NCBI GenBank assembly: GCA_963700145.1
Contig: OY969474.1
Coordinates: forward strand, 5,152,001 to 5,216,000
Length of the DNA stretch: 64,000 nucleotides
Direction of reading: 5' to 3'
Source: an uncultured Acidobacteriota bacterium
GTDB taxonomy: Bacteria > Acidobacteriota > Thermoanaerobaculia > Multivoradales > UBA5704
Positions 1 to 64,000 of this stretch are shown here, piece by piece. The position numbers and the translations under genes are program-made. Each line of letters begins with the position of its first letter. The stretch's first letter is position 1. Under the pieces are notes generated by a model. It was not told the DNA's origin, ran no database searches, and saw nothing but the letters and a program-made list of their open reading frames with translations.

Positions 1-367
1 CCAACGCGAGCTCTGCTGTCACCCGATCGCCCACGGTGATGGTCTCCGGAAAAACCTTCACCTCTATCCGAGGCCCAGACTGAGCAAAGAGCGGGGTAAG
101 GAAGAAGAAGGCGAGGAGCAGGAGCGTTCCGAATCGGCCGATGCCGGTTCCCGGGGCCAGCCAGGTCTCTGGAGCGCCGGGCGCTCCGTCCGCACCCCTC
201 GCATGCCCCTCAGAAGCGCCGGAGCCGCCCACCGTGTTTGCCGGCAACATCCCCCTGTACCAGCACGCGAAGCGCGGACACCAAGGAGCGCCCGGCGCGG
301 AGGAGAGCCTGGTGGCCCCCACACCGGCCCTCCCGACGGCACGCTCTTTCTTCATCGTCACAGTCAC
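1..367 (-). CDS. Partial exported protein of the MoxR/DUF58 (Bat-like) operon; runs off the window edge
   Basis: GTG at 367 overlaps the DUF58 stop (GTGA) and the frame is open to position 1. It encodes a signal-like LLLLAFFFLTPLFA followed by PETITVGDRVTAEL, as in BatD-like N-termini. The true start may lie further downstream. Confidence 0.5.
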   Translation of the reverse strand, partial: MTVTMKKERAVGRAGVGATRLSSAPGAPWCPRFACWYRGMLPANTVGGSGASEGHARGADGAPGAPETWLAPGTGIGRFGTLLLLAFFFLTPLFAQSGPRIEVKVFPETITVGDRVTAELAL

Positions 368-1317
368 CGCTGCAACCTCCGCCGCCGCTGCTCGAAGAAC
401 GACAACAACGTCGGCAGATAAGGCCGATCCGTCCGCAGCTCCAGATGGTCCACCCCAAGCCGCCGCAACAACTGCCGCAGCTCCGCCCGCTCCCGCTGCC
501 GCCGCGCCAAATGCTCCCGCCCCAACCGCCTCCCCGAAACCACCCCCCACCGCCCAGTCTCAGCATCCCGCAACACCACCGGCCCCACCGCCGGAAACTC
601 CAAGTCCCGCGGATCCACCACCTCCACAACGATCAAGTCATGCCGCGCGGCAGCCGACTTCAACGCCTGCGGACAAGCCGCCCCGATGAAATCCGACACC
701 ACGAACAGCACCGCCCGCCGATGCAGCGCCGCCAGCACCGCCCCCAGCCCCGCCTCCAGATCCGTCCCCCCATGCGCCGGCCGATCCAGCAGCTCCCGCA
801 CCATCCGCAACACGTGCGTCCGCCGCCGCCGCGGCGGCAGGAACAGCTCCAGCCGGTCCGAGATCAGCGCCGCCCCCACCCGGTCCTGATTGCGCACGGC
901 CGCGAAGGCCACCAGCGCCGAGACCTCCGCCGCCAGCTCGCGCTTCAAAATCGCGCGCGACCCGAACGACAGGCTCCCGGAGACGTCGATCGCCAAAAAC
1001 ACCGTCAGGTCCCGCTCCTCGACGTACTGCTTGACGAAGGGCGCCCCCATCCGCGCCGTCACGTTCCAGTCGATCGAGCGCACGTCGTCGCCCGGCTGGT
1101 AGGCGCGCACCTCGGCGAACTCCATGCCGCGCCCCTTGAAGACCGAGTGGTAGTCGCCGGCGACGCCCTGGTCGACCAGCCGGTTGGTGGCGATCTCGAT
1201 CCGCCGCACCTTGGCCATCAGGTCGGCGGGGAGGCGGCGGGCGGGCGCCTTCGTGCGGGCTTGCTCGCTACGGGGGGCCGGCTGCCGGCGGACGAGGCGA
1301 CCGAGGGCCTCCAGCAT
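364..1317 (-). CDS. DUF58 family vWA-like protein
   Basis: Motifs GRGMEFAEVRAYQPGDDVRSIDWNVTAR and DVSGS; directly downstream of moxR. Confidence 0.95.
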   Translation of the reverse strand: MLEALGRLVRRQPAPRSEQARTKAPARRLPADLMAKVRRIEIATNRLVDQGVAGDYHSVFKGRGMEFAEVRAYQPGDDVRSIDWNVTARMGAPFVKQYVEERDLTVFLAIDVSGSLSFGSRAILKRELAAEVSALVAFAAVRNQDRVGAALISDRLELFLPPRRRRTHVLRMVRELLDRPAHGGTDLEAGLGAVLAALHRRAVLFVVSDFIGAACPQALKSAAARHDLIVVEVVDPRDLEFPAVGPVVLRDAETGRWGVVSGRRLGREHLARRQRERAELRQLLRRLGVDHLELRTDRPYLPTLLSFFEQRRRRLQR

Positions 1318-1327
1318 CGCGGACGTC

Positions 1328-2344
<1,017 letters not shown>

Positions 2345-2480
2345 CCGAGGAGCGGGGGTGCAAGTGAAGTGCCACGGCGGAGGCCCGTAAAGCCTTGGGG
2401 CGACGGCACAAAGAGGCGCATTCCCACGCCGCCAATGCCAATTCGGCAGGGGAGGGCGGCGCACGGGCAGCCCTTTCCCC

Positions 2481-2740
2481 GCCGGGCGCTCCAGGACGCA
2501 AACGGGCGCTCCCGAACGCAGACGGGCGCTCCGGAACCGAAACGGGCGCTCCGGAACCGAAACGGGCGCTCCCGCACCGAAACGGGCGCTCCCGCACCCA
2601 AACGGGCGCTCGCGGACGCAAACGGGCGCTCGCGCACCGAGATGGGCGCTCCGGGACCGAAACGGGCGCTCGCGCACCGAAACGGGCGCTCGGGAACCGA
2701 ACTGGCCGCTCCGAAACGGAAACGGGCGCTTCGGAAGCCA
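2481..2740. repeat. Tandem array of 13 x 20-bp units, consensus approximately AACGGGCGCTCCGGAACCGA
   Basis: The GGGCGCT core recurs every 20 bp from 2484 to 2724 (GGCCGCT in one unit); the second half of each unit is variable. Confidence 0.95.
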
Positions 2741-2901
2741 CGGCCGCGCTTCCGTCTCCGTCTTTGGTGGTCGGTCGCCCTCCCCGGGCGCCGCTCAGAC
2801 CGCGCGGACGACGAGCCTCCCCGCCCGGACCTCCACCTCGTACGCCTGCCCGAGGTCAAACCCTGCCGCCCGCAGCCACCGACCTGACAGCCGCAGGTCT
2901 C

Positions 2902-4360
2902 GGGGTTGTCCCTCCCGCTGTTGAAAGAGCAATGAGGTGAAGGCGGCTCCTCGGCCCACCTGATCGAGAATCGGGTTGGTCGAATAACCGGCCCCGCCAG
3001 GGGGCCAAGGAGCCGTGATGAAGACGAGAGCAGAAAGGCGGGTGGTGTGGCAAGGGGGCCGTGCGGCGCGCATCAGCCACGGGCTACAAGCGCTGCTGCG
3101 GCCGATGGTCGAGGGCATCGAGGCCAGCCGCCAGGGGCTGCTGGAGCTGTTTCACGCCGCGGGCGTCGAGGCCCTGGGGCGGCAGCTCGCGGACGAGGTC
3201 GAGGCCGTCGTCGGTCCGAAGCGTCGGCGCAATCCGACCCGCGAGGCGTACCGCTGGGGCTCGACGGCGAGCGAGTTCGTGCTGGGTGGCCGCCAGGTGG
3301 CGCTGCCGCGACCGCGCGTCCGGCGACGCGACGGTGGCGAGATGAGCTTGCCTTCGGTGCGCGCCTTTCAGGACGAAGATCCCTTCACGGAGCGGGTGAT
3401 CGAGCAGGCGCTGGTCGGCGTCTCGCAGCGCCGCTACGGTCGGAGCTTGGAGCCGCTCGCAGAGTCGGTGCCGGAGCGCGCGACGAGCAAGAGTGCGGTC
3501 CAGCGCCGGCTGGTGGCGGGGACGCGTCGTCTGCTGGGCGCGTGGCTGCGCCGAGACCTGTCGGACTTCCAGCCCCTGATCCTGATGATCGACGGGCTGG
3601 AGGTGGCCGGCCACACCCTGGTGGTGGCACTCGGCATCGCGCGCGACGGGACCAAGCGGGTGCTCGGCCTGCGTGAAGGCGCGACGGAGAACGCGGCGCT
3701 CTGTACCGGCCTGCTCCAGGAGCTGTTGGAGCGAGGCCTCGCGATGCCGCCGCGCTTCTTGGCGGTGCTCGACGGCGGCAAGGGGCTGCGCAAGGCCGTG
3801 CGCGCCGTCTTCGGGGACGCAACCCACGTCCAGCGCTGCCAGCTCCACAAGCGCCGCAACGTCCGCGACCACCTGCCCAAGCAGCTCCAAGCCCGGGTCG
3901 ACCGCCTGATGGTCGAGGCCTACCAGAGCGCTCGCTTCGACCTCGCCAAGCGTCGCCTCGAGCAGCTTGCCCGCTGGCTCGAGCACGCAGGCCACGCGGG
4001 CGCCGCGGGCAGCCTGCGCGAGGGCCTCGACGAGACCCTCACCGCCTTGCGGCTGAAGCTGCCCGACGCTCTGCGCCGGTTGCTCGCCTCGACCAACGCG
4101 ATCGAGAACACGATCGGCTCGATCCGTACGACGACGCGCAACGTCAAGCGCTGGCGCGGCGGCGACATGGTGCTGCGCTGGGTCGCCCTGGCGCTGTGTG
4201 ACGCGGAGGCTGGCTTCCGGCGTGTCAAGGGACATCGGCACCTCGGGGCTCTCGAGCTCGCGCTCGCGGCGATCGAGGAACCGACGAACACCAAGGCCGT
4301 GGCATGATCAACCGAGCCGCTTTCCCTCTTTCGGCTTTCAACAGGGAACGGGGCATCCCC
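2902..4360 (+). mobile_element. IS256-family insertion sequence, copy 1 (1459 bp)
   Basis: Imperfect 26-bp terminal inverted repeats GGGGTTGTCCCTCCCGCTGTTGAAAG / CTTTCAACAGGGAACGGGGCATCCCC. A 9-bp direct repeat CCGCAGGTC lies at 2891-2899 and 4363-4371. Same length and ends as copy 2. Confidence 0.95.
3015..4307 (+). CDS. IS256-family (Mutator-like DDE) transposase
   Basis: Motifs LMIDG, VLDGGKGLRKAV, VQRCQLHKRRNV, STNAIEN. Confidence 0.95.
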   Translation: MMKTRAERRVVWQGGRAARISHGLQALLRPMVEGIEASRQGLLELFHAAGVEALGRQLADEVEAVVGPKRRRNPTREAYRWGSTASEFVLGGRQVALPRPRVRRRDGGEMSLPSVRAFQDEDPFTERVIEQALVGVSQRRYGRSLEPLAESVPERATSKSAVQRRLVAGTRRLLGAWLRRDLSDFQPLILMIDGLEVAGHTLVVALGIARDGTKRVLGLREGATENAALCTGLLQELLERGLAMPPRFLAVLDGGKGLRKAVRAVFGDATHVQRCQLHKRRNVRDHLPKQLQARVDRLMVEAYQSARFDLAKRRLEQLARWLEHAGHAGAAGSLREGLDETLTALRLKLPDALRRLLASTNAIENTIGSIRTTTRNVKRWRGGDMVLRWVALALCDAEAGFRRVKGHRHLGALELALAAIEEPTNTKAVA

Positions 4361-4410
4361 GTCCGCAGGTCCGGCACCCGCGCGCTCGCCGCAAGAGCTG
4401 CATGCCCCTT

Positions 4411-4439
4411 TGTTATACTGGCTAACTAATTGAGAGCAA
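4411..4439. promoter_or_regulatory. Possible overlapping divergent sigma70 promoters
   Basis: AT-rich patch. Minus strand: TTGCTC-16 bp-TATAAC facing the symE remnant. Plus strand: extended -10 TGnTATACT at 4411-4419 facing ORF 4551. Confidence 0.3.
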
Positions 4440-4550
4440 TGCAATGGTATCGGTAGTCGGAGCCGCGGAGCATTAGACGACAGCCCACTGCCGGCTACGC
4501 TGCCGAACCGCAGCCTTGAAACAGAGATTCGCCGGCACTGCGCGCACAGC

Positions 4551-4850
4551 ATGAACCTACTTGCACAAGACATCCCAACGATGCACGACACCGACTTCTT
4601 GTTTGCCGTCTGGGCCGACGAAGCAGGTGGCGGCTATTTCTACGAGTTGGCCGCAGCACGAGAAGAGTTGGAGGAGCGTTACCTAGGTGAGAAGTTCATT
4701 GAGCTTCGCCATGTCGGTCGCTTCCCGACAGGTCTCGTTGGGCCGGCGGTGTGTCTTCTCGACGACGCAATGTGTGAGCGACCAGAGCCAGATTACGCGG
4801 CGCTGGACACCAGGTTGAGCGAATTATCCGATACGTCTAGACCGAGATGA
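4551..4850 (+). CDS. Hypothetical protein
   Basis: 99-aa ORF with lower GC; its stop overlaps the next ATG (ATGA). Confidence 0.45.
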   Translation: MNLLAQDIPTMHDTDFLFAVWADEAGGGYFYELAAAREELEERYLGEKFIELRHVGRFPTGLVGPAVCLLDDAMCERPEPDYAALDTRLSELSDTSRPR

Positions 4851-5316
4851 AAAAGTGCGATCTGTGCTACGGAAAGAATGAGGACGACGCCCGGTTCTGC
4901 AAGTGGTGCTCTCGTAGCTTTTCGTCGTCGCGAGAAGCCCACGGCTCCAACCGGCCTCAAGCCACCAGCGTTATCTCTGCGGTGGTGATTGTCGGTGCGA
5001 TTGCGTTCTTTGGAACGATCGGCGTGAAGCGCAGCTGTGGAGAGAGCGGCGCCGGCCCGAACCCCACAGCTGCCAGCGTGTCACCTGCCTCCCCGACCCA
5101 ACATGCAGAGGGGCAGGTGATCTCGGGGGAGCATTGGTTCGGATGTGCAGATCGAGACGACTTCGATAGGTTGGTTCGATACGGCGTTCAGGGAGACCGC
5201 AAGGCCTTTAGCCAAGGCCTCGCCGCTGGATTGCTTACTGGAGCTTGCACGATGTTCAAAGATGGCGAACCGGTCTACCTTGCCGATACAGCTATATTCT
5301 CAGGTGTCATTAAGGT

Positions 5317-6775
5317 GGGGATGCCCCGTTCCCTGTTGAAAGCCGAAAGAGGGAAAGCGGCTCGGTTGATCATGCCACGGCCTTGGTGTTCGTCGGTTCC
5401 TCGATCGCCGCGAGCGCGAGCTCGAGAGCCCCGAGGTGCCGATGTCCCTTGACACGCCGGAAGCCAGCCTCCGCGTCACACAGCGCCAGGGCGACCCAGC
5501 GCAGCACCATGTCGCCGCCGCGCCAGCGCTTGACGTTGCGCGTCGTCGTACGGATCGAGCCGATCGTGTTCTCGATCGCGTTGGTCGAGGCGAGCAACCG
5601 GCGCAGAGCGTCGGGCAGCTTCAGCCGCAAGGCGGTGAGGGTCTCGTCGAGGCCCTCGCGCAGGCTGCCCGCGGCGCCCGCGTGGCCTGCGTGCTCGAGC
5701 CAGCGGGCAAGCTGCTCGAGGCGACGCTTGGCGAGGTCGAAGCGAGCGCTCTGGTAGGCCTCGACCATCAGGCGGTCGACCCGGGCTTGGAGCTGCTTGG
5801 GCAGGTGGTCGCGGACGTTGCGGCGCTTGTGGAGCTGGCAGCGCTGGACGTGGGTTGCGTCCCCGAAGACGGCGCGCACGGCCTTGCGCAGCCCCTTGCC
5901 GCCGTCGAGCACCGCCAAGAAGCGCGGCGGCATCGCGAGGCCTCGCTCCAACAGCTCCTGGAGCAGGCCGGTACAGAGCGCCGCGTTCTCCGTCGCGCCT
6001 TCACGCAGGCCGAGCACCCGCTTGGTCCCGTCGCGCGCGATGCCGAGTGCCACCACCAGGGTGTGGCCGGCCACCTCCAGCCCGTCGATCATCAGGATCA
6101 GGGGCTGGAAGTCCGACAGGTCTCGGCGCAGCCACGCGCCCAGCAGACGACGCGTCCCCGCCACCAGCCGGCGCTGGACCGCACTCTTGCTCGTCGCGCG
6201 CTCCGGCACCGACTCTGCGAGCGGCTCCAAGCTCCGACCGTAGCGGCGCTGCGAGACGCCGACCAGCGCCTGCTCGATCACCCGCTCCGTGAAGGGATCT
6301 TCGTCCTGAAAGGCGCGCACCGAAGGCAAGCTCATCTCGCCACCGTCGCGTCGCCGGACGCGCGGTCGCGGCAGCGCCACCTGGCGGCCACCCAGCACGA
6401 ACTCGCTCGCCGTCGAGCCCCAGCGGTACGCCTCGCGGGTCGGATTGCGCCGACGCTTCGGACCGACGACGGCCTCGACCTCGTCCGCGAGCTGCCGCCC
6501 CAGGGCCTCGACGCCCGCGGCGTGAAACAGCTCCAGCAGCCCCTGGCGGCTGGCCTCGATGCCCTCGACCATCGGCCGCAGCAGCGCTTGTAGCCCGTGG
6601 CTGATGCGCGCCGCACGGCCCCCTTGCCACACCACCCGCCTTTCTGCTCTCGTCTTCATCACGGCTCCTTGGCCCCCTGGCGGGGCCGGTTATTCGACCA
6701 ACCCGATTCTCGATCAGGTGGGCCGAGGAGCCGCCTTCACCTCATTGCTCTTTCAACAGCGGGAGGGACAACCCC
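5317..6775 (-). mobile_element. IS256-family insertion sequence, copy 2 (1459 bp), inverted relative to copy 1
   Basis: Same terminal repeats as copy 1; perfect 9-bp target-site duplication CATTAAGGT at 5308-5316 and 6776-6784. Confidence 0.97.
5370..6662 (-). CDS. IS256-family transposase
   Basis: 430 aa, identical in translation to 3015..4307. Confidence 0.95.
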   Translation of the reverse strand: MMKTRAERRVVWQGGRAARISHGLQALLRPMVEGIEASRQGLLELFHAAGVEALGRQLADEVEAVVGPKRRRNPTREAYRWGSTASEFVLGGRQVALPRPRVRRRDGGEMSLPSVRAFQDEDPFTERVIEQALVGVSQRRYGRSLEPLAESVPERATSKSAVQRRLVAGTRRLLGAWLRRDLSDFQPLILMIDGLEVAGHTLVVALGIARDGTKRVLGLREGATENAALCTGLLQELLERGLAMPPRFLAVLDGGKGLRKAVRAVFGDATHVQRCQLHKRRNVRDHLPKQLQARVDRLMVEAYQSARFDLAKRRLEQLARWLEHAGHAGAAGSLREGLDETLTALRLKLPDALRRLLASTNAIENTIGSIRTTTRNVKRWRGGDMVLRWVALALCDAEAGFRRVKGHRHLGALELALAAIEEPTNTKAVA

Positions 6776-6903
6776 CATTAAGGTGCGCCGTAAGGGGGAA
6801 GTCAACGAGTTTTGGACTAACCTTGAGGCGGTAAAGTGAATGCCTACACAACCCCTGCCAGGTGGCTGGCGCGAGCGCGCCGCCGAGGCACAAGGCCGTC
6901 CTG

Positions 6904-7140
6904 ATGCCGGTCGACTATCTGGACGCCGCGATGGAGTGCGCCTCCTACGAGAAGATCGAGGGCGAGCAGCCCTACTACGGCGAGATCGAGGGCTTTCGCG
7001 GACTCTGGGCGACGGGCTCCACGCTGGAGAAGTGCCGGCGAAATCTGCGGCGGGCGCTGGAGGACTGGATCTTCTTCTCGGCCGCGCGCGGGATGGACCT
7101 TCCCCCCGCGAGCGACCTCGTCCATTTACCATCTCCCTGA
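6904..7140 (+). CDS. HicB-like antitoxin with no adjacent HicA
   Basis: YYGEIEGFRGLWATGSTLEKCRRNLRRALEDWI fits the HicB RNase-H-like N-terminal pattern; ATG at 6904. Confidence 0.75.
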   Translation: MPVDYLDAAMECASYEKIEGEQPYYGEIEGFRGLWATGSTLEKCRRNLRRALEDWIFFSAARGMDLPPASDLVHLPSP

Positions 7141-7229
7141 GCAACTGGAGCAGTCGGCGGATGCCGGCACACCCGCGCGCTGAGAGTCATAGAAACAGAG
7201 GCGCTCATAGACCAGCGAGGTGACTTCTA

Positions 7230-7883
7230 ATGCGGCTGATATTGACGTGCCTCGCTCTAATTCTGGCCATCGCTTGCAAAGATGAAGAGGAGGCACGCGC
7301 CCAGCTTCAAGCAGCCGAGCGTGCCCGAGCCGCCGAGGAGGTAGAGGTTCAGCGACAGCGGGCGGAGGCCGCGACCGCAGTGAGGAACTCACTCGAGGCG
7401 CTTGGGGCAGATCCCGATGTCGAGACCGTCCAGAAGGCGTGCGAGCCAGGGCTCATCGCAAATGCTCTGAACTCCGATCAACAGGTGGCCGAGACCTGCT
7501 CTGCTGCTTACCTCGAGCTGGCGCGAAAGGAGATTCGCCGGCGCGACGTAGCGAAGGCTGCGTTGTACCTGGACCAGCAGCGATTTACCGGTATCAACTC
7601 GGAAGAGGTAACAGACGTTAACGACAACTTGGCTGCCCTCGTCGAGAAGGAGCGGGCTGACGCTCGCGCCAAGCAGGAGTCTGAGGCTCGGCGAGCCGGA
7701 GAGGGTGCGAACCCCGCCGACTGGCGGCAGGCGCAAGATTTCCTCGCCCAGCTACCACCGGCGTGCGCGGGCAGCAGGGCGTCAGTCTCTTCCGATGGCT
7801 CAGTCCTCATTCGACTGATCTGTCACGGTGCACAGCAGTCTATGGACGGGAGCATTCGAATCAAGGATGGCCTTGTTACTTAG
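7230..7883 (+). CDS. Hypothetical lipoprotein
   Basis: SD GAGGTG; signal peptide ending in lipobox LAIA-C; helical/coiled-coil-like body. Confidence 0.7.
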   Translation: MRLILTCLALILAIACKDEEEARAQLQAAERARAAEEVEVQRQRAEAATAVRNSLEALGADPDVETVQKACEPGLIANALNSDQQVAETCSAAYLELARKEIRRRDVAKAALYLDQQRFTGINSEEVTDVNDNLAALVEKERADARAKQESEARRAGEGANPADWRQAQDFLAQLPPACAGSRASVSSDGSVLIRLICHGAQQSMDGSIRIKDGLVT

Positions 7884-7901
7884 ATTCATTGAGGTCAGGC
7901 G

Positions 7902-8006
7902 AGCCGTGGCGCCTCCGGTCAGGTAGACGCGCACGTCTTCTCCGACCTCCCGGCCCAGCGCGCGCATGAAGCGGCCGAGCCGCTCGCGGTCTACCGGGCG
8001 GCGCAT
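7902..8006 (-). pseudogene. Truncated nucleotidyltransferase (DUF6036-like) N-terminus
   Basis: MRRPVDRERLGRFMRALGREVGEDVRVYLTGGATA, then an abrupt switch to lower-GC sequence before the DxD motif would appear. Confidence 0.65.
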
Positions 8007-8269
8007 TCGGCCGCGTTCTCGAAGCTGACGAGGCGCCGCACGAGAGCGTTGTAACGCGAGTGCGCCGAGTCCGGGTCGGTTTCCGCGAGGCGCTCGTAGA
8101 GGCGGAGCTCCGGGGAGGAGATCGCGGGGTCCGGGACGGCGAAGCCGATGCGGCGCAGGCGCGGCGCGCCGATCGAGACCAGGAGCGCGGGCACCGACTC
8201 GACTCCCCGTTCCAGGTCGGCGATCCCTTCGCGCACCAGATCGCTCCCGGGAAGGTTTTCGAGCTCCAC
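7991..8269 (-). CDS. Small conserved-looking hypothetical protein, partner of the truncated nucleotidyltransferase
   Basis: LPGSDLVREGIADL...AHSRYNALVRRLVSFE; GTG 8269 lies 6 nt after TATACT; overlaps the downstream gene start. Confidence 0.7.
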   Translation of the reverse strand: MELENLPGSDLVREGIADLERGVESVPALLVSIGAPRLRRIGFAVPDPAISSPELRLYERLAETDPDSAHSRYNALVRRLVSFENAAECAAR

Positions 8270-8334
8270 GCCGCGAGTATAGACGCGCAGCCGCTGACGC
8301 CCGGCCGCGAGCGCTTGGGGCGTAGACTGCAACC

Positions 8335-8814
8335 ATGGGGCGGCGCGTGTACCTGGAGACGACAGTCATCAGCTACCTGACCGCACGCCCGATGAGGACC
8401 GTGGTCGGCGCAGCCCATCAACAAATCACGCTGGATTGGTGGCACCATCGACGGCACGAGTTCGACCTCGTGGTCTCGGAGGCGGTCATTCGCGAAGCCG
8501 AGCGGGGCGATGCCGACGCCGCCGAGCGGCGGCTGGCGGTCTTGAAGGGGATACCTCGCCTCGCACTGACGGAAGAGGCCCTTCGACTCGCCGAGGGGTT
8601 CGTGCGTCGCGGCCTCTTGCCGAGCAAGGCGTCCGAGGACGGCCTCCATATCGCGGTGGCAACGGTTCACCGGGTGGACTATCTTCTCACCTGGAACTGT
8701 GCCCACATCGCTAATCCGGAGCTTCAGGCGAAACTGGCGGAATACCTCGGAGAGCTGGAGTTGTTCCTGCCGTTCATCTGCACCCCCGAAGAGTTGCTGG
8801 GAGCCGAGCTATGA
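8335..8814 (+). CDS. PIN-domain (VapC-like) toxin
   Basis: VYLETTVISYL, V-x-x-E, EDGLHIAVA, LLTWNCAHIAN: PIN acidic residues. Confidence 0.9.
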   Translation: MGRRVYLETTVISYLTARPMRTVVGAAHQQITLDWWHHRRHEFDLVVSEAVIREAERGDADAAERRLAVLKGIPRLALTEEALRLAEGFVRRGLLPSKASEDGLHIAVATVHRVDYLLTWNCAHIANPELQAKLAEYLGELELFLPFICTPEELLGAEL

Positions 8815-9017
8815 CACCGGACACCATCGTCGAGGAAGTTCGTCGAGGCCGAGAGGAGCATGCGGCAAGATTCCACTACGACCTCGTCCAAATTTTCGCG
8901 GATCTCAAGCGCACAGAGCAAGAACGCAACGGGGACGATTTCCCTCTTGTGGAGCCTGAGCTCGGCAACGTGCCGTCCAACCCCTCGTTGCACCGAGCGC
9001 GCTTCGCGCGGCGCTGA
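8811..9017 (+). CDS. Small protein coupled to the PIN toxin, putative antitoxin
   Basis: ATGA overlap with the PIN stop; DTIVEEVRRGREEHAARFHYDL. Confidence 0.65.
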   Translation: MTPDTIVEEVRRGREEHAARFHYDLVQIFADLKRTEQERNGDDFPLVEPELGNVPSNPSLHRARFARR

Positions 9018-9085
9018 GCTCCAGCCAACAGCTGCGTTCGCGCTGCGCGCCGACGAGCTGGTGAACTGAGGGCTGCGCGGTAGAC
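8975..9085 (+). other. Degenerate attC-like palindromic site
   Basis: GTCCAAC (RYYYAAC) ... GTTGCACC ... GCGCGCTTCGCGCG hairpin ... GGTGAAC ... GGTAGAC, one mismatch from GTTRRRY. Confidence 0.35.
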
Positions 9086-9113
9086 GCCGCTCGCCGCTGC
9101 TAGCCTTGCCGCC

Positions 9114-9893
9114 GTGCGGAAGCCGCCGCTGCGGAAGGGGTTAGGGCAGCACCACTTGGTGTCCGGGGCGCTCTGCCGGCCGCTGGTCGGGTTCCTGGCG
9201 CCGGCGGGGGAGCGGGTGGTGGAGATCGGGCCGGGGGGTGGGGTGCTCACGCGCGAGTTGCTCGCCGCCGGCGCGCGGCGGGTCCTCGGGCTCGAGCTCG
9301 ATGCCGCTTGGGCCTTTGCGCTGCGGCGCCAGCTCCGCGACACCCGGCTCGCGCTGGTCGTCGCGGACGCGCTCGACTTCGATTGGTCGTGCCTGCCGGC
9401 GCCGACACTCGTCGGCGGGAACCTCCCGTACAACGTCGCCACCGCGATCCTCGAGCGGTTCCTGCCGCACGGCGGGCGCGTGCCGCGCGCCGCCTTTCTG
9501 GTGCAGAAGGAGGTGGCGGAGCGGATCGTCGCCGGGCCCGGCGATCCCGGCTACGGCAGCTTCAGCGTGCTCGTCGCCTGCTACGCGCGGGCGAGCGTTC
9601 TCGGCCGCGTGCGTCCGGGGAGCTTCCGCCCGCCGCCGAAGGTCGAGAGCGCCTTCGTCGGCCTCGAGCTCCACCCGCCGCCGCTTCCGCCGGGCGAGAT
9701 GCCCGCCTTCGTCGCCACGGTCCGGCTCGCCTTCGGCCAGCGGCGGAAGACGCTGCGCAACGCGCTGGCCGCCGGGTGGGGGAGGGAGGAGGCCGAGCGC
9801 GGCCTCGCCGCCGCGGGACTTCCGCCCGGCGCCCGCGCCGAGGAGCTGGGGCTCGCCGAATTTCTTGCGCTCCACGCGCAGCGGTGGCGCTGA
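9114..9893 (+). CDS. rsmA: 16S rRNA m6,2A dimethyltransferase
   Basis: LGQHHL, VEIGPGGG, GNLPYNV, VQKEVAERI, SFRPPPKVESA, QRRKTLRNAL. Confidence 0.95.
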   Translation: MRKPPLRKGLGQHHLVSGALCRPLVGFLAPAGERVVEIGPGGGVLTRELLAAGARRVLGLELDAAWAFALRRQLRDTRLALVVADALDFDWSCLPAPTLVGGNLPYNVATAILERFLPHGGRVPRAAFLVQKEVAERIVAGPGDPGYGSFSVLVACYARASVLGRVRPGSFRPPPKVESAFVGLELHPPPLPPGEMPAFVATVRLAFGQRRKTLRNALAAGWGREEAERGLAAAGLPPGARAEELGLAEFLALHAQRWR

Positions 9894-11974
9894 TGCAGTG
9901 GGACCTGCTCGCCGCGATGCTCGCCTGCGCCGCCGGCGGCGTCGCGCTCTGGAACCTCTGCTTCCGGCCGCGGCTGCCGTGGCGGTGGGCCGCCGTCCTC
10001 GCCGCGCTCGCCCTCGGCCCGCTCCTGCCGGCGCTGCGCCCGGGGATGGTCTACGGCCCCTTCGACACGAACGCCTCGAAGCTGCCGTGGGCGACTTCCA
10101 CCGCGGAGTTCGGCGCGCGCCCCGAGAGCCCGGGCCTCAACGACGTCACCCTCCAATTCGTTCCATGGCAGACCGAGGCGCGGCAGCAACTCCTCGCCGG
10201 GCGGGTGCCGCTCTTCAACCCCTACTCCGGCGCCGGGCAGCCCCTCCTCGGCAACGGCCAGTCGGCGCCGTTCAGCGCGGTCTCGCTCGCGGCGCTGCCC
10301 TTCGACCCGCGGCGGGCGCAGTCGCTGCGCGCCTTCCTCAAGGTCCTCCTTGCCCTCGCTGGAACGTTCCTCGCCGCGCGCCAGCTCGGCTGCCGCCCCT
10401 GCTTCGCGCTGCCGGCGGCGGTCGCCTACGCCTACGGCGGGTCGCTGGCGGTCTGGCAGCTCTTCCCGCACGCCGAGGTGATGGCGCTCTGGCCGTTCGC
10501 CTTCCTGGCGAGCGAGTGGCTGTTCGCCGCGCCCGAGGAACGACGCGCGCGTGCGCTCCTTGTCCTGGCGCTCGCCGGGATGCTCCTCGCCGGGCACCCG
10601 GAGACGGCCGTCGCCGCCGGGCTCGCCCTCGCGGGGCGCTGGATCTACGTTCTCTTGCGGCACCGGCGCGACCCGCTGCGGCGGCGGGCCGTCGCCGTTG
10701 TCGCCGCGGGCGCGGCGCTCGCCGTCCTCCTCACCGCGTTCTTCACCCTGCCGCTGGCGCAGACCATCCTCGGCTCGGAGAAGCTGGCGCGCGCCGAGGC
10801 CGGCGGCACGGAGGTCGCGCCGGCCGCCGCCCGTGCCGCCTCGCTCGGCGCCCTGCTCAACCACGTCGCGCCGGGGGTCGGGGGGCCCTCGACGCTGCAC
10901 TGGCTGGTCGAAGGGACGGTCGGTCTGCCGGCGCTCTTCCTCGCAATCGCCGGGCTCCTCGCCGGCACCTGGCGGCGCCCGCCGGGCGGCTACCTCGCGC
11001 TCCTCGCCGTCGTCGCCTACGCGCTCCACCTCGACCCCGGCGTCTTGCGGCCGCTCCTCCGCGGCGTTCCGCTCCTCGCCGCCTTCGCGCCCCGCTACAT
11101 GGCCTACCTCGGCGGCTTCGCCGTCGCGCTCCTCGCCGCGCTGGCGCTGGAGCGCTGGGCGGCGGCGCGCGCCGACCGACCCGGCGGCTCCCGCGCGTTC
11201 GCGCCGGCCGCCGGGATCGCCGTTGCGTTCCTCACGCTCGCCCAGCTCCGCCTGGCCTTCGCCGGCTACGTCCCCACCGTCCCGGCGGCCGTCGCCTACC
11301 CGGAAGTGCCGCTCCTCACGCGCCTGGCACGCGAGCCCGGGCCCTTCCGGCTGATCGGCACGCGCGGCGTCCTGCCGCCCAACGCCTCGACCGTCTACCG
11401 CCTGCGCGACGTCCGCTCGCACGACCCGACGGAGCCCGCGCGCCTCGTCGCCTGGCAGCACGCGCGGCTCGACCTCGACGCCCGCCGCTACCACAAGCAC
11501 TACCCCGGCCCGCGCCCGGAGCACCTGCCCGCGCTCCGCCGGCTGGGAGTCCGCTTCCTCCTCGCCGGCCCGCGCCTCCGCCCCGGCCCGCCCTGGATCG
11601 ACCGCGGCCGCTTCGGCGCGACCCAGCTCTGGGAGCTGCCGGGGGAGGTGCGCTGGGCGTCCTTCCAGGCGCCGCCGCGCCGCGCGCAAGTGCTGGAAAC
11701 GAAGGTGGACGGCGACCGGATCGACGTGCGAGTCGCGGTCCGCGAGCCGGCCTGGCTGGTCGTCGCCCAGGCGGCGGTGCCCGGCTGGCGCGCGGAGGCC
11801 GACGGCCGGCCGCTCCCGACCGGCGCCGCAGAGGGCGCCCTCCTCGCCGTGCGTGTCCCCGCCGGCGCCCGCAGTGTCCGCCTCCGCTACGCCCCGGCCG
11901 CCTGGCGATTGGGGGCCGCGCTCTCGCTCCTGGGGCTGGGCGTTGCCGCCGGCTATGCTAGACTTCATCGCTAG
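9893..11974 (+). CDS. YfhO-family (GT-C-like) membrane protein
   Basis: ATG overlaps the rsmA stop (TGATG); PLFNPYSGAGQPLLGNGQSAPF; many TM segments; C-terminal LVVAQAAVPGWRA. Confidence 0.8.
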   Translation: MQWDLLAAMLACAAGGVALWNLCFRPRLPWRWAAVLAALALGPLLPALRPGMVYGPFDTNASKLPWATSTAEFGARPESPGLNDVTLQFVPWQTEARQQLLAGRVPLFNPYSGAGQPLLGNGQSAPFSAVSLAALPFDPRRAQSLRAFLKVLLALAGTFLAARQLGCRPCFALPAAVAYAYGGSLAVWQLFPHAEVMALWPFAFLASEWLFAAPEERRARALLVLALAGMLLAGHPETAVAAGLALAGRWIYVLLRHRRDPLRRRAVAVVAAGAALAVLLTAFFTLPLAQTILGSEKLARAEAGGTEVAPAAARAASLGALLNHVAPGVGGPSTLHWLVEGTVGLPALFLAIAGLLAGTWRRPPGGYLALLAVVAYALHLDPGVLRPLLRGVPLLAAFAPRYMAYLGGFAVALLAALALERWAAARADRPGGSRAFAPAAGIAVAFLTLAQLRLAFAGYVPTVPAAVAYPEVPLLTRLAREPGPFRLIGTRGVLPPNASTVYRLRDVRSHDPTEPARLVAWQHARLDLDARRYHKHYPGPRPEHLPALRRLGVRFLLAGPRLRPGPPWIDRGRFGATQLWELPGEVRWASFQAPPRRAQVLETKVDGDRIDVRVAVREPAWLVVAQAAVPGWRAEADGRPLPTGAAEGALLAVRVPAGARSVRLRYAPAAWRLGAALSLLGLGVAAGYARLHR

Positions 11975-12011
11975 TTAGGCCCCAATCCTTCACCTGGAAC
12001 CTGAACCGGAC

Positions 12012-14513
12012 TTGAGCGCCGAGACCCACGTGCCTCTGGTCGTCAGCAGGAAGCGCGGCGCCGCGCCCCCGGCCCTGTCGCCGGAGAAAAGCCGCGAGCT
12101 CCTGGGCATCCTCCTCGTCGCCCTGGCGCTCTTCCTCGGTCTCGCCCTCGGCACCTACCAGCCCGAGGACCCGAGCTTCTTCCACCGCACGATCTCGGAC
12201 GCTTCGCGCACCCGCAACGCGGCCGGGCCGGTGGGAGCGGAGATCGCCGCCCTGGCCTTCCAGTTCCTCGGCGCCTCCTGCCTCGCGGTGCCGTTCTTCC
12301 TCCTGATCGGCGGCTGGCGCCGCCTGCGCCGCCGCAACGGCGAGAAGGTCGTGGGGCGCGGCATCGGCGCGCTGCTCCTCCTCGCCGCCCTGCCGGCACT
12401 GCTCCAGGTGCTCGTCGCCGAGGTCCCGTGGCGGCAGGCGACGGTCGCCGCCGGCGGCGCCTTCGGCGTCGTGCTCTCGGAGCTGCTGCTCGCCCGGCTC
12501 AACCTGCCGGGGACGCTACTCGTCCTGCTGGTGGCGCTCCTGGCCGGCGCCCTCCTCGCCGTGCAGTCCACGCTCGACGACATGCTGCGCGCCTGGCGCG
12601 CCCGCCTCGCGCACGGCTGGCAGGAGTGGCAGCTCGCCCGCGCCCGGCGCAAGGAGCGGAAGGCGAAGGAGAGGTCGCGCCGCCGCGTCGTCGCCAAGCA
12701 CCTCCAGCGCGCCGCCGAGGAGAAGCAGCGCAAGGAGGAGCCGGCGCCGCCGCCGGTCATCGCGCGCGGCATGTCGGCGGCCGCGGCGGCGCCCGCCGGC
12801 GGCCGGATCGACCTGCCGCTACGGCGGGTCGCGAGCGGCGCCGACGGCGACCTGGCGTTGCGCCGCGCGCCCGCCGCGCCGCCCGAGGACCTCGACGAGC
12901 TGGACCTCGCCCCCGAGCGGCCGCGCGCCGCGGCCGGCCCGCGCGCCGCCGCCGAGCGCAGCGCCGCAACCCGTGCGACGCGCAATCCGCGGCAGGAGGC
13001 GCTCTTCACCGCCCCGCCGGCGACCCCCGGCGCCCTGCCGCCGATCAACCTCCTCTCGCTCGAGGAGCCGCGCAGCGGTATCGACGAGAGCGAGCTGGTG
13101 CGGCTGGGCGAGATGATCCGCTCGCGCTGCGCCGAGTTCGGGGTCGAGGGAACGGTCGAGGGGATCAGCCCCGGGCCGGTCATCACCGTCTACGAGCTGC
13201 AGCCGGCGCCGGGCGTCAAGGTGGCGCAGATCGTCAACCTCCAGGACGACCTCGCGCTCGCGCTCAAGGCCGAGTCGGTGCGCATCGACCGCATGCCCGG
13301 GCGGTCGACCCTCGGCGTCGAGGTCCCCAACCGCGAGCGGGCGACGATCCACCTGGGCGCTCTCCTCGCCGACGAGCGGTTCAAGCGGGCGCCGTCGGTC
13401 TTGACCATGGCCCTCGGCACCGACATCCACGGCCAGCCCTACTACGCCGACCTCGCCGGCATGCCGCATCTCCTGGTGGCGGGCGCCACCGGCGCCGGCA
13501 AGAGCGTCGGCCTCCAGGCCATGATCACCTCGATCCTCTACCGCGCCACGCGCGACGAGGTGCAGTTCATCTTCATCGATCCGAAGCGGATCGAGCTCGG
13601 CGTCTACGCCGACATCCCGCACCTCAAGTGCGAGGTCGTGGTGGACCCCAAGAAGGCGGCCAACGCGCTGCGCTGGGCGGTGGCCGAGATGGAGCGGCGC
13701 TACCGCCTGCTCGCCGAGGTCCACGTGCGCTCGATCGCCTACTACAACCGCGCCATCCAGGACCCGCAGGTGCAGCAGCGGCTGGCGCTCTCCGAAGGGG
13801 AGAGCGCGCTCGCCGCCGAGGACCTGAAGCCGCTGCCCTACTACGTCGTGGTGATCGACGAGCTCGCCGACCTGATGATGGTGTCGTCGGCGGAGGTGGA
13901 GGCGTCGATCGCGCGGCTGGCGCAGATGGCGCGCGCCGTCGGCATCCACCTGATCGTGGCCACGCAGCGCCCGTCGGTGGACGTCCTGACCGGCACCATC
14001 AAGGCGAACTTCCCCTGCCGCATCAGCTACGCCACGGCGAGCCGCCACGACTCGCGCACGATCCTCGACCAGATCGGCTCGGAGAAGCTGCTCGGCAAGG
14101 GCGACATGCTGTTCATGCCCCCCGGCTCCTCGCGCATCATGCGGCTCCACGGCGCCTACGTCTCGGAGCAGGAGACGGCGGCGCTGGTGCGCTGGCTCAA
14201 GAAGCAGGGGCGGCCGGAGCTCGACCCCGAGGTGCTGGCCGACCAGGAGGAGGGCGGGATGGGCGGCGGCGGCGACGAGGGGGACGACGTGCTCTACGAC
14301 GAGGCGTCGCGCCTGGTGGTGACCGAGCGCATGGCCTCGGCCTCCTTCCTCCAGCGCCGCATGCGCATCGGCTTCTCCCGCGCCGCCCGCCTCATCGACA
14401 TGATGGCCCGCGACGGCCTCCTCGGCCCCCCCCAGGGCAGCAAGCCGCGCGAGGTCCTGGTCAAGCAGGACTACTTCGCAGAAGTGGACCTCGCCCGCCG
14501 CGGCGAGGGGTAG
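12012..14513 (+). CDS. ftsK: DNA translocase FtsK
   Basis: N-terminal TM segments; PHLLVAGATGAGKSV, VIDELADLMM, ATQRPSVDV, EKLLGKGDML; gamma domain LQRRMRIGFSRAARLID. Confidence 0.97.
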   Translation: MSAETHVPLVVSRKRGAAPPALSPEKSRELLGILLVALALFLGLALGTYQPEDPSFFHRTISDASRTRNAAGPVGAEIAALAFQFLGASCLAVPFFLLIGGWRRLRRRNGEKVVGRGIGALLLLAALPALLQVLVAEVPWRQATVAAGGAFGVVLSELLLARLNLPGTLLVLLVALLAGALLAVQSTLDDMLRAWRARLAHGWQEWQLARARRKERKAKERSRRRVVAKHLQRAAEEKQRKEEPAPPPVIARGMSAAAAAPAGGRIDLPLRRVASGADGDLALRRAPAAPPEDLDELDLAPERPRAAAGPRAAAERSAATRATRNPRQEALFTAPPATPGALPPINLLSLEEPRSGIDESELVRLGEMIRSRCAEFGVEGTVEGISPGPVITVYELQPAPGVKVAQIVNLQDDLALALKAESVRIDRMPGRSTLGVEVPNRERATIHLGALLADERFKRAPSVLTMALGTDIHGQPYYADLAGMPHLLVAGATGAGKSVGLQAMITSILYRATRDEVQFIFIDPKRIELGVYADIPHLKCEVVVDPKKAANALRWAVAEMERRYRLLAEVHVRSIAYYNRAIQDPQVQQRLALSEGESALAAEDLKPLPYYVVVIDELADLMMVSSAEVEASIARLAQMARAVGIHLIVATQRPSVDVLTGTIKANFPCRISYATASRHDSRTILDQIGSEKLLGKGDMLFMPPGSSRIMRLHGAYVSEQETAALVRWLKKQGRPELDPEVLADQEEGGMGGGGDEGDDVLYDEASRLVVTERMASASFLQRRMRIGFSRAARLIDMMARDGLLGPPQGSKPREVLVKQDYFAEVDLARRGEG

Positions 14514-14524
14514 CTGCCGCCGTT

Positions 14525-14551
14525 TGTCATCCCGAGCGTAGCGAGGGATCT
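14525..14551. repeat. REP-like palindromic element
   Basis: TGTCATCCCGAGCGTAGCGAGGGATCT with an ATCCC...GGGAT stem, intergenic after ftsK; I saw one copy in this window. Confidence 0.55.
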
Positions 14552-14579
14552 GGGGGGTGGGCGGCTAGAATTCGTCCAA

Positions 14580-17372
14580 ATGCCGAAACCCAGCGTCTTC
14601 CTGAGCTACAGCCATCAGGACGAGGACTGGAAGACGCGCCTCCGCACGCACCTCAAGGTGCTCGAGCACGTCGGCACCTTTGAAGTCTGGGACGACCGTC
14701 GGATCGACACCGGTGCGACCTGGTTTGACGAGATCCGCGAAGCGATGGACGGTGCCGCGGCGGCCGTCTGCCTTATTTCCGCGGACTACCTAGCGTCCGA
14801 CTTTGTGAACAAGGAGGAAATCCCCTACCTGCTGGAGCGGCGCCGGCGCGACGGCATGCTGTTCCTGCCAATCCTGCTGGAAAACTGTGCTTGGAAGAAG
14901 GTGCCGTGGCTGCGGGATCTCCAGATGGTCCCCAGCGGAAGGACAGTCAAGGACTTTCACGACAAGGGCGACAAAGTGTTCAGCGAGGTGGCCGAGCTCC
15001 TAGCCGACCGGCTCGCCGAGCTTGGGGCAGGTGGCGTCCTTGGTGAGGCAAGGACTGGCTATCGCGCCGTGGAGGTGCTGCAACCTGAAAAGGTTGATCT
15101 CGCACGCCTCCCTATCACAGGCGCTGAGCTGTTCGGCCGTCAAGCCGAGCTGGACTGGCTCGATTCGGCCTGGGACGAACGGAAGCTCCGCGTGGTCGCC
15201 CTCGTCGCCTGGGGCGGCATGGGCAAGTCAACGCTGGTGAACAAGTGGCTGGAGCGCTTGAAGGCAGACGGCTACCGAGCCGCGCGCCGAGTCTTCGGCT
15301 GGTCCTTCTACAGTCAGGGCACGAGCGAACGAGCAACCTCGGCCGACCTCTTCATTGCCACGGCGCTCGAATTCTTCGGCGATCCCAATCCGAAAGAGGG
15401 ATCACCATGGTCGAAGGGCGAGCGCCTCGCCGAACTGGTGCGGCGCGACCGCAACCTGCTCATCCTCGACGGCCTCGAGCCTCTCCAGTCGCCGACCGAG
15501 GAAGGCCGGGTAAAGGACCCTGCGCTCGCCACCCTCCTCGCCCGCCTTGCGCGTAGCGGTGCCGGCACGCCCGCGCTTTGTGTGATCTCGACCCGAGAGT
15601 CGCTAGGCGACCTCGTCGAATTCCCCGAAAACACCGAGAGCAAGGACTTGGAGCGAATCTCGCCCGAGGCGGGGCGCGCTCTGCTGCGCGTTGGCGGAGT
15701 ACGCGGTACCGACGCCGAGCTAGAGGACGCTACCCGCGCCTTCGGTGGTCACGCGATGGCGATGATCCTCCTCGCTGCGTACCTGCGGAGCGTCCCGGGG
15801 CATCCCATCGCGGCATCCGCGGAGCTTCCAAATCTCGACATCGCCGAGAAGAAGGGCCGCCATCCCCGGCGACTCATGGAAGCCTTCGCCCGGCGCTACG
15901 GATCGAGCTCCGAGATCGAGCTTCTCTCGGTCCTTGGCCTCTTCAACCGTCCTGCTGAACACTCCGCCGTCTCGGTCGTCCGAGCGCTACCGCCTGTTAA
16001 CGGTCTCACCGAACGCCTGGCGACGCTCGACGAGGCCGCGTGGCTTCGCTGCCTAGCAAGGCTACGTATCGACCGCCTTCTAGCCGAAGAGAACCCGCGT
16101 GACCCCGGCACCCTCGACTGTCACCCGATCGTCCGGGAACACTTCGGCGGGAAAGTAAAACAGGAAAACCCGACGGCCTGGTGTGAAGCGCACGGCCGGC
16201 TCTTCGAGTATTACAAGAGCAGTACGGAACGACTCCCGGAAACTTTGAAGGAGATGGCGCCTCTTTACGCCGCCATGGCCCATGGTTGCGAGGCAGGACG
16301 ATACCAAGAGGCGCTGGACCAGATTTTTCGGGCACGGATCGAGCGATCAGATGAGTTCTTCGCGACATACAAGCTTGGCGCCGCGGGGGCCGACCTCGCC
16401 GCGCTAGCCGGTCTCTTCGATCCGCCTTGGCGACGGCCAGTGGTAGCCCTGAGGAAGGTCGATCGCGTTTGGGTACTCGGCTCGGCTGGTTTCCGTCTCC
16501 AGGCTCTTGGTCGACTGGCAGAGGCTGAGGAGGCCATGCGATCTGCCTTGGATGGGCGGTTGGCGCTCGAGCATTGGGAAGGCGCCTCTATCGAGGCCAT
16601 TAACCTATGTGATCTCCACTTGGGCCTGGGCAACCTCAAGACGGCCCTCGACTTTGCGCGGCAGAGTTTGGAGTTCGCGGAGAGGAGCGGCGACGTCTTT
16701 GTGCGCATGGTCAGCCGTGCCAGCTGCGCGAACGTTCTCCATCAAGCGGGGCGCGACACTGATGCGGAGAAGCTCTTCCGTGAGGCGGAAGTAATCCAGC
16801 GCGAGCTTCTTCCCTCGATCCCAAGCTTGGTCTCGGTGCGGGGTTTCCATTATTGTGACCTACTTTTGGATCAAGGACGCTGGCGTGACGTTGAGCAGCG
16901 GGCGGAGCAGGCGATCGCCAGAAGCCGCGAGAATCGATGGCTTCTCGACGTGGCTCTCGACCACTTGTCCCTCGGGCGGGCCGCTCTCATCGGGGCCTCG
17001 GCGGAGGGTAAGGCTTCCCTCACTCGCGCCACAGACCACTTAGACCTGGCTGTGGAAGGCCTTCGGAGCGCGAGTCAGCTCGATGAACTCCCACGCGGCC
17101 TCCTGGCCCGCGCCGAGCTGTCCATCATCAAAAACGATGCCGCCGCGGCGCGCGCCGATCTAGACGAGACTCTCGCCATTGCTACCCGGGCAGGGATGCG
17201 GCTCTACGAAGCCGATGCCCACCTCCGTTTCGCGCGCCTTCACCTCGCCGAAGGCGACCGCCCGCGCGCCCGTGAGAGCCTTGAGCGCGCACGGAAGCTG
17301 GTCGAGGAAACCGGCTATCACCGCCGCGACAAAGAAGTGGAGGAACTGGCGAGGCAGCTTCGTCCAGAGTGA
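14580..17372 (+). CDS. TIR domain - STAND P-loop ATPase - TPR repeat protein
   Basis: TIR: VFLSYSHQD, WDDRRIDTG, YLASDFVNKEEI. ATPase: Walker A GGMGKST, Walker B LLILDGLE, MHD-like CHPIVRE. C-terminal TPR-like helices. Confidence 0.88.
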   Translation: MPKPSVFLSYSHQDEDWKTRLRTHLKVLEHVGTFEVWDDRRIDTGATWFDEIREAMDGAAAAVCLISADYLASDFVNKEEIPYLLERRRRDGMLFLPILLENCAWKKVPWLRDLQMVPSGRTVKDFHDKGDKVFSEVAELLADRLAELGAGGVLGEARTGYRAVEVLQPEKVDLARLPITGAELFGRQAELDWLDSAWDERKLRVVALVAWGGMGKSTLVNKWLERLKADGYRAARRVFGWSFYSQGTSERATSADLFIATALEFFGDPNPKEGSPWSKGERLAELVRRDRNLLILDGLEPLQSPTEEGRVKDPALATLLARLARSGAGTPALCVISTRESLGDLVEFPENTESKDLERISPEAGRALLRVGGVRGTDAELEDATRAFGGHAMAMILLAAYLRSVPGHPIAASAELPNLDIAEKKGRHPRRLMEAFARRYGSSSEIELLSVLGLFNRPAEHSAVSVVRALPPVNGLTERLATLDEAAWLRCLARLRIDRLLAEENPRDPGTLDCHPIVREHFGGKVKQENPTAWCEAHGRLFEYYKSSTERLPETLKEMAPLYAAMAHGCEAGRYQEALDQIFRARIERSDEFFATYKLGAAGADLAALAGLFDPPWRRPVVALRKVDRVWVLGSAGFRLQALGRLAEAEEAMRSALDGRLALEHWEGASIEAINLCDLHLGLGNLKTALDFARQSLEFAERSGDVFVRMVSRASCANVLHQAGRDTDAEKLFREAEVIQRELLPSIPSLVSVRGFHYCDLLLDQGRWRDVEQRAEQAIARSRENRWLLDVALDHLSLGRAALIGASAEGKASLTRATDHLDLAVEGLRSASQLDELPRGLLARAELSIIKNDAAAARADLDETLAIATRAGMRLYEADAHLRFARLHLAEGDRPRARESLERARKLVEETGYHRRDKEVEELARQLRPE

Positions 17373-17399
17373 GTCGGGCGGCAAGGCTACAATCCTCCG

Positions 17400-17930
17400 G
17401 TGGACTTCGCCCGCGTGTTGGAGAGCGTCTGCGGCTTTCTCGACCAGCGCGGCGTGCGCTACGCCGTCATCGACGGTCTGGGGCTCGCGGCGTACGGGAT
17501 GGCGCGCACGACTCTCGACGTGGACTTCGTGGTCGACGGGGAGGCCCAGGAGGAGCTGGTGACCTTCCTGAGTGGGCTCGGCTACAGGACGCTGCACCGA
17601 TCGGAGGGGTACTCGAACCACGAGCACGTCGATCCGGACTGGGGCGGGGTGGACATTGTCTACGTGCGCGGGGAGACCAGCGAGCGTCTGTTCGAGGGCA
17701 CGCGGATGGTGGGCGGCCCGCGCGGTCGTGAGCTGCCCGTGCCGAGGCCCGAGCATTTGGCGGCGATGAAAGTCCTGGCGATGAAGAACGACCCCGCGCG
17801 CACCTTCCAGGAGCTGGCGGACATCCGGTTCCTGCTCGAGCTACCGGGAGTGGACCGCGGCGAGGTGCGGGGTTACTTCGAGCGCCATGGTCTGGCGGAG
17901 CGCTATCGTGAGCTCGAAGCCACGCTCTGA
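17400..17930 (+). CDS. Nucleotidyltransferase family protein (DUF6036/AbiEii-like)
   Basis: YAVIDGLGLAAYG...RTTLDVDF, EHLAAMK, ELADIRFLL. Confidence 0.8.
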   Translation: MDFARVLESVCGFLDQRGVRYAVIDGLGLAAYGMARTTLDVDFVVDGEAQEELVTFLSGLGYRTLHRSEGYSNHEHVDPDWGGVDIVYVRGETSERLFEGTRMVGGPRGRELPVPRPEHLAAMKVLAMKNDPARTFQELADIRFLLELPGVDRGEVRGYFERHGLAERYRELEATL

Positions 17931-18129
17931 GCCGCTCGACCTGGGGAGCGCGCTAGCGACGACCCCGGCCGACGTCGCCGCACTGCGCCGCCGCGCGACG
18001 GGACAGAACTGGCTGCAGCACGCCGAAGCCCTGGCGTTTCCCGATCTCTTCGCGACGCAGCCCCGGCGGCGGCCAATCCCTGCCGGCCGAGAGCCATTCC
18101 GTCTGGACTGGCCCGCCGGCGACGGTTAA
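17908..18129 (+). CDS. Small hypothetical protein overlapping the nucleotidyltransferase, possible partner
   Basis: GTG 17908; SSKPRSEPLDL...TTPADVAALRR...EPFRL. Confidence 0.45.
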   Translation: MSSKPRSEPLDLGSALATTPADVAALRRRATGQNWLQHAEALAFPDLFATQPRRRPIPAGREPFRLDWPAGDG

Positions 18130-18138
18130 CACCTCCCC

Positions 18139-18699
18139 TTACGTCGGATCAACCGGCCGCAGCTCCAGCCGCCCGCCGTGGCGGAGGAGGGGGCAGGCTG
18201 CGGCGAGGCGCAGGGCCTCGGTAGGGGAGGCGGCGCGGAGGAGGAAGTAGCCGCCGGGGCGGTCGGCGGCGCCGGTGGAGGGGAGGGGGGCGATTGCCCC
18301 GCCGGCGAGGCGCCATCCGTCGTCGCGCAGCTTCTCGGCCCCCAGCAAGTGGCCGTCGCGGTTCAGCTCGCCGGCCCAGGCGCGCAGCTCGGCGACGACG
18401 TCGGCTTCCGGCGCGATCTGGGTGCCGGCAGGCGGGGCGTGGAGGAGGAGGAGGTAGCTCTCCTCCGCGGGCGCCGGCCCCGGCGGGCGGCCCGCCCTCT
18501 CCTGCCCGGCCAGGAAGCCTCCCCCGGCCGCCAACACCAGCGCCGCCGCCCAGCCGATCCACTGCCGGGCGGGTGGGCGCCGATCGCCGCGGTCGGCGGC
18601 AAGGGCGGCCGCCACGCGGTCCTCCAGCTCTCCCAGGTCTTCCTCGGTGCGCAGCGGCGCGAGGGCCTGGCGCCAGGCGTCGTCGTGGGGATCGCTCAT
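18139..18699 (-). CDS. Putative anti-sigma factor with one TM segment and a C-terminal YCII-like domain
   Basis: ATG 18699 overlaps the sigma stop; TM WIGWAAALVLAAGGGFLAG; YLLLLH...GGYFLLRAASPTEALRLAAACP. Confidence 0.75.
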   Translation of the reverse strand: MSDPHDDAWRQALAPLRTEEDLGELEDRVAAALAADRGDRRPPARQWIGWAAALVLAAGGGFLAGQERAGRPPGPAPAEESYLLLLHAPPAGTQIAPEADVVAELRAWAGELNRDGHLLGAEKLRDDGWRLAGGAIAPLPSTGAADRPGGYFLLRAASPTEALRLAAACPLLRHGGRLELRPVDPT

Positions 18700-19244
18700 C
18701 GTCCTGCCTCTCCTTGGAGCATTTGGCGCAGGGCCGCCCGCGCCCGCGCGAGCTGGCTCTTCGAGGTGCCTGGCGTGACGCCGCGCACGGCGGCAATCTC
18801 CTCGTGGGTGAGCTCCTCGACGTCGTGGAGCAGGAGCGCCTCGCGGTAGCCGGCGGGAAGCGCGGCGACCGCCCGCTCCAGATCGACACGGGTCGCCACC
18901 GCCGGCGGGGCCACCGGCGGCCCGGGGCCGTCGAGCATTTCCAGCGCTCCGGCGGCGGGGCGGCGGCGCCACTCGTCGCGGCAGCGGTGGACGACGATGC
19001 CGAGGAGCCACGTGCGCAGCGGCGAGCGCCAGGCGAAGCCGCCGAGGCCGCGCGCCGCCCGCAGCCACGCCTCCTGCACCACGTCCTCGGCGGCCTCGAT
19101 GCGCGGCGCCAGCAGGCGCCGGGCGGTGCGCAGCATCGCCGGCGCGTGGCGGCGGAAGAGGGCGCGAAACGCCTCCTCGTCGCGGCGCTCGAGGAAGGCC
19201 GTGACGAGGAGGCGGTCGTCGGTTGCTGCCGTGCGGTCGCTCAC
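18696..19244 (-). CDS. ECF RNA polymerase sigma factor
   Basis: AEDVVQEAWL, LRTWLLGI, LPAGYREALLL, EEIA...GTSKSQLARAR. Confidence 0.93.
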   Translation of the reverse strand: MSDRTAATDDRLLVTAFLERRDEEAFRALFRRHAPAMLRTARRLLAPRIEAAEDVVQEAWLRAARGLGGFAWRSPLRTWLLGIVVHRCRDEWRRRPAAGALEMLDGPGPPVAPPAVATRVDLERAVAALPAGYREALLLHDVEELTHEEIAAVRGVTPGTSKSQLARARAALRQMLQGEAGR

Positions 19245-19260
19245 CCGGGGCTCGCGGATG

Positions 19261-19689
19261 CTACTCGCGCCGGATCGCCACCACCTCGACGGAGCCGCCG
19301 CGCGCCAGCGCCGGGCAGCCGCCGGCCACCGCCACGGCCTCCTCCAGGTCGCGCGCGGTGATCAGGAAGTAGCCGCCGGCGGACGGTGCCGCGCCGGTGC
19401 GGCGGCGGGCCGTCCCCGCGCCGGCGGCGGTGAGGACGGTGGCCTCCGGCGCCAGCTCGTCCGCCTCGACGAGGCGCCCTTCCTGGTGCAGGCGGGTCGC
19501 CCAGGCGCGATAGGCGCCGACGACCGCCTCGCGCTCGGCCGCCGGCGCGTCGTCGCCGCGGATGAGCAGCAGGAACCGCGGCGCCTCGGCCGCGGCCGGT
19601 GCGGGGGCGTCCGCCGCCGGGGCGCCAGCGGTGGCAGGGCCCGCCGTCGCGGCGAGCAGGACGAGGACGGGAAGCGACGCTCTGAACAT
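19261..19689 (-). CDS. Exported YCII-related protein
   Basis: Signal peptide; FLLLIRG...GGYFLITARDLEEAVAVAGGCP...SVEV. Confidence 0.8.
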   Translation of the reverse strand: MFRASLPVLVLLAATAGPATAGAPAADAPAPAAAEAPRFLLLIRGDDAPAAEREAVVGAYRAWATRLHQEGRLVEADELAPEATVLTAAGAGTARRRTGAAPSAGGYFLITARDLEEAVAVAGGCPALARGGSVEVVAIRRE

Positions 19690-19867
19690 GCCCGGACCTC
19701 CTCGGCGCCCGCCGTGCGGCCGGGACCATCCCGCCGTCGCGGCGCCGTCACACGGTTGTGAGGCGCACGCCGCGGGCGGAGGGTTGCACGGCGTGCCGCC
19801 GTCCCGCTTCGACCCCGCGTGCTAGCATCCCCGCAGGCAACTTCGAAAGAGAGCCGACAAGGGCCCG

Positions 19868-20923
19868 ATGTTCGAGTCCGTCAAGTCGAAGACCCCCCGC
19901 TTCCGCCCCCAGGTTCCCGGCCTGGGCGGGCTCCGCGGCCGGCTGGGCGGCACGCTCCTCAAGCTGCTGCTGGTGCTGGCGCCGCTCTTCCTCGCCCGCG
20001 CCTGCCTCTTCAGCTATGTCCCCCCCGACGCCATCGGCATCCGGCAGGTCAACTTCGGCCCGGGACGCGGCCTGCACAAGGAGCCAGTCCTCCCCGGCTG
20101 GCGGCGTGAGGTCTCCGGCTACGAGCGCATCCAGACCTTCCCGCGCGACGTGCAGGTCGTCGAGTTCACCAACAGCCAGGGCGAGAAGGGGACGGGCCAC
20201 CGCCAGGTCGGGGCGATCAAGGTGCCGACCGTGGACGGCTACCCGGTGGACGTCGACGTCACCGTCCTCTACTGGATCGCCGAGCCGTACAAGGTGGTCT
20301 CCCGCTTCGGCTTCGGCAACGCCTACGAGGAGGCGGTGGTCATCCGCGTCACCGACCCGCTGGTCAAGGAGCACCTGGGCGGCCTCCTCGCCGAGCAGTT
20401 CTACGGCGCGGCGCGGCTGGAGAAGGTGGCGGCGCTCAAGCAGGACCTCGCCGCGCGCTTCGCCACCAACGGCCTCCAGCTCGCCGACGCGCTGCTCCGC
20501 CAGTACGACTACCCCGAGACCTTTCAGGCGCTGACCGAGCAGAAGAAGATCCAGGACCAGTCGGTGCTCGCCAACCGCGAGTTCGCCAAGCAGGCCGAAG
20601 TGGAGACGCGCCTGAAGCAGGTCAAGGCCGAGGGCGAGAACCTGATCCGGGTCAAGAGCGCGGAGTTCGAGGCGCAGATCACCGAGATCCTGGCGCGCAA
20701 GCGGCTCTATGAGCGACAGCGGCGGGCCGAGGCCGATCTCCTGGTGCGCACCGCCGAGGCCAGCGGCACCGAGGCGATCAACCGCGCCCTCGAAGGGGCG
20801 GGGTCGGCCAAGCTCCTGCGGCTGCGGCGCGGCCTCGCTCTGCTCAACAGCATCAAGGGGCCGATCTACATCAACGAGGACCTCACCGACCTCGGCCGGC
20901 TGGTGGGAAGCGGCAAGGACTGA
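19868..20923 (+). CDS. SPFH/band-7 domain protein
   Basis: N-terminal TM; PTVDGYPVDVDVTVLY; Ala/Glu-rich coiled coil. Confidence 0.85.
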   Translation: MFESVKSKTPRFRPQVPGLGGLRGRLGGTLLKLLLVLAPLFLARACLFSYVPPDAIGIRQVNFGPGRGLHKEPVLPGWRREVSGYERIQTFPRDVQVVEFTNSQGEKGTGHRQVGAIKVPTVDGYPVDVDVTVLYWIAEPYKVVSRFGFGNAYEEAVVIRVTDPLVKEHLGGLLAEQFYGAARLEKVAALKQDLAARFATNGLQLADALLRQYDYPETFQALTEQKKIQDQSVLANREFAKQAEVETRLKQVKAEGENLIRVKSAEFEAQITEILARKRLYERQRRAEADLLVRTAEASGTEAINRALEGAGSAKLLRLRRGLALLNSIKGPIYINEDLTDLGRLVGSGKD

Positions 20924-20925
20924 CC

Positions 20926-21969
20926 GTGCACCGCCTCCCCGTTCCTCCGTCCCTCGGCGCCTGCCTGCTCCTCGCCGCCCTGGCGCTCGCCGGCTGCACC
21001 CCGCACCGCACTGGCGCGACCGAGGTCGGCGTGCGCTTCAACAAGCTCACCAAGTCGATGGCGGAGTACCCGCCGGGCGCCACCTACTTCTTCGTCCCGG
21101 TCCTCAACGACTGGAAGACCTTCGACACCTCGCTGCACAACCTGGTGATGACCCGGGGGTCGTCGTCGGAAGAGAGCGAGAAGGACGACCTCCGCTTCAA
21201 GACCCGTGACGGCAACGACATCGAGACCGACGTCACCGTGCGCTGGCGGATCGACCCGACCAAGGCCTCCTTCCTCTGGAGCCGGGTGGGGGAGAGCAGC
21301 CAGGAGGTCGAGGACCGGATGGTGCGGCCGCAGGCCCGCACGTACGTCCGCGACGTGCTCAACCGCCTCGACTCGGAGGGCTTCTACAACCCTGTCCTCC
21401 GCTTCGCCGCCGCCAACGACGCCGGCCGCGTCCTCGCCGCCCACCTCCGTCCCTACGGCGTCGTCGTCGAGCAGGTGCTGCTCGGCGATTTCTCCTTCAA
21501 GGACGACTACCAGCGGCTGATCAACGCCCGCAAGGAGGCGGAGAAGCAGGCCGAGAAGCTGGAAGCCGAGATCCTCGCCACCAAGGAGGCCAACCAGGCC
21601 AACCTGCAGACCAAGGTCGCCGAGCTGACCGAGAAGCTGACCCGCGCCCAGGGGGACTTCGAGCAGGCCAAGCGCGCCGCCGACGCCTACCTGGTGCAGC
21701 AGCAGCAGACGGCGCAGGCGGTGCTGGCCGAAAAGAACGCGCTGGCCGAGGGGATCCGCAAGGAGCGCGCGGCGCTCAACAGCAGCGCCGGCGACGCCTA
21801 TGTCAACCTGCAGCTCATCGAGGCGCTGCAGAAGAAGGAGATCCGGCAGATGCCGCGGCTGCCGAACGGCCAGGTCATCATCGACGGCAACAAGCTGCTG
21901 CAGCAGCTCGGGATCGTGCGCTACGAGCAGCAGCGGACCGACGACCCGGAAATTCCGCCGCGGCAATGA
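20926..21969 (+). CDS. SPFH/band-7 domain lipoprotein
   Basis: Lipobox LAG-C; FKTRDGNDIETDVTVRWRI; coiled coil. Confidence 0.85.
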   Translation: MHRLPVPPSLGACLLLAALALAGCTPHRTGATEVGVRFNKLTKSMAEYPPGATYFFVPVLNDWKTFDTSLHNLVMTRGSSSEESEKDDLRFKTRDGNDIETDVTVRWRIDPTKASFLWSRVGESSQEVEDRMVRPQARTYVRDVLNRLDSEGFYNPVLRFAAANDAGRVLAAHLRPYGVVVEQVLLGDFSFKDDYQRLINARKEAEKQAEKLEAEILATKEANQANLQTKVAELTEKLTRAQGDFEQAKRAADAYLVQQQQTAQAVLAEKNALAEGIRKERAALNSSAGDAYVNLQLIEALQKKEIRQMPRLPNGQVIIDGNKLLQQLGIVRYEQQRTDDPEIPPRQ

Positions 21970-21976
21970 CGCCCGC

Positions 21977-22651
21977 ATGCTGAACCTCGCCGGCCCCGCC
22001 TACGACTTCGGCAACGTCCTCTACGCCGTGCTCCAGGAGTGCGAGCACAAGCGGCGCGGCCTCCTCCCCGACCGCGCCGAGGAGCGGCTGCTCGAGATCG
22101 CCCGCGAGAAGCTGGCCGAGGTCCGCGAGAGCTACGCCGAGGCCGGCGGCGACCCGGCGTATTGGAAGGACCTCGAGCGCGAGGTGCTGGAGACCGCGAT
22201 GCCGCAATACGCCGCGGCCGCGGCCGACCAGACCCGCCTCGAGAAGTCGAGCTACGGCGTCTGGCGGCAGGGGGACCCTTTGGCCCGCGGGCTGTTCGGC
22301 CTGACCGGGCTGGCGCTCGGCGGCCTGATCATCGCCGCGCCCTTCATCCCGCTCTGGGAGGACGCCTTCGCCTTCGTCCTCGCCGCCGGCGGCTTCCTCT
22401 ACCCCGAGGTGCGGCGCGTCGCCGCCGACTACCGCCACTCCCGGTTCCTCAACCGCCTGATCGTCAACGCCGAGGCCTATCAGAAGGACCAGCGCCTCCA
22501 CTACCTCTCCCACGCCCGCTTCGACGAAGCCCTCCGCTCCCTGGGCGAGCGCGAGACGCGGGTGGAGAAGGAGCTGGGCGAGCTGGGGCGCGGCGCCGAG
22601 ACGACGGCCGCGCCGGAGAAGCACCGAAAGAAACAGAAGACGCCGGCCTAG
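21977..22651 (+). CDS. Hypothetical 2-TM membrane protein
   Basis: ATG 21977 just after the SPFH pair; two hydrophobic segments; host-like codon usage. Confidence 0.75.
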   Translation: MLNLAGPAYDFGNVLYAVLQECEHKRRGLLPDRAEERLLEIAREKLAEVRESYAEAGGDPAYWKDLEREVLETAMPQYAAAAADQTRLEKSSYGVWRQGDPLARGLFGLTGLALGGLIIAAPFIPLWEDAFAFVLAAGGFLYPEVRRVAADYRHSRFLNRLIVNAEAYQKDQRLHYLSHARFDEALRSLGERETRVEKELGELGRGAETTAAPEKHRKKQKTPA

Positions 22652-22726
22652 CCGGCGGGTCACGGCGGCGCCGTTCTCACGGGGTGAGGGGCAGGCCGGG
22701 CCGGAGGGTTGCACGCTGCGGCGAGA

Positions 22727-24322
22727 TCAGCGCGAGGTCACCGCGATTCTAACGTCGTGATTGCTCCAGGCGCGATTGTTGGCCTGGTAGGCGTCCCGGC
22801 GATCGCTCAGGACGAAGGCGAAGAAATAGGTGCCTGCCGGCACGGAGCCCGGGACGGTGATCCTGCCGAGAGCGAGCGTTGCAGCGTCCCCCGGCCGGAG
22901 GGTGCCGCGGAGCCGGACCGTCTTGACCAGGATCGCTCCCTTGAGACTGAAACGCTTCGGCACCAGATGGACCTCGATCAGAGGATTGGCGAGGTCGACA
23001 GTTCCCGCGTTCTCGATCTTGATGGGATTGATCAGGCTGAAACTCGTTCCGGCGCGGACCGAGCCTGTCGGGCCGCGGACCGGCACGTAGAGCGCGGTGA
23101 GAGGGGCGGGGGTGATGCCGTAGGGGCTGACCACTCCGTCACGGATCGGGGAACCCCCATAAGTGGACCGCGCCGCGGCGGCGTCTTCGGCGAAGAGGGT
23201 GGCCAGGTCGTACGGCGGGGCCTTGAGGTTTTTGATCGAATCCCGGGTGACGGGACTCAGGTCGAGGCGTCCGAAGCCGTGGTCGACGAGTCCCCGGTAC
23301 CCCCAAGCCGTCCCGAGGTTGCTCAATAGGGCGTCCTTGAAGGAGAGCGGCCCGCCGGACTGGGTCGACCGCACGTCGTCCACGGTCCACTGGAAGGCGG
23401 GGTTGAACGCGAGATCGGCCTCGACGATGTGACCGTCCACGGTGCGCCACGCCGTGAGGGAGTAGGCGAAGCGGTCCCAAGCCATGTCGAACTGTTGCTG
23501 CATCTGCTCGCTGCTCGGGAAGCCCGCGATGTCGAACACGCCGTTGCCGAAGGCCCAGTGGGGGGACGGGTGCGGAGAAACCCGAAAGAGGTCGCCGGCA
23601 TAGAGATTCCAGTACGCCATCTGCTTCTGGTCCTGCGAGGAGAAGGGGGTACCCGGCAGGAGCGTGTTGAAGACTATCGGGGCGCGGGCGGCATGGCGGA
23701 CGATGAACTTCTCTGCCACGGGCCGCGAGAGGGCGACGGCCGCCGACTCGGGGATCGGCCGGGTGAGCCGGCCATAAGTCTTGGCGGGGAGGCCGGGGTC
23801 CTCGGGCCGGCGCCGGACGGTATCCGCCGGTTCCGGGCGCGCCTCGACCGCCGCGATCACGGCCCGCGCCGAGCGGACGAGCTCGCCGAAACTGCGCTTG
23901 CCCTCGCGGCCGGCGGTCTCTTGGAACCCCCCCTGCCAGCCTCCAGTGACAGGCGTGAAGGTAGGCCGGTCGAGGTCGCCCAGGAAGAGCAGATAGCGGG
24001 CGCCGGCCTCCAGATGCGTCGAGAGCGACGTGTCGTGGGTCTCACGCCCCACCGTGCCGCCGGGAACGGCCAGTGTGACCCGCTCCGGAGCGTCGCCCTG
24101 GAGCCGGTCCTCGATCCGCAGGTCGTACTCCGTGACGATGAGCGTGCGCTCTGGGTTCCACCGGCTCCGGGCGTCCTCTACCACAGCCACGACGACGTGG
24201 GACGAGCCCGCCGCGAGTTGGCGACTGGTGAGCGGCAGCACCTGGGCGCAGAGGGGTTGGAGCCGGAGCGCTCCCAGAGTCACAGTCAACAGCGCGACGG
24301 CGAGGGCCGGTTTGCCGGACAT
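22727..24322 (-). CDS. Secreted matrixin (M10)-like protein lacking the zinc motif, with C-terminal CARDB/Ig-like domain
   Basis: SD AGAGGAG; signal peptide; IVEADLAFNPAFQW; SNLGTAWGY where HExGHxxGL is expected; C-terminal VPAGTYF...NN. Confidence 0.6.
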   Translation of the reverse strand: MSGKPALAVALLTVTLGALRLQPLCAQVLPLTSRQLAAGSSHVVVAVVEDARSRWNPERTLIVTEYDLRIEDRLQGDAPERVTLAVPGGTVGRETHDTSLSTHLEAGARYLLFLGDLDRPTFTPVTGGWQGGFQETAGREGKRSFGELVRSARAVIAAVEARPEPADTVRRRPEDPGLPAKTYGRLTRPIPESAAVALSRPVAEKFIVRHAARAPIVFNTLLPGTPFSSQDQKQMAYWNLYAGDLFRVSPHPSPHWAFGNGVFDIAGFPSSEQMQQQFDMAWDRFAYSLTAWRTVDGHIVEADLAFNPAFQWTVDDVRSTQSGGPLSFKDALLSNLGTAWGYRGLVDHGFGRLDLSPVTRDSIKNLKAPPYDLATLFAEDAAAARSTYGGSPIRDGVVSPYGITPAPLTALYVPVRGPTGSVRAGTSFSLINPIKIENAGTVDLANPLIEVHLVPKRFSLKGAILVKTVRLRGTLRPGDAATLALGRITVPGSVPAGTYFFAFVLSDRRDAYQANNRAWSNHDVRIAVTSR

Positions 24323-24336
24323 CGTGCTCCTCTCTT

Positions 24337-25938
24337 TCAGCTCCCCAACGCCGCCCGCCGCTCCTTGTTGTCGCGGGCGCGGCGCTGGGCGAGGAGCTCG
24401 CCGGCGCGGTCGAAGAGGCCCATGGCGGCGGCGATCTGCTTGTCGCCCTGCACCACCGCGCGGTGGCGGGCCTCCTGGCCGAAGGCGGTGTTGAGCACCT
24501 CGCCGCGGATCTGGAGCACCGAGAAGTCGCCCGAGCCGGGCGCGGCGAAGGCCTCCTCGACCTCCTTGGCGGTCGCCATCTTCTCGCTGATCAGCCAGCG
24601 CTTGAACTCGTCCAGCACCCCCGGCGCCGGCTTCCAGTCGGGCGAGCGCACCTTCTCCCGGCCGTAGTACTCGACCGCGAAGTTGACGTAGGCGTTGCGC
24701 GCCAGGAGGAACTGTTCGAAGGGGGAGAGCTCCTCGGCCTCGACCTCGACGTCCGGCGTGATGCCGCCGCCGCCGTAGACCTTGCGCCCGAGGTCGGTGC
24801 GGAAGACCTCCCCCGCGCGCTGGTCGCCGGGCTTGGGGACGCCCGCGCCGTTGTGCGTGTAGTAGTCGAAGAACGACGTGTAGTCGCGCTGGATGAGCCG
24901 CCCGGACGGCGTGTAGTACTTGGCGGTGGTGAGCGCCAGCCCCGAGCCGTAGGAGAGGCTGAATACGGTCTGCACCAGGCCCTTGCCCCAGCTCGGCTCG
25001 CCGGCGATCAAGCCGACGTCGTGGTCCTGGATGGCGCCGGAGAGGATCTCCGCCGCCGAGGCGGTGCCCTCGTTGACCAGCACCACGACCGGCAGGTTGA
25101 GCTCCGGGTACTTGCCGGTCGCGTGGAAGCTCTGGTGCGACTCGCGGGTACGCCCCTTGGTCTCGACGATCAGGCTCCCCTCCGGCAGGAACTGGTCGGA
25201 GACCTCGATCGCCTGGTCGAGCAGCCCGCCGCCGTTGTTGCGCAGGTCGACGAGCAGCCGCTTCATCCCCTTCTCGCGCAGCGCGCCGATGGCCTGCGCC
25301 ACCTCCCGGCCGGTGCCGCGCGAGAACTCGGTGAGCTGGATGTAGCCGGTCTGCGCGTCGAGCATGTAGGACTGGCGCACCGTGGTCTGCGGGATCTCGG
25401 CGCGGGTGATCGTCATCTCGAGCGGCTCGGCGAGGCCGCGGCGCGCGACGGTGATCGTCACCGACGTCCCCTTCGGCCCCTTGAGCTTCTGCACCGCCTC
25501 GTCGAGCGTCATCGTCTCGGTTGGCTCGCCCTCGATCGTGGCGATCACGTCGCCCGCCTGGATGCCGCGGCGCGAGGCCGGGCTGCCTTCGATCGGCGAG
25601 ATGACGGTGAGCTGGCTGTCGCGGATGCCGACCAGGATGCCGAGGCCGTAGAAGCTGCTCTGCTGCTTCTCGCGCATGCCGGAGTAGGCCTCCGGCGTCA
25701 GGAAGCTGGTGTGCGGGTCGAGAGTGCGGAGCATCCCCTGCACCGAGGCGTAGACCAGGTCGCGGTAGCTGACCTCGGCGCCGTAGCGGTCGTGGGCGGT
25801 GTTGACCAGCTCGGTGTAGAGCCGCAGCGTGTCGCGCGCCTCGTCGGTCAGGGCGAGCAGGCGGTCGCCGAAGAGGCCGCCCAGGAGGAGCGAAAGCGTG
25901 AAGAGGACGATGGCGGCGATCTTCCAGGGGCGCTTCAT
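24337..25938 (-). CDS. ctpA: C-terminal processing protease (S41A) with PDZ domain
   Basis: LDPHT, DLRNNGGG, TASAAEI, GKGLVQ, KYYTPSGRLIQ, GGGITPD; ATG 25938 lies 7 nt after TAAAAT. Confidence 0.93.
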   Translation of the reverse strand: MKRPWKIAAIVLFTLSLLLGGLFGDRLLALTDEARDTLRLYTELVNTAHDRYGAEVSYRDLVYASVQGMLRTLDPHTSFLTPEAYSGMREKQQSSFYGLGILVGIRDSQLTVISPIEGSPASRRGIQAGDVIATIEGEPTETMTLDEAVQKLKGPKGTSVTITVARRGLAEPLEMTITRAEIPQTTVRQSYMLDAQTGYIQLTEFSRGTGREVAQAIGALREKGMKRLLVDLRNNGGGLLDQAIEVSDQFLPEGSLIVETKGRTRESHQSFHATGKYPELNLPVVVLVNEGTASAAEILSGAIQDHDVGLIAGEPSWGKGLVQTVFSLSYGSGLALTTAKYYTPSGRLIQRDYTSFFDYYTHNGAGVPKPGDQRAGEVFRTDLGRKVYGGGGITPDVEVEAEELSPFEQFLLARNAYVNFAVEYYGREKVRSPDWKPAPGVLDEFKRWLISEKMATAKEVEEAFAAPGSGDFSVLQIRGEVLNTAFGQEARHRAVVQGDKQIAAAMGLFDRAGELLAQRRARDNKERRAALGS

Positions 25939-26015
25939 GGGCGGCATTTTAACAGACGCCCGCGCTTGACTTGGGTTGGCCCAGACCCGAAGATGCCGGC
26001 CGGAGGTCTCCCCCG

Positions 26016-26414
26016 ATGGGCCCGCTGGGCGTCCCCGAGATGCTGTTCATCCTGGTGTTGATCCTCCTGATCTTCGGGCCGAAGCGGCTGCCCGAGGTGG
26101 GGCGGATGGTGGGGAAGGGGCTGGGGGAGTTCCGGCGCGCCTCGAACGAGCTCAAGCGCTCGATCCAGACCGAGCTGTCGCTGGAGGAGCTGGAGGAGGG
26201 GCCGGCGCGGGCGCGGCCGCTGGCGGCCGCCGCTGCCCCCGTCGCGAGCGGTGCGGTTCCGGAGCCGAGCGCCCCGGCGGCGACCGTGGCGCAGGAGCCT
26301 GCCTCGTACACAGCCCCGGTGCTCCCGACCGTCGATCCGCTGGAGGGGCCGCCGACGGTCGAGCAGGAGCCGGCCGCCGCGGCGCCTACCGCCTCGCCCA
26401 TCGTCCCCGAGTAG
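26016..26414 (+). CDS. Twin-arginine translocase TatA/TatB subunit
   Basis: SD GGAGG; LILLIFGPKRLPEVGRMVGKGLGEFRR; long Pro/Ala tail as in TatB. Confidence 0.9.
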   Translation: MGPLGVPEMLFILVLILLIFGPKRLPEVGRMVGKGLGEFRRASNELKRSIQTELSLEELEEGPARARPLAAAAAPVASGAVPEPSAPAATVAQEPASYTAPVLPTVDPLEGPPTVEQEPAAAAPTASPIVPE

Positions 26415-26430
26415 CTCCCCGCCTCGCCGC

Positions 26431-27213
26431 ATGCCCGTCGCCCGCCACCCCGCTCCCCGCGAGGAGCTGCCCACGATGGGCCTCCTCCAGCACCTCGAGG
26501 AGCTGCGCAACCGCATCCTCTGGTCGCTCGTCGCGCTGATCGTCGTCTTCCTGCCCTGCTGGTACTTCATCGAGCCGATCTGCGACTTCCTCGAGGCGCC
26601 GATCAAGCCGTTCCTGACCGACGGCCAGGAGCTGGCCGTGACCAGCGTCACCGAGGCGTTCCTGGTCAAGTTCAAGGTGGCGGCCCTGGTGTCGCTCTTC
26701 CTCGCCGCGCCCTGGGTGCTCTACCAGCTCTGGCGCTTCATCGCTCCCGGCCTCTACCGGCGCGAGAAGATGTACGCCATCCCCTTCATCGGCGCCGGCA
26801 CGCTCTTCTTCCTCGCCGGCGGCGCCTTCGCCTACTACGTGGCCTTCCCGATGGCGGTCGAGTTCCTGCTCGGCATGGGGGAGCGCTACATGCTCCTCAT
26901 CACCGCACGCAGCTATCTCGGCTTCCTGATGACGATGATCCTGGGGCTGGGGCTGATGTTCGAGCTGCCGATCTTCATCTTCCTGCTCTGCACGATCGGC
27001 GTCACCACACCGGCCTTCCTGATGCGCCACTTCCGCTGGGCGGTGGTGCTGATCTTCACCGCCGCGGCGATCATCACCCCCACCCCCGACATGCTGAACC
27101 TGATGCTCTTCGCCCTGCCGACGCTCGCCCTCTACCTCCTCGGCGTCGGCGCGGCGGCGCTGTTCCTGAGCCGCCGGCGGGCGCGGGCGGCGGCCGCGGA
27201 GGAGCCGGCGTAG
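26431..27213 (+). CDS. tatC: Twin-arginine translocase TatC
   Basis: HLEELRNRI, YQLWRFIAPGLY, FELP, AAIITPTPD. Confidence 0.95.
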   Translation: MPVARHPAPREELPTMGLLQHLEELRNRILWSLVALIVVFLPCWYFIEPICDFLEAPIKPFLTDGQELAVTSVTEAFLVKFKVAALVSLFLAAPWVLYQLWRFIAPGLYRREKMYAIPFIGAGTLFFLAGGAFAYYVAFPMAVEFLLGMGERYMLLITARSYLGFLMTMILGLGLMFELPIFIFLLCTIGVTTPAFLMRHFRWAVVLIFTAAAIITPTPDMLNLMLFALPTLALYLLGVGAAALFLSRRRARAAAAEEPA

Positions 27214-27221
27214 CAGGCGGC

Positions 27222-28043
27222 TCAGGGAGAGCTAGGCGGGATCGCCAGGCCGGTCTCCCTGACCAGGTCTGCGAAAGCGGCCGGCGGCGTCGCGCGAAGC
27301 CGTTCCATCAAGGAGGTTTCGGCGGTCTCGACCGACGCCAAGAAGTGCGCGAGGTCCTGGTAGGCGAGGCAGCTGGGCTCCCGCACGCAGAGAACGGCCA
27401 AGTGCACGCCGGTCTCCTCGTCAGGGGCCGTCGCGCTGCCGAGGATCAGCGAGGCGGAGACCGCCGAGGAGCCGGGTGCTCCCCACAGGCCGAGGTATCT
27501 CCCGCTGCGGAGAGGGATTCCACGGTCGTTTCTGCCCACCCAGCGCCAGCCGGTGAAGCTGCCGCGGGTCGGGCGAAAACCTAGCCCGAGAGCCACGGTC
27601 AGCCGGAAGCGGAGATGCTCCGCGGAGGGCTGCTCGTGGATCAGCGGGGAGAAGGCTTCGGCGTAGATCAGCGCCCCCGGGCGGGCTCCATCGGGTGAGT
27701 ACGTGACCAGGGTCGCCCCCGCCGCGGCCGACCAGGCCCAGCCCTCCTTGTCTGGGATCTGCGCGATCATCGAGCGGCCGAGTGGGACGTTCTGGGCATC
27801 CGGCTCGGCGGAAGCCGTGCCGCTCGGCATGGCGTTCAGGTCGCGCGCGAACTGCGTCGTGGGCTCTCCGGCGCGCCTCGCGCGCGCGGCGCTCTGGTAC
27901 TCCGGAAAGAGCGGCTCGGCGCGGAACGTCGGGAAGGCGAGCCGGCGCGGCTCGCGAGCGGCCGGCTGGCAGCCGCCGGCCAGCGCGGCCGCGAGGGCCA
28001 GGGCGGCGAGGCGGCGTCGAGCGGAGGCGATCGGACTGTTCAT
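27222..28043 (-). CDS. Hypothetical lipoprotein, last gene of the vWA/tubulin operon
   Basis: ATG overlaps the upstream stop (TGATG); MNSPIASARRRLAALALAAALAGG-C lipobox with a possible RR signal. Confidence 0.7.
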   Translation of the reverse strand: MNSPIASARRRLAALALAAALAGGCQPAAREPRRLAFPTFRAEPLFPEYQSAARARRAGEPTTQFARDLNAMPSGTASAEPDAQNVPLGRSMIAQIPDKEGWAWSAAAGATLVTYSPDGARPGALIYAEAFSPLIHEQPSAEHLRFRLTVALGLGFRPTRGSFTGWRWVGRNDRGIPLRSGRYLGLWGAPGSSAVSASLILGSATAPDEETGVHLAVLCVREPSCLAYQDLAHFLASVETAETSLMERLRATPPAAFADLVRETGLAIPPSSP

Positions 28044-31000
28044 CAGCGGCGCACCCCATGGGAAAGCTCCTCCTCGGATCGCAGGCGGCTGTCGAGCCAG
28101 GCCAGCGCGGTGGCTTTCGCCCGCTGCCAGTCCCCGGCGGATGCCGTCTCGGCCCGGCTCTCGGCGAGGATTTCGGCCTCGCTGCCCCACTCGTCGAAGA
28201 GCGTGCGCAGGAGGTCGAGAGAAGGGGAGTGGGCGAGCACCAAGCGGCCGAGGCGCAGCAGCAGCTCGAGGCCGTCGCGGAGGATGGCGCGCGCCATGCC
28301 GTTCCCCCCGGGGTCGGCATCGAGCAGATAGAGCCCCTCCGTCGGGGCAAGCACGTCCTCGGGAGCCACCTGCTCCGGATCGGTGACGTGGGGCGCCACT
28401 TGGACACCCTCCCGCGCCCCCCGGTACATCACCGGGAAGAGGGCCCGCAGCACAGCGGCCAGCAGGCGGGCGGCCTCGAACGTGAGGAGAGGCCCGGCGG
28501 CGTCGGGGTTGGGGAAGATCGCCAGCCCGACGGTCTGGAAGGCGAGCGCCTCGTAGCGCTCCCGCACCGCCGATTCGAGGAGCGACCGCTGGCGCGGCTC
28601 GCGGCGCAGGGCATCGAGCCGGTACGTGGCGATCGGCCGCATGCGTACCGTGACTGGCTGGAGCGCCACGGCGAACGGAAAGCTTCCGAGGAGGATCCGG
28701 TCAGGGGACGGAAAGCTCCCGCCCGCGGCTTGCATCATCTCCGGACGGCAATCAGCGATCGGGAGCGGCGTGACGAGGAACAGACGCCGCGGCGACGAGG
28801 CCTCGTCGGTGAGCAGCGGCTCGACGAGCACGTCGCCCGCCGGTGGGGCGCCGGGAGACGCATCCTCCTCCCCCGCGCGCGTTACCGCGACGAAGATCCC
28901 GCGCGCATCCTGGAAGATGCGGCCCGGGTAGTAGTGGACGTGCGCCGTCTCGGCGGCGGTCATCCCGAGCTGCGCCAGGCTCGTTCGATCGCGCACCGCC
29001 ACCGCCCTCGGCGCGGCGAGCTCGACCTGCGCCACCTTGGGCGGCAGGAGATGGCCACCGTCCGGCCCGGCTGCTTCAGCGGGGCGCACAGCGGCGGCCA
29101 GGGTCCGCACGAAGACCTCCTCGACGTATTGGGTGGAGCGCTCGTCGACGTCGGTCCGCCGCTCGCATTGCAGAAGACGCTGGTCGGCGAGCGCGCGCAG
29201 CCGCGGAACGCACATCCCGCCGAAGACGTTGACGACCTCTTCGACCTCGAGCCAGTGCTGCACGAGGTCGGCCGACAGGTGAGGCTCGACGGTGAAGCCG
29301 GTGGGTGGACGGACGAAGGGCCACGGAAGGGAGTCGAGCCGCCGCCAGAGGTCCGAAGAGCTCGGGAGGCCGTCGAAGGCGCCTTCGAGGCCCGGCTCCA
29401 CGGCGGCGATCACGGCGATCGGCTCGCCGGCCTGCGGCGCCTGCCCCGGCGAGCGCCGGAACGCCGCGCCGGCCCGTCGCAGGCGCTCGCGCTCGCGGCG
29501 CACCTCGCTCCAGTTGCCTTCGAGCAACACGACGCAAGCGTCCTCCGCCGACTCGCGACAGCTCACCGGCTCCTCCCCCAGCAACAACGGCCCCCGCCCG
29601 AGGTCGCGCCGGGCGTCGCCGCAAAGTCGGTAGTGCCAGGGCACGGCGAGCTGCTCGCAGACGTCGACCAGATCCGCGAAGGTCAGGGGCTCGCCCGCGC
29701 GCTGGAAATCCTGCAGGCGATAGAAACGCTGCTCCGGCCCCGCCGGCGCTCCCGGTGCGGGCGGCTGCGAGTCGCCGTTGCCCGGCCCCGACGGCGCCCG
29801 GGCGATCCCGCCCGCCGCCAGCTCGGCGTTGTCGCGCTCGCTCGTCTCGCGCTGCGAACGCGAAAAGTTGCGCACCACGGCGTCGATGCCGCAGAGGCTG
29901 CGGATCCATTCCGGCATGCGGTGCATGCTCTCGACGCCCAGCACCAGGACCTGCGGCGCGCTCTTCTCTCCCAGGGCGCGCACGCCGGTCAGCTCGCGCA
30001 GCCGCAGCGCCAAGCGCCGGAAGGCGAGCTGGGCGTGCACCTCCACCGGTCCGGCGAACGACTCGACGTCGTCGACGATGACGAGGCCGAGGTTGCTCAG
30101 CACCGGCGCGAAGGTGTCGGCGCGGTCGAGGACGGTGGTTACCAGGTCGTGCAGGCTGCAGAGGACGACGTCGGGGATGATCCCCTGCGCCAGGTCGGTC
30201 ATCAGATCGCTTCCCGGCCGGCGGACGCGGACGTTCCAGCGCAGCGTCGACGGCTCGATGGCGGCGCGGAACCGCTCCGCCAGCTTCTCCGCCGCCGCCT
30301 CGCTGCGCACCACGACGAGCGTGCCGCGGGTGTGCACCAGGGCATGGTTGGCCGCGGCCAGGAGGACGAGGGTCGACTTGCCCGCGCCTTCCGGTGCCAG
30401 GACGATCAGGTTGCGGCAGCGCTGGCCGCTGCGGTCCTCGAGCGCCTCCAGCGTCTCGCCCAGAGTGAGCTCCTGCAGGGTGATCGGCGGGTCGACGTGG
30501 ACGTAGCCCTGGAGCGCCAGCCGGGTCAGCACGGCGCGCTGCATGGCGGTGAGGTGCCACGGTTGCCGGAGGAGCTCGACGACCAGCGGCGACAGCACCC
30601 CCGCCGTGCGCGGGTCGGCTTCCGACCTCCCCAGCGCCTCGACGGGCCGCACCGACCCCGGCTCAGGCGCCGCGACGCTCCATCGCTCCGCGAGCTTGGT
30701 CAGCACCTCCGGCCATCCCGCTCCCTGGCCGGCGCCGCCGGCGAGCTCCGCCTGTGGCGCCGGCGCCGCACGGTCCTCCCCGCGCAGCACGACGTGTATG
30801 GACCAGGAGGTCCAGAGAAGCAGTGCGACGGCGAAGGCCGAAGGCGGCAGGCGGTAGGGGTCGCCGCCGAGGGAGAGCCAGGCCCAGACGAAGAGCGGAA
30901 CGGCCGCCGCGGCCAGCCACGCCGCCCACTCCCGGAACGAGGGCGCCGGCCGCGCCAGGAAGGGCGCTCCGCTCCACCGCCGCCAGAAGGGGAGTACCTC

Positions 31001-31765
31001 GTCGCTCTCGCGGTCGGCTGCCAGGTTACGCCCCAGGTGCCCGCGCAGGGCCAGCCGCACCACGATCCCGACGAGCGCCCAGATCAGCAGCCACAGGGCC
31101 AGGACGAGCAGGGCGCCCAGGAAGGGAAAGCGGCCGAGCGGCAGATACCAGAGCAGCTCGGGCCGAGTCCCCAGGAACAGGTACTGCCAGGCGGAGAGGC
31201 CGGGCGACAGGTCGAGCGATCGGTGCAGGAAGGGCTCGGCGAGGAGCGCCGCGGCATAGAGCAGCGCCGTGCCGATCCCGGCCAGCAGGAAACCGGGGCC
31301 GAGGCTTGCCACCAGCAGGGGGGGCGAGGGAGGCGGTGGCGCTTGGGATTGGACGGCGGCGGCCGTCGCGCCGGCGCCTTCCGCGCTCACCTCCGCAGCG
31401 GCTGGTTTGCGCCGGAGCTTCCGCGCCGCCCGGCGCAAGCCGTCGGCCAGGGCCCGGAGGAGCAGCCACGGCAGACGGATGAGCCAGAGCGGCGCTCCGA
31501 GCGGCGAGTAGAGGAGCTCCAGTTTCAGGAACTGGAGGAAGCCGAGAGTCGAGTCAGGCGTGGTGTCGATCAGTCGCACCAGCCGCCGCTGCCAAAGGAC
31601 GGCGAGCCCGGCAGAGGAGGCGATCAGCGCCAGGGCGAGGAGCCCCCCCGAGAAGCTGCCGAGCCGTTGCAGCCGATCGAGCGTCCAGGCCACCGCCGGC
31701 CAGAAGGCCGTCGCCAGCGCGGCGACGAGGAACCGCAGCAGGTCCAACAGATCGGTGCTAGTCAT
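28043..31765 (-). CDS. Multi-TM protein fused to a degenerate SF2 helicase of Hrq1/YprA (DUF1998) type
   Basis: About 7-8 N-terminal hydrophobic segments; Q motif TAMQ; motif I APEGAGKST; motif II VIVDDVES...FRRL; C-terminal YLLDADPGGNG. Confidence 0.75.
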   Translation of the reverse strand: MTSTDLLDLLRFLVAALATAFWPAVAWTLDRLQRLGSFSGGLLALALIASSAGLAVLWQRRLVRLIDTTPDSTLGFLQFLKLELLYSPLGAPLWLIRLPWLLLRALADGLRRAARKLRRKPAAAEVSAEGAGATAAAVQSQAPPPPSPPLLVASLGPGFLLAGIGTALLYAAALLAEPFLHRSLDLSPGLSAWQYLFLGTRPELLWYLPLGRFPFLGALLVLALWLLIWALVGIVVRLALRGHLGRNLAADRESDEVLPFWRRWSGAPFLARPAPSFREWAAWLAAAAVPLFVWAWLSLGGDPYRLPPSAFAVALLLWTSWSIHVVLRGEDRAAPAPQAELAGGAGQGAGWPEVLTKLAERWSVAAPEPGSVRPVEALGRSEADPRTAGVLSPLVVELLRQPWHLTAMQRAVLTRLALQGYVHVDPPITLQELTLGETLEALEDRSGQRCRNLIVLAPEGAGKSTLVLLAAANHALVHTRGTLVVVRSEAAAEKLAERFRAAIEPSTLRWNVRVRRPGSDLMTDLAQGIIPDVVLCSLHDLVTTVLDRADTFAPVLSNLGLVIVDDVESFAGPVEVHAQLAFRRLALRLRELTGVRALGEKSAPQVLVLGVESMHRMPEWIRSLCGIDAVVRNFSRSQRETSERDNAELAAGGIARAPSGPGNGDSQPPAPGAPAGPEQRFYRLQDFQRAGEPLTFADLVDVCEQLAVPWHYRLCGDARRDLGRGPLLLGEEPVSCRESAEDACVVLLEGNWSEVRRERERLRRAGAAFRRSPGQAPQAGEPIAVIAAVEPGLEGAFDGLPSSSDLWRRLDSLPWPFVRPPTGFTVEPHLSADLVQHWLEVEEVVNVFGGMCVPRLRALADQRLLQCERRTDVDERSTQYVEEVFVRTLAAAVRPAEAAGPDGGHLLPPKVAQVELAAPRAVAVRDRTSLAQLGMTAAETAHVHYYPGRIFQDARGIFVAVTRAGEEDASPGAPPAGDVLVEPLLTDEASSPRRLFLVTPLPIADCRPEMMQAAGGSFPSPDRILLGSFPFAVALQPVTVRMRPIATYRLDALRREPRQRSLLESAVRERYEALAFQTVGLAIFPNPDAAGPLLTFEAARLLAAVLRALFPVMYRGAREGVQVAPHVTDPEQVAPEDVLAPTEGLYLLDADPGGNGMARAILRDGLELLLRLGRLVLAHSPSLDLLRTLFDEWGSEAEILAESRAETASAGDWQRAKATALAWLDSRLRSEEELSHGVRR

Positions 31766-34700
31766 GGCCGGCAGGAGACGGCGGCAGGTCCAGCACGGTG
31801 GCGGCGAGGTCGCGGCCCAGCTCCTCGTAGCCGGTCAGCGGGTTGACCGGCGGGGCCAGGGAGCGCGACTCCTGCGACAGCGGGAACATGCGGTCGTCCG
31901 GCATCGTCGGACGGTTGTGGAACGACTCGAAGCGGCGCAGGTTGCGCAGGCTGTTGACCCGGATCCCCTGGACGAGTGAGAGCATGTAGGCGGCGTTAGG
32001 GCGCACGCCGACCGGGCGGACGTCGAGGGTCTCGGTCATCGGGCACTCCTGGCGCAGCTCTTGCCGAGTGCGGCGGTAGAGGTCCTCGACGCCGTCGTGA
32101 AGGACCAGCGTCGCATCCGCCAGCAAGCGTACGTTGTCGGGGTCGAGGCCCTCGTACCCCTTGAAGCCGGCGCCGAAGCCGAGATTGGAGTAGTAGCGCG
32201 CCACGAAGCGCACGAGCCGCGGCCCGACCTCGCCGGCGAAGAAGTGCTGATCGGAGATCGGCTCGCGGACCAGGTCTTCGAAACGGGACCGGCAGTAGGC
32301 GAGGATCCGATTGGTGTCGGCCAGGCAGGCCCGTTCTCGCCAGGCGGCGAACCCGCCTGCCCGCTCGATCAGACCCGGGACCTCGCGGATCACGTCGTCG
32401 CCGATGCGGCGCTCGAAATAGCCGTGCAGCATCTCGGGGTCGATCAGGCGGTCGGCGGGGGTCCGGCCACGGCCTTCGAAGAGACTGCGCAGGTCCTCGC
32501 GGCGCTCGCTGCCGTGCCCCATCGTGGCGCGCACTCCCAGCTCTTCGCTCCTCCGCGCCAGCGTCGCCGCCTGCACGTCAAGGCTGCGCACCAAGCGGTA
32601 GGCGAGGTTGGCGTCGGCGAGGGCGCGCTCGAAGACCGTAGCGGCGAAGCCGCGCGTGGCCACGGCGCCGGTCAGCTCCAGACGGCTCTCGAGGAACGAC
32701 CGCACCGAAGTGCGCCCCTCCCGCTCCGGATGGCCACCCGCTCCCCAGAAGAAGGCGCGGACCTCCTCCGCCATCCCCTCGATGGCGCCGGCCAGGGCGC
32801 GCAAGCGGCGGCGCGCGAACCAGCGCAGCAGGGCCCACGCCGCGCTCCAGAGGACCAGGCCGCCGGAGATGGCTCCGCCTGGACCGAGCAGCCACTCCAG
32901 GAGACCGGGCCGCAGGTGGAGGTCGAGCAGGTAGGCGACGCTTTGAGCCAGAGGGGCGCCGAGGACCAGGCTGAGCAGAGCCCAGACGGCGAGCCCCAGG
33001 TGGATGGGGGAGAGGTCCGGCTTGCGCTCCGCCGCCGCCAGCACGAGGCGCCGCGAGCGGCTGAGCGGTCCGAGCGCGGGGATCGTATGGCGCTCGCACA
33101 GCGCTTCCCGGCCGCGGCGCTGCTTCTCCTCGCGCTGGAAGCTCTCCTGCGTGGTCATCCGCAGACGATGGAAGGCGGCCTGTGCCGCCTTCAGACCGCC
33201 GGCGCCGGCGTAGTCCTCGATCAGGTGGTCGCCGTAGGAACGTACCCGCTCGACCGCCTTGCCCACCAGCCGCGACGTCTCCAGGCGCAGCTCGTCCACC
33301 AGCTCGTCGACCCGGCCCAGGCGGCCGGTCAGCTCGCTCCAACACGCCCAGATCTCGCGCCTCAGCTCGTTCTCGAAGCCCTCGTCGAAAGCTTTCAGGA
33401 CTTCGCCCGAAAGGGTGGCGAGGCCGAGCTGGACGCGGCCCTGGACCCGTTGCGCCAAGCCCTTCCCCGCCTGCAGCGTCAGGTCCCCCAGGACCTGCCG
33501 CGCCTGATGGGCCAGCCTCGGCAGAGCCGGGGGCTCCAGCGCCTCCGGCTCCTCGATCCGCGCGTCTTCGCCCTGCTTGAGCTCCGCCAGGCACTCCCGT
33601 GCCAGGCGGTTGGCCAGGTACTCGCGGCTGCGCAGGGCCGGAAAGTCGATCTCGTAGCAGGCGAACGACGAGAAGAGGTCGCCGCCGCCGGCGCTGGCGG
33701 AGGTCTGGCGCAGCCAGTCGTCCTGGGCGAGGTCGTTGCGGATGTGGAACGAGATGAAGTCCCGCGTCTGGCGCAGGGCGTCGGCCAGGCTGAGGGTCGC
33801 CGTGTCGGTGACGCGGCTGTTGACGAAGATCTGGGAGATGCTGCGCCGGCCCGCGGGGAGCACGCACTCCACCCAGCGGCGGATGCCGTGGACGGCGTCG
33901 ATGATCGCGGCCTCCTCGCAGCGGCTGACGTCTAGGTCCTCGCCCTGGAACGGATCGGCCGGATGCGGCATCCAGAGGATGGGGGTGACGCAAAGACAAC
34001 GGTCGAACCCCACGCGGTAGGACTCGAAGATGGGAGTGAAGGCCCGCAACAGCTCGGCGTGCAGCTCGCGCAGCACGTGGCGCATGGCCTCCCGGGTGAA
34101 CGCCTCGCTCATGTCGCCGACGACGAAGACGGTGAGCCGCGGCGGCTGGCGGGTCGGCCGGTTGCGGTAGCGGGTGAGAAAACGGAAGCCGTACAGCTCG
34201 CGGACCTGGCGGTTGAGCGCCGCGCGCAGCGGCGCGAAGAGCTCCTTGGCCCGCCCCTCCATGCCTTCGCCGCGCTCGGCGATGCAGAGGTCGGCGAGCA
34301 GCGGGCTTGGCCGCAGCGCGCCGGACGGCGCCGCCGAGCCGACCGGCCAGCCCTCCTCGGTCGCCTGCGCGGCCGGCGCGAAGCCGAGCACCGCCAGCCG
34401 GCGCTCCAGCCACTGGCGCGGAGACTCCTCTTGCGGATGGTCGACTTCCAGCCCGCGGAGAAACCGGCTGGGCTCGCCGCACAGCTCCGTCTCCGCCGCC
34501 GAGCCGGCGGCGCGGCGGGGCATTTCAGGGAGAGCCTCCTCGCCGTCGGGACGGCGCGCCTCCTTGAGCGGGTGCACGACGATCTCGCCGAGCACCTCGA
34601 GCGACTGCCGCAGGGCCTCGGTCAGCTCATCGCGCCGCCGCGTCTCCTCCAGGAGGTTGTCGTTGGGATCCCCGACCCGCTCGCGTTGCAGGTCCACCCA

Positions 34701-35744
34701 CAAGCGGACCAGACCGCCGTGCAGGAACCGCCCGAACTCCCGCAGCCGCTCGGTCAGGAGCTGGACGGTCCGTTCCGGCACACCCTCGCGGTCGTCCCGG
34801 TCGAAGAGCCCCAACTGCAACGGATGCGGCGCGAGAAGAGAGAAGATGCCGTCGCCCGAGCGACCGTGGCCGCTCGCCCAGCCGGTGGCTTCCCACTCAT
34901 GGCCGAGGAGCTCGGCGGGATCGAGAGGCGAGGCCAGGTCGCCGGGCTGGCGCTGGAACGGCCCCGGGCTCCTGATCGCCGGCGGCGCGCCCTCGCCGCC
35001 CTGCAGCCACTCGTTCCAGCCCTGGAGCGGGAGCTCCATGACCGTTTCCAGGAAACGCGCCGCCCGGCGCATGGCCTTCTTCTCCGCTTCGTCGACGAGC
35101 GCGGGGACGGGCACGTCCTCTCCGCCCGCAGGCTCGCCGCCGGCCGCGCTCATCCAGCCCCAGGGCGACGGGTCCCGCCCGTCGAGCAGGGCGCGGCAGC
35201 GGTCGACGCAGGCCAGCAGGGCGTGCGGGCTGTGCCCCTGCCGCACCCGGTTGAGCAGCGGCGTGATGAAGAGGTCGACCTCCTGCAGGCGCTGCGCGAG
35301 GTGGTGGAGCCGCTCCGCCGCCACGATGGGATCCGGATCGAGCCGGAGCCATTCGAAATAGCGCAGCCGCCGCGACTGCGTTTCGTGCCCCTCCTCGTCG
35401 ATCTCCACCTCGACGACGCCCGCGTCGCGCGGCAGCGCGACCTGGTAGCACCCGTCGCGGTAGCGCACGAGACCGAGCGAGCGCACGACGGCGAGGTTGA
35501 GAGCCAAGGACGGCAGGTCGCTGTCCCCGAGGTGACCGGCGATGCGCACCGTCTCCCGTTCGAACGGGCGCCAGCCGTTGGCGCCGGGTGCCGAGCGCAC
35601 CGCCAGCAGCCGCAGGTTGCCGAGCGAGACGTCCGCCCCGGAGAGGCGGAGCCCGGACCAGTCGTCGCCGAGACGCTCCAGCGTGGCGAGACCGAAGCGG
35701 CCCACGCCGACGACGATCACCGGCGCCGGGAAGACCTCGGGCAA
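31758..35744 (-). CDS. Large degenerate tubulin/FtsZ-like protein with coiled coil and two TM segments
   Basis: N-terminal VIVVGVGRFG Rossmann loop; VFVVGDMSE where GGTGSG is expected; two hydrophobic segments in the C-terminal third. Confidence 0.6.
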   Translation of the reverse strand: MPEVFPAPVIVVGVGRFGLATLERLGDDWSGLRLSGADVSLGNLRLLAVRSAPGANGWRPFERETVRIAGHLGDSDLPSLALNLAVVRSLGLVRYRDGCYQVALPRDAGVVEVEIDEEGHETQSRRLRYFEWLRLDPDPIVAAERLHHLAQRLQEVDLFITPLLNRVRQGHSPHALLACVDRCRALLDGRDPSPWGWMSAAGGEPAGGEDVPVPALVDEAEKKAMRRAARFLETVMELPLQGWNEWLQGGEGAPPAIRSPGPFQRQPGDLASPLDPAELLGHEWEATGWASGHGRSGDGIFSLLAPHPLQLGLFDRDDREGVPERTVQLLTERLREFGRFLHGGLVRLWVDLQRERVGDPNDNLLEETRRRDELTEALRQSLEVLGEIVVHPLKEARRPDGEEALPEMPRRAAGSAAETELCGEPSRFLRGLEVDHPQEESPRQWLERRLAVLGFAPAAQATEEGWPVGSAAPSGALRPSPLLADLCIAERGEGMEGRAKELFAPLRAALNRQVRELYGFRFLTRYRNRPTRQPPRLTVFVVGDMSEAFTREAMRHVLRELHAELLRAFTPIFESYRVGFDRCLCVTPILWMPHPADPFQGEDLDVSRCEEAAIIDAVHGIRRWVECVLPAGRRSISQIFVNSRVTDTATLSLADALRQTRDFISFHIRNDLAQDDWLRQTSASAGGGDLFSSFACYEIDFPALRSREYLANRLARECLAELKQGEDARIEEPEALEPPALPRLAHQARQVLGDLTLQAGKGLAQRVQGRVQLGLATLSGEVLKAFDEGFENELRREIWACWSELTGRLGRVDELVDELRLETSRLVGKAVERVRSYGDHLIEDYAGAGGLKAAQAAFHRLRMTTQESFQREEKQRRGREALCERHTIPALGPLSRSRRLVLAAAERKPDLSPIHLGLAVWALLSLVLGAPLAQSVAYLLDLHLRPGLLEWLLGPGGAISGGLVLWSAAWALLRWFARRRLRALAGAIEGMAEEVRAFFWGAGGHPEREGRTSVRSFLESRLELTGAVATRGFAATVFERALADANLAYRLVRSLDVQAATLARRSEELGVRATMGHGSERREDLRSLFEGRGRTPADRLIDPEMLHGYFERRIGDDVIREVPGLIERAGGFAAWRERACLADTNRILAYCRSRFEDLVREPISDQHFFAGEVGPRLVRFVARYYSNLGFGAGFKGYEGLDPDNVRLLADATLVLHDGVEDLYRRTRQELRQECPMTETLDVRPVGVRPNAAYMLSLVQGIRVNSLRNLRRFESFHNRPTMPDDRMFPLSQESRSLAPPVNPLTGYEELGRDLAATVLDLPPSPAGHD

Positions 35745-35746
35745 TC

Positions 35747-38700
35747 TCAGCCCCTCGCCGGGACGTCGGCGGCGGAGGCTCCGTCCCCGGGAGGCGGGGC
35801 CGGCACGGCCGCGGTCTCAGCCGCTTCCGCCCCCCCGTCGCCGGTCCAGAAGCGCCGCGGCACCGCGGTCCGCGCCGGCCCGCTGCGCAGCTTCTCCAGC
35901 AACTCGTTGAGCCGGTCGTCCGCCAGCGGGCGGAACAGCTGCTGGAAGCTCTTCGCCACGCTCCCCGGCTGATCGGGGTTCTCCAGCGCCGCCCACACCT
36001 CGCAGAAGGTCTCGAGGATCTTGAGGCTCTGAACGAGACTGGCCTCGGCGTCCGCGGGCGTCAGGTTGGCCGCGTTGGCGCCGAGGTCGTCGCCCAACGT
36101 CCGCTGCTCTACGGTGACGTTGCTCAGCCGATCGTGGAGCTTCTCCAGCGCCTCCTCCAGGCGCTTGTAGGCGTCGGCGTAGTCCTTGAGCTTCTCCTGC
36201 TGCACCGGCGTACGGTTGGGGCCGTACTTGTTGCGCAGCTCGTCGTGGTTGCTCCGCCAGCGGAAGGGCAGCTGGACGACCTCGGCGAGCACCTCCGGCG
36301 CCAGCCCCTCGCGCACCGCCCGCAGCATCTGCTGATACGGGAGATAGGTGACCTTCTCCGACTCCAGCACCTCCGGCAGGCGCTGGATCGAGTCGGCCAG
36401 GGTCTCCCCGAGACGGGTGAGGCCGTCGTCGCCCAGCTCGCCGTCGTCGCTCACGCCGTCCCAGTCCGGATCGGTGAGGCAATACTTGCCGCCGCGCCGG
36501 ACGATGAACTTCGGCCCGCCGTCGGGGCGCGGGGTGGTCAAGAGGGCCGCGAAGTTGACAACGTGGTTGCGCAGCAGCTCCTGGCGGTGGTTCTCCTGCG
36601 CGCTGTCGGGGTCGAGGTCGGGGAGCACGTCCTCCCAGTTGTGGTCGATGTGCAGCACCTTCGGCCGCTTGGCGAGCGCCTTGAAGCGCTCGTACTCGGA
36701 CTTCATCTCTTTCATCCGGCCAAAGACGTACAGCGGGACGTTGAGGACGGCGCGGTAGAAGATGATCTCCTTGGGGTTGGTCCATCCGGTGGTCACCCAG
36801 GTGAGATTGGGATCGGCGCTGCGGATCGCCTCCTCGATGGCGCTGCTCTTGAAGTTCTCGTCGATGGCGGCGACGAAGACGTTGTCCGGCCGCACGCCGC
36901 CGTGCTGGTCGCGCCCCTCCTCGTAGACGCAGAGCAGCGACGCCTTCTCCTTGACCAGGCGCTTGATCTTGTCCCGCAGGTAGTCGCTGTGCTTCTCGTC
37001 CTTGAGGTCGACCTCGACGGGCTGATAGCGGTAGGTGGAGAGGAGCTCGCGGATCGCCTTGTCGCCGCCGGCCCGCACCAGCGGGGTGTTGCTGCGGTAG
37101 AGCGCGCGGTAGACGACCTCGAGCTCCAGCGCGTCGGAGAGGGTCAGCCCGTCGCGCCGCGCGCGGTCCGGGGAGTGGGGATCGCCGCCGATCCAGGCGG
37201 CGAGGTGCTTTTCGACGTGGTCGCGCAGCGCGGTGAAGAGCTTGTCGAGGTCGGCGCTGGTGGCGCCGCCGCGGCGCACGCTCATCGCCGTCACCGTGTC
37301 GCTGAGCAGCACCTGGATCTCGCGGTTGCTGAGAGAGAGGTCCGGCGAGTCGGCGATCTTGTCCTCGAAGTAGAAGTCCCACATCCGCCGGCCGTCCTCG
37401 ATCTGCAGGGCCTCGGCGTCGAGCACGTACTGGTTGGCCGACGAGCCCTTGCCGCCGTCTTCGCGCAGCTTGCGCAGCCGGTTGAGCTGCTCGGTCTCGA
37501 GCTGGTCGAAGCCCTTTTCCAGCTCGCGTTGGGTGGTGGCGAACTTGTTGAGGTTGTCGCGGAGGTCCCCCAGGCTCTCGATGAAGAGCTGGGTCACGAT
37601 CTCCATCGCCCGGTCGATGGCCTGGGCCTGCAGCGACTCGAGGAGCGCCGGGATGTCGTTGGCCCTGAGCTTGTCCGTGTCCTTCACCTCGCCGAGGTCG
37701 AAGTCCGAGGTGCGCTCGGGAGGCTTGACCTCCCATCGCACCCGCTCGAGGATGGACAGCACGGCATAGCGCTTGGCCGCCAGGTCCACCTCGCCCGCCT
37801 CGTCGTTGAGGAACGCCAGCTCGACCAGGGAGTCCATCCCCGGGTAGCGGGAAGCTCCCAGCTTGTAGCCGCCCTTGAGGATCCGTATGCCGATGGCCTT
37901 GAACTCGTCGAGCCAGACCGCGGCGCGGGTCCGCGCGTCGTAGCCGCGGTTGATGCCGGCGGCGGTCGGAGGGTCCTCCTCGGCGCGAACCTCGATGGCC
38001 TTGCGCGCTTGCTGCAGCAGGCCGGCCGGCTCCTGCTGGTTGTCGCTCGAGATCGCCGGCAGGACGATGGCGCCGATCGAGTAGCTCATGCCCTCCCTCG
38101 CCACCTGTTCCTGGTCCTCCTTGACCCGATCCGGCCTGAAGTCCCTGCCGGTGCCGTCCGGCAGCGGCACCTCGCCCGCGCGGTGGCCGTGGCGGAACAG
38201 GCTGACGAAGCGCTTGATCTCGCTGGTCTGCAGCTCGCACGCGGCCAACAGGCGGACCCGCTTCATGTACAGGCGGTCGATGAGCCTTTCGCGCTGGTCC
38301 TTCTCCTTCTTGTGGAAGTCCGCCACGTGCACCGGTTTCTCGTTCCTCTCGTCGCCGAGGGCCACCTCGAAGAACGGCTCGGGCACGCTGCGCAGCGTCG
38401 TGTAGGAGGCGTCGCCGGGGATCGACCGCAGGAAGCTCGCCCGCATCAGCGACAGGGCCGCGGCTTGCGAGCAGTACTCGACGAGACCGTCGACCGGCAC
38501 CAGCAGCACGGCCGCGCCGTAGGAGCCGTAGAAGGTGGTGAAGCCGATGATCCCCTTGCCCTCGAAGTCGTGCGGCACGAGGAAGCGCTGGTGTTGGGTG
38601 AAGTTGTCGTAGTCGGAGGCCTGGTACCCGTAGAGCGGCGAGAAGAACTGGAGGTAGAGGCCGTCCGCCGCGGCGTCGACCGGGTCGGGGACCGTGAACG

Positions 38701-39556
38701 ATTGCGGCTTGTCCACGATGTAGACGAACTCGAACGGAGGCTGGCGCACGGTCCGCTTGGAGACGTCCGAGGGGTCGTAGTGGAAGGGGATGCCTTCTTC
38801 GGGGTAGAAGCGCGACTCGGGCGCGCCCAGCTTCATCAGGTACTCGGTCTCCTTGAGCGCCGCGTAGGCGTTGGCGAAGGTGCCGTCGCGGTTGATGCCG
38901 GTCTTGTCCTCGAAGACCGCGGGCTGCACGGCGACGCCGATCAAGCGCGGCTTGCCCAGCTCGCTCGCCAGGTCGCGCAGCATGTAGGCGATGGGGAGGT
39001 GGCAGCCCGAGCCCGTGCCGCCGGCCACCGAGTAGCAGATGACGATCCGGATCTCCTGGCTGTCGAGCCGCCGGTGCCCGTGCTCGTGGGACTTGAGGTC
39101 CTCCAGCAGCTTGCGGAACTTGGGCAGGAAGTCCTTGTGCTTGACCTGATAGAAGACGCCGAGCCGCGATTCGATGCGGATCTGACCGGCGCCGGCCGTG
39201 TCGCCGGCGCGGAAGCGGTAGTTCTGCGGCACCCACTGCGTGAAGTAGGGATCGGCCTCCAGAAAGAGCTTGCCGGAGGCGAGGTCGGCGTACTCCTCCT
39301 TCTCGAAGTCGCTGATGAGGAACGTTCTGTCCGCCATCTCGCGGAAGCCTTCGAGCTCGTTGACGTTGGTGTCGACCATGGCGAACTTGACCAGTGCCTT
39401 GTAGCGCTCTTCGTAGTCGGGCCGCCGCTGCAGGTGCCGGGCGACGCGGTTGACCAGGCGGCAGCCGCAGCCGCCCAGGCCGACGAAGAGCGTCGGGCAG
39501 ACCGCGCTCGGCTTGGTCAACATCTCTTCGATCACCACCTTCTGATGTCTCGGCAT
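35747..39556 (-). CDS. Tubulin/FtsZ-like GTPase (Tubulin_2 / FtsZl1 type) with long C-terminal extension
   Basis: SD GGAGGAG; LFVGLGGCG, VDTN, GAGQIRIESRL, SVAGGTGSG, ANAYAALKE. Confidence 0.9.
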   Translation of the reverse strand: MPRHQKVVIEEMLTKPSAVCPTLFVGLGGCGCRLVNRVARHLQRRPDYEERYKALVKFAMVDTNVNELEGFREMADRTFLISDFEKEEYADLASGKLFLEADPYFTQWVPQNYRFRAGDTAGAGQIRIESRLGVFYQVKHKDFLPKFRKLLEDLKSHEHGHRRLDSQEIRIVICYSVAGGTGSGCHLPIAYMLRDLASELGKPRLIGVAVQPAVFEDKTGINRDGTFANAYAALKETEYLMKLGAPESRFYPEEGIPFHYDPSDVSKRTVRQPPFEFVYIVDKPQSFTVPDPVDAAADGLYLQFFSPLYGYQASDYDNFTQHQRFLVPHDFEGKGIIGFTTFYGSYGAAVLLVPVDGLVEYCSQAAALSLMRASFLRSIPGDASYTTLRSVPEPFFEVALGDERNEKPVHVADFHKKEKDQRERLIDRLYMKRVRLLAACELQTSEIKRFVSLFRHGHRAGEVPLPDGTGRDFRPDRVKEDQEQVAREGMSYSIGAIVLPAISSDNQQEPAGLLQQARKAIEVRAEEDPPTAAGINRGYDARTRAAVWLDEFKAIGIRILKGGYKLGASRYPGMDSLVELAFLNDEAGEVDLAAKRYAVLSILERVRWEVKPPERTSDFDLGEVKDTDKLRANDIPALLESLQAQAIDRAMEIVTQLFIESLGDLRDNLNKFATTQRELEKGFDQLETEQLNRLRKLREDGGKGSSANQYVLDAEALQIEDGRRMWDFYFEDKIADSPDLSLSNREIQVLLSDTVTAMSVRRGGATSADLDKLFTALRDHVEKHLAAWIGGDPHSPDRARRDGLTLSDALELEVVYRALYRSNTPLVRAGGDKAIRELLSTYRYQPVEVDLKDEKHSDYLRDKIKRLVKEKASLLCVYEEGRDQHGGVRPDNVFVAAIDENFKSSAIEEAIRSADPNLTWVTTGWTNPKEIIFYRAVLNVPLYVFGRMKEMKSEYERFKALAKRPKVLHIDHNWEDVLPDLDPDSAQENHRQELLRNHVVNFAALLTTPRPDGGPKFIVRRGGKYCLTDPDWDGVSDDGELGDDGLTRLGETLADSIQRLPEVLESEKVTYLPYQQMLRAVREGLAPEVLAEVVQLPFRWRSNHDELRNKYGPNRTPVQQEKLKDYADAYKRLEEALEKLHDRLSNVTVEQRTLGDDLGANAANLTPADAEASLVQSLKILETFCEVWAALENPDQPGSVAKSFQQLFRPLADDRLNELLEKLRSGPARTAVPRRFWTGDGGAEAAETAAVPAPPPGDGASAADVPARG

Positions 39557-39608
39557 TCCCTTCTCCTCCCGGCGGATTCCGTCGAGTTAGACGATCGATT
39601 GCCGGCGA

Positions 39609-42377
39609 CTAGCCGACCTGCCAGCCCGCGGCCTTGCCTTCTTCATGGGTCTCCCACTCTTCGAGGGGACGGAGCAGCTTCGCCTTGTGCAGCTTGACCG
39701 CGCGCAGCTTGGGCCCGCCGTCGCCGTCGGAGATGGCCTGGGCCTCCTGCCAGACCAGGCTGCCGAGGCGGCCCTGCCCGTCCGGCACCGCCAGGAACAG
39801 AGCCTTGCCAGCGGCGATGCCGAAGAGCCGGCCGCGGAACCTTTCGGGCTCGCTCTCCGCCTTGGCTTTGACGTCGCCGTCGGCGAGCAGGACGATCTGC
39901 GAGCGCGCGACGTCGCGGCTCGCCTGGAGCAGGAGCTGCACGGTCTCCTGGTACCGCCCTCCCGGCAGACCGAAGCGCAAGGGGTTGGAGCGGAGCCAGG
40001 CGCCGGCTCGGCGAGGCAGCCGCAGCGCCTGGCGCACCAGGCGCGTCACCTCGCTCTTCGACTTGTCGAGCTCGGCCGCGTCGCCCCACTCGGTCCAGAC
40101 CAGCGGCCTGAGCTTCGCCGCCAGGGCGTCGGCCTTGAGGAAGCTGCTGTTGCGGAACATGTTGACGCCATAGAGGATGAGCAGGAGCAGCAGCAGGACC
40201 GCCAGCGCCGCGAGGACGCGCGGTCCGTAGCAGGCCCAGAAGCCGGCCGGCTCGACCTCGACGCGCACCGGCACGACGATCGGCTCCGGCGCCCGCGCGC
40301 CCGGCGGCAGGGTCTGGCCGCCCGCCGGCGCGAGCCCGAGGCGAGTGGCGAAGGAGCCTGTCGCGCAACAGCGGTCCGGGAGCGCGCGCAGCCGCAGCGG
40401 CGCCGCGCCCGGGCCGGCCGCGAAGTCGCGGCGGAGGAGCGGCGTGCCCTGGTCGTCGCGCAGCAGCTCGGCGCGGCCTTCGCCGGCGAACCCGAGGACC
40501 AGGTCATCCGGGTCCTCGGGCCACGCTTCCGACTCCTGCGGGGTCTCCACGACACCGCGGAGCGCCACGGTGTTCTGAAAGTTGCCGCGCACCGTCACCG
40601 GCAGGTCCCGCATCCGGCCGCCGCGGACCTTGAGCGACAGCTCTTTGGGGACCGCGATCCGGTAGTCCAGCGCGAAGCTCAAAGGCAGCTCGATGTTGGG
40701 AAGCCGGCGGCCGCCCTCGGCGGTGAGAACGAGGCGGAGGACCGTGTTCACCGAGCGGGCGATCGGCTGCGGGCCGCAGTACGGGGAGACGCGGAGCACG
40801 AGGTTGTAGGTCTGACCCGGCGTAATCGACTGGGGCTTGCCCTCCGGGACGCCGCTCAGCTCCACGGTCACGCACGCCGGCAGGTCGGCGCGCTCGCCGA
40901 GCTCGAGGTGGCCGGAGGCGCGCGGGAAGTTCCCGGCGAGGAGGAACGGGCTCTGCGCCAGGTCCCCGGGACGCAAGTGACCGAAGGCGAGGCGATCGGG
41001 TTGGGGCCGGATTTCTACCGAGGAGACTTCGAGCGAGACCGGGGTGCCGCGCAGCTTGATGGTCTCGCCGGAGGAAAAGCGAAGAGAGACTTCCGGCTGG
41101 AACTCGTAGAGGCCTTTTTCGAGATGGCTGCGCGGCAGCCCGAACCGCGCCTGGCCGGGCGCGAGCTGGTTCACGCCGGCGTCAACCGGCGGCTCGCTCG
41201 GCCGGTCGGCGCGGCGGACCTGCACCCGGGCGGTCAGCTCGCCGCCGGTCACGTCGCCTCCCACCACTTGGTCATCGGCGTTGACCAGCTCGACGATCAC
41301 GCACACCGACGCCCCCACATCGACACTCTCGACCTCGGCTGCCGGAGCCCGGCAGGTTCCCAGGCGGACCGCCCGCCGCACCGTGAGGCGGTACTCCGGC
41401 AGAGCGACCACCTTCCAGCGCTCGCCCCCGCCCGCCACCGTCACCTCCACCGGCTCGGCATCCGGCCGGTAGTCGAGAGCGGCGAAACGGAAAACCCTCC
41501 CCCCGGCGCCGTACTGATGAGTGCCGGCCCGCGCGCTGCCCAGCGTCCGCGGCGCCCTGCCGCGCCGGCTGCGGATGACGAAGGAGAGATTGGGTCCGGC
41601 GTCTGGGGCGATGGCGAGGAGGCGCACGCGCTCGGCACCGCGGTGAGCCGCCAGATGAGTCTGGCGTGGCGAAAGGAGGTACGCCTCATATCCTTGCGAG
41701 CGAGACACGGCTGCGGCGAAGGTGTGGAGGATCGAGGTCGGATCTCCGGGGTTGGCTTCGATCGCCTGCCCCCCGGTGCGCTCCGCCAGACGTACGAGAG
41801 CCGTCGAATACTGCTCGCCACGGAAGCGCAGCAGGTAGAACTGGAACAGCCCGTCGCCGTGGGAGCGCAGCCCGCTCAGGAAGTCCTCGACCGATGGCTC
41901 CTCCTCCGTTGCCGGCTCGCACTGGCCATCGGTCAGGAACAGGACGACCTGCGCCACGTCTGTCTGGTAGGCCGCGTCCAGCAATTGGCGCGTCGCCGCG
42001 AGCGCCGAGCGGCACGGCGTGTGCCTGGCGGTGTAGGCAGCGAGACCCTTCAGGATCCCGTCGATTCGCGCGCGGTTTTGACGCAACGGCTCGATCGGCG
42101 GCGGCGGCGCTCCCTCGCGGGGACCGTTGAGACGCACGACTGACACCTCGTCGCGGTCGTCCAACATGCTGACCAGGGAGCGCGCCGCGAAGACGCCGAG
42201 CCGGTCGCGATCCGTCCCCTGCATGCTCCCGGAGTCGTCGAGCACCAACACGAACTGCGCCGAGCGCCCTCCGGAGGACCGGGCCGTTGGCTGCGCGGCG
42301 GCGGGAGGCGACGAGAGGACGGTGAAGAGACACGCCAGAGAGATGACCGCCGGAGAGATCAGTCGCTGCGAGCGCAC
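39609..42377 (-). CDS. Exported, membrane-anchored vWA-domain protein
   Basis: Signal peptide; MIDAS DDSGSM...TP...FLTDG; beta-rich stalk; TM VLAALAVLLLLLLILYGV; cytoplasmic tail. Confidence 0.88.
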   Translation of the reverse strand: MRSQRLISPAVISLACLFTVLSSPPAAAQPTARSSGGRSAQFVLVLDDSGSMQGTDRDRLGVFAARSLVSMLDDRDEVSVVRLNGPREGAPPPPIEPLRQNRARIDGILKGLAAYTARHTPCRSALAATRQLLDAAYQTDVAQVVLFLTDGQCEPATEEEPSVEDFLSGLRSHGDGLFQFYLLRFRGEQYSTALVRLAERTGGQAIEANPGDPTSILHTFAAAVSRSQGYEAYLLSPRQTHLAAHRGAERVRLLAIAPDAGPNLSFVIRSRRGRAPRTLGSARAGTHQYGAGGRVFRFAALDYRPDAEPVEVTVAGGGERWKVVALPEYRLTVRRAVRLGTCRAPAAEVESVDVGASVCVIVELVNADDQVVGGDVTGGELTARVQVRRADRPSEPPVDAGVNQLAPGQARFGLPRSHLEKGLYEFQPEVSLRFSSGETIKLRGTPVSLEVSSVEIRPQPDRLAFGHLRPGDLAQSPFLLAGNFPRASGHLELGERADLPACVTVELSGVPEGKPQSITPGQTYNLVLRVSPYCGPQPIARSVNTVLRLVLTAEGGRRLPNIELPLSFALDYRIAVPKELSLKVRGGRMRDLPVTVRGNFQNTVALRGVVETPQESEAWPEDPDDLVLGFAGEGRAELLRDDQGTPLLRRDFAAGPGAAPLRLRALPDRCCATGSFATRLGLAPAGGQTLPPGARAPEPIVVPVRVEVEPAGFWACYGPRVLAALAVLLLLLLILYGVNMFRNSSFLKADALAAKLRPLVWTEWGDAAELDKSKSEVTRLVRQALRLPRRAGAWLRSNPLRFGLPGGRYQETVQLLLQASRDVARSQIVLLADGDVKAKAESEPERFRGRLFGIAAGKALFLAVPDGQGRLGSLVWQEAQAISDGDGGPKLRAVKLHKAKLLRPLEEWETHEEGKAAGWQVG

Positions 42378-42475
42378 GCCACCTAAGACACGGCGTGCCC
42401 TCCTTTGTAGGTCCAGCAGAGCCGTCGCACCGCCAAGCGCTAGAACCCTTCTTCGCGGTTGGTGTCTTTGATGGA

Positions 42476-44701
42476 GTGCCGAACCTGCGGCGGGCGATCG
42501 GTCTGGCCACCGTCCTCCTCCTGCGCAGCTCCGCCGGAGAGGCGCGGGACCCGGTCACGATCGCGGCCGGCCTTCCGGACGGCATGTACTGGCGTCTGGC
42601 GTCTGCTCTCGACGGGCTCGATCCCCAGCTCGCCGTGAAGGCCATCTCGACAGGAGGCTCGACGGAGAACTTGCAACGGCTCGAAGCGGAGGAGGTCCGC
42701 TTCGCGCTCGCGCAGCAGGACGTCGTCAGCGAGCACTTCCGCAACCGGCCAGACACGGAGGTGCGCGTCGTGGGGCGAGTGTTCTACGACTATCTGCACA
42801 TCTTCGTCCGCAAATCCGTCCACTTGGAGACGGCCGGCGATCTGGTCAAGCTCAAGGCCTGGATAGGAGAGCCCGGCAGCGGGACTCGGCTGACCGCCAG
42901 CCGGTTCTTCGACAGCCTTGGAATGCCGGTCTCGTCGCTCGCCGAACGCGTCCAACCGTCCACTGGGAGCTCAGCGGGTAGGCCGGAAGCCCAGTCGACC
43001 ACCTGGAGCGGTCTGGCGGGAGAGTTCCGCAGCGACCGGTTGGATGCCGCCATGATCGTCACTACGCCGGGACTGCCGCTTCTCTGCCGGATGATGAGAT
43101 CGGAAACAGTCTCCCTCTTCTCCCTCGACCCGAAGACGCTGCGCCAGCTGACGAAGGAGGAGGAGACGACGTTCCGGGCGCAGACCGCCATCGGCCGGAT
43201 CCCGGCCGGCACCTACCCGCACCAGTCCGCTCCGGTGGCGACGATCTCCGTTCCCGTCCTCCTCCTGGCCCGCTTCGACGAGAACCCGCGGATCGCCCTC
43301 CGCCTCCTGGAGGCCACGCACGCAGCCTGGGAAACGCTGACCGGCGAAGAGCGACGAGCGGTCGACGGCGAGCCGGGTTGCAACTTCTCGAGCAGCGCTC
43401 CGCGGGCCGCTCCGCTCAGCGCTTCCGGCCTGACCATGCTGCAGGGCGTGCCCGTCGGCGAGCCTCTCTGGCCGCGGATCAGCCGGGCGATGGTGCGGAT
43501 CCTCCTGCTCGTCGCGACCGCCGCCCTGGCCTTCTGGGCCTATCGCCGCCGCTGGCCTGCCCTGGTTCGCAGTCTCTGGCAGCAGGACAGGCTGCCGTTC
43601 ATCTTGGCCCTGCTCCTGGCGTTGGCGATCGCGATGGTGACGGTGACGACGTTTCTCCTGGAGCGCGGGATCAACGAGAACTTCTCGACCATCGGCGAGT
43701 CGTTCTGGTCCATCACGCTCTACCTGTTCAGCGGTCTCGAGAGTCGCAACCCCTATACCGACGGAGGCCGGATCGTTGCGGCGCTCGGTCTGCTCCTCGG
43801 TCCCGCGTTCTTCGCCGTGCTGTCCGGCTGGTTGGCCCGGTTCTTCATCCGGAGGGACAAACGCATGCCTCACGATCTCAGGAACCACTTCCTGCTCCTG
43901 AACTGGAACACGCGGGCCTCGGAACTGGTGCGCGAGCTCCATCACCCGAGCGTGCGCGAGCGGGAGGGAACGTTCGTCGTCGTCGTGCTCACCGACGACG
44001 AGTCGCTGGAGATCCGCCGCTTCAAGGAGGCGGGCAGCGGCCGGGACGCCGCGTTCGAGGACTTCTACGTCAGCATCGGCGACCCGACCGACGAGCGAGC
44101 GCTGAGAAACGCCAATGCGGCCGAGTCCCGGTCCGTCCTTGTCCTTGCCGACGATCAGCACGGAGACGAGCGTACGATCCGCTCCATCCTGATGCTGCGC
44201 AAGATCGCCCGCGACGCGGGTCGCACCGATCTGCACGTCGTGGTGGAGCTGCTGAATCCGGCCAACGGCGCTGCTCTCGATGAGCTGGCCGATGACTTCC
44301 CGGGGTTGCTGGAGCGCATCTCGGGTCTCCAGGTGCGGACGCTCCTGCTCTCGCAGGCGGCGCTCAACGCGGGGATCGTCGACTTCTACTCCGACCTCCT
44401 GCAGATCTCCGAGCGGACGAACGAGATGTACACCCTGGACGTCCCGCTCGCCGCGATCGGCATGCCCTTCCGCGAGTACGCCGCTCTGGTCCTGCGGTCG
44501 AATACCGACGATCCGCTCCTGCCGGTCGGTCTACAGAGGAAGATCGACGGTAGGCCGCGCATCCTCACCAACCCCCGCCAGGGAGAGCCCGGCTGGATCA
44601 TCGAGGCGGGCGACCGCCTGCTGGTCATCGCCTATCAGCCGCCACTGACGCCCGCGCTGCCGGTGCCGGATGGGGCGGAGCTGGTGCGAGCCGTGGTCTA
44701 G
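42476..44701 (+). CDS. TAXI-type solute-binding domain fused to a 2-TM ion-channel pore and RCK domains
   Basis: TAXI: STGGSTENL, ALAQQD, GEPGSGTR, IPAGTYP. Pore: FSTIGESFWSITLYLFSGLE...PYTDGGR. RCK: HFLLLNWN, GDPTDERALRNAN. Start at GTG 42476 inferred. Confidence 0.8.
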   Translation: MPNLRRAIGLATVLLLRSSAGEARDPVTIAAGLPDGMYWRLASALDGLDPQLAVKAISTGGSTENLQRLEAEEVRFALAQQDVVSEHFRNRPDTEVRVVGRVFYDYLHIFVRKSVHLETAGDLVKLKAWIGEPGSGTRLTASRFFDSLGMPVSSLAERVQPSTGSSAGRPEAQSTTWSGLAGEFRSDRLDAAMIVTTPGLPLLCRMMRSETVSLFSLDPKTLRQLTKEEETTFRAQTAIGRIPAGTYPHQSAPVATISVPVLLLARFDENPRIALRLLEATHAAWETLTGEERRAVDGEPGCNFSSSAPRAAPLSASGLTMLQGVPVGEPLWPRISRAMVRILLLVATAALAFWAYRRRWPALVRSLWQQDRLPFILALLLALAIAMVTVTTFLLERGINENFSTIGESFWSITLYLFSGLESRNPYTDGGRIVAALGLLLGPAFFAVLSGWLARFFIRRDKRMPHDLRNHFLLLNWNTRASELVRELHHPSVREREGTFVVVVLTDDESLEIRRFKEAGSGRDAAFEDFYVSIGDPTDERALRNANAAESRSVLVLADDQHGDERTIRSILMLRKIARDAGRTDLHVVVELLNPANGAALDELADDFPGLLERISGLQVRTLLLSQAALNAGIVDFYSDLLQISERTNEMYTLDVPLAAIGMPFREYAALVLRSNTDDPLLPVGLQRKIDGRPRILTNPRQGEPGWIIEAGDRLLVIAYQPPLTPALPVPDGAELVRAVV

Positions 44702-44712
44702 CGGAACGGGAC

Positions 44713-46674
44713 CTACCGCAAGTAGCCGAGCGCTTCGAGTCGCCGCCGCTCTTCGTCGGAGAGCGGGCGCGGCTCGGCGCGGCCGACCGGGGCGCGGCGG
44801 GCGGCGAGCCAGCGGCGGAGGAGCTCGCCGAGCTCGCGCTCCGCGGGCAGGCCGCGGCCGGCGAGGCTGCGCTCCTCGCCCGGGTCGGCGCGGAGGTCGT
44901 AGAGGGCCGGGCCGTCGGGGAAGAAGCGGGTGTTGCCGCGCGAGAGGATCAGCTTGCGGTCCGGCGTGCGCACCATCACGCCGAGGCGCGCCGCGTGCTC
45001 GGCGAAGACGGCGCGGCGGCCGCGCCGGCCGGCGGCGGTGAGGGCGCGCAGGTCCTCGCCGTCTTGCGGCGGCGGCGGGAGCCCGGCGGCGGCGAGGAGG
45101 GTGGGGAAGAGGTCGATCGTCTGCACCAGGCCGCGCAGGCGGTGGCCGTGCGGTGGCGGGCCGCCGGCGGTCGGACCCGCGGACGCGGGCCAGCGGACCA
45201 TCAGCGGCACGTGGGTCGTCGTGTCGTGGAGCCCGACGTGACGGTAGAGCACGCCGTGCTCGCCGAGCTGCTCGCCGTGGTCGGAGACGAGGGCTACGAC
45301 CGTCGTTTCGAGGAGGCCGCGGCTGCCGAGGAAGTCGAGGAGGCGCCCGACCTGCCGGTCGAGGTAGGCGACCTCGCCGGCGTAAAGGTCGCGGTGGCCG
45401 CCGAGCACCGGCTCGTCGAAGGCGCGCGGGCCGGTGGGGCGGAAGGGCGTCCAGGCGGCGACCGGAGCGAGACCGTAGGGGAGGCTGGGGCGCGTGCCCA
45501 GGGCGTAGGGGCGCGGCGGGGTGTGCGGGGTGTGCGGGTCGAAGAGATGCACCCAGGCGAGCCAGCGCCGCTGCGCCCGCTCGGGGGCGGCGATCCAGTC
45601 CATCGCCATGTCCACCGCCAGCTCGGCGGCGAAGTGCTCGCCGGCCAGGGTGACGTCGGCGAAGCCCTGGCCGAGGCCGGAGTTGTGGTCGCCGAGGTGG
45701 CGCGCCGAGATCACGGCCAGGGTCTCGTAGCCGCGCCGCCGGAAGAGCTCCGCCAGCGTCGTGTGGGCGCGCGGCAGCGGCGTCGAGAGGTCGTAGACGC
45801 CGTGGTCCTTGCCGTAGAGGCCGGTGAAGATCGAGGCGAAGCTGGGGTTGGTGACGTTGAAGGCGGTGAAGGCGTCCATCCAGACGTCGCTCTCCGCCGC
45901 CAGCCGGTCCATGGCCGGCGTCAGGCTGGGGCCGCCCTGCCGCCAGGGGCCGAGGGCGTCGGCGCGTACGGTGTCGAGGCCGAGGACGAGGACGTTGGGG
46001 GCCGCGGGGTTGATCTGCCGGGGAGCGCCGGTCGCGGACGGCGGCGGCAGCGGCTTGCGGCCGTAGACCGCGGGGCTGCCCCAGAGGGCCGCCGGCGGCG
46101 GGGCGCCGGCCGGGGCGGCCGGCAGCGGCCCGAGCGGGCGCACCTCGAAGAGGAGGTCCACAGCCTTGCCGGCCCAAGGCGCGAGCGGCAGCTCGACCGC
46201 CGCCGGCGCGATCGGCGCCACCGGCGTCACCGGCCGGCGCCAGAGCTCGCGCTCGGCGCCGCCACGCTCGCCGCGATCCGCGACCGCCCGCGCGGTGACG
46301 CGGTAGGTGCAGGCGCAGCCGGCCTCGGCCCCGAGCGGCACGAAGGAGAGGTAAGGCTCCGTGCCGAGCGCCACCCGCCAGCGCAGGCGCGAGCCCGCGG
46401 TCTGCGCCACCGCCCGTACCTGCCCGGCGGTGCGGCGCGGGAAGGCGACGAGCTGCGAGGGCGGGATCTTCGCCATGTCCCGCACCTCGGCGGTGCCGAG
46501 GAACGAGATCGTCTGGGTCGAGGCCCGCAGCCACCGGCTCCCCGGTGGCGGCGCCTCGACGACCGGCTTCGCCAGCCAGAGGTCAACACGCTGCCACGGT
46601 AGCGGCAGCGGCGCCGCGGACTCGCGCGTGCAAGCGGCGAATAGCGCCAGCGCGAGAGCGAGGACGCGGCGCAT
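44713..46674 (-). CDS. Sulfatase-like (alkaline phosphatase superfamily) lipoprotein
   Basis: Lipobox FAA-C; LDTVRADAL, TNPSFASIFTG, HLFDPH, VSDHGE, HVPL, LEALGYL; ATG lies 6 nt after TACAAT. Confidence 0.9.
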   Translation of the reverse strand: MRRVLALALALFAACTRESAAPLPLPWQRVDLWLAKPVVEAPPPGSRWLRASTQTISFLGTAEVRDMAKIPPSQLVAFPRRTAGQVRAVAQTAGSRLRWRVALGTEPYLSFVPLGAEAGCACTYRVTARAVADRGERGGAERELWRRPVTPVAPIAPAAVELPLAPWAGKAVDLLFEVRPLGPLPAAPAGAPPPAALWGSPAVYGRKPLPPPSATGAPRQINPAAPNVLVLGLDTVRADALGPWRQGGPSLTPAMDRLAAESDVWMDAFTAFNVTNPSFASIFTGLYGKDHGVYDLSTPLPRAHTTLAELFRRRGYETLAVISARHLGDHNSGLGQGFADVTLAGEHFAAELAVDMAMDWIAAPERAQRRWLAWVHLFDPHTPHTPPRPYALGTRPSLPYGLAPVAAWTPFRPTGPRAFDEPVLGGHRDLYAGEVAYLDRQVGRLLDFLGSRGLLETTVVALVSDHGEQLGEHGVLYRHVGLHDTTTHVPLMVRWPASAGPTAGGPPPHGHRLRGLVQTIDLFPTLLAAAGLPPPPQDGEDLRALTAAGRRGRRAVFAEHAARLGVMVRTPDRKLILSRGNTRFFPDGPALYDLRADPGEERSLAGRGLPAERELGELLRRWLAARRAPVGRAEPRPLSDEERRRLEALGYLR

Positions 46675-46760
46675 GCGGCGATTGTATCCACGCGGGGGGA
46701 CCTGGGGCGCCGCTGGGCCGGCGGCTGGCGCTGCGCCGCGCGGCAGCGCAGCGCCGCGGT

Positions 46761-47537
46761 TCAACTCGCCGCGGGCGCCTCGGCCGGCCCCTCGCCGGTG
46801 TTGCCGACGTCCCGCTCGAAGTCGTGGACCCAGACGTCGCGCAGGTAGACGCGCTGCGCGGGGGTGAGGGAGGCGAGGACTTCGGGCGCCACCGGGAAGC
46901 GGTGGAACTGCATGCCGACGTGGTTGTAGGAGTAGAAGACCGCGACGCGCGGCCGTTCGGCGTTCTGCCAGGGGGGGCCGCCGTGGGCGGTGTTCTCCGA
47001 GAAGACGACGACCGATCCGGCGGGGCAGCGGGGGCGGCAGAGGAAGGGGGAGCGCCGCTCCGGCTCGAGGAGCTGGTGCGCGGCCGGGACCGGGTAGTTC
47101 GCCTTGTGGCTGCCGGGGAGGAAGCAGGTGCCGCCGTCGTCTTCTCCGACGTCGTTGAGCTCGAAGACGACGCGGGTGAGACCGGAGCGGATGCGGCCGC
47201 CGGTGAAGTGGTAGTGGAAGAAGGGGTCGGGGATCGGACCGCCGTGGTGCAGGTTCATCGGGTGCCGCTGCCCCTTCTCGCGCCAGAGGACGTAGGCGTG
47301 GTCGAGGCGCAGGTAGGGGCCGATGATCTCGCGCAGCAGGTCGACGACGACCGGGTGGTCGATCAGCGCCGCCAGCTCGCCGCCGGGCACGGTGCGCGCG
47401 TGCGGCGGCAGCCTCTCCGGGGCGTGGACCATGAGGTCGATCTGCGCCTTCAGCCGCTCGCACTGCGCCGCCGGCAGCAAGTTCTCGACGACGAGGAAGC
47501 CGTTGAGGTCGAAGAGGAACTTCTGCTCCTCGGTCAC
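46761..47537 (-). CDS. PhyH-family Fe(II)/2-oxoglutarate oxygenase with HxG metal site
   Basis: FDLNGFLVVENLL, LHHGG, GGTCFLPGSHK, AGSVVVFSENTAHGG...R. Confidence 0.85.
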   Translation of the reverse strand: MTEEQKFLFDLNGFLVVENLLPAAQCERLKAQIDLMVHAPERLPPHARTVPGGELAALIDHPVVVDLLREIIGPYLRLDHAYVLWREKGQRHPMNLHHGGPIPDPFFHYHFTGGRIRSGLTRVVFELNDVGEDDGGTCFLPGSHKANYPVPAAHQLLEPERRSPFLCRPRCPAGSVVVFSENTAHGGPPWQNAERPRVAVFYSYNHVGMQFHRFPVAPEVLASLTPAQRVYLRDVWVHDFERDVGNTGEGPAEAPAAS

Positions 47538-48568
47538 GATGGTCGCGCCTCCTTTCCCGCCGCGGCGCAGAGACGCGCGAGGTCCAAGCGGGTGAAAAGA
47601 TCGTCACCGCCGAGGTTGGCGGCGGCGAACCGCCGCAGCGCGCTCTCCTCGCCGGCGGGGTCCTTCTGGTGGAACGAGACGTAGGCGAGGGCGTTGAAGA
47701 AGCGGAGCAAGAGCGGCAGGGTCGCGATCCAGGCGGGCTCCAGCCGTTTCTCCGCCTGGTAGCCGGCGAGGAAGGGGACGAGAAAGCTCCGCGCCCCCTC
47801 CTCCGCCCCGTCCCCCGCCGCCAGGTGGAACAGCGTTACCCAGAGAGTGATCGCGAGGTCGTAGGCGTACCAGGCCCAGCCGCAGTTGTCGAAGTCGAGG
47901 ACGACGACCCGCCCGTCGCGCCAGAGGAGATTGGCGGCGGTGAGGTCGCCGTGGATCATGCCGTAGCTCCCGGCGTCGGCGGGGAGTTGCGCGATCTCCC
48001 GCCAGAGCGCGCGCAGGCGGTCGGCCACCCGGCGCTCGGCGGCGGGGAGGGCGTCGCGCGCACAGTCGCTCAACGCTTCGCCGTCGAGCACGTGGCGGCG
48101 GAAGCCGCTCGGCGAAGCGAAAGAGCGGGAGAGGGCGTGGATCCGTCCGGCGGTCCGCCCCCACTCCGCGAACAGCGCTTCCCCCCAGGCGCGGCCGGGC
48201 GCGCAGCCGACCCTGAGACCGTGTGCCTGGTGGAGCGCCACCGCGCAGCAGGGTCCCTCTTCGGGGTGCCCGACGCTCTCCACCCAGCGGCCGGCGAGGG
48301 ACGGGACCGGCGGCGGGACCGCGACGCCGCTGGCGTCGAGGAAGCGCACCCAGGCCAGCTCCTCCTCGATGTGCCGCCGGTCGCGGTGCGCCTGCCGGCT
48401 CAGCCGCAGGACCAGCGGGCAGCCGTCGCGGGTGAAGCGGTAGAGGCGGTGGTTGGTGGAGCCGCGCAGCGGCCGGATGCTTTCGCGATCGCCCCCCCAA
48501 CGCTCGACGATCTCGCGCAGGCCGTCCGGCGCGAGCGGCCGCGGGCGGTAGCCGTCGATCCCGCTCAA
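47534..48568 (-). CDS. APH / type II homoserine kinase-like phosphotransferase
   Basis: TTG 48568 overlaps the upstream stop; LVLRL, EELAWV, IHGDLTAANLL, LDFDNC. Confidence 0.85.
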   Translation of the reverse strand: MSGIDGYRPRPLAPDGLREIVERWGGDRESIRPLRGSTNHRLYRFTRDGCPLVLRLSRQAHRDRRHIEEELAWVRFLDASGVAVPPPVPSLAGRWVESVGHPEEGPCCAVALHQAHGLRVGCAPGRAWGEALFAEWGRTAGRIHALSRSFASPSGFRRHVLDGEALSDCARDALPAAERRVADRLRALWREIAQLPADAGSYGMIHGDLTAANLLWRDGRVVVLDFDNCGWAWYAYDLAITLWVTLFHLAAGDGAEEGARSFLVPFLAGYQAEKRLEPAWIATLPLLLRFFNALAYVSFHQKDPAGEESALRRFAAANLGGDDLFTRLDLARLCAAAGKEARPS

Positions 48569-49737
48569 CGCGCCGCCTCCTCGAGCCAGAGCTCTGCGTG
48601 CGCCGGCAGCCGCGCCCGCTCGAGCGCCTGCTCGACGAGCGCGGAGACCCGCTCGAGCGAGTACTCGCGGCGGACGCGGTGCCGCCCCCGCTCGCCCATC
48701 GCCCGCCGCTCCGGCTCCGCCGCCAGCCTCGCCAGCGACAGGCTCAGCCCGAGCGAGCCGTGCTCCGGCGGGTTGAGCAGCCCGCTCTCGCCGTGGTGGA
48801 CGATCTCGGCGAGGCCGCCGACGGCGTTGGCGACCACCGGCAGACCCAGGAGGTGGGCCTCCAGGGCGACCAGCCCGAACGGCTCGTAGCGCGAGGGCAC
48901 GACCACGAGATCGGCCGCCGCGAGGAGGCTCAGGAAGCGCGGTCGCGGCTGCCAGGGGAGGAAGGCGTAGCTGTCGGCCGGCAGGTCGCGGAGGAGGTAG
49001 GCGAAGCGGTCCTTGTTGGCGAGGACCAAGAGGAAGACGTCCTGCCGCTGCCGATGGAAGCGGACGAAGGCCCGGTAGGCTAGGTCGGCCCCCTTCGCGT
49101 AATCGGAGAAGCGCCCCGCCGCGGCGACGACGAGCGGCCGCCGCCCCTGCTCGCGCCGCGCCGGCGGGAGGAAGCCGTCGTCCGGCTCGACGGCGTCGAA
49201 CTCCTCGAGAGGCAGCCCGTTGGGGATCACGGCGACGCCGCCGGAGGCGAGGTCGTAGCCGAAGGCCAGCGCCTCCCGCACCTCCTGGGGCGAGAGGAAG
49301 ACGTTGAGCGCGGCGTGCGCCGCCGCCTCCATCTGCGCCGCCGCCTGCGCCCTCTGGCGCGCCCGTGGCCGCAGCTCGGCGCGGGCATAGGGGCCGAGCA
49401 GCGCCTGGAAGTGGTTGACCAGCGGCACCTCCGCCTCCCACGGGCGGAGGCAGGCGACGACCTCGCAGCCGAACGACAGTGCGCCCAGGTTGTAGACCAG
49501 GTCGTAGGCGCCGAGGTCGATGCGGTCCGCCAGGAAGCGCGTGAGCCGCTCGGGGTCGCCGCGCGTCGGCTCGTCGACCGGGAACGCCACCTCGCCGGGG
49601 ACGGAGTCGCCGTCGGCGCGCGCCACGACGTCGACGCGGTGGCGCCGGCGCAGCGCCTCGACCAGCGCCCGGCAGGCCACCTCCGAGCCGTTGTGCTCCG
49701 GCCAGCGCAGGAAGTCGGTGACGACGAGGAGGTTCAA
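48565..49737 (-). CDS. GT4 family glycosyltransferase
   Basis: TTG 49737 overlaps the upstream stop; VIPNG, GRF...KG, PSRYEPFGLVALEA, VGGLAEIV. Confidence 0.92.
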   Translation of the reverse strand: MNLLVVTDFLRWPEHNGSEVACRALVEALRRRHRVDVVARADGDSVPGEVAFPVDEPTRGDPERLTRFLADRIDLGAYDLVYNLGALSFGCEVVACLRPWEAEVPLVNHFQALLGPYARAELRPRARQRAQAAAQMEAAAHAALNVFLSPQEVREALAFGYDLASGGVAVIPNGLPLEEFDAVEPDDGFLPPARREQGRRPLVVAAAGRFSDYAKGADLAYRAFVRFHRQRQDVFLLVLANKDRFAYLLRDLPADSYAFLPWQPRPRFLSLLAAADLVVVPSRYEPFGLVALEAHLLGLPVVANAVGGLAEIVHHGESGLLNPPEHGSLGLSLSLARLAAEPERRAMGERGRHRVRREYSLERVSALVEQALERARLPAHAELWLEEAAR

Positions 49738-52652
49738 GGCGCCGCCGCCAGCCGCAGGGCGCCGGGCGCGAGCGGCCGCGCCTCCTCGGCAGGGGCGGCG
49801 AACAGCTCGGGGTGATGCTTCCACTTGCGGTAGAAGAGGTCGAAGTTGTCGGCGAAGCTGTGGTTGCGCTGGCGGTTGTGGTGGACCACCGCGACCTGCC
49901 CGGCATAGAGGCAGCGGAAGCCCCGCCGCCGCGCCTTCAGGCAGAAGTCCACGTCCTCCATCTGGCTGCCGACGTAGACCTCGTCGAAGCCGCCGACCGC
50001 GCGCACGACGTGGCGGCGCACCAGCAGCAGCGTCGAGGGGAGCCACGGCACCTCGGCGAGGTAGTCGTACTGCCCCTGGTCGGGCGCGCCGAGCCCGCGC
50101 GGCGCCGGCCGCCAGCGGCGGTTGAAGTAGGGGTCGGCGCAGAAGATCGTCCCCTGGCCGTTGAGGATCTTCGGGGCGACCAGGTCGGCCTCCCGCTCGT
50201 GGAGGGCGGCGAGGAGGAGGTCGAACGTGTCGGGCGCCACGACCTCGACGTCGTCGTCGAGGTAGCAAACGTAGGGGCGGGCGCCGCGCGCCGAGCCCTC
50301 GTTCCGATTGGCGGCGCTGCTCTGCTGCCGCTCGATCACGTGCACGGCGTCGTCGGCGACGCCGCAGCGGGCGAGCGAGCGGAGGCAGCGCTCGAGCTGG
50401 CCGCGGGAGTGTCCCGGCCGCTGGCGGAAGAGCTGCAGCATCAGGTGCGGGCGGTCGTCCGGCGGCAGCGGCGGCAGTTGCAGGAGCAGGAGGTCGTGGT
50501 AGTTCCGGCGGTCGGGGCGGAAGGCGAGCTCGAGCCGCAGCTCGGCGGCGGCGGGGGCGGCGCCGCACACCGCCAGCGGGATCGAGAGGTCACGGAAGTA
50601 GAGCGACTCGCCGCGCAGCGCGTACACTCCGGCGGCGACCGGCTCGCCGGTCGAGCGGGAAACGACGCGAGCCTCCAGCGCACCGTGGAGCGACCCCTCG
50701 GAGGAGGCGACGACGACGATCCGGCTCAGCCGCCCGCAGCCGGGCGGGAGCGGCAGCGCGCAGCGGTTGCGGCCGTCGAGCTTCACCAGCACCGGCTCGA
50801 AGGCCGAGGGAGGGCGGCTGTAGGGGTAGGGGAGCTCGGCCTCGTCCTGCTCGTAGAAGGGGATCACGAAGTCGATCTCCTCCTGCCGGCCGCGCGGCTG
50901 CGGCAGCCGCCGGTAGCGGAAGGGCTGGACCTCGTTGCTCCGCGCGAGCGGCAGGCCGGCGCGCGCGATCGTCTTGTCGGCGAGCCGGCGCCACATCTCG
51001 AGCGCCCCCTCCGGCTTGAGCCAGAGGCTGGCCCGTCGGCCGTGCAGCCGGTAGTGATAGAGCACCTCGTCGAGCAGCTCGATCGAGGCCACCTCCTCGA
51101 CCTTGGTGAAGATGTCGCAGTCCTCGCCCGCGAACTTGAAGTCCGCGAACCCCTCCCACCCCGCCGTCCGCGCGTAGGCCGCGCGGCGGATCAGGTAGGG
51201 CTGGCAGTGGTTGTAGAGGTCGGTGACCATCCCGTCCTGGTAGTGGCGCGGCTCGAAGGGGAACCAGGGGTCCATCTCGACCGGCGCGCCGCTCTCGTCG
51301 ATGAACTCGCGGCGCGCGCGCACGATCCCGCACCACGGCCGGCTGCGCGCGCCGGCGAGGAACCGCTCGACGGCCTCGGCGGCAAGCACGTCGTCGTCGT
51401 CGAGGGGGAGGATGAACTCCCCGCCGGCGCGCTCGCTGAGCAGCCGGCGGGCGCGCGCGATCCCGCGGTTGGGCTCGAAGTGGACCGCGATCCGCGGGTG
51501 GTCCAGGGCCGCGAGCCGCTCGAGGATGCGGCGCGAGAGGTCGTCGCCGCCGTCCCAGAGCAGCGACAGCCGCCAGTCGGTCGAGGTCTGGTGGAGCGCC
51601 GACTCGACGCAAGGGATGAGGAAGCTCCCCTTGAAGACCGGCGTCTCGACCGAGACGGCGCCGGGCTCGACCGTGCCGATCTCTTCCATCCGCGCCCGCC
51701 AGGCGAGGAGCCGCTCGGCGAACGCCTCGATCTCCGCCTCCTGCTCCGCCGGCGGCAGGAGCGAGAGGTCGAGGTGCCGGAGGTCCGCGACGCGGAAGGG
51801 CGGCAGCGGCCCCTGCGCGTTCAGCCCGACGCGGTACAGCTCGTCGACCGCGGCGCCGGTGCGCCGGGGCCAGAAGAAGCGGCCGCGGAGCTGGCAGCTC
51901 CGGCAGACTTCGAGGGCGCCGGCGCGGCGAGCGTGCTGCCCCTTGCGCAGCAGGATCCGCTCCGGCGTGTCGGCGAAGAGGTTGCCGAGGTCGATTCCCT
52001 CGGCGCCGCCGTCGCGCGGGCAGAAGCGGACCGCGCCTGCGGCGTCGAGCGTCACGGTGTTGCCATAGATCTGGCAGCCGGTGGGGAGCGCCGCCAGCTC
52101 GGGCGGGAGGTCGGCCGCCCCCGGCGCGGCGGGCTCGGGGAGCGTGAAGAGGGGGGAGTCGACCAGCTCCGCGGGGATGCCGTAGTCGAGGAACGAGCGC
52201 ACCCTCCGGAAGCAGGCGCCGTCAGGCTCGGCAGGCTGCCAGAAGCCGAAGCGCAGGGCGGAGGAAGGGGTGGCGAGGAGGTGCTCGGCGAGCGCCTGCA
52301 GGGCCCGCTCGGTGCGCTCGTGGCCGCCGGGAGCGGCCTGCACCAGGAGCCGTCTCGGCCCATCGTCTTCGAGCCGGGCGAGGAGCTCGCGGGTCACCTG
52401 CTCGGGCGCGAGGAGGAGATAGACCGCGCTCGGCACCGCGGCGCGCGCGGCGAGGAAGGCGAGACAGCGGTCCCCTTCGCCGCGCTCGGTGGGGAGGAAG
52501 GCGTAGAGATCGACTCCTTCCTCCTCCTGGTCAGCCGCGACCAGCCAGGCGAGCAGCGCCGCGAGGCGCGCCCGCCCTTCGGCGGCGTAGAGGCTGCGCT
52601 CGTCCGCCGCGTCGTCCGCGGCCCCCCGCCGCGGCAGCAGGATCAGGTCCAT
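49734..52652 (-). CDS. Multidomain protein: degenerate radical-SAM/SPASM region plus two GT2 domains
   Basis: SPASM-like CQIYGNTVTLDAAGAVRFCP...CRSC with no CxxxCxxC; first GT2 LPLDDDD...GEDCD; second GT2 YLDDDVE...GGFDE...MEDVD. Confidence 0.8.
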   Translation of the reverse strand: MDLILLPRRGAADDAADERSLYAAEGRARLAALLAWLVAADQEEEGVDLYAFLPTERGEGDRCLAFLAARAAVPSAVYLLLAPEQVTRELLARLEDDGPRRLLVQAAPGGHERTERALQALAEHLLATPSSALRFGFWQPAEPDGACFRRVRSFLDYGIPAELVDSPLFTLPEPAAPGAADLPPELAALPTGCQIYGNTVTLDAAGAVRFCPRDGGAEGIDLGNLFADTPERILLRKGQHARRAGALEVCRSCQLRGRFFWPRRTGAAVDELYRVGLNAQGPLPPFRVADLRHLDLSLLPPAEQEAEIEAFAERLLAWRARMEEIGTVEPGAVSVETPVFKGSFLIPCVESALHQTSTDWRLSLLWDGGDDLSRRILERLAALDHPRIAVHFEPNRGIARARRLLSERAGGEFILPLDDDDVLAAEAVERFLAGARSRPWCGIVRARREFIDESGAPVEMDPWFPFEPRHYQDGMVTDLYNHCQPYLIRRAAYARTAGWEGFADFKFAGEDCDIFTKVEEVASIELLDEVLYHYRLHGRRASLWLKPEGALEMWRRLADKTIARAGLPLARSNEVQPFRYRRLPQPRGRQEEIDFVIPFYEQDEAELPYPYSRPPSAFEPVLVKLDGRNRCALPLPPGCGRLSRIVVVASSEGSLHGALEARVVSRSTGEPVAAGVYALRGESLYFRDLSIPLAVCGAAPAAAELRLELAFRPDRRNYHDLLLLQLPPLPPDDRPHLMLQLFRQRPGHSRGQLERCLRSLARCGVADDAVHVIERQQSSAANRNEGSARGARPYVCYLDDDVEVVAPDTFDLLLAALHEREADLVAPKILNGQGTIFCADPYFNRRWRPAPRGLGAPDQGQYDYLAEVPWLPSTLLLVRRHVVRAVGGFDEVYVGSQMEDVDFCLKARRRGFRCLYAGQVAVVHHNRQRNHSFADNFDLFYRKWKHHPELFAAPAEEARPLAPGALRLAAAP

Positions 52653-52662
52653 GGCGATCGCC

Positions 52663-53676
52663 TCACGCCGGCAGCCCCAGCTCGGCGAGGCTCCAGAACG
52701 GCTCGACGGCGGCCGGCGGCGGGGCCGCCTCTCCGCCGTAGAGCCGCGCGTCGCGCCGCGCCAGTCGCTCGAGCCGGCGGCGGTCGGCGGCGGCGAAGAG
52801 CGAGCGGTGGACGTCGAGCAGCAGGAGCTTCTCCCCGAGCACGCCGGAGACGTCCTCGGTCCAGACCTCCAGCTCCGCGTACGCGCGCTCGAAGCGGGAG
52901 AGGAAGTCGTCGGCGTGCAGGTAGGCGGCGGCGAAGGGGAAGTCCTCGTAGAAGTGGAAGCGGGTCGCGGGGAACCAGCCCTGCTTGAAGAAATCGAGCG
53001 CGATCTCGAAGAGCATCTTGTGGTCGGAGTGCTCGCCCATGCCGGCGGGGGCGAACAGGTCGGCGGGCGGCGCCGCGGCGAGCAGCCGGTAGAGGCTCTG
53101 CGTCAGGGCGCTGCGCAGCCGCTCCTCCGCCCGTTCCAGCCGATCCTCGGGGACGAGGCCGAGGCGGATCTCGTCGGCCGGGAAGTCGAGGCACGCCACC
53201 TCGCAGCCGGCGATGCGCGCGCAGAGCGCCGCCTCGTCGCGGCGGATCGCCGAGACGGCGTGGACGGTGTCGAAGGCCTCCGGCAGCAGCGTCGTCGCGA
53301 CCTGCGAGAAGCAGCTCACCACGGCGCAGCGCCGCCGGCCGCGCCGGTTGAGCAGGTACCCCCCCATCGACAGGAACCCGACGTGCGGGTGGGGCGACAG
53401 CACGACGACCCGTTCGCCGGCCGCCGCGGCCGCGGCGCACGCCGGCAGCGGCCGGTCCAGCCAGACGACGTACTCCAGCGCCGCCGCCGGCAGCTCCCGG
53501 CCGGGGAAGCGCTCCCGCAGGTCGCGGTAGGCCGTCCGGCCGTCGCAGGCCCGACAGAGCGGGGCGGCGTCGGCGGGGACCTCCGGCCAGGGACCGGCGC
53601 CCAGCCAGGCGCCGTCGGCGGCGAAGCCGGCGTGCGGCAGCAGGCGCGGGTAGGCGTCGGGGTGGAGCGCCTGCAC
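52663..53676 (-). CDS. PIG-L/LmbE-family deacetylase with a small N-terminal PqqD/RRE-like region
   Basis: GTG overlaps the upstream stop (TAGTG); VVLSPHPHV, RRDE, HSDH, FYEDFPF; N-terminal PLCRACDGRTAYRDL. Confidence 0.75.
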   Translation of the reverse strand: MQALHPDAYPRLLPHAGFAADGAWLGAGPWPEVPADAAPLCRACDGRTAYRDLRERFPGRELPAAALEYVVWLDRPLPACAAAAAAGERVVVLSPHPHVGFLSMGGYLLNRRGRRRCAVVSCFSQVATTLLPEAFDTVHAVSAIRRDEAALCARIAGCEVACLDFPADEIRLGLVPEDRLERAEERLRSALTQSLYRLLAAAPPADLFAPAGMGEHSDHKMLFEIALDFFKQGWFPATRFHFYEDFPFAAAYLHADDFLSRFERAYAELEVWTEDVSGVLGEKLLLLDVHRSLFAAADRRRLERLARRDARLYGGEAAPPPAAVEPFWSLAELGLPA

Positions 53677-55184
53677 TAGACGCTCTCGAGCAGGTGGGAG
53701 AGGTCGTGGAGGTAGACCCGGGGGTCGCGCAAGAGCGGGTCGCGCAGCAGCTCGCGCAGCTCGCCGTGCTCGGGGTGGTCCGGGGCCTGCACCGCCCGGC
53801 GAGCGTGGTCCGCGGCGGAGTAGGTCCCCCAGTTGACGAGCTGCTTGAAGCAGACGACGTCGCAGCCCAGCTTCCGCCCCAGCTCGGCGAAGGCCCGCAT
53901 CTCGCGGAAGTTGTTGGCCTGGACGACGAAGTGCAGCTCGAAGCGCGCCAGCTCGCCGGCGGCGCGCAGACCGCCGAGGAAGCGGAGGTTCGCCAGGAGC
54001 TGCGCGAAGTCGCCGCCGCGGTTGGCGGCATAGGTCGCCGGCGTCGCGGCGTCGACCGAGACGTCGACGCTGTCGACCGCGTCGTGGCAGATCGAGCGCC
54101 AGGTCTCCTCGTTCAGCAGCAGGCCGTTGGTCGAGAGGGTGATGCGCAGCCCGGGGATCGCCGCCGGGTCGAAAGTGCGCAGGAACGAGAGGTAGAGGCG
54201 GCTGCCGAAGGGATCGCCGCTGCCGGTGATGATCAGCCGCTCGGCGTCGCGCAGGTGGCGGCCGAGGACCCGCTCGTGGATGACGCTCGCCCGCTGCCGC
54301 GCCTTCCCCCGGAGCACGATGAAGTCGCCGCGGCAGGAGGGGCAGGCGAGGTTGCAGGAGCGGTCGTAGGAGAGGTTCATGATGCGCGGCCCGTGGTCGA
54401 GGCGGGTGATCCGCTCGGCGATGATCCGCCGGTGCTCGGGATGGGTGACCTCCTCGACGCGCGGCAGGGCGCGCTGCTGCAGCAGCCCGCACGTCGACTC
54501 GCAGCAGTAGGCGAAGGTGCCGTCGAGGATCGACTCGCGGACGGCGACCGCAGCGGGCGAGTTCCAGGCGCTCATCAGGTCCTGCCCGTCGAGCCGGCCG
54601 ACGCTCGTCGGCAGGAGCTGCGGGCAGCAGAGGTAGAGCTGGCCGAGGGGGTCGATCTGGGCGTACTGGAACGGCTGCGCGCAGAAGAGGCCGGCGAACT
54701 TGGCGCCGTGCTCCTCGGCCGCCGGCAGCCCGCTCACGGCCACCGCCTCGACCGGCGGCGGCAGCCCCGCCAGCAGCTCCTTGAGCCGGGCGCCGAGCGG
54801 GTCGCTCGCCGTCTCCACCTGGAGCAGGCTGTCGAGCCCGAGGCCGGCGAGGGCGCCCCGCTGCGCCGCGTCGAGGCCGGCGGCCAGCCGCTCGCCGGCC
54901 CGCGCCGCGATCCGCCCCCCCTCCTCGAGATAGCTCGCGCCCGCCCCCGCCGCGCGCTCGCCGCCCAAGTAGGCGAGGAAGGCCCCCTCCAGCGCCGCCG
55001 CCTCCAGCTCCGGCGCGTCGTTCCACCGCCGCGCGAGGAAGGCGAGCGGCGAGGACTTGCCGTCGGCGGTGCCCCGCCCGCAGACCGCGGCGAACGCTTC
55101 CTTGGCGGCGGTCAGCAGGGCCTCGGACTGGAGCGCCTGCTCAGGGTCGAGGCGCAGCGACGAGCGGAAGGTCGTCCATTCCAT
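53676..55184 (-). CDS. Radical SAM protein with N-terminal SPASM/twitch-like domain
   Basis: CAQPF...IDPLGQLYLCC...WNS precedes CNLACPSC, GSGDPF, STNG, VSVDA. Confidence 0.9.
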   Translation of the reverse strand: MEWTTFRSSLRLDPEQALQSEALLTAAKEAFAAVCGRGTADGKSSPLAFLARRWNDAPELEAAALEGAFLAYLGGERAAGAGASYLEEGGRIAARAGERLAAGLDAAQRGALAGLGLDSLLQVETASDPLGARLKELLAGLPPPVEAVAVSGLPAAEEHGAKFAGLFCAQPFQYAQIDPLGQLYLCCPQLLPTSVGRLDGQDLMSAWNSPAAVAVRESILDGTFAYCCESTCGLLQQRALPRVEEVTHPEHRRIIAERITRLDHGPRIMNLSYDRSCNLACPSCRGDFIVLRGKARQRASVIHERVLGRHLRDAERLIITGSGDPFGSRLYLSFLRTFDPAAIPGLRITLSTNGLLLNEETWRSICHDAVDSVDVSVDAATPATYAANRGGDFAQLLANLRFLGGLRAAGELARFELHFVVQANNFREMRAFAELGRKLGCDVVCFKQLVNWGTYSAADHARRAVQAPDHPEHGELRELLRDPLLRDPRVYLHDLSHLLESV

Positions 55185-57630
55185 GACCGGTCCCCGGCCA
55201 GATCGCGAGCCCGCGCGGGGCGTCGTCCCGCTCGCGCGAGGGGCAGAAGTCGCAGCCCCGGCAGAAGTCCCGCTGCTCCCCCCGGACGTAGCCGAGGAGC
55301 TTCTCGAAGTGCATCTGCTGCAGGCTTTTCCGGCGCAGGTTGCCGTACGAGGTCTGCCGCCGGTAGTCCATGGCGCAGAGCCGCATCTCGCCGTCGGCGG
55401 AGATGAACATCAGCGAGCGGGCGATCTTGCACAGGTTGTCCTCTTCCGCGTGGTCGCGGAAGATGTCCACCGCCACCAGCGGGTCGTCGCGGTAGGCGGC
55501 GGCGAAGCCGTCGAGAGACGCCGACTTGATCTCCGCCCCCAGCAGCCCGGCCCGGTTGTTGACCGGGTGCAGCCAGATCTGCGACGGGCCGCGCGGCCGC
55601 CAGTACTCGACGAACGCCGCGACCTCGTGCTGGTTGGCGGTGCAGACGACGAAGCTGGCCTGCACCCGCACTTGCGGCCAGGCGCGGCGGCGCAGCTCGA
55701 GGATCTCCTCCAGGTTGGCGACGATGCGGTCGAAGCGTTTCAGCTTCATCACCCGCCGGTGGGTCTCGGCGGTGGCGGCGTTGAGGCTGAAGTTGAAGCT
55801 CGCCAGCCCCAGCGCGGCCAGCTCCTCGAAGCGCCGCGGGGTGAGGAGCTCGCCGTTCGTGGTCATGGCGACGAAGGCGCCGGCCTCGGCCAGCGTGCTG
55901 ACGATGCGGTCGAGCTGCGGGTGGAGTGTCGACTCGCCGATGCCGCAGAGCACGACCTGCCGCCGTTTCGGCTCCCCCCGCAGCTCGTCGGCGAGCCGCT
56001 CGACGACCTCCAGGTCGAGGTAGCGCTTGCGGTCGGGCATCACCTCGCGCGGGCAGAAGCCGCAGACCGCGTTGCAGGCCGAGGTCACCTCCAGGTCGAT
56101 CGTCACGTCGCTCAGGTCGCCGAGCGTCTGGTACTGGAAGAAGTCGGTCGAGCAGACCACCTCGGGGCCACGCTCCGCGCCGGCGAAGGCGGTGACCGCG
56201 CGCTGGAAGTTGCCGCGCAGCTGGAAGCGGCGGTCCATCCGACGCCAGGCCGGCGGGCAGAAGCGGGTCTCCAGGTTCTGGAAGTGCGCCATCGCCTCGT
56301 CGACCGCGAAGCGGAGCGTCAGGTTCTTGGTCGACAGCCGGCGCAGGTAGAGGGCCCGGTCGAGCAGGCAGGTCTCGATCCCGGCGCGGTCGAGCTTGTG
56401 GAAGAGGATCGTGTCCTCGCCCGCGCGGTGGAGGTCCTCGTCCCACTCGTACCCGTCCACCTCGGCGAGCGCCGCCCGCGCCACCGCGTAGGGCTGGGTG
56501 ATCTCCAGTGGGTCGTTGGGGATGCCGTCGATCAGGTAGCGCTGGCGTGGCGGCAGCTCCTCCGCGACCAGCCCGACGATCCGCGCGCCGGCCCGGAAGC
56601 AGCGCGCCTCGGGGTGGCGGCGGGCGGCGGCGGCGAAGACCGCCAAGGCGTCGGGCAGCAGCATGTCGTCGTCGTCGATGGTGACGACGAAGTCGCCGCC
56701 GGCCCGCTCGGCCAGGCTCCGCCGGGTCGGTCCGGTCCCCCGGTTCTCCTGCCAGGTGCAGGCGATGCGCGGGTCGGCGAAGTCGGCGAGGATGGCGCGG
56801 ATCCGGGCCGCCGCGGCGGGAGGCGGGCCGTCGACGGCGAGCAGCAGCTCCCAGTGGGGCCAGGTCTGATCGCGCACCGAGCGCACCATGTCGGCCAGGA
56901 AGTCCGGCTTGAAGACCGGGCAGACGACGCTGAAGCGCGGGAAGGGCGCCGCGGCGGTCGCCGGGTCGGCGGGCGGGGGAACGGGGAGGAAGCGGCTGCG
57001 GCTCTCCAGCCGGAGCTGTGGCGGGACGGCCGCCGCCGCGTCGCGCTGGCGGCAATCGGCGTAGTCGGCGCGCAACGCCTCCCGGCGGTGGTACACCAGC
57101 TCCCCCGCCCAGGCGCGGGAGTCGAAGCGCGGCTCGAAGCCGTTGACGACGAGCGCCGGCCGCCCCGTCGCCCCGAGCTCCCGCGCGAGCGCGAGCAGGG
57201 CGAACTCCGGCGTCCGGCAGGTCAGGGCCGCCGAGCCGCTGAGCGCGGCGCGGTCGGCGAGGCAGAGCCAGGAGGGGAGGAGAGGCGCGGCGGCCGGGCA
57301 GTCGGCGCGCTCCGCCGCCAGGCCGAGCACGCTGCGCAGGGCCGGAGTCCAGAAGGTGAGCGCCGGAGCGTCCGGCCGCGCCGCCGCCGCTGCCACGAGA
57401 AGGCGCCAGCCGCTTTCGTCGAGCGCGACCGCGTCGTCGAGGAACAGGACGCGGCGGGCCGCGCCCTCGAGGAGCCGCGAGCGGACCGCCGCGAGGTCGT
57501 CGCCCAGCCGGTAGCGGACGACCTCGCCGCAGCCCCCTTCGCCCGGGGCCGGGAGCCGCGCCGCCGGCGCGGCGCGGCCGCCGCAGCCTTCCCGCAGGAA
57601 GACGTCGATCCGCTCCGGCGCGCCGCTCAC
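55141..57630 (-). CDS. GT2 glycosyltransferase - radical SAM - SPASM/twitch fusion
   Basis: GTG 57630 overlaps the upstream stop. GT2: FSVVCPVF, TIDDDD, GED. rSAM: CNAVCGFC, GIGESTLHP, TTNG. C-terminal CKIA...LCAMD...CRGCDFC. Confidence 0.88.
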   Translation of the reverse strand: MSGAPERIDVFLREGCGGRAAPAARLPAPGEGGCGEVVRYRLGDDLAAVRSRLLEGAARRVLFLDDAVALDESGWRLLVAAAAARPDAPALTFWTPALRSVLGLAAERADCPAAAPLLPSWLCLADRAALSGSAALTCRTPEFALLALARELGATGRPALVVNGFEPRFDSRAWAGELVYHRREALRADYADCRQRDAAAAVPPQLRLESRSRFLPVPPPADPATAAAPFPRFSVVCPVFKPDFLADMVRSVRDQTWPHWELLLAVDGPPPAAAARIRAILADFADPRIACTWQENRGTGPTRRSLAERAGGDFVVTIDDDDMLLPDALAVFAAAARRHPEARCFRAGARIVGLVAEELPPRQRYLIDGIPNDPLEITQPYAVARAALAEVDGYEWDEDLHRAGEDTILFHKLDRAGIETCLLDRALYLRRLSTKNLTLRFAVDEAMAHFQNLETRFCPPAWRRMDRRFQLRGNFQRAVTAFAGAERGPEVVCSTDFFQYQTLGDLSDVTIDLEVTSACNAVCGFCPREVMPDRKRYLDLEVVERLADELRGEPKRRQVVLCGIGESTLHPQLDRIVSTLAEAGAFVAMTTNGELLTPRRFEELAALGLASFNFSLNAATAETHRRVMKLKRFDRIVANLEEILELRRRAWPQVRVQASFVVCTANQHEVAAFVEYWRPRGPSQIWLHPVNNRAGLLGAEIKSASLDGFAAAYRDDPLVAVDIFRDHAEEDNLCKIARSLMFISADGEMRLCAMDYRRQTSYGNLRRKSLQQMHFEKLLGYVRGEQRDFCRGCDFCPSRERDDAPRGLAIWPGTGHGMDDLPLVAAPRP

Positions 57631-58478
57631 AAAGGGGCGACCTCGCCGGCGTAATCCATCCTCTGGCGCAGGTCGTCGTGCTCCGGCATGTGCCCCCACT
57701 CCGCCTCGAAGATCCGGAAGTTGTGGAAGACGATGTCGCTCTTCTCGTCCTGCGTCTTCTCGGTGTAGGTGGCGTGCCCCAAGTGGTAGACGAAGCAGTC
57801 CTCGCGCACCACCAGGCGGTAGCCGAGCTGCCGCAACTGACAGGAGAGGGCGAGGTCCTCGAAGTAGCCGTGGCGGTAGGCGAGGCCGAAGAGTCCCACG
57901 CGCTCGAAGAGCCGGCGTTCGAGCGCCAGGCACATGCCGGTCAGGTAGGGCGCCTCGGTGATCGTCCCGGCCGGGACCGGGCGGAGGCGGTGGAACTGCC
58001 GGTCGAGGTCCGCGCCGGGGTCTTCGACCGCGTCCGGGAGCAAGCCGGCGAGCGCCGGCCGGTACTGGAAGAGGTCCGTGGGATGGTTCGACACCGGCGC
58101 CGCGGCGCCCACCCGCGGGTCGACCATCGCCTCCAGCAGCCGGAGGTCGAACTCGGGCGTGACCACCGTGTCGCTGTTGAGGAAGAAGACGTACGGCCGC
58201 CGGCCGGCGCAGAAGCCCGCGCACAGGGCCTCCTTGTAGCCCCGGTTCTCGGGCAGCGTCACCACCTCGATCGGCCGCCCGGCCCGCGCCACGAACTCGT
58301 CGACGGCGCGCCGCTCCCGCGGCCGCGACCCGTCGTCGATCAGGACGACGTGATGCCGTCTCCCGATGGCCGCGAGCAGGGCGCGCAGGCAGCGGAGGAG
58401 GACCTCGTGCTTGTTGAAGAAAGGCACGAGGATGTCCGCCTCGGGTGGAGCCGGCCGCGCCGGCCAGCGGCCGGTCAC
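57627..58478 (-). CDS. GT2 family glycosyltransferase
   Basis: DILVPFFN, IDDGS, FLNSDT, GYFED, FVYHLG. Confidence 0.92.
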   Translation of the reverse strand: MTGRWPARPAPPEADILVPFFNKHEVLLRCLRALLAAIGRRHHVVLIDDGSRPRERRAVDEFVARAGRPIEVVTLPENRGYKEALCAGFCAGRRPYVFFLNSDTVVTPEFDLRLLEAMVDPRVGAAAPVSNHPTDLFQYRPALAGLLPDAVEDPGADLDRQFHRLRPVPAGTITEAPYLTGMCLALERRLFERVGLFGLAYRHGYFEDLALSCQLRQLGYRLVVREDCFVYHLGHATYTEKTQDEKSDIVFHNFRIFEAEWGHMPEHDDLRQRMDYAGEVAPL

Positions 58479-58714
58479 TTGCCCTTGGCTTGCTGGGCCT
58501 CGAGCTGCTTCGCCAACTCCCTCATCTGCACGTGCTTGGCGATGACGACCTCGGCGAGCTTCTTCATCTGCAGGTGCTTGGCGATGACGACCTCGGCGAG
58601 CTTCTTCATCTGTACGTGCTTGGCGATGATCACCTCGGCCACTTTCTTCGACCGCAAGGCCTGGGCGCGCTCGAGAAGCTGCTCCTCGCTCAGGTACTCA
58701 CCTTTGTTGCTCAT
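58475..58714 (-). CDS. 79-aa peptide with three tandem 14-aa repeats; candidate precursor or substrate peptide
   Basis: SD AAAGGGGG; overlaps both neighbours; (KK[V/L]AEV[I/V]IAKH[V/L]QM)x3. Confidence 0.85.
   Translation of the reverse strand: MSNKGEYLSEEQLLERAQALRSKKVAEVIIAKHVQMKKLAEVVIAKHLQMKKLAEVVIAKHVQMRELAKQLEAQQAKGK
58523..58648. repeat. 3 x 42-bp in-frame tandem repeat
   Basis: Units at 58523-58564, 58565-58606 and 58607-58648; differences are synonymous or V/L/I swaps. Confidence 0.97.
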
Positions 58715-59903
58715 CGTGCCCCCTTTCGTCGGATCGGTTGGTTCGTGGAACGGTCAGGATCTCCTCGACGACGGCGCGCGGCTCCGGCAGGGCGGAGCGC
58801 TGCCGCCGCCAGCGGCGGCAGTTCCGCTTCAAGGCGGCGCGGCGCTCGTCGTCGAACAGCAGCGCGGCCGCACGGCCGACCACCTCGGTCTCATTCAAGA
58901 CTTCCGCCACTTCGTAGCAGCCGGCGATCTCGAAGCGCCCCTCGAGCGCGTCGGAGATCTCGCACATGCCGTACGGGAAGACGCGGTAGGGAAAAAAGCG
59001 GCCCGCCAGGAAACTGCCGGCCTCCAGGCCGCGACTCGCCTCGGAGTTGGCGAGCAGGAGGGCCGGCGTGCCGAGATGGAAGGCGTCGACGATGCAGGAG
59101 AGGAGCGAGTCGGCGAGGTAGAGGTCGGCGGCGCCGACCAACGCCAGGAACTCCTCGTAGGGGACGAACGGCACGTGCCGCACGTGCGCCAGGCCGGCCA
59201 GCTCGGGGAGGGGCCGCGGCATCAGCAGGAAGACCTGGGCGCGGTCCAGCGGCGGGCGCGAGAGCAGCCCGCCGAGGTGCCGGTAGTAGCCGGGGAAGTG
59301 CTCCTGGATGTAGTCGAAGCGGTTGCGGGAGACGGCGTAGACCAGCGACCGTCTGTCCGGGTCGCCGCCGTGGCGGGCGAGGGTCTCGGCGCGCGGGCGA
59401 CGGCGCGCCGCGGCGTAGGCGCGGCGGGCGCGGAAGTGGCGGGCGTTGGGGCTCGTGGGTTCGAGCGACATGTAGCGCAGCGCCCACACCCAGTGCGGCA
59501 CGGCGGCGAAGCGCTTCGGCTCGGCGCTGCCCGGCAGGCGCAGGTCGAAGCCGATCTCGAAGGGATCGAACGACAGCACCGGCACGCCGAGGTCGTGCGG
59601 CTCGAGCGGGAAGGAGCCGAAGGTCGCCCCCTCCTGGCCGGGGAGGTTCCAGAAGCCGTTACAGGCGACGACGACGGCGTCCGCCGCGAAGTGGTCGACG
59701 GCGGCGAGGATCGTCTCCCGGACGTGGACCGCGGGGGCGAAGAAGAACCGCTCGTCGCGCGGATCGAGGAACGGCGCCAGGCGCGGGCTGAGGACGAACC
59801 CGTAGCGGTAACGCCGGCGCCCCAGGTCCGCGATCCAGGCCTGGCAGAGCGACAGGTCGCCCATGTTGGAGCCGGTCGTGACGACGAACAGCAGCTTCCT
59901 CAT
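58698..59903 (-). CDS. GT-B-fold-like protein of unknown function, first gene of the operon
   Basis: N-terminal LLFVVTTGSNMGD loop and C-terminal FVPYEEFLALVGAADLYL resemble GT-B donor-binding regions; fold is inferred. Confidence 0.6.
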   Translation of the reverse strand: MRKLLFVVTTGSNMGDLSLCQAWIADLGRRRYRYGFVLSPRLAPFLDPRDERFFFAPAVHVRETILAAVDHFAADAVVVACNGFWNLPGQEGATFGSFPLEPHDLGVPVLSFDPFEIGFDLRLPGSAEPKRFAAVPHWVWALRYMSLEPTSPNARHFRARRAYAAARRRPRAETLARHGGDPDRRSLVYAVSRNRFDYIQEHFPGYYRHLGGLLSRPPLDRAQVFLLMPRPLPELAGLAHVRHVPFVPYEEFLALVGAADLYLADSLLSCIVDAFHLGTPALLLANSEASRGLEAGSFLAGRFFPYRVFPYGMCEISDALEGRFEIAGCYEVAEVLNETEVVGRAAALLFDDERRAALKRNCRRWRRQRSALPEPRAVVEEILTVPRTNRSDERGHDEQQR

Positions 59904-59987
59904 CCACACCCCGAAGGAGAAACTTCAAGGGGCCGCGACAGGCCACGGCCCCGAGTTCAGGCACCTGCGACTTTCCGAGATTGCTTC

Positions 59988-60015
59988 CTTATCTCTTTCA
60001 TGCAGGGCATGTCAA
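59988..60015 (-). promoter_or_regulatory. Possible sigma70 promoter of the biosynthetic operon
   Basis: Perfect TTGACA (60015-60010), 16-bp spacer, weak -10 GATAAG; a GGGGCCG...CGGCCCC hairpin follows in the leader. Confidence 0.35.
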
Positions 60016-60039
60016 GAGTCTCCCGCGGCAAACGAGACG

Positions 60040-60909
60040 TCACGCCGGCGGCTGGCGCCGCCAGCGCTTGTGCCACCAGACCCACTGCTCGGGGCGGCGG
60101 CGGACCTGGGATTCGATGGCGGCGGTCATCAGGGCGGTGGCGGCGGTCTCGTCGGGGAGGAGGTCAAGAGCCGGGAGGCAGCGGATCAAGTGGGTGCCGT
60201 CCTCCCGGCGCTCGCCGAAGATCGGCACGGCCGTCACCCCCTGGCGCAACGCGATCCGCGCCGCCCCGACCGGCGTAAAGGCAGGGCGGCCGAAGAAGGG
60301 GACCCAGACGCCTTCGACGCGGGTGTCTTGGTCGATCAGGATGGCGAGCGCGCCGCCCTTGCGCAGCACCTCGAGGAGCTGGCGGCCGGCGGCGCGGCCG
60401 CCGCGGGCGATGGTGGTGGCGCCCATCGCGCCGCGCACGGCGAGCAGCAGCTCCTGGAGCGACGGGTCTTCGATCTCACGCGCCGCGGCCGCCAGCGGCA
60501 GGCCCTGCAGCGTGAAGGCGCCGGCGATCAGCTCCCAGTTGCCGCAGTGGCCGGTGACCCCGAGCACCGCCCGCCCGCCGGCGCGCGCCGCCTCGATCTG
60601 CTCCCAGCCTTCGATCGTGAGGCGCGGGGCCAGCTCACCGACCCCGCGCCGCGTCAGGTGAAGCAGCTCGGTCAGGTTCATCCCCTGATTCAGGAAGGCG
60701 CCGCGGGCGATGGCGCGTCGCTCGGCGGCGGAGCGCTCGGGAAAGGCGAGGGCGAGATGGTCGAGGGCGCGCCGCCGGTCGCGGCGCGACAGCGCCCAGC
60801 CGAGCCGGCCGATGCCGCGCCCCAGCCGCTGCGCGCCGCCCCACGAGAGAACGCCGCAGACGACGGCGAGGCCGCGCAGGGCCAGGCCGAGAGGAGAGGG
60901 GATCGGCAA
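60040..60909 (-). CDS. lpxL: Lipid A biosynthesis acyltransferase (LpxL/HtrB family)
   Basis: TGHCGNWE, LIDQD, VPFFGRPA, PEQWVWWHKRWR. Confidence 0.9.
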   Translation of the reverse strand: MPIPSPLGLALRGLAVVCGVLSWGGAQRLGRGIGRLGWALSRRDRRRALDHLALAFPERSAAERRAIARGAFLNQGMNLTELLHLTRRGVGELAPRLTIEGWEQIEAARAGGRAVLGVTGHCGNWELIAGAFTLQGLPLAAAAREIEDPSLQELLLAVRGAMGATTIARGGRAAGRQLLEVLRKGGALAILIDQDTRVEGVWVPFFGRPAFTPVGAARIALRQGVTAVPIFGERREDGTHLIRCLPALDLLPDETAATALMTAAIESQVRRRPEQWVWWHKRWRRQPPA

Positions 60910-60978
60910 GCGGAGCGAAGCCTAGCAGCGCGGAATGGCATGGGCGGCCGGAGGGTTCTCCGGCGTATGCCTCGGCGT

Positions 60979-62387
60979 ATGCGTTCGCGTCCCCTTGGTC
61001 TGCTCTTCCTCCTGCTCGGCGCCGGGCTCGTGCTGCCCCGCCCGCTCGCGGCCGCGGTCGACCGCTGGACACCCACCGGGCCCGACGTCGCCGCCGTGCC
61101 CTCCCTCGCCGTCGGCCCGACGGGCGTGGTCTACGCCGGGACCGCGGAGTTCGGCGTCTTCCGCAGCACCGACCGCGGCGCGCGCTGGAGCGCCATGCGC
61201 GGTGCGTCGAGCTTTTCGGACGTGCAGGAGCTGGCGCTCGATCCCGGCGACCCCCGGACCGTCTACGCCCTGCGCAGGTTCAGCGGCCTCTTCCGCAGCC
61301 GCGACGGCGGCCCCTGGCTGTACGTCGGGCCGGGGGGGTCGCCGTCGAGCGCCGACGCCTTCGCGGTCGCCCCTTCCGATCCGAACCGCCTCTACCTGCT
61401 GAACGGTCCCACCCTGTACGTGAGCCGGGACCGCGGAGCGACCTGGGTCACCCTGGTGGACTACGTCCCGGGGGTCCAGGTGGCCGACTCGAACACCCTG
61501 CACGTCGATCCGCGCGACCCGGACGTCGTCCTGGTCGGCAGCGATTTCAACGGGGTGATCCGCTCGACCGACGGCGGCCTCACCTGGCAGTTCGGCCAGG
61601 GGGAGGGCGGGACCCGCGGACCGGTGCTCGTCGTCGCCCTGGCGCTCGACCCCCGCAACCCGGACGTCCAGTACACCGGCAGCCAGGGGGAGGGGATCTG
61701 GAAGAGCACGGATGGCGGCAGGGTCTGGCGGCAGGTGCTGGCCTTTCCCGGCTTCGGCGACGTGCCGGTCGCCCTCGCCGTCGACCCGGCGCAGAGCCGG
61801 CGGGTCTACGCCGCGGTGCTGCGCGCGGTCCCGTCGTCGCCGCACGGGTGACGTTCGCCCGCGACGGACGGGTCAACGGCCTGGTGATCCACCCTCTCCG
61901 CCCCGCGTCGGTGTTCGCCGGGGCGACGACCGGCTTCTTCCGCAGCCGTGACGCGGGGGAGCGCTGGGTCCAGCTGGGCGACGGCCTGCCGGGAGTGTGC
62001 GGCAGGCAGGACACCGTCGTCCTGGATCCGTTCGCCCGCAACACCTTCTACGCCTTGTCGTGCCACGCGACCCGGCTGGTGTTCAAGAGCACCGACTCGG
62101 GCGCGCACTGGGCGCCGACCGGTCTCACCCACGACGGCACGAACCTGTCGCTCGACGTGCTGCTGGCCGACCCGCGCCGGCGCGGCGCCGTCTACGCCGG
62201 CGGGTCGGAGGGACTCTTCGCCACCGGCGACGGCGGCGCGAGCTGGCGGCGGTTCGACAGCGGGCTGCCGAAGGAGCTGTTCGGTGTGCCGTGGATCATG
62301 AGCCTGGCGGCCGACCCGCGCGTGCCCGGCCGGATCTACGCCGGCCTGCGCGGCGGTGGGCTGTTCACGATGCTGCGCAGCGACTAG
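60979..62387 (+). pseudogene. Secreted BNR/Asp-box beta-propeller protein split into two ORFs (60979-61851 and 61848-62387)
   Basis: Signal peptide; S-x-D-x-G-x-x-W repeats continue in both ORFs; frame change near 61850; the second ORF has no signal peptide. Confidence 0.65.
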
Positions 62388-62953
62388 GAAGCTCCGTCGA
62401 CCCAGCCGGCGACCAGCCGATCCCAGTCGCCGCGGGCGCGCAGGACGGCCTCGATCATCTCGCGTACCGCCTCCCGCCCCCCGTCCCGTTCGAGCACTCG
62501 GTGGACCCGCGCCCGCACCTCGGCGACGGCGTCGGCCGGCGCGAAGGAGAGGCCGCAGCGGGCGAGGACCGGGAGGTCGAGGAGGTCGTCGCCGGCGTAG
62601 GCCACGCGCGCCGGGTCGGCGCCGTGCTCGGCCAGGAACTCGCCGAAGGCGGCCCCCTTGTCGGCGCGGTCGAGGATGACGGCGTCGAGCCCCAGCTCGC
62701 GGGCGCGCGTCGAGAGCGCCGCGGCGCCGCGCCCGGAGAGAATCCCGACCTTGAGCCCCGCGCGCTGCGCCAGCTTGAGCGCCAGCCCGTCGCGGACGTG
62801 GAACACCTTGAGCTCCTCGCCGCCGGCGCCGTAGGTCAGCAGCCCGTCCGTCAGCACCCCGTCGACGTCGAAGAGCAGCCACTCCAGCGCCCGCGCGCGG
62901 CGGGTGAACTCCTCTTCGGACAGCGCGTCGCTCAGAACAGCTCCAGCTTCCAC
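62384..62953 (-). CDS. kdsC: Kdo-8-phosphate phosphatase
   Basis: FDVDGVLTDG, FHVRDG, LSGR, GDDLLD, GGREAVRE; start uncertain (GTG 62953). Confidence 0.92.
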   Translation of the reverse strand: MEAGAVLSDALSEEEFTRRARALEWLLFDVDGVLTDGLLTYGAGGEELKVFHVRDGLALKLAQRAGLKVGILSGRGAAALSTRARELGLDAVILDRADKGAAFGEFLAEHGADPARVAYAGDDLLDLPVLARCGLSFAPADAVAEVRARVHRVLERDGGREAVREMIEAVLRARGDWDRLVAGWVDGAS

Positions 62954-63924
62954 AGGTCGTGGAGGTGCACGATCCCTTCGAGCCGCCCGGCGGCGTCGCA
63001 GACGAAGAGGGAGGTGATGCGGTGCTCCTCCATCTCGTTGAGGGCGGCCGAGGCCAGCTCCTCGCCGGCGATCGTGCGCGGGCTGCGATGCATGCACTCG
63101 CCGGCGGTGCGGCGGAGGACGTTCTCGTCGTCGCGCTCCAGCAACCGTCGCAGGTCGCCGTCCGAGATGCAGCCGAGGAGCTTCCCCTCGCCGTCCACGA
63201 CCGCGGTGATCCCGAGCTTCTTGGCCGACATCTCGTAGATCGCCTCGCGCATCGGCGTCTCGGGGCCGACGCGCGGCAGCGCCTCGCCGGCGTGCATCAG
63301 CTCGGTGACCTTGAGGAGCCGCTTGCCGATCCGGCCGGCGGGGTGGAGGCGCGCGAAGTCCTCGCGGGTGAAGCCGCGCGCCTCCAAGAGGGCCATGGCG
63401 AGGGCGTCGCCGAGCGCCAGCATCGCCGTCGTCGAGGCGGTGGGCGCGAGGTTGAGCGGGCAGGCCTCGCGGTCGATCGCCACCGAGAGGTGGGCGTCGG
63501 CGTGGCGGGCGAGCGGGCTCTCGCCGCTGCCGGTCATGGCGACGAGCGGCACGCCGAGGCGCTTGAGGGTCTGCACCAGCCGCAGCAGCTCCTCGGTCGT
63601 CCCCGAGTAGGAGGCGGCGAGCACCACGTCCCCCTCGACGATCGCGCCGAGGTCGCCGTGCACCGCCTCGGCGGGGTGGAGGAAGAGGGCCGGCGTGCCG
63701 GTCGAGGTCAGCGTCGCCGCCACCTTGCGCATCACGATGCCGCTCTTCCCCATGCCGGTGCAGACGACCCGCCCCTGGCAGGCGCGCAGCAGCTCGACCG
63801 CGCGGTCGAAGCTCTCGTCGAGCTGCGCGAGCAGGCCGCGGATCGCCGCCGCCTCGGTCTCCAGCACCTCGACGGCCACCTCGCGCGGCGGGCGGCCCGG
63901 CACAGGTTCCACAGCCCGCTTCAT
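62932..63924 (-). CDS. kdsD: Arabinose-5-phosphate isomerase (KpsF/GutQ; SIS plus 2 CBS domains)
   Basis: GMGKSG, HPAEAVHGDLG, APTASTT, HPAG, GCISDGDLRR, HLHDL. Confidence 0.95.
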   Translation of the reverse strand: MKRAVEPVPGRPPREVAVEVLETEAAAIRGLLAQLDESFDRAVELLRACQGRVVCTGMGKSGIVMRKVAATLTSTGTPALFLHPAEAVHGDLGAIVEGDVVLAASYSGTTEELLRLVQTLKRLGVPLVAMTGSGESPLARHADAHLSVAIDREACPLNLAPTASTTAMLALGDALAMALLEARGFTREDFARLHPAGRIGKRLLKVTELMHAGEALPRVGPETPMREAIYEMSAKKLGITAVVDGEGKLLGCISDGDLRRLLERDDENVLRRTAGECMHRSPRTIAGEELASAALNEMEEHRITSLFVCDAAGRLEGIVHLHDLWKLELF

Positions 63925-64000
63925 ACCGAAACCTCGACGCCCGCCAGCGCCCGCCGCAAGGCGGCGAGGGACGCCAGGAGCACTTCCGCCCGCTCGGGGT
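63921..64000 (-). CDS. C-terminal end of an upstream gene, probably KdsA by context
   Basis: ...PERAEVLLASLAALRRALAGVEVSV*; stop overlaps the kdsD ATG (ATGA). Confidence 0.4.
   Translation of the reverse strand, partial: PERAEVLLASLAALRRALAGVEVSV

Follow-up and report, generated by a model that had tools for sequence, protein, structure and literature searches.

What does a protein do that joins a solute-binding domain of the TAXI type to an ion-channel pore, and what is the meaning of its position next to a tubulin-like operon? These questions are raised by a gene in a stretch of 64,000 nt from an uncultured Acidobacteriota bacterium (GCA_963700145.1, OY969474.1:5152001-5216000), which is referred to below as the window. 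An initial annotation had described the gene product as a TAXI receptor fused to a non-canonical pore and to RCK domains. Our analysis confirmed that the three-part architecture of TAXI domain, pore and RCK is real. With moderate confidence, we consider the protein to be an RCK-gated cation channel that is probably not K+-selective and that would be modulated by a periplasmic ligand.

Gene layout and the periplasmic TAXI domain

The ORF lies on the plus strand, ends with a stop codon at 44701 and has an in-frame GTG at 42476, the position at which an identical database protein of 741 aa (P0002) also starts. Because the frame remains open 5' of this codon as far as a GTG at 42395, translation could begin up to 27 codons further upstream. 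The order of the domains is signal peptide, periplasmic TAXI domain, an extra helix (TM0), a 2TM/P-loop pore and one RCK resembling those of CASTOR and DMI1; the AF2 monomer model of the 741-aa channel has a mean pLDDT of 74.9. The features of the gene are as follows.

42476..44701, plus strand: whole gene of the TAXI-TM0-pore-RCK channel, 741 aa, GTG start (ORF, Pfam, identical database protein)
42476..42544, plus strand: signal-peptide-like N-terminus, residues 1-23, with RR, a short hydrophobic run and SSA-GEA (read by eye from the sequence)
42548..43375, plus strand: periplasmic TAXI (NMT1_3) solute-binding domain, residues about 25-300 (Pfam, profile, Foldseek, alignment)
43376..43486, plus strand: putative TAXI-to-TM0 linker, residues 301-337, with the invariant C302 (alignment)
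43487..43543, plus strand: TM0, extra helix, residues 338-356, predicted to run from periplasm to cytoplasm (hydropathy, AF2 model)
43601..43657, plus strand: TM1, outer pore helix, residues 376-394 (hydropathy, KCNQ2 alignment, AF2 model)
43691..43747, plus strand: pore helix and filter, residues 406-424, with F418-S419-G420-L421-E422 at 43727-43741 (alignments, tetramer model)
43772..43849, plus strand: TM2, inner helix, residues 433-458 (hydropathy, tetramer and AF2 models)
43851..43867, plus strand: candidate internal translation start, GGAGGG at 43851-43856 and ATG (M464) at 43865-43867 (alignments, Shine-Dalgarno counts)
43880..44668, plus strand: single RCK, residues 469-731, CASTOR/DMI1-RCK1-like (sequence and profile search, Foldseek, alignment)

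The TAXI motifs claimed for the N-terminal part were borne out. Pfam NMT1_3 matched residues 49-270 with an E value of 4.8e-20 and 72.8 bits (cut-off 27), and NCBIfam TIGR02122 scored 77.3, under its cut-off of 84.35; thus the domain is a member of the Pfam family that falls outside the NCBI subfamily model. The TAXI protein 1us4 of T. thermophilus was matched with E values of 3.4e-13 by the single sequence and 3.4e-20 by the family profile. In Foldseek searches with the AF2 model, in which the pLDDT of this domain is mostly 85-95, TAXI proteins were matched with E values of 1e-18 to 1e-15, the values for 1us4 and VcGluP 9ibo being 9.5e-19 (TM, target, 0.68) and 1.2e-16, respectively. The alignment with 1us4 showed that GxY (Y38), S62, AQQD (Q80/Q81) and LH (H108) are retained; the domain shares the fold and the GxY, S, AQ(N/Q)D and H motifs with the TRAP-type TAXI proteins TtGluBP (1us4) and VcGluP (8s4j); the key residues of VcGluP are Y45 and Q93 according to the available part of its description. 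C302 in the linker and C204 in the domain are both invariant, and a disulfide between them is possible.

Unlike in the TRAP proteins, the partner of the TAXI domain here is an ion-channel pore. As the initial annotation had indicated, there is no TRAP permease nearby: DctM (PF06808) was matched in the 5.46-Mb genome only at 1.13 and 3.96 Mb, while the window is located at 5.15-5.22 Mb, which places the channel gene more than 1 Mb from any TRAP permease. TAXI-GltS proteins show that TAXI domains are also fused to other non-TRAP membrane proteins, and the word 'channel' is absent from that paper in the portion of its text available (PMC12344293).

Forms without a TAXI domain are nested at three places in the family tree. 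Since these relatives have lost it, we regard the domain as accessory; the RCK would be the conserved core gate, and TAXI appears dispensable and is more likely a modulator than the gate. This does not support the extracellular-ligand-gated channel envisaged earlier, and any effect of a ligand on gating would probably be a modulating one. As a separate remark, the TAXI-less relatives do not need an extracellular domain for their core function.

Pore region and filter

Three hydrophobic segments (residues 338-356, 376-394 and 433-458) were found, in line with the TM segments reported before; K/R-rich stretches occur in the loop 357-372 and after TM2, and the turret is acidic. Judging from this hydropathy and charge, the signal peptide would export the TAXI domain to the periplasm, TM0 would bring the chain back to the cytoplasm, TM1, the pore helix with the filter and TM2 would form a pore in the normal K-channel orientation, and the RCK would hang in the cytoplasm.

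Pfam gave no match of the 741-aa channel to Ion_trans_2 at E<=0.01 and none to Lig_chan (PF00060), and one homologue (L031) scored 17.3 bits with Ion_trans_2, below the cut-off of 22.5. The 94-aa pore alone matched the KCNQ2 pore with an E value of 7.7e-6, and the family profile matched the KCNQ4 pore (E 6.3e-9) and MthK (E 6.6e-7). The KCNQ2 alignment places T-T-I-G-Y-G-D opposite L-F-S-G-L-E-S, and the earlier reading of the filter as LFSGLE in place of TVGYG is therefore correct.

The residues S419, G420, L421 and E422 are invariant across 25 aligned homologues. SG[LF]E occurs in all 40 of the loci examined in Acidobacteriota and Planctomycetota, and SG[LFMIVY]E in 106 of 132 aligned pores of database representatives, none of which (0/132) has T[VI]GYG. 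Conservation is strongest in the pore helix, the filter and the inner helix, which are near-invariant down to 25-29% overall identity. These alignments mark the filter replacement as a signature of the family. Because F-S-G-L-E stands family-wide for T-[VI]-G-Y-G, with an invariant Glu at the second Gly, the channel is predicted not to be K+-selective, and the family offers a natural experiment in rewriting the filter at the second Gly of GYG.

A tetramer was modelled from four copies of residues 340-469 (TM0 plus pore), together with 3 controls. The ipSAE was 0.42, against 0.00 for the best of the 3 controls. Among proteins of known structure, 20 of 30 solved pairs of one chain attain this mark, as does 1 of 23 solved single chains. 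As K-channel tetramers have already been solved, the score shows likeness and may come from the method having seen them. Contact agreement between the runs was at least 78% and the partner pLDDT at least 66. In the model the interface is made by the pore helix and filter (residues 411-423) and TM2, and a bundle crossing is placed at about residues 450-454. The pore region of the monomer model (residues 331-460) is of moderate confidence, with a pLDDT of about 56-83 per block.

The CASTOR/POLLUX/DMI1 channels likewise lack TVGYG; their filter contains an S/A-G pair and an acidic residue that is essential. According to the available text of PMC6697748, the CASTOR filter is ADS(A)GNHA, the channel is Ca2+-selective and the mutation D265N abolishes its activity; the filter here reads FSGLE[SD] instead, a comparison with the published motif and not an alignment. 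By analogy with the acidic residue of CASTOR, F-S-G-L-E might give a non-selective or divalent-permeable cation channel. The analogy with regard to Ca2+ is loose, because the filter acid here sits at another position than the CASTOR Asp.

GluR0 had been named as the precedent for the fusion. In GluR0 the pore interrupts the binding domain (S1-M1-P-M2-S2), which is of a different family; the pore is inverted compared with K channels and carries a K+-type filter, and there is no RCK. What the present protein shares with GluR0 and iGluRs is a periplasmic-binding-protein fold fused to a P-loop pore, which is predicted to be tetrameric here too, i.e. an extracellular small-molecule sensor on a channel. 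The precedent is therefore valid for the binding-protein/pore fusion but not for the topology, since here the complete TAXI domain forms one uninterrupted block ahead of the extra helix TM0 and of all the other TM segments, and the pore would have the K-channel orientation. A 2005 review describes GluR0, in the part of its text available, as a fusion of a glutamine-binding-protein core and a KcsA-type channel (PMC2234077).

RCK domain and a candidate internal start

Directly after the inner helix, from residue 471 on, the AF2 model shows alternating strands and helices. The best solved RCK matches were those of the plant nuclear Ca2+ channels CASTOR/POLLUX/DMI1 (6o7c, 7vm8): DMI1 7vm8 was matched with E values of 1.2e-8 (single sequence) and 3.9e-17 (profile), and CASTOR with 6.3e-15 (profile). 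The DMI1 match concerns RCK1 only, the alignment spanning chain residues 5-237 of the 538-residue construct, and the query stops after one RCK. HFLLLNWN, the motif named in the initial annotation, lies opposite HVLILGWS of DMI1; the likeness to CASTOR/DMI1 thus stood, but each chain has one RCK and not several. TrkA_N, Slo-like_RCK and Castor_Poll_mid all remained under their Pfam cut-offs, the last scoring 18.3 against 26.7.

CASTOR differs from the present protein in having tandem RCK1-RCK2 and four TM helices and in lacking a binding-protein domain. Among its Ca2+ sites, the Ca(II)-site residue E493 (NCEFY) aligns with the invariant E650 (TNEMY), which suggests a candidate cation ligand in the RCK. 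The Ca(I) ligands D442/D444 align with N594/A596, and the Ca(III) side-chain ligands are not kept either, S345 being replaced by a variable Arg and D553/D554 lying beyond 'AY-PP'. For this reason we rejected a Ca2+ sensor with three sites as in CASTOR.

BK/Slo1, like the present protein with its TM0, has an extra N-terminal helix, S0, which puts the N-terminus outside. It also resembles the layout proposed for the present channel, an RCK gating ring below a P-loop pore (Foldseek E about 1e-12), and a tandem-RCK relative, P0068, matches BK best (E 1e-11, against 1e-4 for CASTOR); unlike the present channel, BK has a voltage sensor, a GYG filter and tandem RCKs and no binding-protein domain. The layout of MthK (PDB 1lnq, 6oly, 8djb) is similar in that a 2TM P-loop pore is followed by one RCK per chain, and its full-length chain aligns to the AF2 model over about 370 columns (Foldseek E 1.8e-14). 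MthK differs in that it has TVGYG, is K+-selective and has neither an extracellular domain nor TM0, and by sequence the present RCK resembles those of CASTOR/DMI1 more than that of MthK.

The candidate internal start, M464, is located six residues after TM2 and seven codons before the first RCK strand, and the Met-Pro at this TM2-RCK linker is invariant in both family alignments. Of 31 distinct sequences, 29 had a GGAG-like run of at least 4 nt at -18 to -4, compared with 26.5% of the other in-frame positions; for runs of at least 5 nt the figures were 11 of 31 and 6.8%. Arg was encoded by AGG or AGA in 20 of 36 cases at the Met464 site, against 16% of 1385 elsewhere. The Met is found in 80 of 99 single-RCK members and in 2 of 23 tandem-RCK members; the p value of 1e-10 (Fisher) overstates the evidence, because the Met contrast and the Shine-Dalgarno counts come from related sequences. 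The tandem-RCK forms may be one clade, and the R-E-K/E residues at the site could be kept for protein reasons.

According to the available text, MthK has a soluble RCK (M107-A336) that is expressed on its own and becomes part of the ring (PMC2573919); M107 is at the place in the TM2-RCK linker equivalent to Met464. By comparison with MthK, the position of Met464 after GGAGGG suggests that translation probably starts there to yield a second, soluble RCK polypeptide; soluble and tethered RCKs would then form an eight-RCK gating ring. Since single-RCK forms have retained the Met and tandem-RCK forms have lost it, the family provides a clean comparative test of the 'internal start' solution of MthK.

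Neighbourhood, function and family of the channel

The channel gene is divergent from an operon on the minus strand, with the following features.

42378..42475, no strand: divergent intergenic region, 98 bp, common to the channel and vWA genes (ORF ends)
39609..42377, minus strand: vWA membrane protein, 922 aa, first gene of the divergent operon (ORF, Pfam)
35747..39556, minus strand: Tubulin_2 (FtsZl1-family) protein, 1269 aa (Pfam)
28043..35816, minus strand: two further large operon ORFs, starts unrefined (ORF reading)

The vWA start is 98 bp from 42476, so that the head-to-head arrangement within 100 bp was seen correctly before. VWA_2 (E 3.9e-6) and Tubulin_2 (E 2.3e-46) were matched in consecutive minus-strand ORFs; of the two large ORFs, one, open over about 1352 aa, is matched by no Pfam model and the other, of about 1263 aa, contains a P-loop/DEAD-like region. 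The vWA protein has a signal peptide, a MIDAS DxSxS at residues 47-51 and one TM segment near residue 700, after which about 200 aa form a cytoplasmic tail. To our knowledge, no input to or function of the vWA/FtsZl1 tubulin-like system has been known since 2010. The operon was described by Makarova and Koonin in that year, and in the available main text of their paper protein kinases are members of FtsZl1 operons and the word 'channel' does not occur (PMC2875224). An anti-phage defence role was rejected, as PADLOC gave 0 matches for the channel, the vWA and Tubulin_2 proteins, the two large ORFs and the APH kinase. Scans of 42200-42700 and 44500-44900 for terminators and for promoters with a sigma-70-like consensus, which may not fit the host, found none. 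In the intergenic alignment of the window with L003 and L038, the window and L003 have a block in common just upstream of the start, which could be coding or regulatory.

Linkage to vWA/Tubulin_2 recurred, in one clade and facultatively: in the acidobacterial clade 8 loci were linked, 5 unlinked and 6 uninformative, and none of the 13 planctomycete loci was linked. Three arrangements were observed, namely divergent and adjacent (the window, L003, L038), divergent with two genes between (L001, L025, L031, L034, L040) and co-directional in the order kinase, channel, vWA, Tubulin_2 (L006). The linked loci are spread over the whole acidobacterial clade, with identities of 45-73% for the channel and 37-78% for vWA. 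All 3 other genomes of a class-level sample that have a full-length orthologous Tubulin_2 (57-58% identity) gave no channel match at E<=1e-20. Among ten unlinked genomes, five from the acidobacterial clade and five from planctomycetes, whose completeness is not given, a Tubulin_2 match was absent in five; G202 and G205 have the channel and no Tubulin_2 match. The channel is not a regular component of the vWA/FtsZl1 operon, and each occurs without the other.

Taken as a whole, the evidence is best explained if the gene encodes one subunit of a P-loop cation channel that belongs to the K-channel superfamily and is built as a tetramer, which we hold to be fairly probable. The channel would be gated mainly via the RCK, for which E650 suggests a cation as ligand; the TAXI domain would probably add modulation by a small periplasmic ligand, e.g. 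an amino acid or organic acid, and in the acidobacterial lineage the gene, kept beside the vWA/FtsZl1 operon, may be co-regulated with it. An ordinary K+ channel of the MthK/Kch type, with a divergent but K+-preferring filter, a role in K+ or membrane-potential homeostasis and TAXI as a sensor add-on, seems unlikely to us. The homology of pore and RCK to MthK, KCNQ and BK and the MthK layout of a single RCK with an internal Met fit it, and variant filters such as TVGYSI are listed among possible K+ channels in the available text of the 2005 survey (PMC2234077); but four of the five signature positions are altered (T to F, V/I to S, Y to L, second G to E), the change is conserved in two phyla and most representatives, which looks like selection and not drift, and CASTOR, the closest solved RCK match, also lacks TVGYG and is Ca2+-selective in the text available. 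That the pore is a non-conducting relic, and the protein a receptor or scaffold relaying TAXI ligand binding to the RCK and then to the vWA/FtsZl1 machinery, we regard as quite improbable. The gene does lie beside vWA/Tubulin_2 in 8 of 13 informative acidobacterial loci, and the vWA protein is likewise membrane-bound with a periplasmic domain and a cytoplasmic tail, but the near-invariance of pore helix, filter and inner helix is unexpected for a relic, the planctomycete genes are not tubulin-linked and yet lie beside MscS, and genomes exist that carry the channel without Tubulin_2. A pore for binding-protein-dependent uptake of an organic solute, by analogy with TAXI-TRAP and TAXI-GltS, is hardly credible: TAXI proteins normally feed transporters and TAXI-GltS fusions exist (PMC12344293, available text), but in the membrane the protein has a 2TM P-loop pore, whose homologues are ion channels, and not an elevator-type transporter, and TAXI-less forms persist.

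Compatible with the cation-channel reading is a claim about its role, i.e. that acidobacterial members of the family are dedicated to the vWA/FtsZl1 system as its signal input or effector, and that this system would be switched by ion flux, e.g. of divalents that serve the MIDAS site or FtsZl1 assembly. We consider this possible, with the balance somewhat against it. The scatter of the linked loci over the clade and the survival of adjacency through rearrangement favour it, while the five unlinked acidobacterial loci, the three Tubulin_2 genomes and the five of ten unlinked genomes mentioned above speak against it, and gene neighbourhood alone is weak evidence of interaction. COG2358, which we take to be the TAXI family, also has a bearing here. 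A stand-alone COG2358 protein, from Polaromonas, is tabulated in 1 of 56 FtsZl1 neighbourhoods, and the kinases known in these operons likewise favour a dedicated role, against which stands the absence of 'channel' from the main text as available (PMC2875224 and its supplement file 5). The channel offers a first concrete candidate input to this uncharacterised system, one that can be tested. A broader proposal, distinctly speculative and in our view improbable, is that the SG[LF]E family are two-sided Ca2+/divalent-permeable signalling channels, in which a metabolite at TAXI and a cation at the RCK control entry, that the ion signal triggers vWA/FtsZl1 membrane remodelling in Thermoanaerobaculia-like bacteria, and that the family is the bacterial kin behind the CASTOR/POLLUX/DMI1 RCK module. 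As an ancestry for the whole superfamily, the last part is weakened by P0068, a tandem-RCK member for which BK is a better match than CASTOR.

P-loop channels gated by RCK domains are well known from textbooks, as are channels fused to a binding protein. No known channel was found that combines a full external TAXI sensor and an internal RCK ring with a conserved filter of the non-potassium type; the family offers a compact system for the joint gating of one pore by an extracellular binding protein and an intracellular ring. Literature searches whose scope did not extend to about 1.7 million PMC articles and most subscription journals found no description of an architecture of TAXI with channel/RCK or of GluR0 with RCK; the family appears to be a large bacterial channel family that is seemingly undescribed. 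Older surveys of microbial K+ channels were queried with the canonical filter, as stated in the available text of PMC2234077, and would therefore have missed it.

The core profile retrieved 478 representatives of 50%-identity clusters at E<=1e-30. TAXI, pore and at least one RCK were present in 103 of the 151 representatives examined, which is the commonest architecture and agrees with the domain architecture first proposed. The sample of 200 other genomes of the class showed that the gene is rare there, with one good core match (G114, E 2.3e-53, open frame of 358 aa) and 12 weak partial ones (E 1e-27 to 1e-20), mostly to the RCK part of the profile only. An atlas look-up pointed to relatives in further phyla, as leads only, and a PF00060 label had been precomputed for a distant relative, P0041. 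In planctomycetes, the channel gene was located beside an MscS-type channel in 4 of the 6 loci examined.

Gene, domains and topology of the channel protein

At about 72% G+C, the window is full of long spurious ORFs; third-position GC tells the real ones apart. The gene placed at 42476..44701 by the initial annotation, head-to-head with the vWA gene and less than 100 bp from it, was recovered as described: a database protein of 741 aa (P0002) is identical to its product and has the same start. The reading frame is open back to 42395, and the start is uncertain by at most 27 codons. The features of this region are:

42476-44701, + strand: channel ORF, starting at an in-frame GTG
from 42377, - strand: vWA gene, 98 bp from the channel start
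downstream of vWA, - strand: 1269-aa Tubulin_2 protein, then two more large ORFs

In the Pfam search, residues 49-270 matched the periplasmic solute-binding domain NMT1_3 (TAXI; E 4.8e-20); the scores for TrkA_N, Slo-like_RCK and Castor_Poll_mid stayed below threshold, and Ion_trans_2 gave no match. The single sequence searched against solved structures matched the Thermus thermophilus TAXI protein 1us4 (3.4e-13), the KCNQ2 pore (2e-5) and MthK (1e-4), and its residues 469-731 matched DMI1 (1.2e-8) and CASTOR (3.2e-7); with a profile of 25 homologues the values were 3.4e-20 for 1us4, 3.9e-17 for DMI1, 6.3e-15 for CASTOR, 6.3e-9 for KCNQ4 and 6.6e-7 for MthK. Only RCK1 of DMI1/CASTOR is covered by the match, and therefore each channel chain has one RCK, the regulatory domain. 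The TAXI, transmembrane and CASTOR/POLLUX-like RCK parts read from the sequence were thus all confirmed, except that several RCK domains per chain had been proposed. With an AF2 model of the channel (mean pLDDT 74.9) as query, Foldseek gave alignments with TAXI proteins and with full-length chains of MthK, BK and GsuK, the latter spanning about 370 columns.

Hydropathy gives three transmembrane segments, 338-356 (TM0), 376-394 and 433-458. K/R residues are frequent in the loop between TM0 and TM1 and again just past TM2, and the turret is acidic. Because of this pattern and a signal-peptide-like N-terminus, we infer that TAXI is periplasmic, RCK cytoplasmic and the pore oriented as is usual for K channels. 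GluR0 differs in this respect: its pore is inverted and interrupts the binding domain.

Four copies of residues 340-469, modelled with the core alignment A2, gave pore contacts with an ipSAE of 0.42 (best of three controls, 0.00), which shows likeness to K-channel tetramers and may merely echo them, because such tetramers have already been solved. A pore thus does form in the model, and its absence would have spoken against the initial annotation. Of proteins solved as one-chain pairs, 20 of 30 reach this ipSAE mark; of those solved as single chains, 1 of 23 does. Contact agreement between tetramer runs was at least 78% and partner pLDDT at least 66, and the confident contacts in the tetramer model lie in the pore helix/filter (411-423) and the inner helix (about 432-461), the tightest pairs being at 450-454.

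The TAXI cleft motifs GxY, GS..N, ALAQ[NQ]D, LH and GSGT are kept in comparison with the glutamate-binding 1us4; Y45 and Q93 are described as key residues of VcGluP (PMC11574862). As initially noted, no TRAP permease is near the channel, DctM occurring in the genome only at 1.13 and 3.96 Mb. In a 30-row core-domain tree, from which four duplicates and four truncated rows were excluded, TAXI-less forms are nested among TAXI-bearing ones at three places (L006+L007; L029; L027+L031+L032, all fetched loci with channel homologues), so that the TAXI domain is, to judge from the tree, dispensable.

A rewritten selectivity filter

The 94-residue pore alone matches KCNQ2 at E 7.7e-6, and KCNQ2 TTIGYGD pairs with LFSGLES, which bears out the earlier reading of LFSGLE in place of a TVGYG-type filter. 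All 25 homologues keep S419, G420, L421 and E422 unchanged, and W-S-I-[TN]-x-Y-x-x-S-G-[LF]-E is present in 40 of 40 fetched loci, including L022 from the channel's own genome. These loci belong to Acidobacteriota (Thermoanaerobaculia MAGs) and Planctomycetota, with overall identity down to 25-29%. The A2 profile, searched against 1.84 billion cluster representatives, matched 7861 proteins at E<=1e-3, 3056 at E<=1e-10 and 478 at E<=1e-30. Architectures were scored in 151 proteins (the 150 matches listed plus P0041) with HMMs built from A1, the alignment of the channel with 25 homologues.

Table. Architectures among the 151 proteins scored
Architecture, number of proteins
TAXI+pore+RCK, 74
TAXI+pore+RCK+RCK, 26
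pore+RCK, 23
RCK, 8
pore+RCK+RCK, 6
RCK+RCK, 4
TAXI+TAXI+pore+RCK (TAXI match split in two), 3
RCK+RCK+RCK, 3
TAXI+RCK, 2
TAXI+RCK+RCK, 2

Of 132 aligned pores of representatives, 106 have SG[LFMIVY]E in the filter column, 117 have [ST]G[LFMIVY][ED] and none has T[VI]GYG. This conservation argues that the rewritten filter is a selected family character, not decay. Atlas clusters combining NMT1_3 and Slo-like_RCK, a lead only, are reported from Myxococcota, Acidobacteriota and Bacteroidota.

CASTOR, whose filter is ADS(A)GNHA, is Ca2+-selective and requires the filter Asp (PMC6697748). It resembles the channel in that its RCK is the closest solved match and its filter is also without TVGYG, but its filter acid is at another position and the analogy is loose. 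Since the nearest solved RCK thus belongs to a Ca2+-selective channel lacking TVGYG, we predict a cation channel that is non-K+-selective and possibly divalent-permeable. With the CASTOR construct numbering offset fixed by T323 and the DILGFENCE run, the essential Ca(II) ligand E493 aligns with the invariant E650 (TNEMY), which makes a cation site in the RCK plausible; opposite the Ca(I) residues D442/D444 stand N594/A596, and the channel RCK does not keep the side-chain ligands of Ca(III). The Rossmann GxGxxG position reads NWNxRA in the channel and GWSDKL in CASTOR.

No description of a TAXI-pore-RCK protein was found in the literature searched. A 2025 paper called a TAXI-GltS fusion unprecedented and does not mention channels (PMC12344293). 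A 2005 survey of microbial K+ channels would have missed the family, because the canonical filter was used as query (PMC2234077). The initial annotation was right in what it observed and in part of what it made of it. The protein is best placed with the ligand-gated tetrameric cation channels, from whose known members it differs in its family-wide rewritten filter, a probable MthK-like internal start and the facultative association with vWA/FtsZl1 in one clade.

A probable internal translation start

A Met-Pro pair (Met464 in the channel), invariant in A1 and A2, lies 6 residues after TM2 and 7 before the first RCK strand, and a GGAG-like run (GGAGGG at 43851-43856 in the window) stands upstream of the Met ATG. 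At -18..-4, 29 of 31 distinct sequences match the anti-SD over 4 nt or more, as do 26.5% of 17,502 other in-frame positions; for 5 nt or more the figures are 11 of 31 and 6.8%. Arg codons at the site are AGG/AGA in 20 of 36 cases, compared with 16% of 1385 elsewhere. After removal of 27 rows that were fragmentary or ambiguous, Met occupied the column in 80 of 99 single-RCK (<830 aa) and 2 of 23 tandem-RCK (>=950 aa) pore-bearing representatives. The nominal p of 1e-10 makes this contrast look stronger than it is, because the sequences are related, and the tandem forms may be one clade. Lys is the commonest residue there in tandem-RCK proteins.

To complete an eight-fold ring a single-RCK channel needs four extra RCKs, whereas a tandem-RCK channel does not. 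In MthK the ring is completed by a separately expressed RCK, M107-A336 (PMC2573919). The channel is like MthK in having a single RCK and a Met between pore and RCK, and the conserved Met is a probable MthK-like internal start. Four RCK-only family proteins of 256-269 aa (P0085, P0105, P0115 and P0175), two of which (P0085 and P0115) start exactly at the conserved Met, may come from separate genes for a soluble RCK, or may have been called where a contig is cut short.

Association with the vWA/FtsZl1 operon and other neighbourhoods

The window operon is of the vWA/FtsZl1 type described by Makarova and Koonin in 2010 (PMC2875224). In its vWA protein, a signal peptide is followed by a MIDAS motif that is intact (DxSxS, residues 47-51), one TM and a cytoplasmic tail. 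To score linkage, all loci were searched by tblastn with the window vWA, Tubulin_2 and next ORF as queries. The acidobacterial clade contributes 19 distinct loci: vWA adjoins the channel in 8 (L001, L003, L006, L025, L031, L034, L038 and L040), 5 are unlinked despite at least 3 kb upstream (L002, L004, L007, L036 and L037) and 6 are uninformative. Tubulin_2 was also seen in 6 of the 8 linked loci, and the contig ends in the other two. vWA and channel occur in three arrangements. They are divergent neighbours in the window, L003 and L038, and divergent with two genes between in L001, L025, L031, L034 and L040 (examined in L001, L031 and L034; for L025 and L040 taken from a 2.3-2.5 kb gap). The two intervening genes are the first of the vWA operon in several relatives, but the window lacks them at this place. 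In L006 the order is co-directional: kinase, TAXI-less channel, vWA, Tubulin_2. Protein kinases are known members of FtsZl1 operons (PMC2875224).

L006 6296-8758, + strand: Ser/Thr kinase bearing TPR repeats, the gene immediately 5' of the TAXI-less channel
L001 7785-9820, L031 7790-9696 and L034 976-2903, - strand: two conserved genes without Pfam match (about 255-280 aa; 378-422 aa) between vWA and channel

Operon-linked rows are scattered across the whole acidobacterial clade of the tree, and linkage was seen in none of 13 planctomycete loci, 11 of which extend 3 kb or more upstream. A sample of 200 genomes from the window's class contained three that encode an orthologous Tubulin_2 in full length (57-58% identity), and these had no channel match at E<=1e-20; 4 same-family genomes had neither gene. 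Ten unlinked genomes, their completeness not given, carry Tubulin_2 elsewhere in five cases and none in five. The proposed linkage to the tubulin locus thus holds for the eight acidobacterial-clade loci and fails for the unlinked and planctomycete ones, and each partner occurs alone: the association is clade-limited and facultative. We take COG2358 to be the TAXI family. One COG2358 periplasmic component lies beside FtsZl1 in Polaromonas, in 1 of the 56 neighbourhoods of Additional file 5 of the 2010 paper, whose main text has no occurrence of 'channel' (PMC2875224). A functional tie of the channel to vWA/FtsZl1 within the acidobacterial clade is possible, though we would sooner doubt it than assume it.

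In the L007 genome (G203), Tubulin_2 is at 47.0-48.1 kb on contig C24, and the unlinked TAXI-less channel is at about 13-14 kb on a record whose name ends in 24; should C24 and this record be one contig, about 33 kb would separate the two genes. G+C is 0.67-0.68 at window 36000-44000 (Tubulin_2 gene, channel region) and mostly 0.70-0.77 in the rest; this lower-G+C stretch may be an acquired island, because the four same-family genomes sampled lack both genes.

In six planctomycete loci (L010, L013, L014, L015, L018 and L020), the channel neighbours include a secretin (5 of 6), an MscS-type mechanosensitive channel (4 of 6) and an SdiA-regulated/phytase-like gene (4 of 6). In L015, 7 bp separate the end of the MscS gene from the start of the channel open frame. 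This context fits an ion-flux role.

Downstream of the window channel, a convergent sulfatase ORF (44713-47607, -) has 11 bp between the stop codons and is probably two genes, the sulfatase and a PhyH-like gene at 46761-47603; sulfatases also lie downstream in L036 (12396-13832, acidobacterial-clade) and L015 (7442-9628, planctomycete). The run at 47534-58521 (-) encodes an APH-type kinase that weakly matches TCAD9, a glycosyltransferase with two GT2 parts, and two radical-SAM/SPASM proteins, of which one is fused to GT2; it could be a modification or peptide-maturation cluster. A Mutator-family transposase ORF (2988-4307, +; PF00872, E 4.8e-33) and a second, inverted 439-codon ORF (5370-6689, -) with identical codon-position GC are probably two copies of one IS element.

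What the first reader, a model, noticed from the sequence alone, without database searches (positions are those of the whole stretch)
58475..58714. 79-aa peptide with leader-like N-terminus and three near-perfect KKLAEVVIAKHVQM repeats
Seen: a 22-aa unique N-terminus (MSNKGEYLSEEQLLERAQALRS), three 14-aa repeats encoded by 42-bp units that differ only by silent or V/L/I changes, and a 15-aa tail. It has a strong SD. The repeats have no Ser, Thr, Cys, Asn or Tyr, the usual glycosylation acceptors; the invariant polar residues are Lys, Glu, His and Gln. Inference: if this is the substrate, glycosylation would be on an unusual residue (His-N, Lys, or hydroxylated Lys/His made by the PhyH enzyme). 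The 14-aa period also equals two heptads, so a coiled-coil scaffold is possible.
Basis: partly seen in the sequence, partly recalled or inferred. Interest (0 to 1): 0.8.

Follow-up and report, generated by a model that had tools for sequence, protein, structure and literature searches.

The report
Histidine-ladder helical peptide beside glycosyltransferases
A real but rare 79-residue gene encodes one long helix with a histidine-methionine motif every 14 residues; it travels with an unusual sugar-transferase-like gene inside an operon of sugar-building and radical enzymes, so it is probably the peptide on which, or with which, an unknown sugar chain is made.

Summary
Window 58475-58714 (minus strand) is a strongly coding 79-aa ORF with three 14-aa repeats, a strong Shine-Dalgarno site, and overlaps with both neighbouring genes.

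It belongs to a rare, unnamed small-protein family with no Pfam or NCBIfam match. I found relatives in one same-genus genome and about seven metagenome proteins. The conserved core is a ladder of His every 14 residues, usually with Met three residues later, on a predicted single helix (residues 10-78). A conserved, disordered KGEYL(S/T) tail precedes the helix.

The peptide co-occurs with a DUF6365 protein that folds as a GT-B glycosyltransferase/epimerase. That protein in turn co-occurs with a widespread GT2-radical SAM/SPASM fusion. A related genome keeps the GT2/rSAM core but has neither DUF6365 nor the peptide.

The nearest characterised relatives of the tailoring enzymes act on sugars or small molecules (BtrN, BlsE, HygX, amicoumacin kinase), not on peptides. 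No aglycone or NDP-sugar pathway genes were recognised.

Best reading (about 0.4): the peptide is the ribosomal acceptor or scaffold of a tailored cytoplasmic glycan, and DUF6365 is its dedicated partner. Rivals are a non-substrate helper of the GT-B and a His/Met metal-binding coiled coil. Glycosylation of His or Lys is untested.

The parts
58475..58714 (-). 79-aa peptide gene (P0001): disordered tail 1-9, predicted helix 10-78
   Evidence: Open frame. GC3 0.91 and GC2 0.25. Orthologue 92% identical in G003. AF2 mean pLDDT 86.1, helix 10-78.
58523..58648 (-). Three 42-bp / 14-aa repeat units (residues 23-64) carrying His33, His47, His61 and Met36, Met50, Met64
   Evidence: TRF 58522-58639, period 42, 93% matches. 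Unit comparison and concerted evolution. His invariant in alignment A2.
58478..58522 (-). Degenerate fourth repeat without His (RELAKQLEAQQAKGK)
   Evidence: Aligns with the xxLAKxLE stretch of relatives.
58688..58711 (-). Codons 2-9, the conserved N-terminal tail motif KGEYL(S/T)
   Evidence: K4 G5 E6 Y7 L8 invariant in A1. pLDDT 59 and no secondary structure for residues 1-9.
58719..58726 (-). Shine-Dalgarno AAAGGGGG, 4 nt before the ATG, inside the 3' end of the DUF6365 gene
   Evidence: Read from sequence.
58698..59903 (-). g1: DUF6365-family protein, GT-B fold; its 3' end overlaps the peptide start by 17 nt
   Evidence: PF19892 50.1 bits, cut-off 32.5. AF2 pLDDT 89.3. Foldseek top hits are UDP-GlcNAc 2-epimerases and GT1 natural-product glycosyltransferases.
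57627..58478 (-). g3: GT2 glycosyltransferase; its GTG start overlaps the peptide stop by 4 nt
   Evidence: PF00535 1.1e-21.
55141..57630 (-). g4: N-terminal domain + GT2 + radical SAM + SPASM fusion (829 aa)
   Evidence: Pfam. Start fixed by homologue P0028. CxxxCxxC visible. Nearest PDB sequences are BtrN and BlsE.
53676..55184 (-). g5: N-terminal helical region + twitch/SPASM + radical SAM
   Evidence: Pfam and NCBIfam NF033640 43 bits, below its cut-off of 170.
52663..53676 (-). g6: PIG-L/LmbE-type deacetylase
   Evidence: PF02585 1.9e-7. Start taken by analogy with G003.
49734..52652 (-). g7: weak SPASM-like N-terminus + two GT2 domains (972 aa)
   Evidence: Pfam.
48565..49740 (-). g8: GT4 glycosyltransferase (start approximate)
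   Evidence: PF00534 2.4e-23.
47534..48568 (-). g9: APH-family kinase
   Evidence: PF01636 2.9e-26. Amicoumacin kinase 6SUI 3.2e-36.
46761..47537 (-). g10: PhyH-family Fe/2OG oxygenase, HygX-like
   Evidence: PF05721. The only PDB sequence hits are HygX entries 4XC9/4XCA/4XCB/4ZPI, with a shared GSHKAN motif (PMC13374393 passages).

Best explanation
The ORF encodes a cytoplasmic 79-residue protein with a short flexible N-terminal tail (KGEYL-S/T) followed by one about 100-angstrom amphipathic helix. The helix displays a His (usually His-x-x-Met) every 14 residues.

I propose that it is the ribosomally made acceptor or scaffold ('aglycone') of the glycan assembled by this ten-gene operon. In this model the adjacent DUF6365 GT-B protein is its dedicated partner and probably places the first sugar. 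The GT2, GT2-rSAM, GT2x2 and GT4 enzymes then extend the chain. The two radical SAM domains, the PIG-L deacetylase, the APH-type kinase and the HygX-like oxygenase tailor the sugars.

Shown here:
- the gene is real and under purifying selection;
- it is translationally coupled to both neighbours;
- it co-occurs with DUF6365, and DUF6365 co-occurs with the GT2-rSAM fusion;
- it is predicted to be helical with a His ladder;
- the tailoring enzymes resemble sugar-acting enzymes.

Inferred only:
- that the peptide is modified at all;
- the attachment site (Tyr7 or Ser/Thr9 in the tail is chemically more conventional than the His ladder);
- the order of steps.
For: 1. Operon geometry. g1 overlaps the peptide by 17 nt, the peptide overlaps g3 by 4 nt, and ten genes are packed or overlapping on one strand. 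The same operon is present in G003, where the upstream neighbour differs, so the operon begins at g1.

2. Co-occurrence with DUF6365. Both genes are present in G000 and G003. By matching source and contig length, both also sit on three metagenome contigs: 6205 nt (P0002 with P0015), 1736 nt (P0011 with P0016; 1173 + 243 nt of coding sequence leave at most 320 nt, so they must be adjacent) and 99629 nt (P0005 with P0021). Neither was found in G033, which keeps g3-g6 and the PhyH gene.

3. DUF6365 and the GT2-rSAM fusion. All 7 of the 7 DUF6365 contigs of 25 kb or more share length, source and, where given, organism name with a g4 homologue. The named ones are Xanthobacteraceae, Pyrinomonadaceae and Crocinitomix.

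4. No other acceptor is encoded. No aglycone-forming enzymes, NDP-sugar pathway genes, flippase or exporter were recognised among the 11 ORFs scanned, so an acceptor has to come from elsewhere or be the peptide.

5. Conservation. The disordered tail is as conserved as the helix: K4 G5 E6 Y7 L8 are invariant in A1, and a [GS]-x-Y-[LI] motif is present in 8 of the 9 members of A2. His33, His47 and His61 are invariant in A2. The peptide is 92.4% identical between G000 and G003, against 88.7-95.8% for six enzymes of the operon.
Against: 1. No modification has been observed, and no RNA or protein data exist.

2. G033 runs the g3-g6/PhyH core with a different, unrelated 170-aa ORF upstream of the GT2. 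About 90 g4-family clusters were found against only 14 DUF6365-subfamily clusters, one of them the window's own protein. The peptide is therefore at most the acceptor of one sub-type.

3. For 10 of the 13 foreign DUF6365 contigs no peptide homologue could be matched; their DNA could not be fetched.

4. No RRE/PqqD domain, leader peptidase or exporter was found.

5. The nearest characterised relatives of the tailoring enzymes act on small-molecule glycosides. This fits a purely small-molecule product equally well.

6. In one relative (P0013) the middle ladder His is Tyr. Several relatives have extra His next to the ladder (HH pairs), a trend more typical of metal ligands than of a single modification site.

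7. The contig matches rest on identical length and source, not on seen DNA.
Confidence: 0.4

Rival explanations
1. Non-substrate helper. The helix oligomerises, or docks on the DUF6365 GT-B protein, as an activator, chaperone or assembly scaffold for the multi-enzyme glycan machinery. This would be analogous in role to the auxiliary partners that some GT1 natural-product glycosyltransferases need (recalled, not tested). The operon's product would then be a small-molecule oligosaccharide.
For: - The peptide and DUF6365 are strictly present or absent together wherever context could be seen.
- DUF6365's fold resembles GT1 natural-product glycosyltransferases.
- A lone 69-residue amphipathic helix with two adjacent hydrophobic seams needs a partner surface.
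- The enzyme set looks like aminoglycoside or oligosaccharide tailoring: BtrN, BlsE, HygX, amicoumacin kinase, PIG-L, GT4.
Against: - No aglycone or sugar-nucleotide pathway is encoded for a small-molecule product.
- The invariant His ladder and the conserved disordered Tyr tail are not explained by simple docking.
Confidence: 0.27
2. Metal- or haem-binding coiled coil. In a homo-oligomer the His (and Met three residues on) at every 14th position would form stacked ligand rings. The protein would bind Cu, Ni, Zn, Fe or haem and buffer or deliver metal for the Fe-S and Fe/2OG enzymes, or serve as a redox partner.
For: - HxxM occurs three times, and His plus Met are the invariant polar residues.
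- His sits on the edge of the hydrophobic seam, with Met in it.
- Relatives add further His beside the ladder (HH pairs in P0003, P0005, P0007).
- One relative has His replaced by Tyr, another metal ligand.
- HX2M and MX2H tetrapeptides are the Ag(I)-binding units of SilE (PMC11904771 abstract; PMC5008109 listing).
Against: - There is no sequence relationship to SilE/PcoE or any Pfam family.
- The protein is cytoplasmic, with no signal peptide.
- Its presence tracks the GT-B gene, not the radical SAM or oxygenase genes, which occur without it in G033.
- Metal binding does not explain the conserved tail.
Confidence: 0.18
3. Classical radical-SAM RiPP. One of the two rSAM/SPASM enzymes cross-links or otherwise modifies each repeat (for example at His, Lys or Met), as in repeat-containing triceptide or streptide-type precursors. 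The glycosyltransferases would act afterwards.
For: - A repeat peptide lies beside two rSAM/SPASM-type enzymes that carry CxxxCxxC.
- Weak NCBIfam hits to peptide maturases: mycofactocin rSAM 32 bits, GeoRSP, ScmF.
Against: - All such hits are far below the curated cut-offs.
- The only PDB sequence hits of the g4 rSAM domain are the sugar- and cyclitol-acting BtrN and BlsE. None of the solved peptide maturases reached E 0.001, and g5 hit nothing.
- No RRE/PqqD was detected.
- The rSAM genes persist in G033 without the peptide.
- There is no protease or exporter.
Confidence: 0.1

Closest known systems
Glycosylated ribosomal peptides (glycocins such as sublancin/SunS; recalled, not tested beyond Pfam and PDB searches)
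   Same: A small ribosomal peptide is encoded directly beside a GT2 glycosyltransferase, and the peptide is helical.
   Different: - The peptide has no Cys at all, and the repeats have no S/T acceptor.
- There is no double-Gly leader and no peptidase/ABC exporter.
- The operon has six GT domains plus radical SAM, deacetylase, kinase and oxygenase genes.
- The product is probably cytoplasmic.
Mycofactocin system (MftA-F)
   Same: A small peptide, an rSAM/SPASM enzyme and a GT2 occur in one operon. The best NCBIfam hit of two GT2 domains is MftF (57.5 and 68.1 bits).
   Different: - The scores are far below the cut-offs (280 for MftF, 265 for MftC).
- There is no C-terminal Val-Tyr.
- No MftB, MftD or MftE equivalents were found.
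Aminoglycoside/oligosaccharide tailoring enzymes: BtrN (4M7T), BlsE (7VOB), HygX (4XC9/4XCA), amicoumacin kinase (6SUI)
   Same: These are the nearest solved relatives by sequence of the g4 rSAM domain, the g10 oxygenase (identical GSHKAN motif) and the g9 kinase. The combination of a PIG-L deacetylase with a GT4 is also typical of such pathways and of mycothiol or bacillithiol synthesis (established knowledge).
   Different: - No cyclitol synthase, aminotransferase or NDP-sugar genes were found.
- The similarities are weak (26-35 bits) except for the kinase (129 bits).
- None of those pathways has a His-ladder peptide or a DUF6365 gene.
SilE/PcoE HXXM-MXXH metal-binding proteins
   Same: Repeated His-x-x-Met units that sit on helices (PMC11904771 abstract; PMC5008109 title and abstract seen in the search listing).
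   Different: - SilE is periplasmic, intrinsically disordered until metal binds, and part of a metal-efflux operon.
- Here there is no signal peptide, the period is a strict 14 residues, the context is glycosyltransferases, and there is no detectable homology.
Glycogenin-type protein-primed glycan synthesis (recalled)
   Same: The concept is a cytoplasmic protein whose Tyr carries the first sugar of a chain that is then extended. Here a near-invariant Tyr lies in a disordered tail beside many glycosyltransferases.
   Different: - Glycogenin is itself the GT8 enzyme, whereas this peptide has no enzyme domain.
- There is no sequence or fold relationship.
- The attachment is wholly hypothetical.

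Membership tests
RiPP precursor with rSAM/SPASM maturase | Short precursor gene adjacent to the modifying enzymes | tested here: met
   The 79-aa ORF overlaps both neighbours, and two rSAM genes lie within 5 kb on the same strand.
RiPP precursor with rSAM/SPASM maturase | RRE/PqqD-like recognition domain in a maturase or as a stand-alone protein | tested here: not met
   No PqqD/RRE hit in the whole proteins at E<=0.01, nor in the N-terminal segments of g4, g5, g6 and g7 at E<=10. This used Pfam HMMs only; a fold-level test was not done.
RiPP precursor with rSAM/SPASM maturase | The rSAM domain groups with peptide-modifying maturases | tested here: not met
   The only PDB phmmer hits for g4 are BtrN and BlsE, and g5 has none. 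NCBIfam maturase hits are 16-84 bits against cut-offs of 170-650.
RiPP precursor with rSAM/SPASM maturase | Leader peptidase and/or exporter in the cluster | tested here: not met
   None among the 11 ORFs scanned with Pfam and NCBIfam.
Mycofactocin system | MftC and MftF equivalogs above cut-off, and MftA with a C-terminal VY | tested here: not met
   TIGR03962 scores 32.4 and 28.0 bits (cut-off 265). TIGR03965 scores 57.5 and 68.1 bits (cut-off 280). The peptide ends in QQAKGK.
Glycocin (SunA/SunS type) | Cys/Ser/Thr acceptor in a disulfide-stapled helix-loop-helix, plus a peptidase-ABC exporter | tested here: not met
   The peptide has no Cys, is predicted as a single continuous helix, and the cluster has no transporter. 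The defining features are recalled.
SilE/PcoE-type metal-binding protein | HXXM/MXXH motifs | tested here: met
   H33-M36, H47-M50 and H61-M64. The first two pairs are invariant in A2.
SilE/PcoE-type metal-binding protein | Periplasmic export signal, metal-resistance operon context, sequence homology | tested here: not met
   The N-terminus is polar (MSNKGEYLSEEQ), the context is glycosyltransferases and rSAM enzymes, and there is no Pfam hit even at E<=10 other than chance coiled-coil families.
SilE/PcoE-type metal-binding protein | Metal binding | not testable with these tools
   Needs purified protein.
Coiled-coil / long-helix protein | Continuous helix with heptad-compatible periodicity | tested here: met
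   AF2 gives a helix over residues 10-78, with pLDDT 89-95 over the repeats. The 14-residue unit places V/I at position 7 and Met at position 14 on one seam, and Ala at position 4 and His at position 11 on the adjacent seam. The oligomeric state was not tested.
DUF6365 (PF19892), for the neighbouring gene g1 | Score above Pfam's gathering cut-off | tested here: met
   50.1 bits against a cut-off of 32.5, although only profile positions 238-400 are matched. All 14 homologues carry the precomputed PF19892 label.

The most novel reading that the evidence does not exclude
A cytoplasmic, ribosomally made helical peptide serves as the primer on which a multi-sugar chain is assembled and then released or displayed. 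The chain would be tailored by radical SAM enzymes, deacetylated, phosphorylated and possibly orthoester-bridged, making it aminoglycoside-like. Attachment would be at the conserved Tyr tail or, without precedent, at the three ladder histidines. This would join RiPP logic to oligosaccharide-antibiotic chemistry and would give the DUF6365 GT-B family its first function as a peptide-priming glycosyltransferase.
Probability: 0.2. Interest if true: 0.85.

Novelty: new variant of a known kind. Interest (0 to 1): 0.6.

Why it matters
If the peptide is the acceptor, this would be a peptide-glycan conjugate pathway of a type not described in the literature I could search (searches returned nothing relevant). 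Its enzymes are otherwise known from aminoglycoside and oligosaccharide antibiotic pathways.

It would give a first functional handle on two unstudied families. One is DUF6365, which occurs in no paper of the searched library. The other is a GT2-radical SAM/SPASM fusion found in about 90 sequence clusters from Acidobacteriota, Bacteroidota, Xanthobacteraceae, Planctomycetota and others.

Even if the helper or metal-binding reading is right, a natural His/Met ladder on a strict 14-residue helical repeat is a compact model for metal- or partner-binding coiled coils.

The system is small enough (79 aa plus one 401-aa partner) for a direct co-expression and mass-spectrometry test.

Tried and rejected
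- **Complex prediction, DUF6365 + peptide** (both as alignments): score 0.00 in both runs, the tool's verdict was 'no answer', and controls were not run. This is no evidence either way.
- **Expression**: no RNA holder listed. The 11 rows are soil or rhizosphere DNA runs from 6 studies.
- **Laying contigs of 4 runs**: contigs break inside the repeat. One 278-nt contig (X3) spans the gene with 19 mismatches, a 3-nt deletion in the tail and no 42-nt indel. X4 carries a 6-nt insertion at about the site where G003 has two extra codons. No repeat-number variant was seen. Parts without cover prove nothing.
- **Genome-contig scan**: returned only the G003 contig.
- **Class and phylum samples:**
  - Peptide profile: 3 of 401 genomes at E<=0.01. 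Only G000 is a small ORF; the other two matches lie inside 517- and 788-aa frames.
  - DUF6365: 1 of 401, G000 only.
  - g4: 1 of 401 in each of two searches, with only 3 candidates scored per genome, so weak matches may be missed.
- **Plasmid collection, tblastn** with g4 and with DUF6365: no match.
- **ESM Atlas**: no usable hit.
- **Pfam at E<=10** on all 9 family members: only chance coiled-coil-type hits (DUF16, Fib_alpha, CHASE3).
- **PF19892 in 14 control genomes**: 0 hits.
- **Weak second match in G000** (E 0.11): this is an XRE/HigA-like antitoxin ORF next to a small toxin-like ORF. It is unrelated.
- **Three of the 7 hits of the exhaustive profile search** (P0006 870 aa, P0008 655 aa, P0010 482 aa): rejected as unrelated repeat or coiled-coil proteins.
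- **G033's 170-aa ORF upstream of its GT2:** no similarity to the peptide and no Pfam family.
- **Promoter/terminator scan of the operon**: 0 promoter-like sites. There were 5 terminator-like sites against 3.7 expected, so this is uninformative.
Full report
**1. Observation**

The minus strand of window 58475-58714 is an uninterrupted 79-codon frame. It reads MSNKGEYLSEEQLLERAQALRS, then KKVAEVIIAKHVQM, KKLAEVVIAKHLQM and KKLAEVVIAKHVQM, then RELAKQLEAQQAKGK.

- Tandem Repeats Finder reports a 42-bp unit x 2.8 copies at 58522-58639 with 93% matches and no indels.
- Among the 8 tandem-repeat rows of the whole window it is the only one with a period of 30 bp or more.
- GC by codon position is 0.62/0.25/0.91. 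This matches the third-position bias of the neighbouring genes in this 70-75% GC genome.
- AAAGGGGG lies 4 nt upstream of the ATG.

**2. The gene is real and constrained**

A same-genus genome (G003, a Thermoanaerobaculia MAG by its record title) has an orthologue of 81 aa.

- Between the two genomes the 42 repeat codons carry 5 synonymous and 0 amino-acid changes. All 6 amino-acid changes lie in the N-terminus or the tail.
- Overall identity is 92.4%, within the range of six enzymes of the operon (88.7-95.8%).
- Repeats 2 and 3 differ by 1 nt within each genome, but by 2 nt between orthologous units. The same two silent changes occur in both units. The two units are therefore being homogenised.
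- In more distant relatives the repeats have diverged from each other. The 'near-perfect' repeat is a lineage feature, not a family feature.

**3. The family**

- A word-indexed search of 5.8 billion clusters found 2 relatives: P0002 (82 aa) and P0003 (79 aa).
- An exhaustive HMMER profile search of 1.84 billion representatives found 7 proteins at E<=0.001.
  - I accept 4 of them: P0003, P0005 (160 aa, two helical modules), P0007 (93 aa) and P0009 (81 aa).
  - I reject 3 long repeat or coiled-coil proteins.
- Cluster look-up added P0011, P0012 and P0013.
- No Pfam or NCBIfam model matches. Even at E<=10 only chance coiled-coil families appear.
- In the 9-sequence alignment the invariant residues are M1, H33, M36, E41, H47, M50, H61 and Q75.
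- Cutting the proteins into 14-residue units gives the consensus [AK]-K-L-A-[EK]-x-[VI]-I-[AL]-[KH]-H-x-[QK]-M.
  - Units were selected by their 14-spaced His, so the His position is fixed by construction.
  - Met occurs at H+3 in 16 of 24 distinct units. A few off-register units of P0005 are included in that count.
- Against strict invariance, P0013, which is not in the alignment, has Tyr at the middle ladder position.
- AlphaFold2 with this alignment predicts residues 10-78 as one helix (pLDDT 89-95 over the repeats). Residues 1-9 have no structure (pLDDT 59).
- That disordered tail is nevertheless conserved. K4 G5 E6 Y7 L8 are invariant in the five close members. KGSYL occurs in P0005 and SDYI in P0009/P0012, so a Tyr motif is present in 8 of 9 aligned members.
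- At 3.5 residues per turn, V/I (position 7) and Met (position 14) share one seam. Ala (position 4) and His (position 11) form the adjacent seam, and Leu (position 3) with Lys/His (position 10) form the seam on the other side. The hydrophobic face is therefore wide, with the His ladder on its edge.

**4. Surroundings**

Ten genes on the minus strand are packed or overlapping:

| Gene | Coordinates | Product |
|---|---|---|
| g1 | 58698-59903 | DUF6365 |
| peptide | 58475-58714 | 79-aa His-ladder peptide |
| g3 | 57627-58478 | GT2 |
| g4 | 55141-57630 | N-terminal domain + GT2 + radical SAM + SPASM |
| g5 | 53676-55184 | twitch/SPASM + radical SAM |
| g6 | 52663-53676 | PIG-L deacetylase |
| g7 | 49734-52652 | SPASM-like + two GT2 domains |
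| g8 | 48565-~49740 | GT4 |
| g9 | 47534-48568 | APH-type kinase |
| g10 | 46761-47537 | PhyH-type oxygenase |

- The peptide start overlaps g1 by 17 nt, and its stop overlaps the g3 start by 4 nt.
- G003 has the same ten genes in the same order. It has a different upstream neighbour, so the unit starts at g1.
- Among the 11 ORFs scanned I found no transporter, flippase, peptidase, aglycone-forming enzyme or sugar-nucleotide pathway gene.

**5. What the neighbours resemble**

- The DUF6365 protein, modelled with 14 homologues (pLDDT 89.3), has a GT-B fold. The best Foldseek matches are UDP-GlcNAc 2-epimerases and GT1 natural-product glycosyltransferases (CalG1, CalG3, elaiophylin GT, VinC, SnogD), with TM-scores of 0.47-0.57.
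- By sequence, the only solved relatives of the g4 rSAM domain are BtrN and BlsE. g5 has none.
- The only solved relatives of g10 are the four HygX entries. An identical GSHKAN motif aligns at the first iron-ligand His. HygX forms the orthoester of hygromycin B on a glycoside substrate (PMC13374393, passages of section 7 and a figure legend read).
- g9 is closest to amicoumacin kinase (3.2e-36).
- g3 hits generic GT2 enzymes.
- No RRE/PqqD domain was detected.
- The tailoring set therefore looks sugar-directed rather than peptide-directed. Earlier notes of this scan on other GT-rSAM fusions read them the same way. I treated that as a lead and tested it only through.

**6. Who travels with whom**

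I could not read the metagenome DNA. I therefore matched proteins by source and longest-contig length.

- Peptide relatives and DUF6365 relatives share contigs of 6205 nt (JGI), 1736 nt (ENA) and 99629 nt (ENA).
- On the 1736-nt contig the two genes fill 1416 nt, so they must be adjacent.
- All 7 foreign DUF6365 contigs of 25 kb or more (45487, 27708, 99629, 25146, 72663, 33481, 26874) also match a g4 homologue. Organism names agree where given: Pyrinomonadaceae, Xanthobacteraceae, Crocinitomix.
- The six shorter contigs are too small to judge.
- g4 homologues are much more numerous: 90 clusters at E<=1e-20, including a cultured Pedobacter. There are only 14 DUF6365-subfamily clusters, counting the window's own protein.
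- G033, from another genus of the same family and 93% complete, has g3-g6 and the PhyH gene at about 56% identity. It has neither DUF6365 nor the peptide anywhere in its assembly. An unrelated 170-aa ORF sits upstream of its GT2.
- The other three same-genus genomes lack the whole system.
- In even samples of 400 genomes of the class and of the phylum, none of the peptide, DUF6365 or g4 was found outside G000. These are samples, and for g4 only 3 candidates per genome were scored.
- For 10 of the 13 foreign DUF6365 contigs I have no information on a peptide.

**7. Interpretation**

The peptide and the DUF6365 GT-B protein form a module that plugs into a subset of a widespread GT2-rSAM sugar-tailoring cluster.

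- *Acceptor reading (0.4).* The operon encodes six GT domains and five tailoring activities, but no source of an acceptor and no export. I therefore favour the peptide as the acceptor or scaffold of the glycan, with DUF6365 as the priming enzyme. The disordered, conserved Tyr-bearing tail is the chemically conventional site, and the His ladder is the unconventional one.
- *Helper reading (0.27).* The same co-occurrence data fit a non-substrate helper of the GT-B.
- *Metal-binding reading (0.18).* The His/Met ladder, the extra His in relatives and the His-to-Tyr variant fit a metal- or haem-binding coiled coil. HX2M units bind Ag(I) in SilE (PMC11904771 abstract).
- *Classical rSAM-cross-linked RiPP (0.1).* This is least supported.
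- A complex prediction gave no verdict, and no RNA data were available.

**8. Verdict**

Glycosylation, its site and the role of PhyH are unproven, and the PhyH step is weakened. The family and its pairing with DUF6365 appear undescribed in the library searched. Interest is 0.6.

Noticed in passing
window 3015-4307 (+) and 5370-6662 (-): Two 100% identical 430-aa Mutator/IS256-family transposase genes in inverted orientation, about 1 kb apart. This may be a composite transposon or a recent IS duplication.
   Followed up: partly
window 2483-2730: A 20-bp tandem repeat x 12.4 copies (83% matches, score 265), with a period that is not a multiple of 3. It overlaps the 5' end of the longest frame of a MoxR-type AAA ATPase gene (1328-2677, minus strand).
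   Followed up: no
window 58523-58606 versus L009 8329-8412: Concerted evolution. Repeats 2 and 3 of the peptide gene share the same two silent substitutions in the G003 orthologue, so the units are homogenised within each genome.
   Followed up: yes
window 46761-47537 (-): The PhyH-type oxygenase carries GSHKAN, identical to HygX at the first iron-ligand His, so the usual acidic residue after the His is missing. It also has an E-x3-H (SENTAH) further on, which resembles the unusual HygX-type iron site described in PMC13374393.
   Followed up: partly
L026 (G033:C378) 10770-11282 (+) and 9784-10662 (-): In the related cluster that lacks the peptide, an unrelated 170-aa helical ORF sits directly upstream of the GT2 and a 292-aa ORF without a Pfam family lies beside it. 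They may be that cluster's own acceptor or partner.
   Followed up: partly
G000:C1:4193256-4193907 (L035 757-1408): A small toxin-antitoxin-like pair: a 121-aa ORF followed by a 93-aa ORF that reads like an XRE/HigA-type antitoxin. It surfaced as a chance weak match to the peptide. The family assignment is by eye and was not scanned.
   Followed up: no
window 28043-42377 (-): Four consecutive very large ORFs (1240, 1328, 1269 and 922 aa) with a strong coding signal on the minus strand. They were not examined.
   Followed up: no
window 60922-62387: Between the operon and kdsC there is a lipid A acyltransferase gene (60040-60909, minus strand) and plus-strand BNR/Sortilin-like repeat ORFs. These are absent from the corresponding place in G003, where kdsC directly precedes the DUF6365 gene.
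   Followed up: partly
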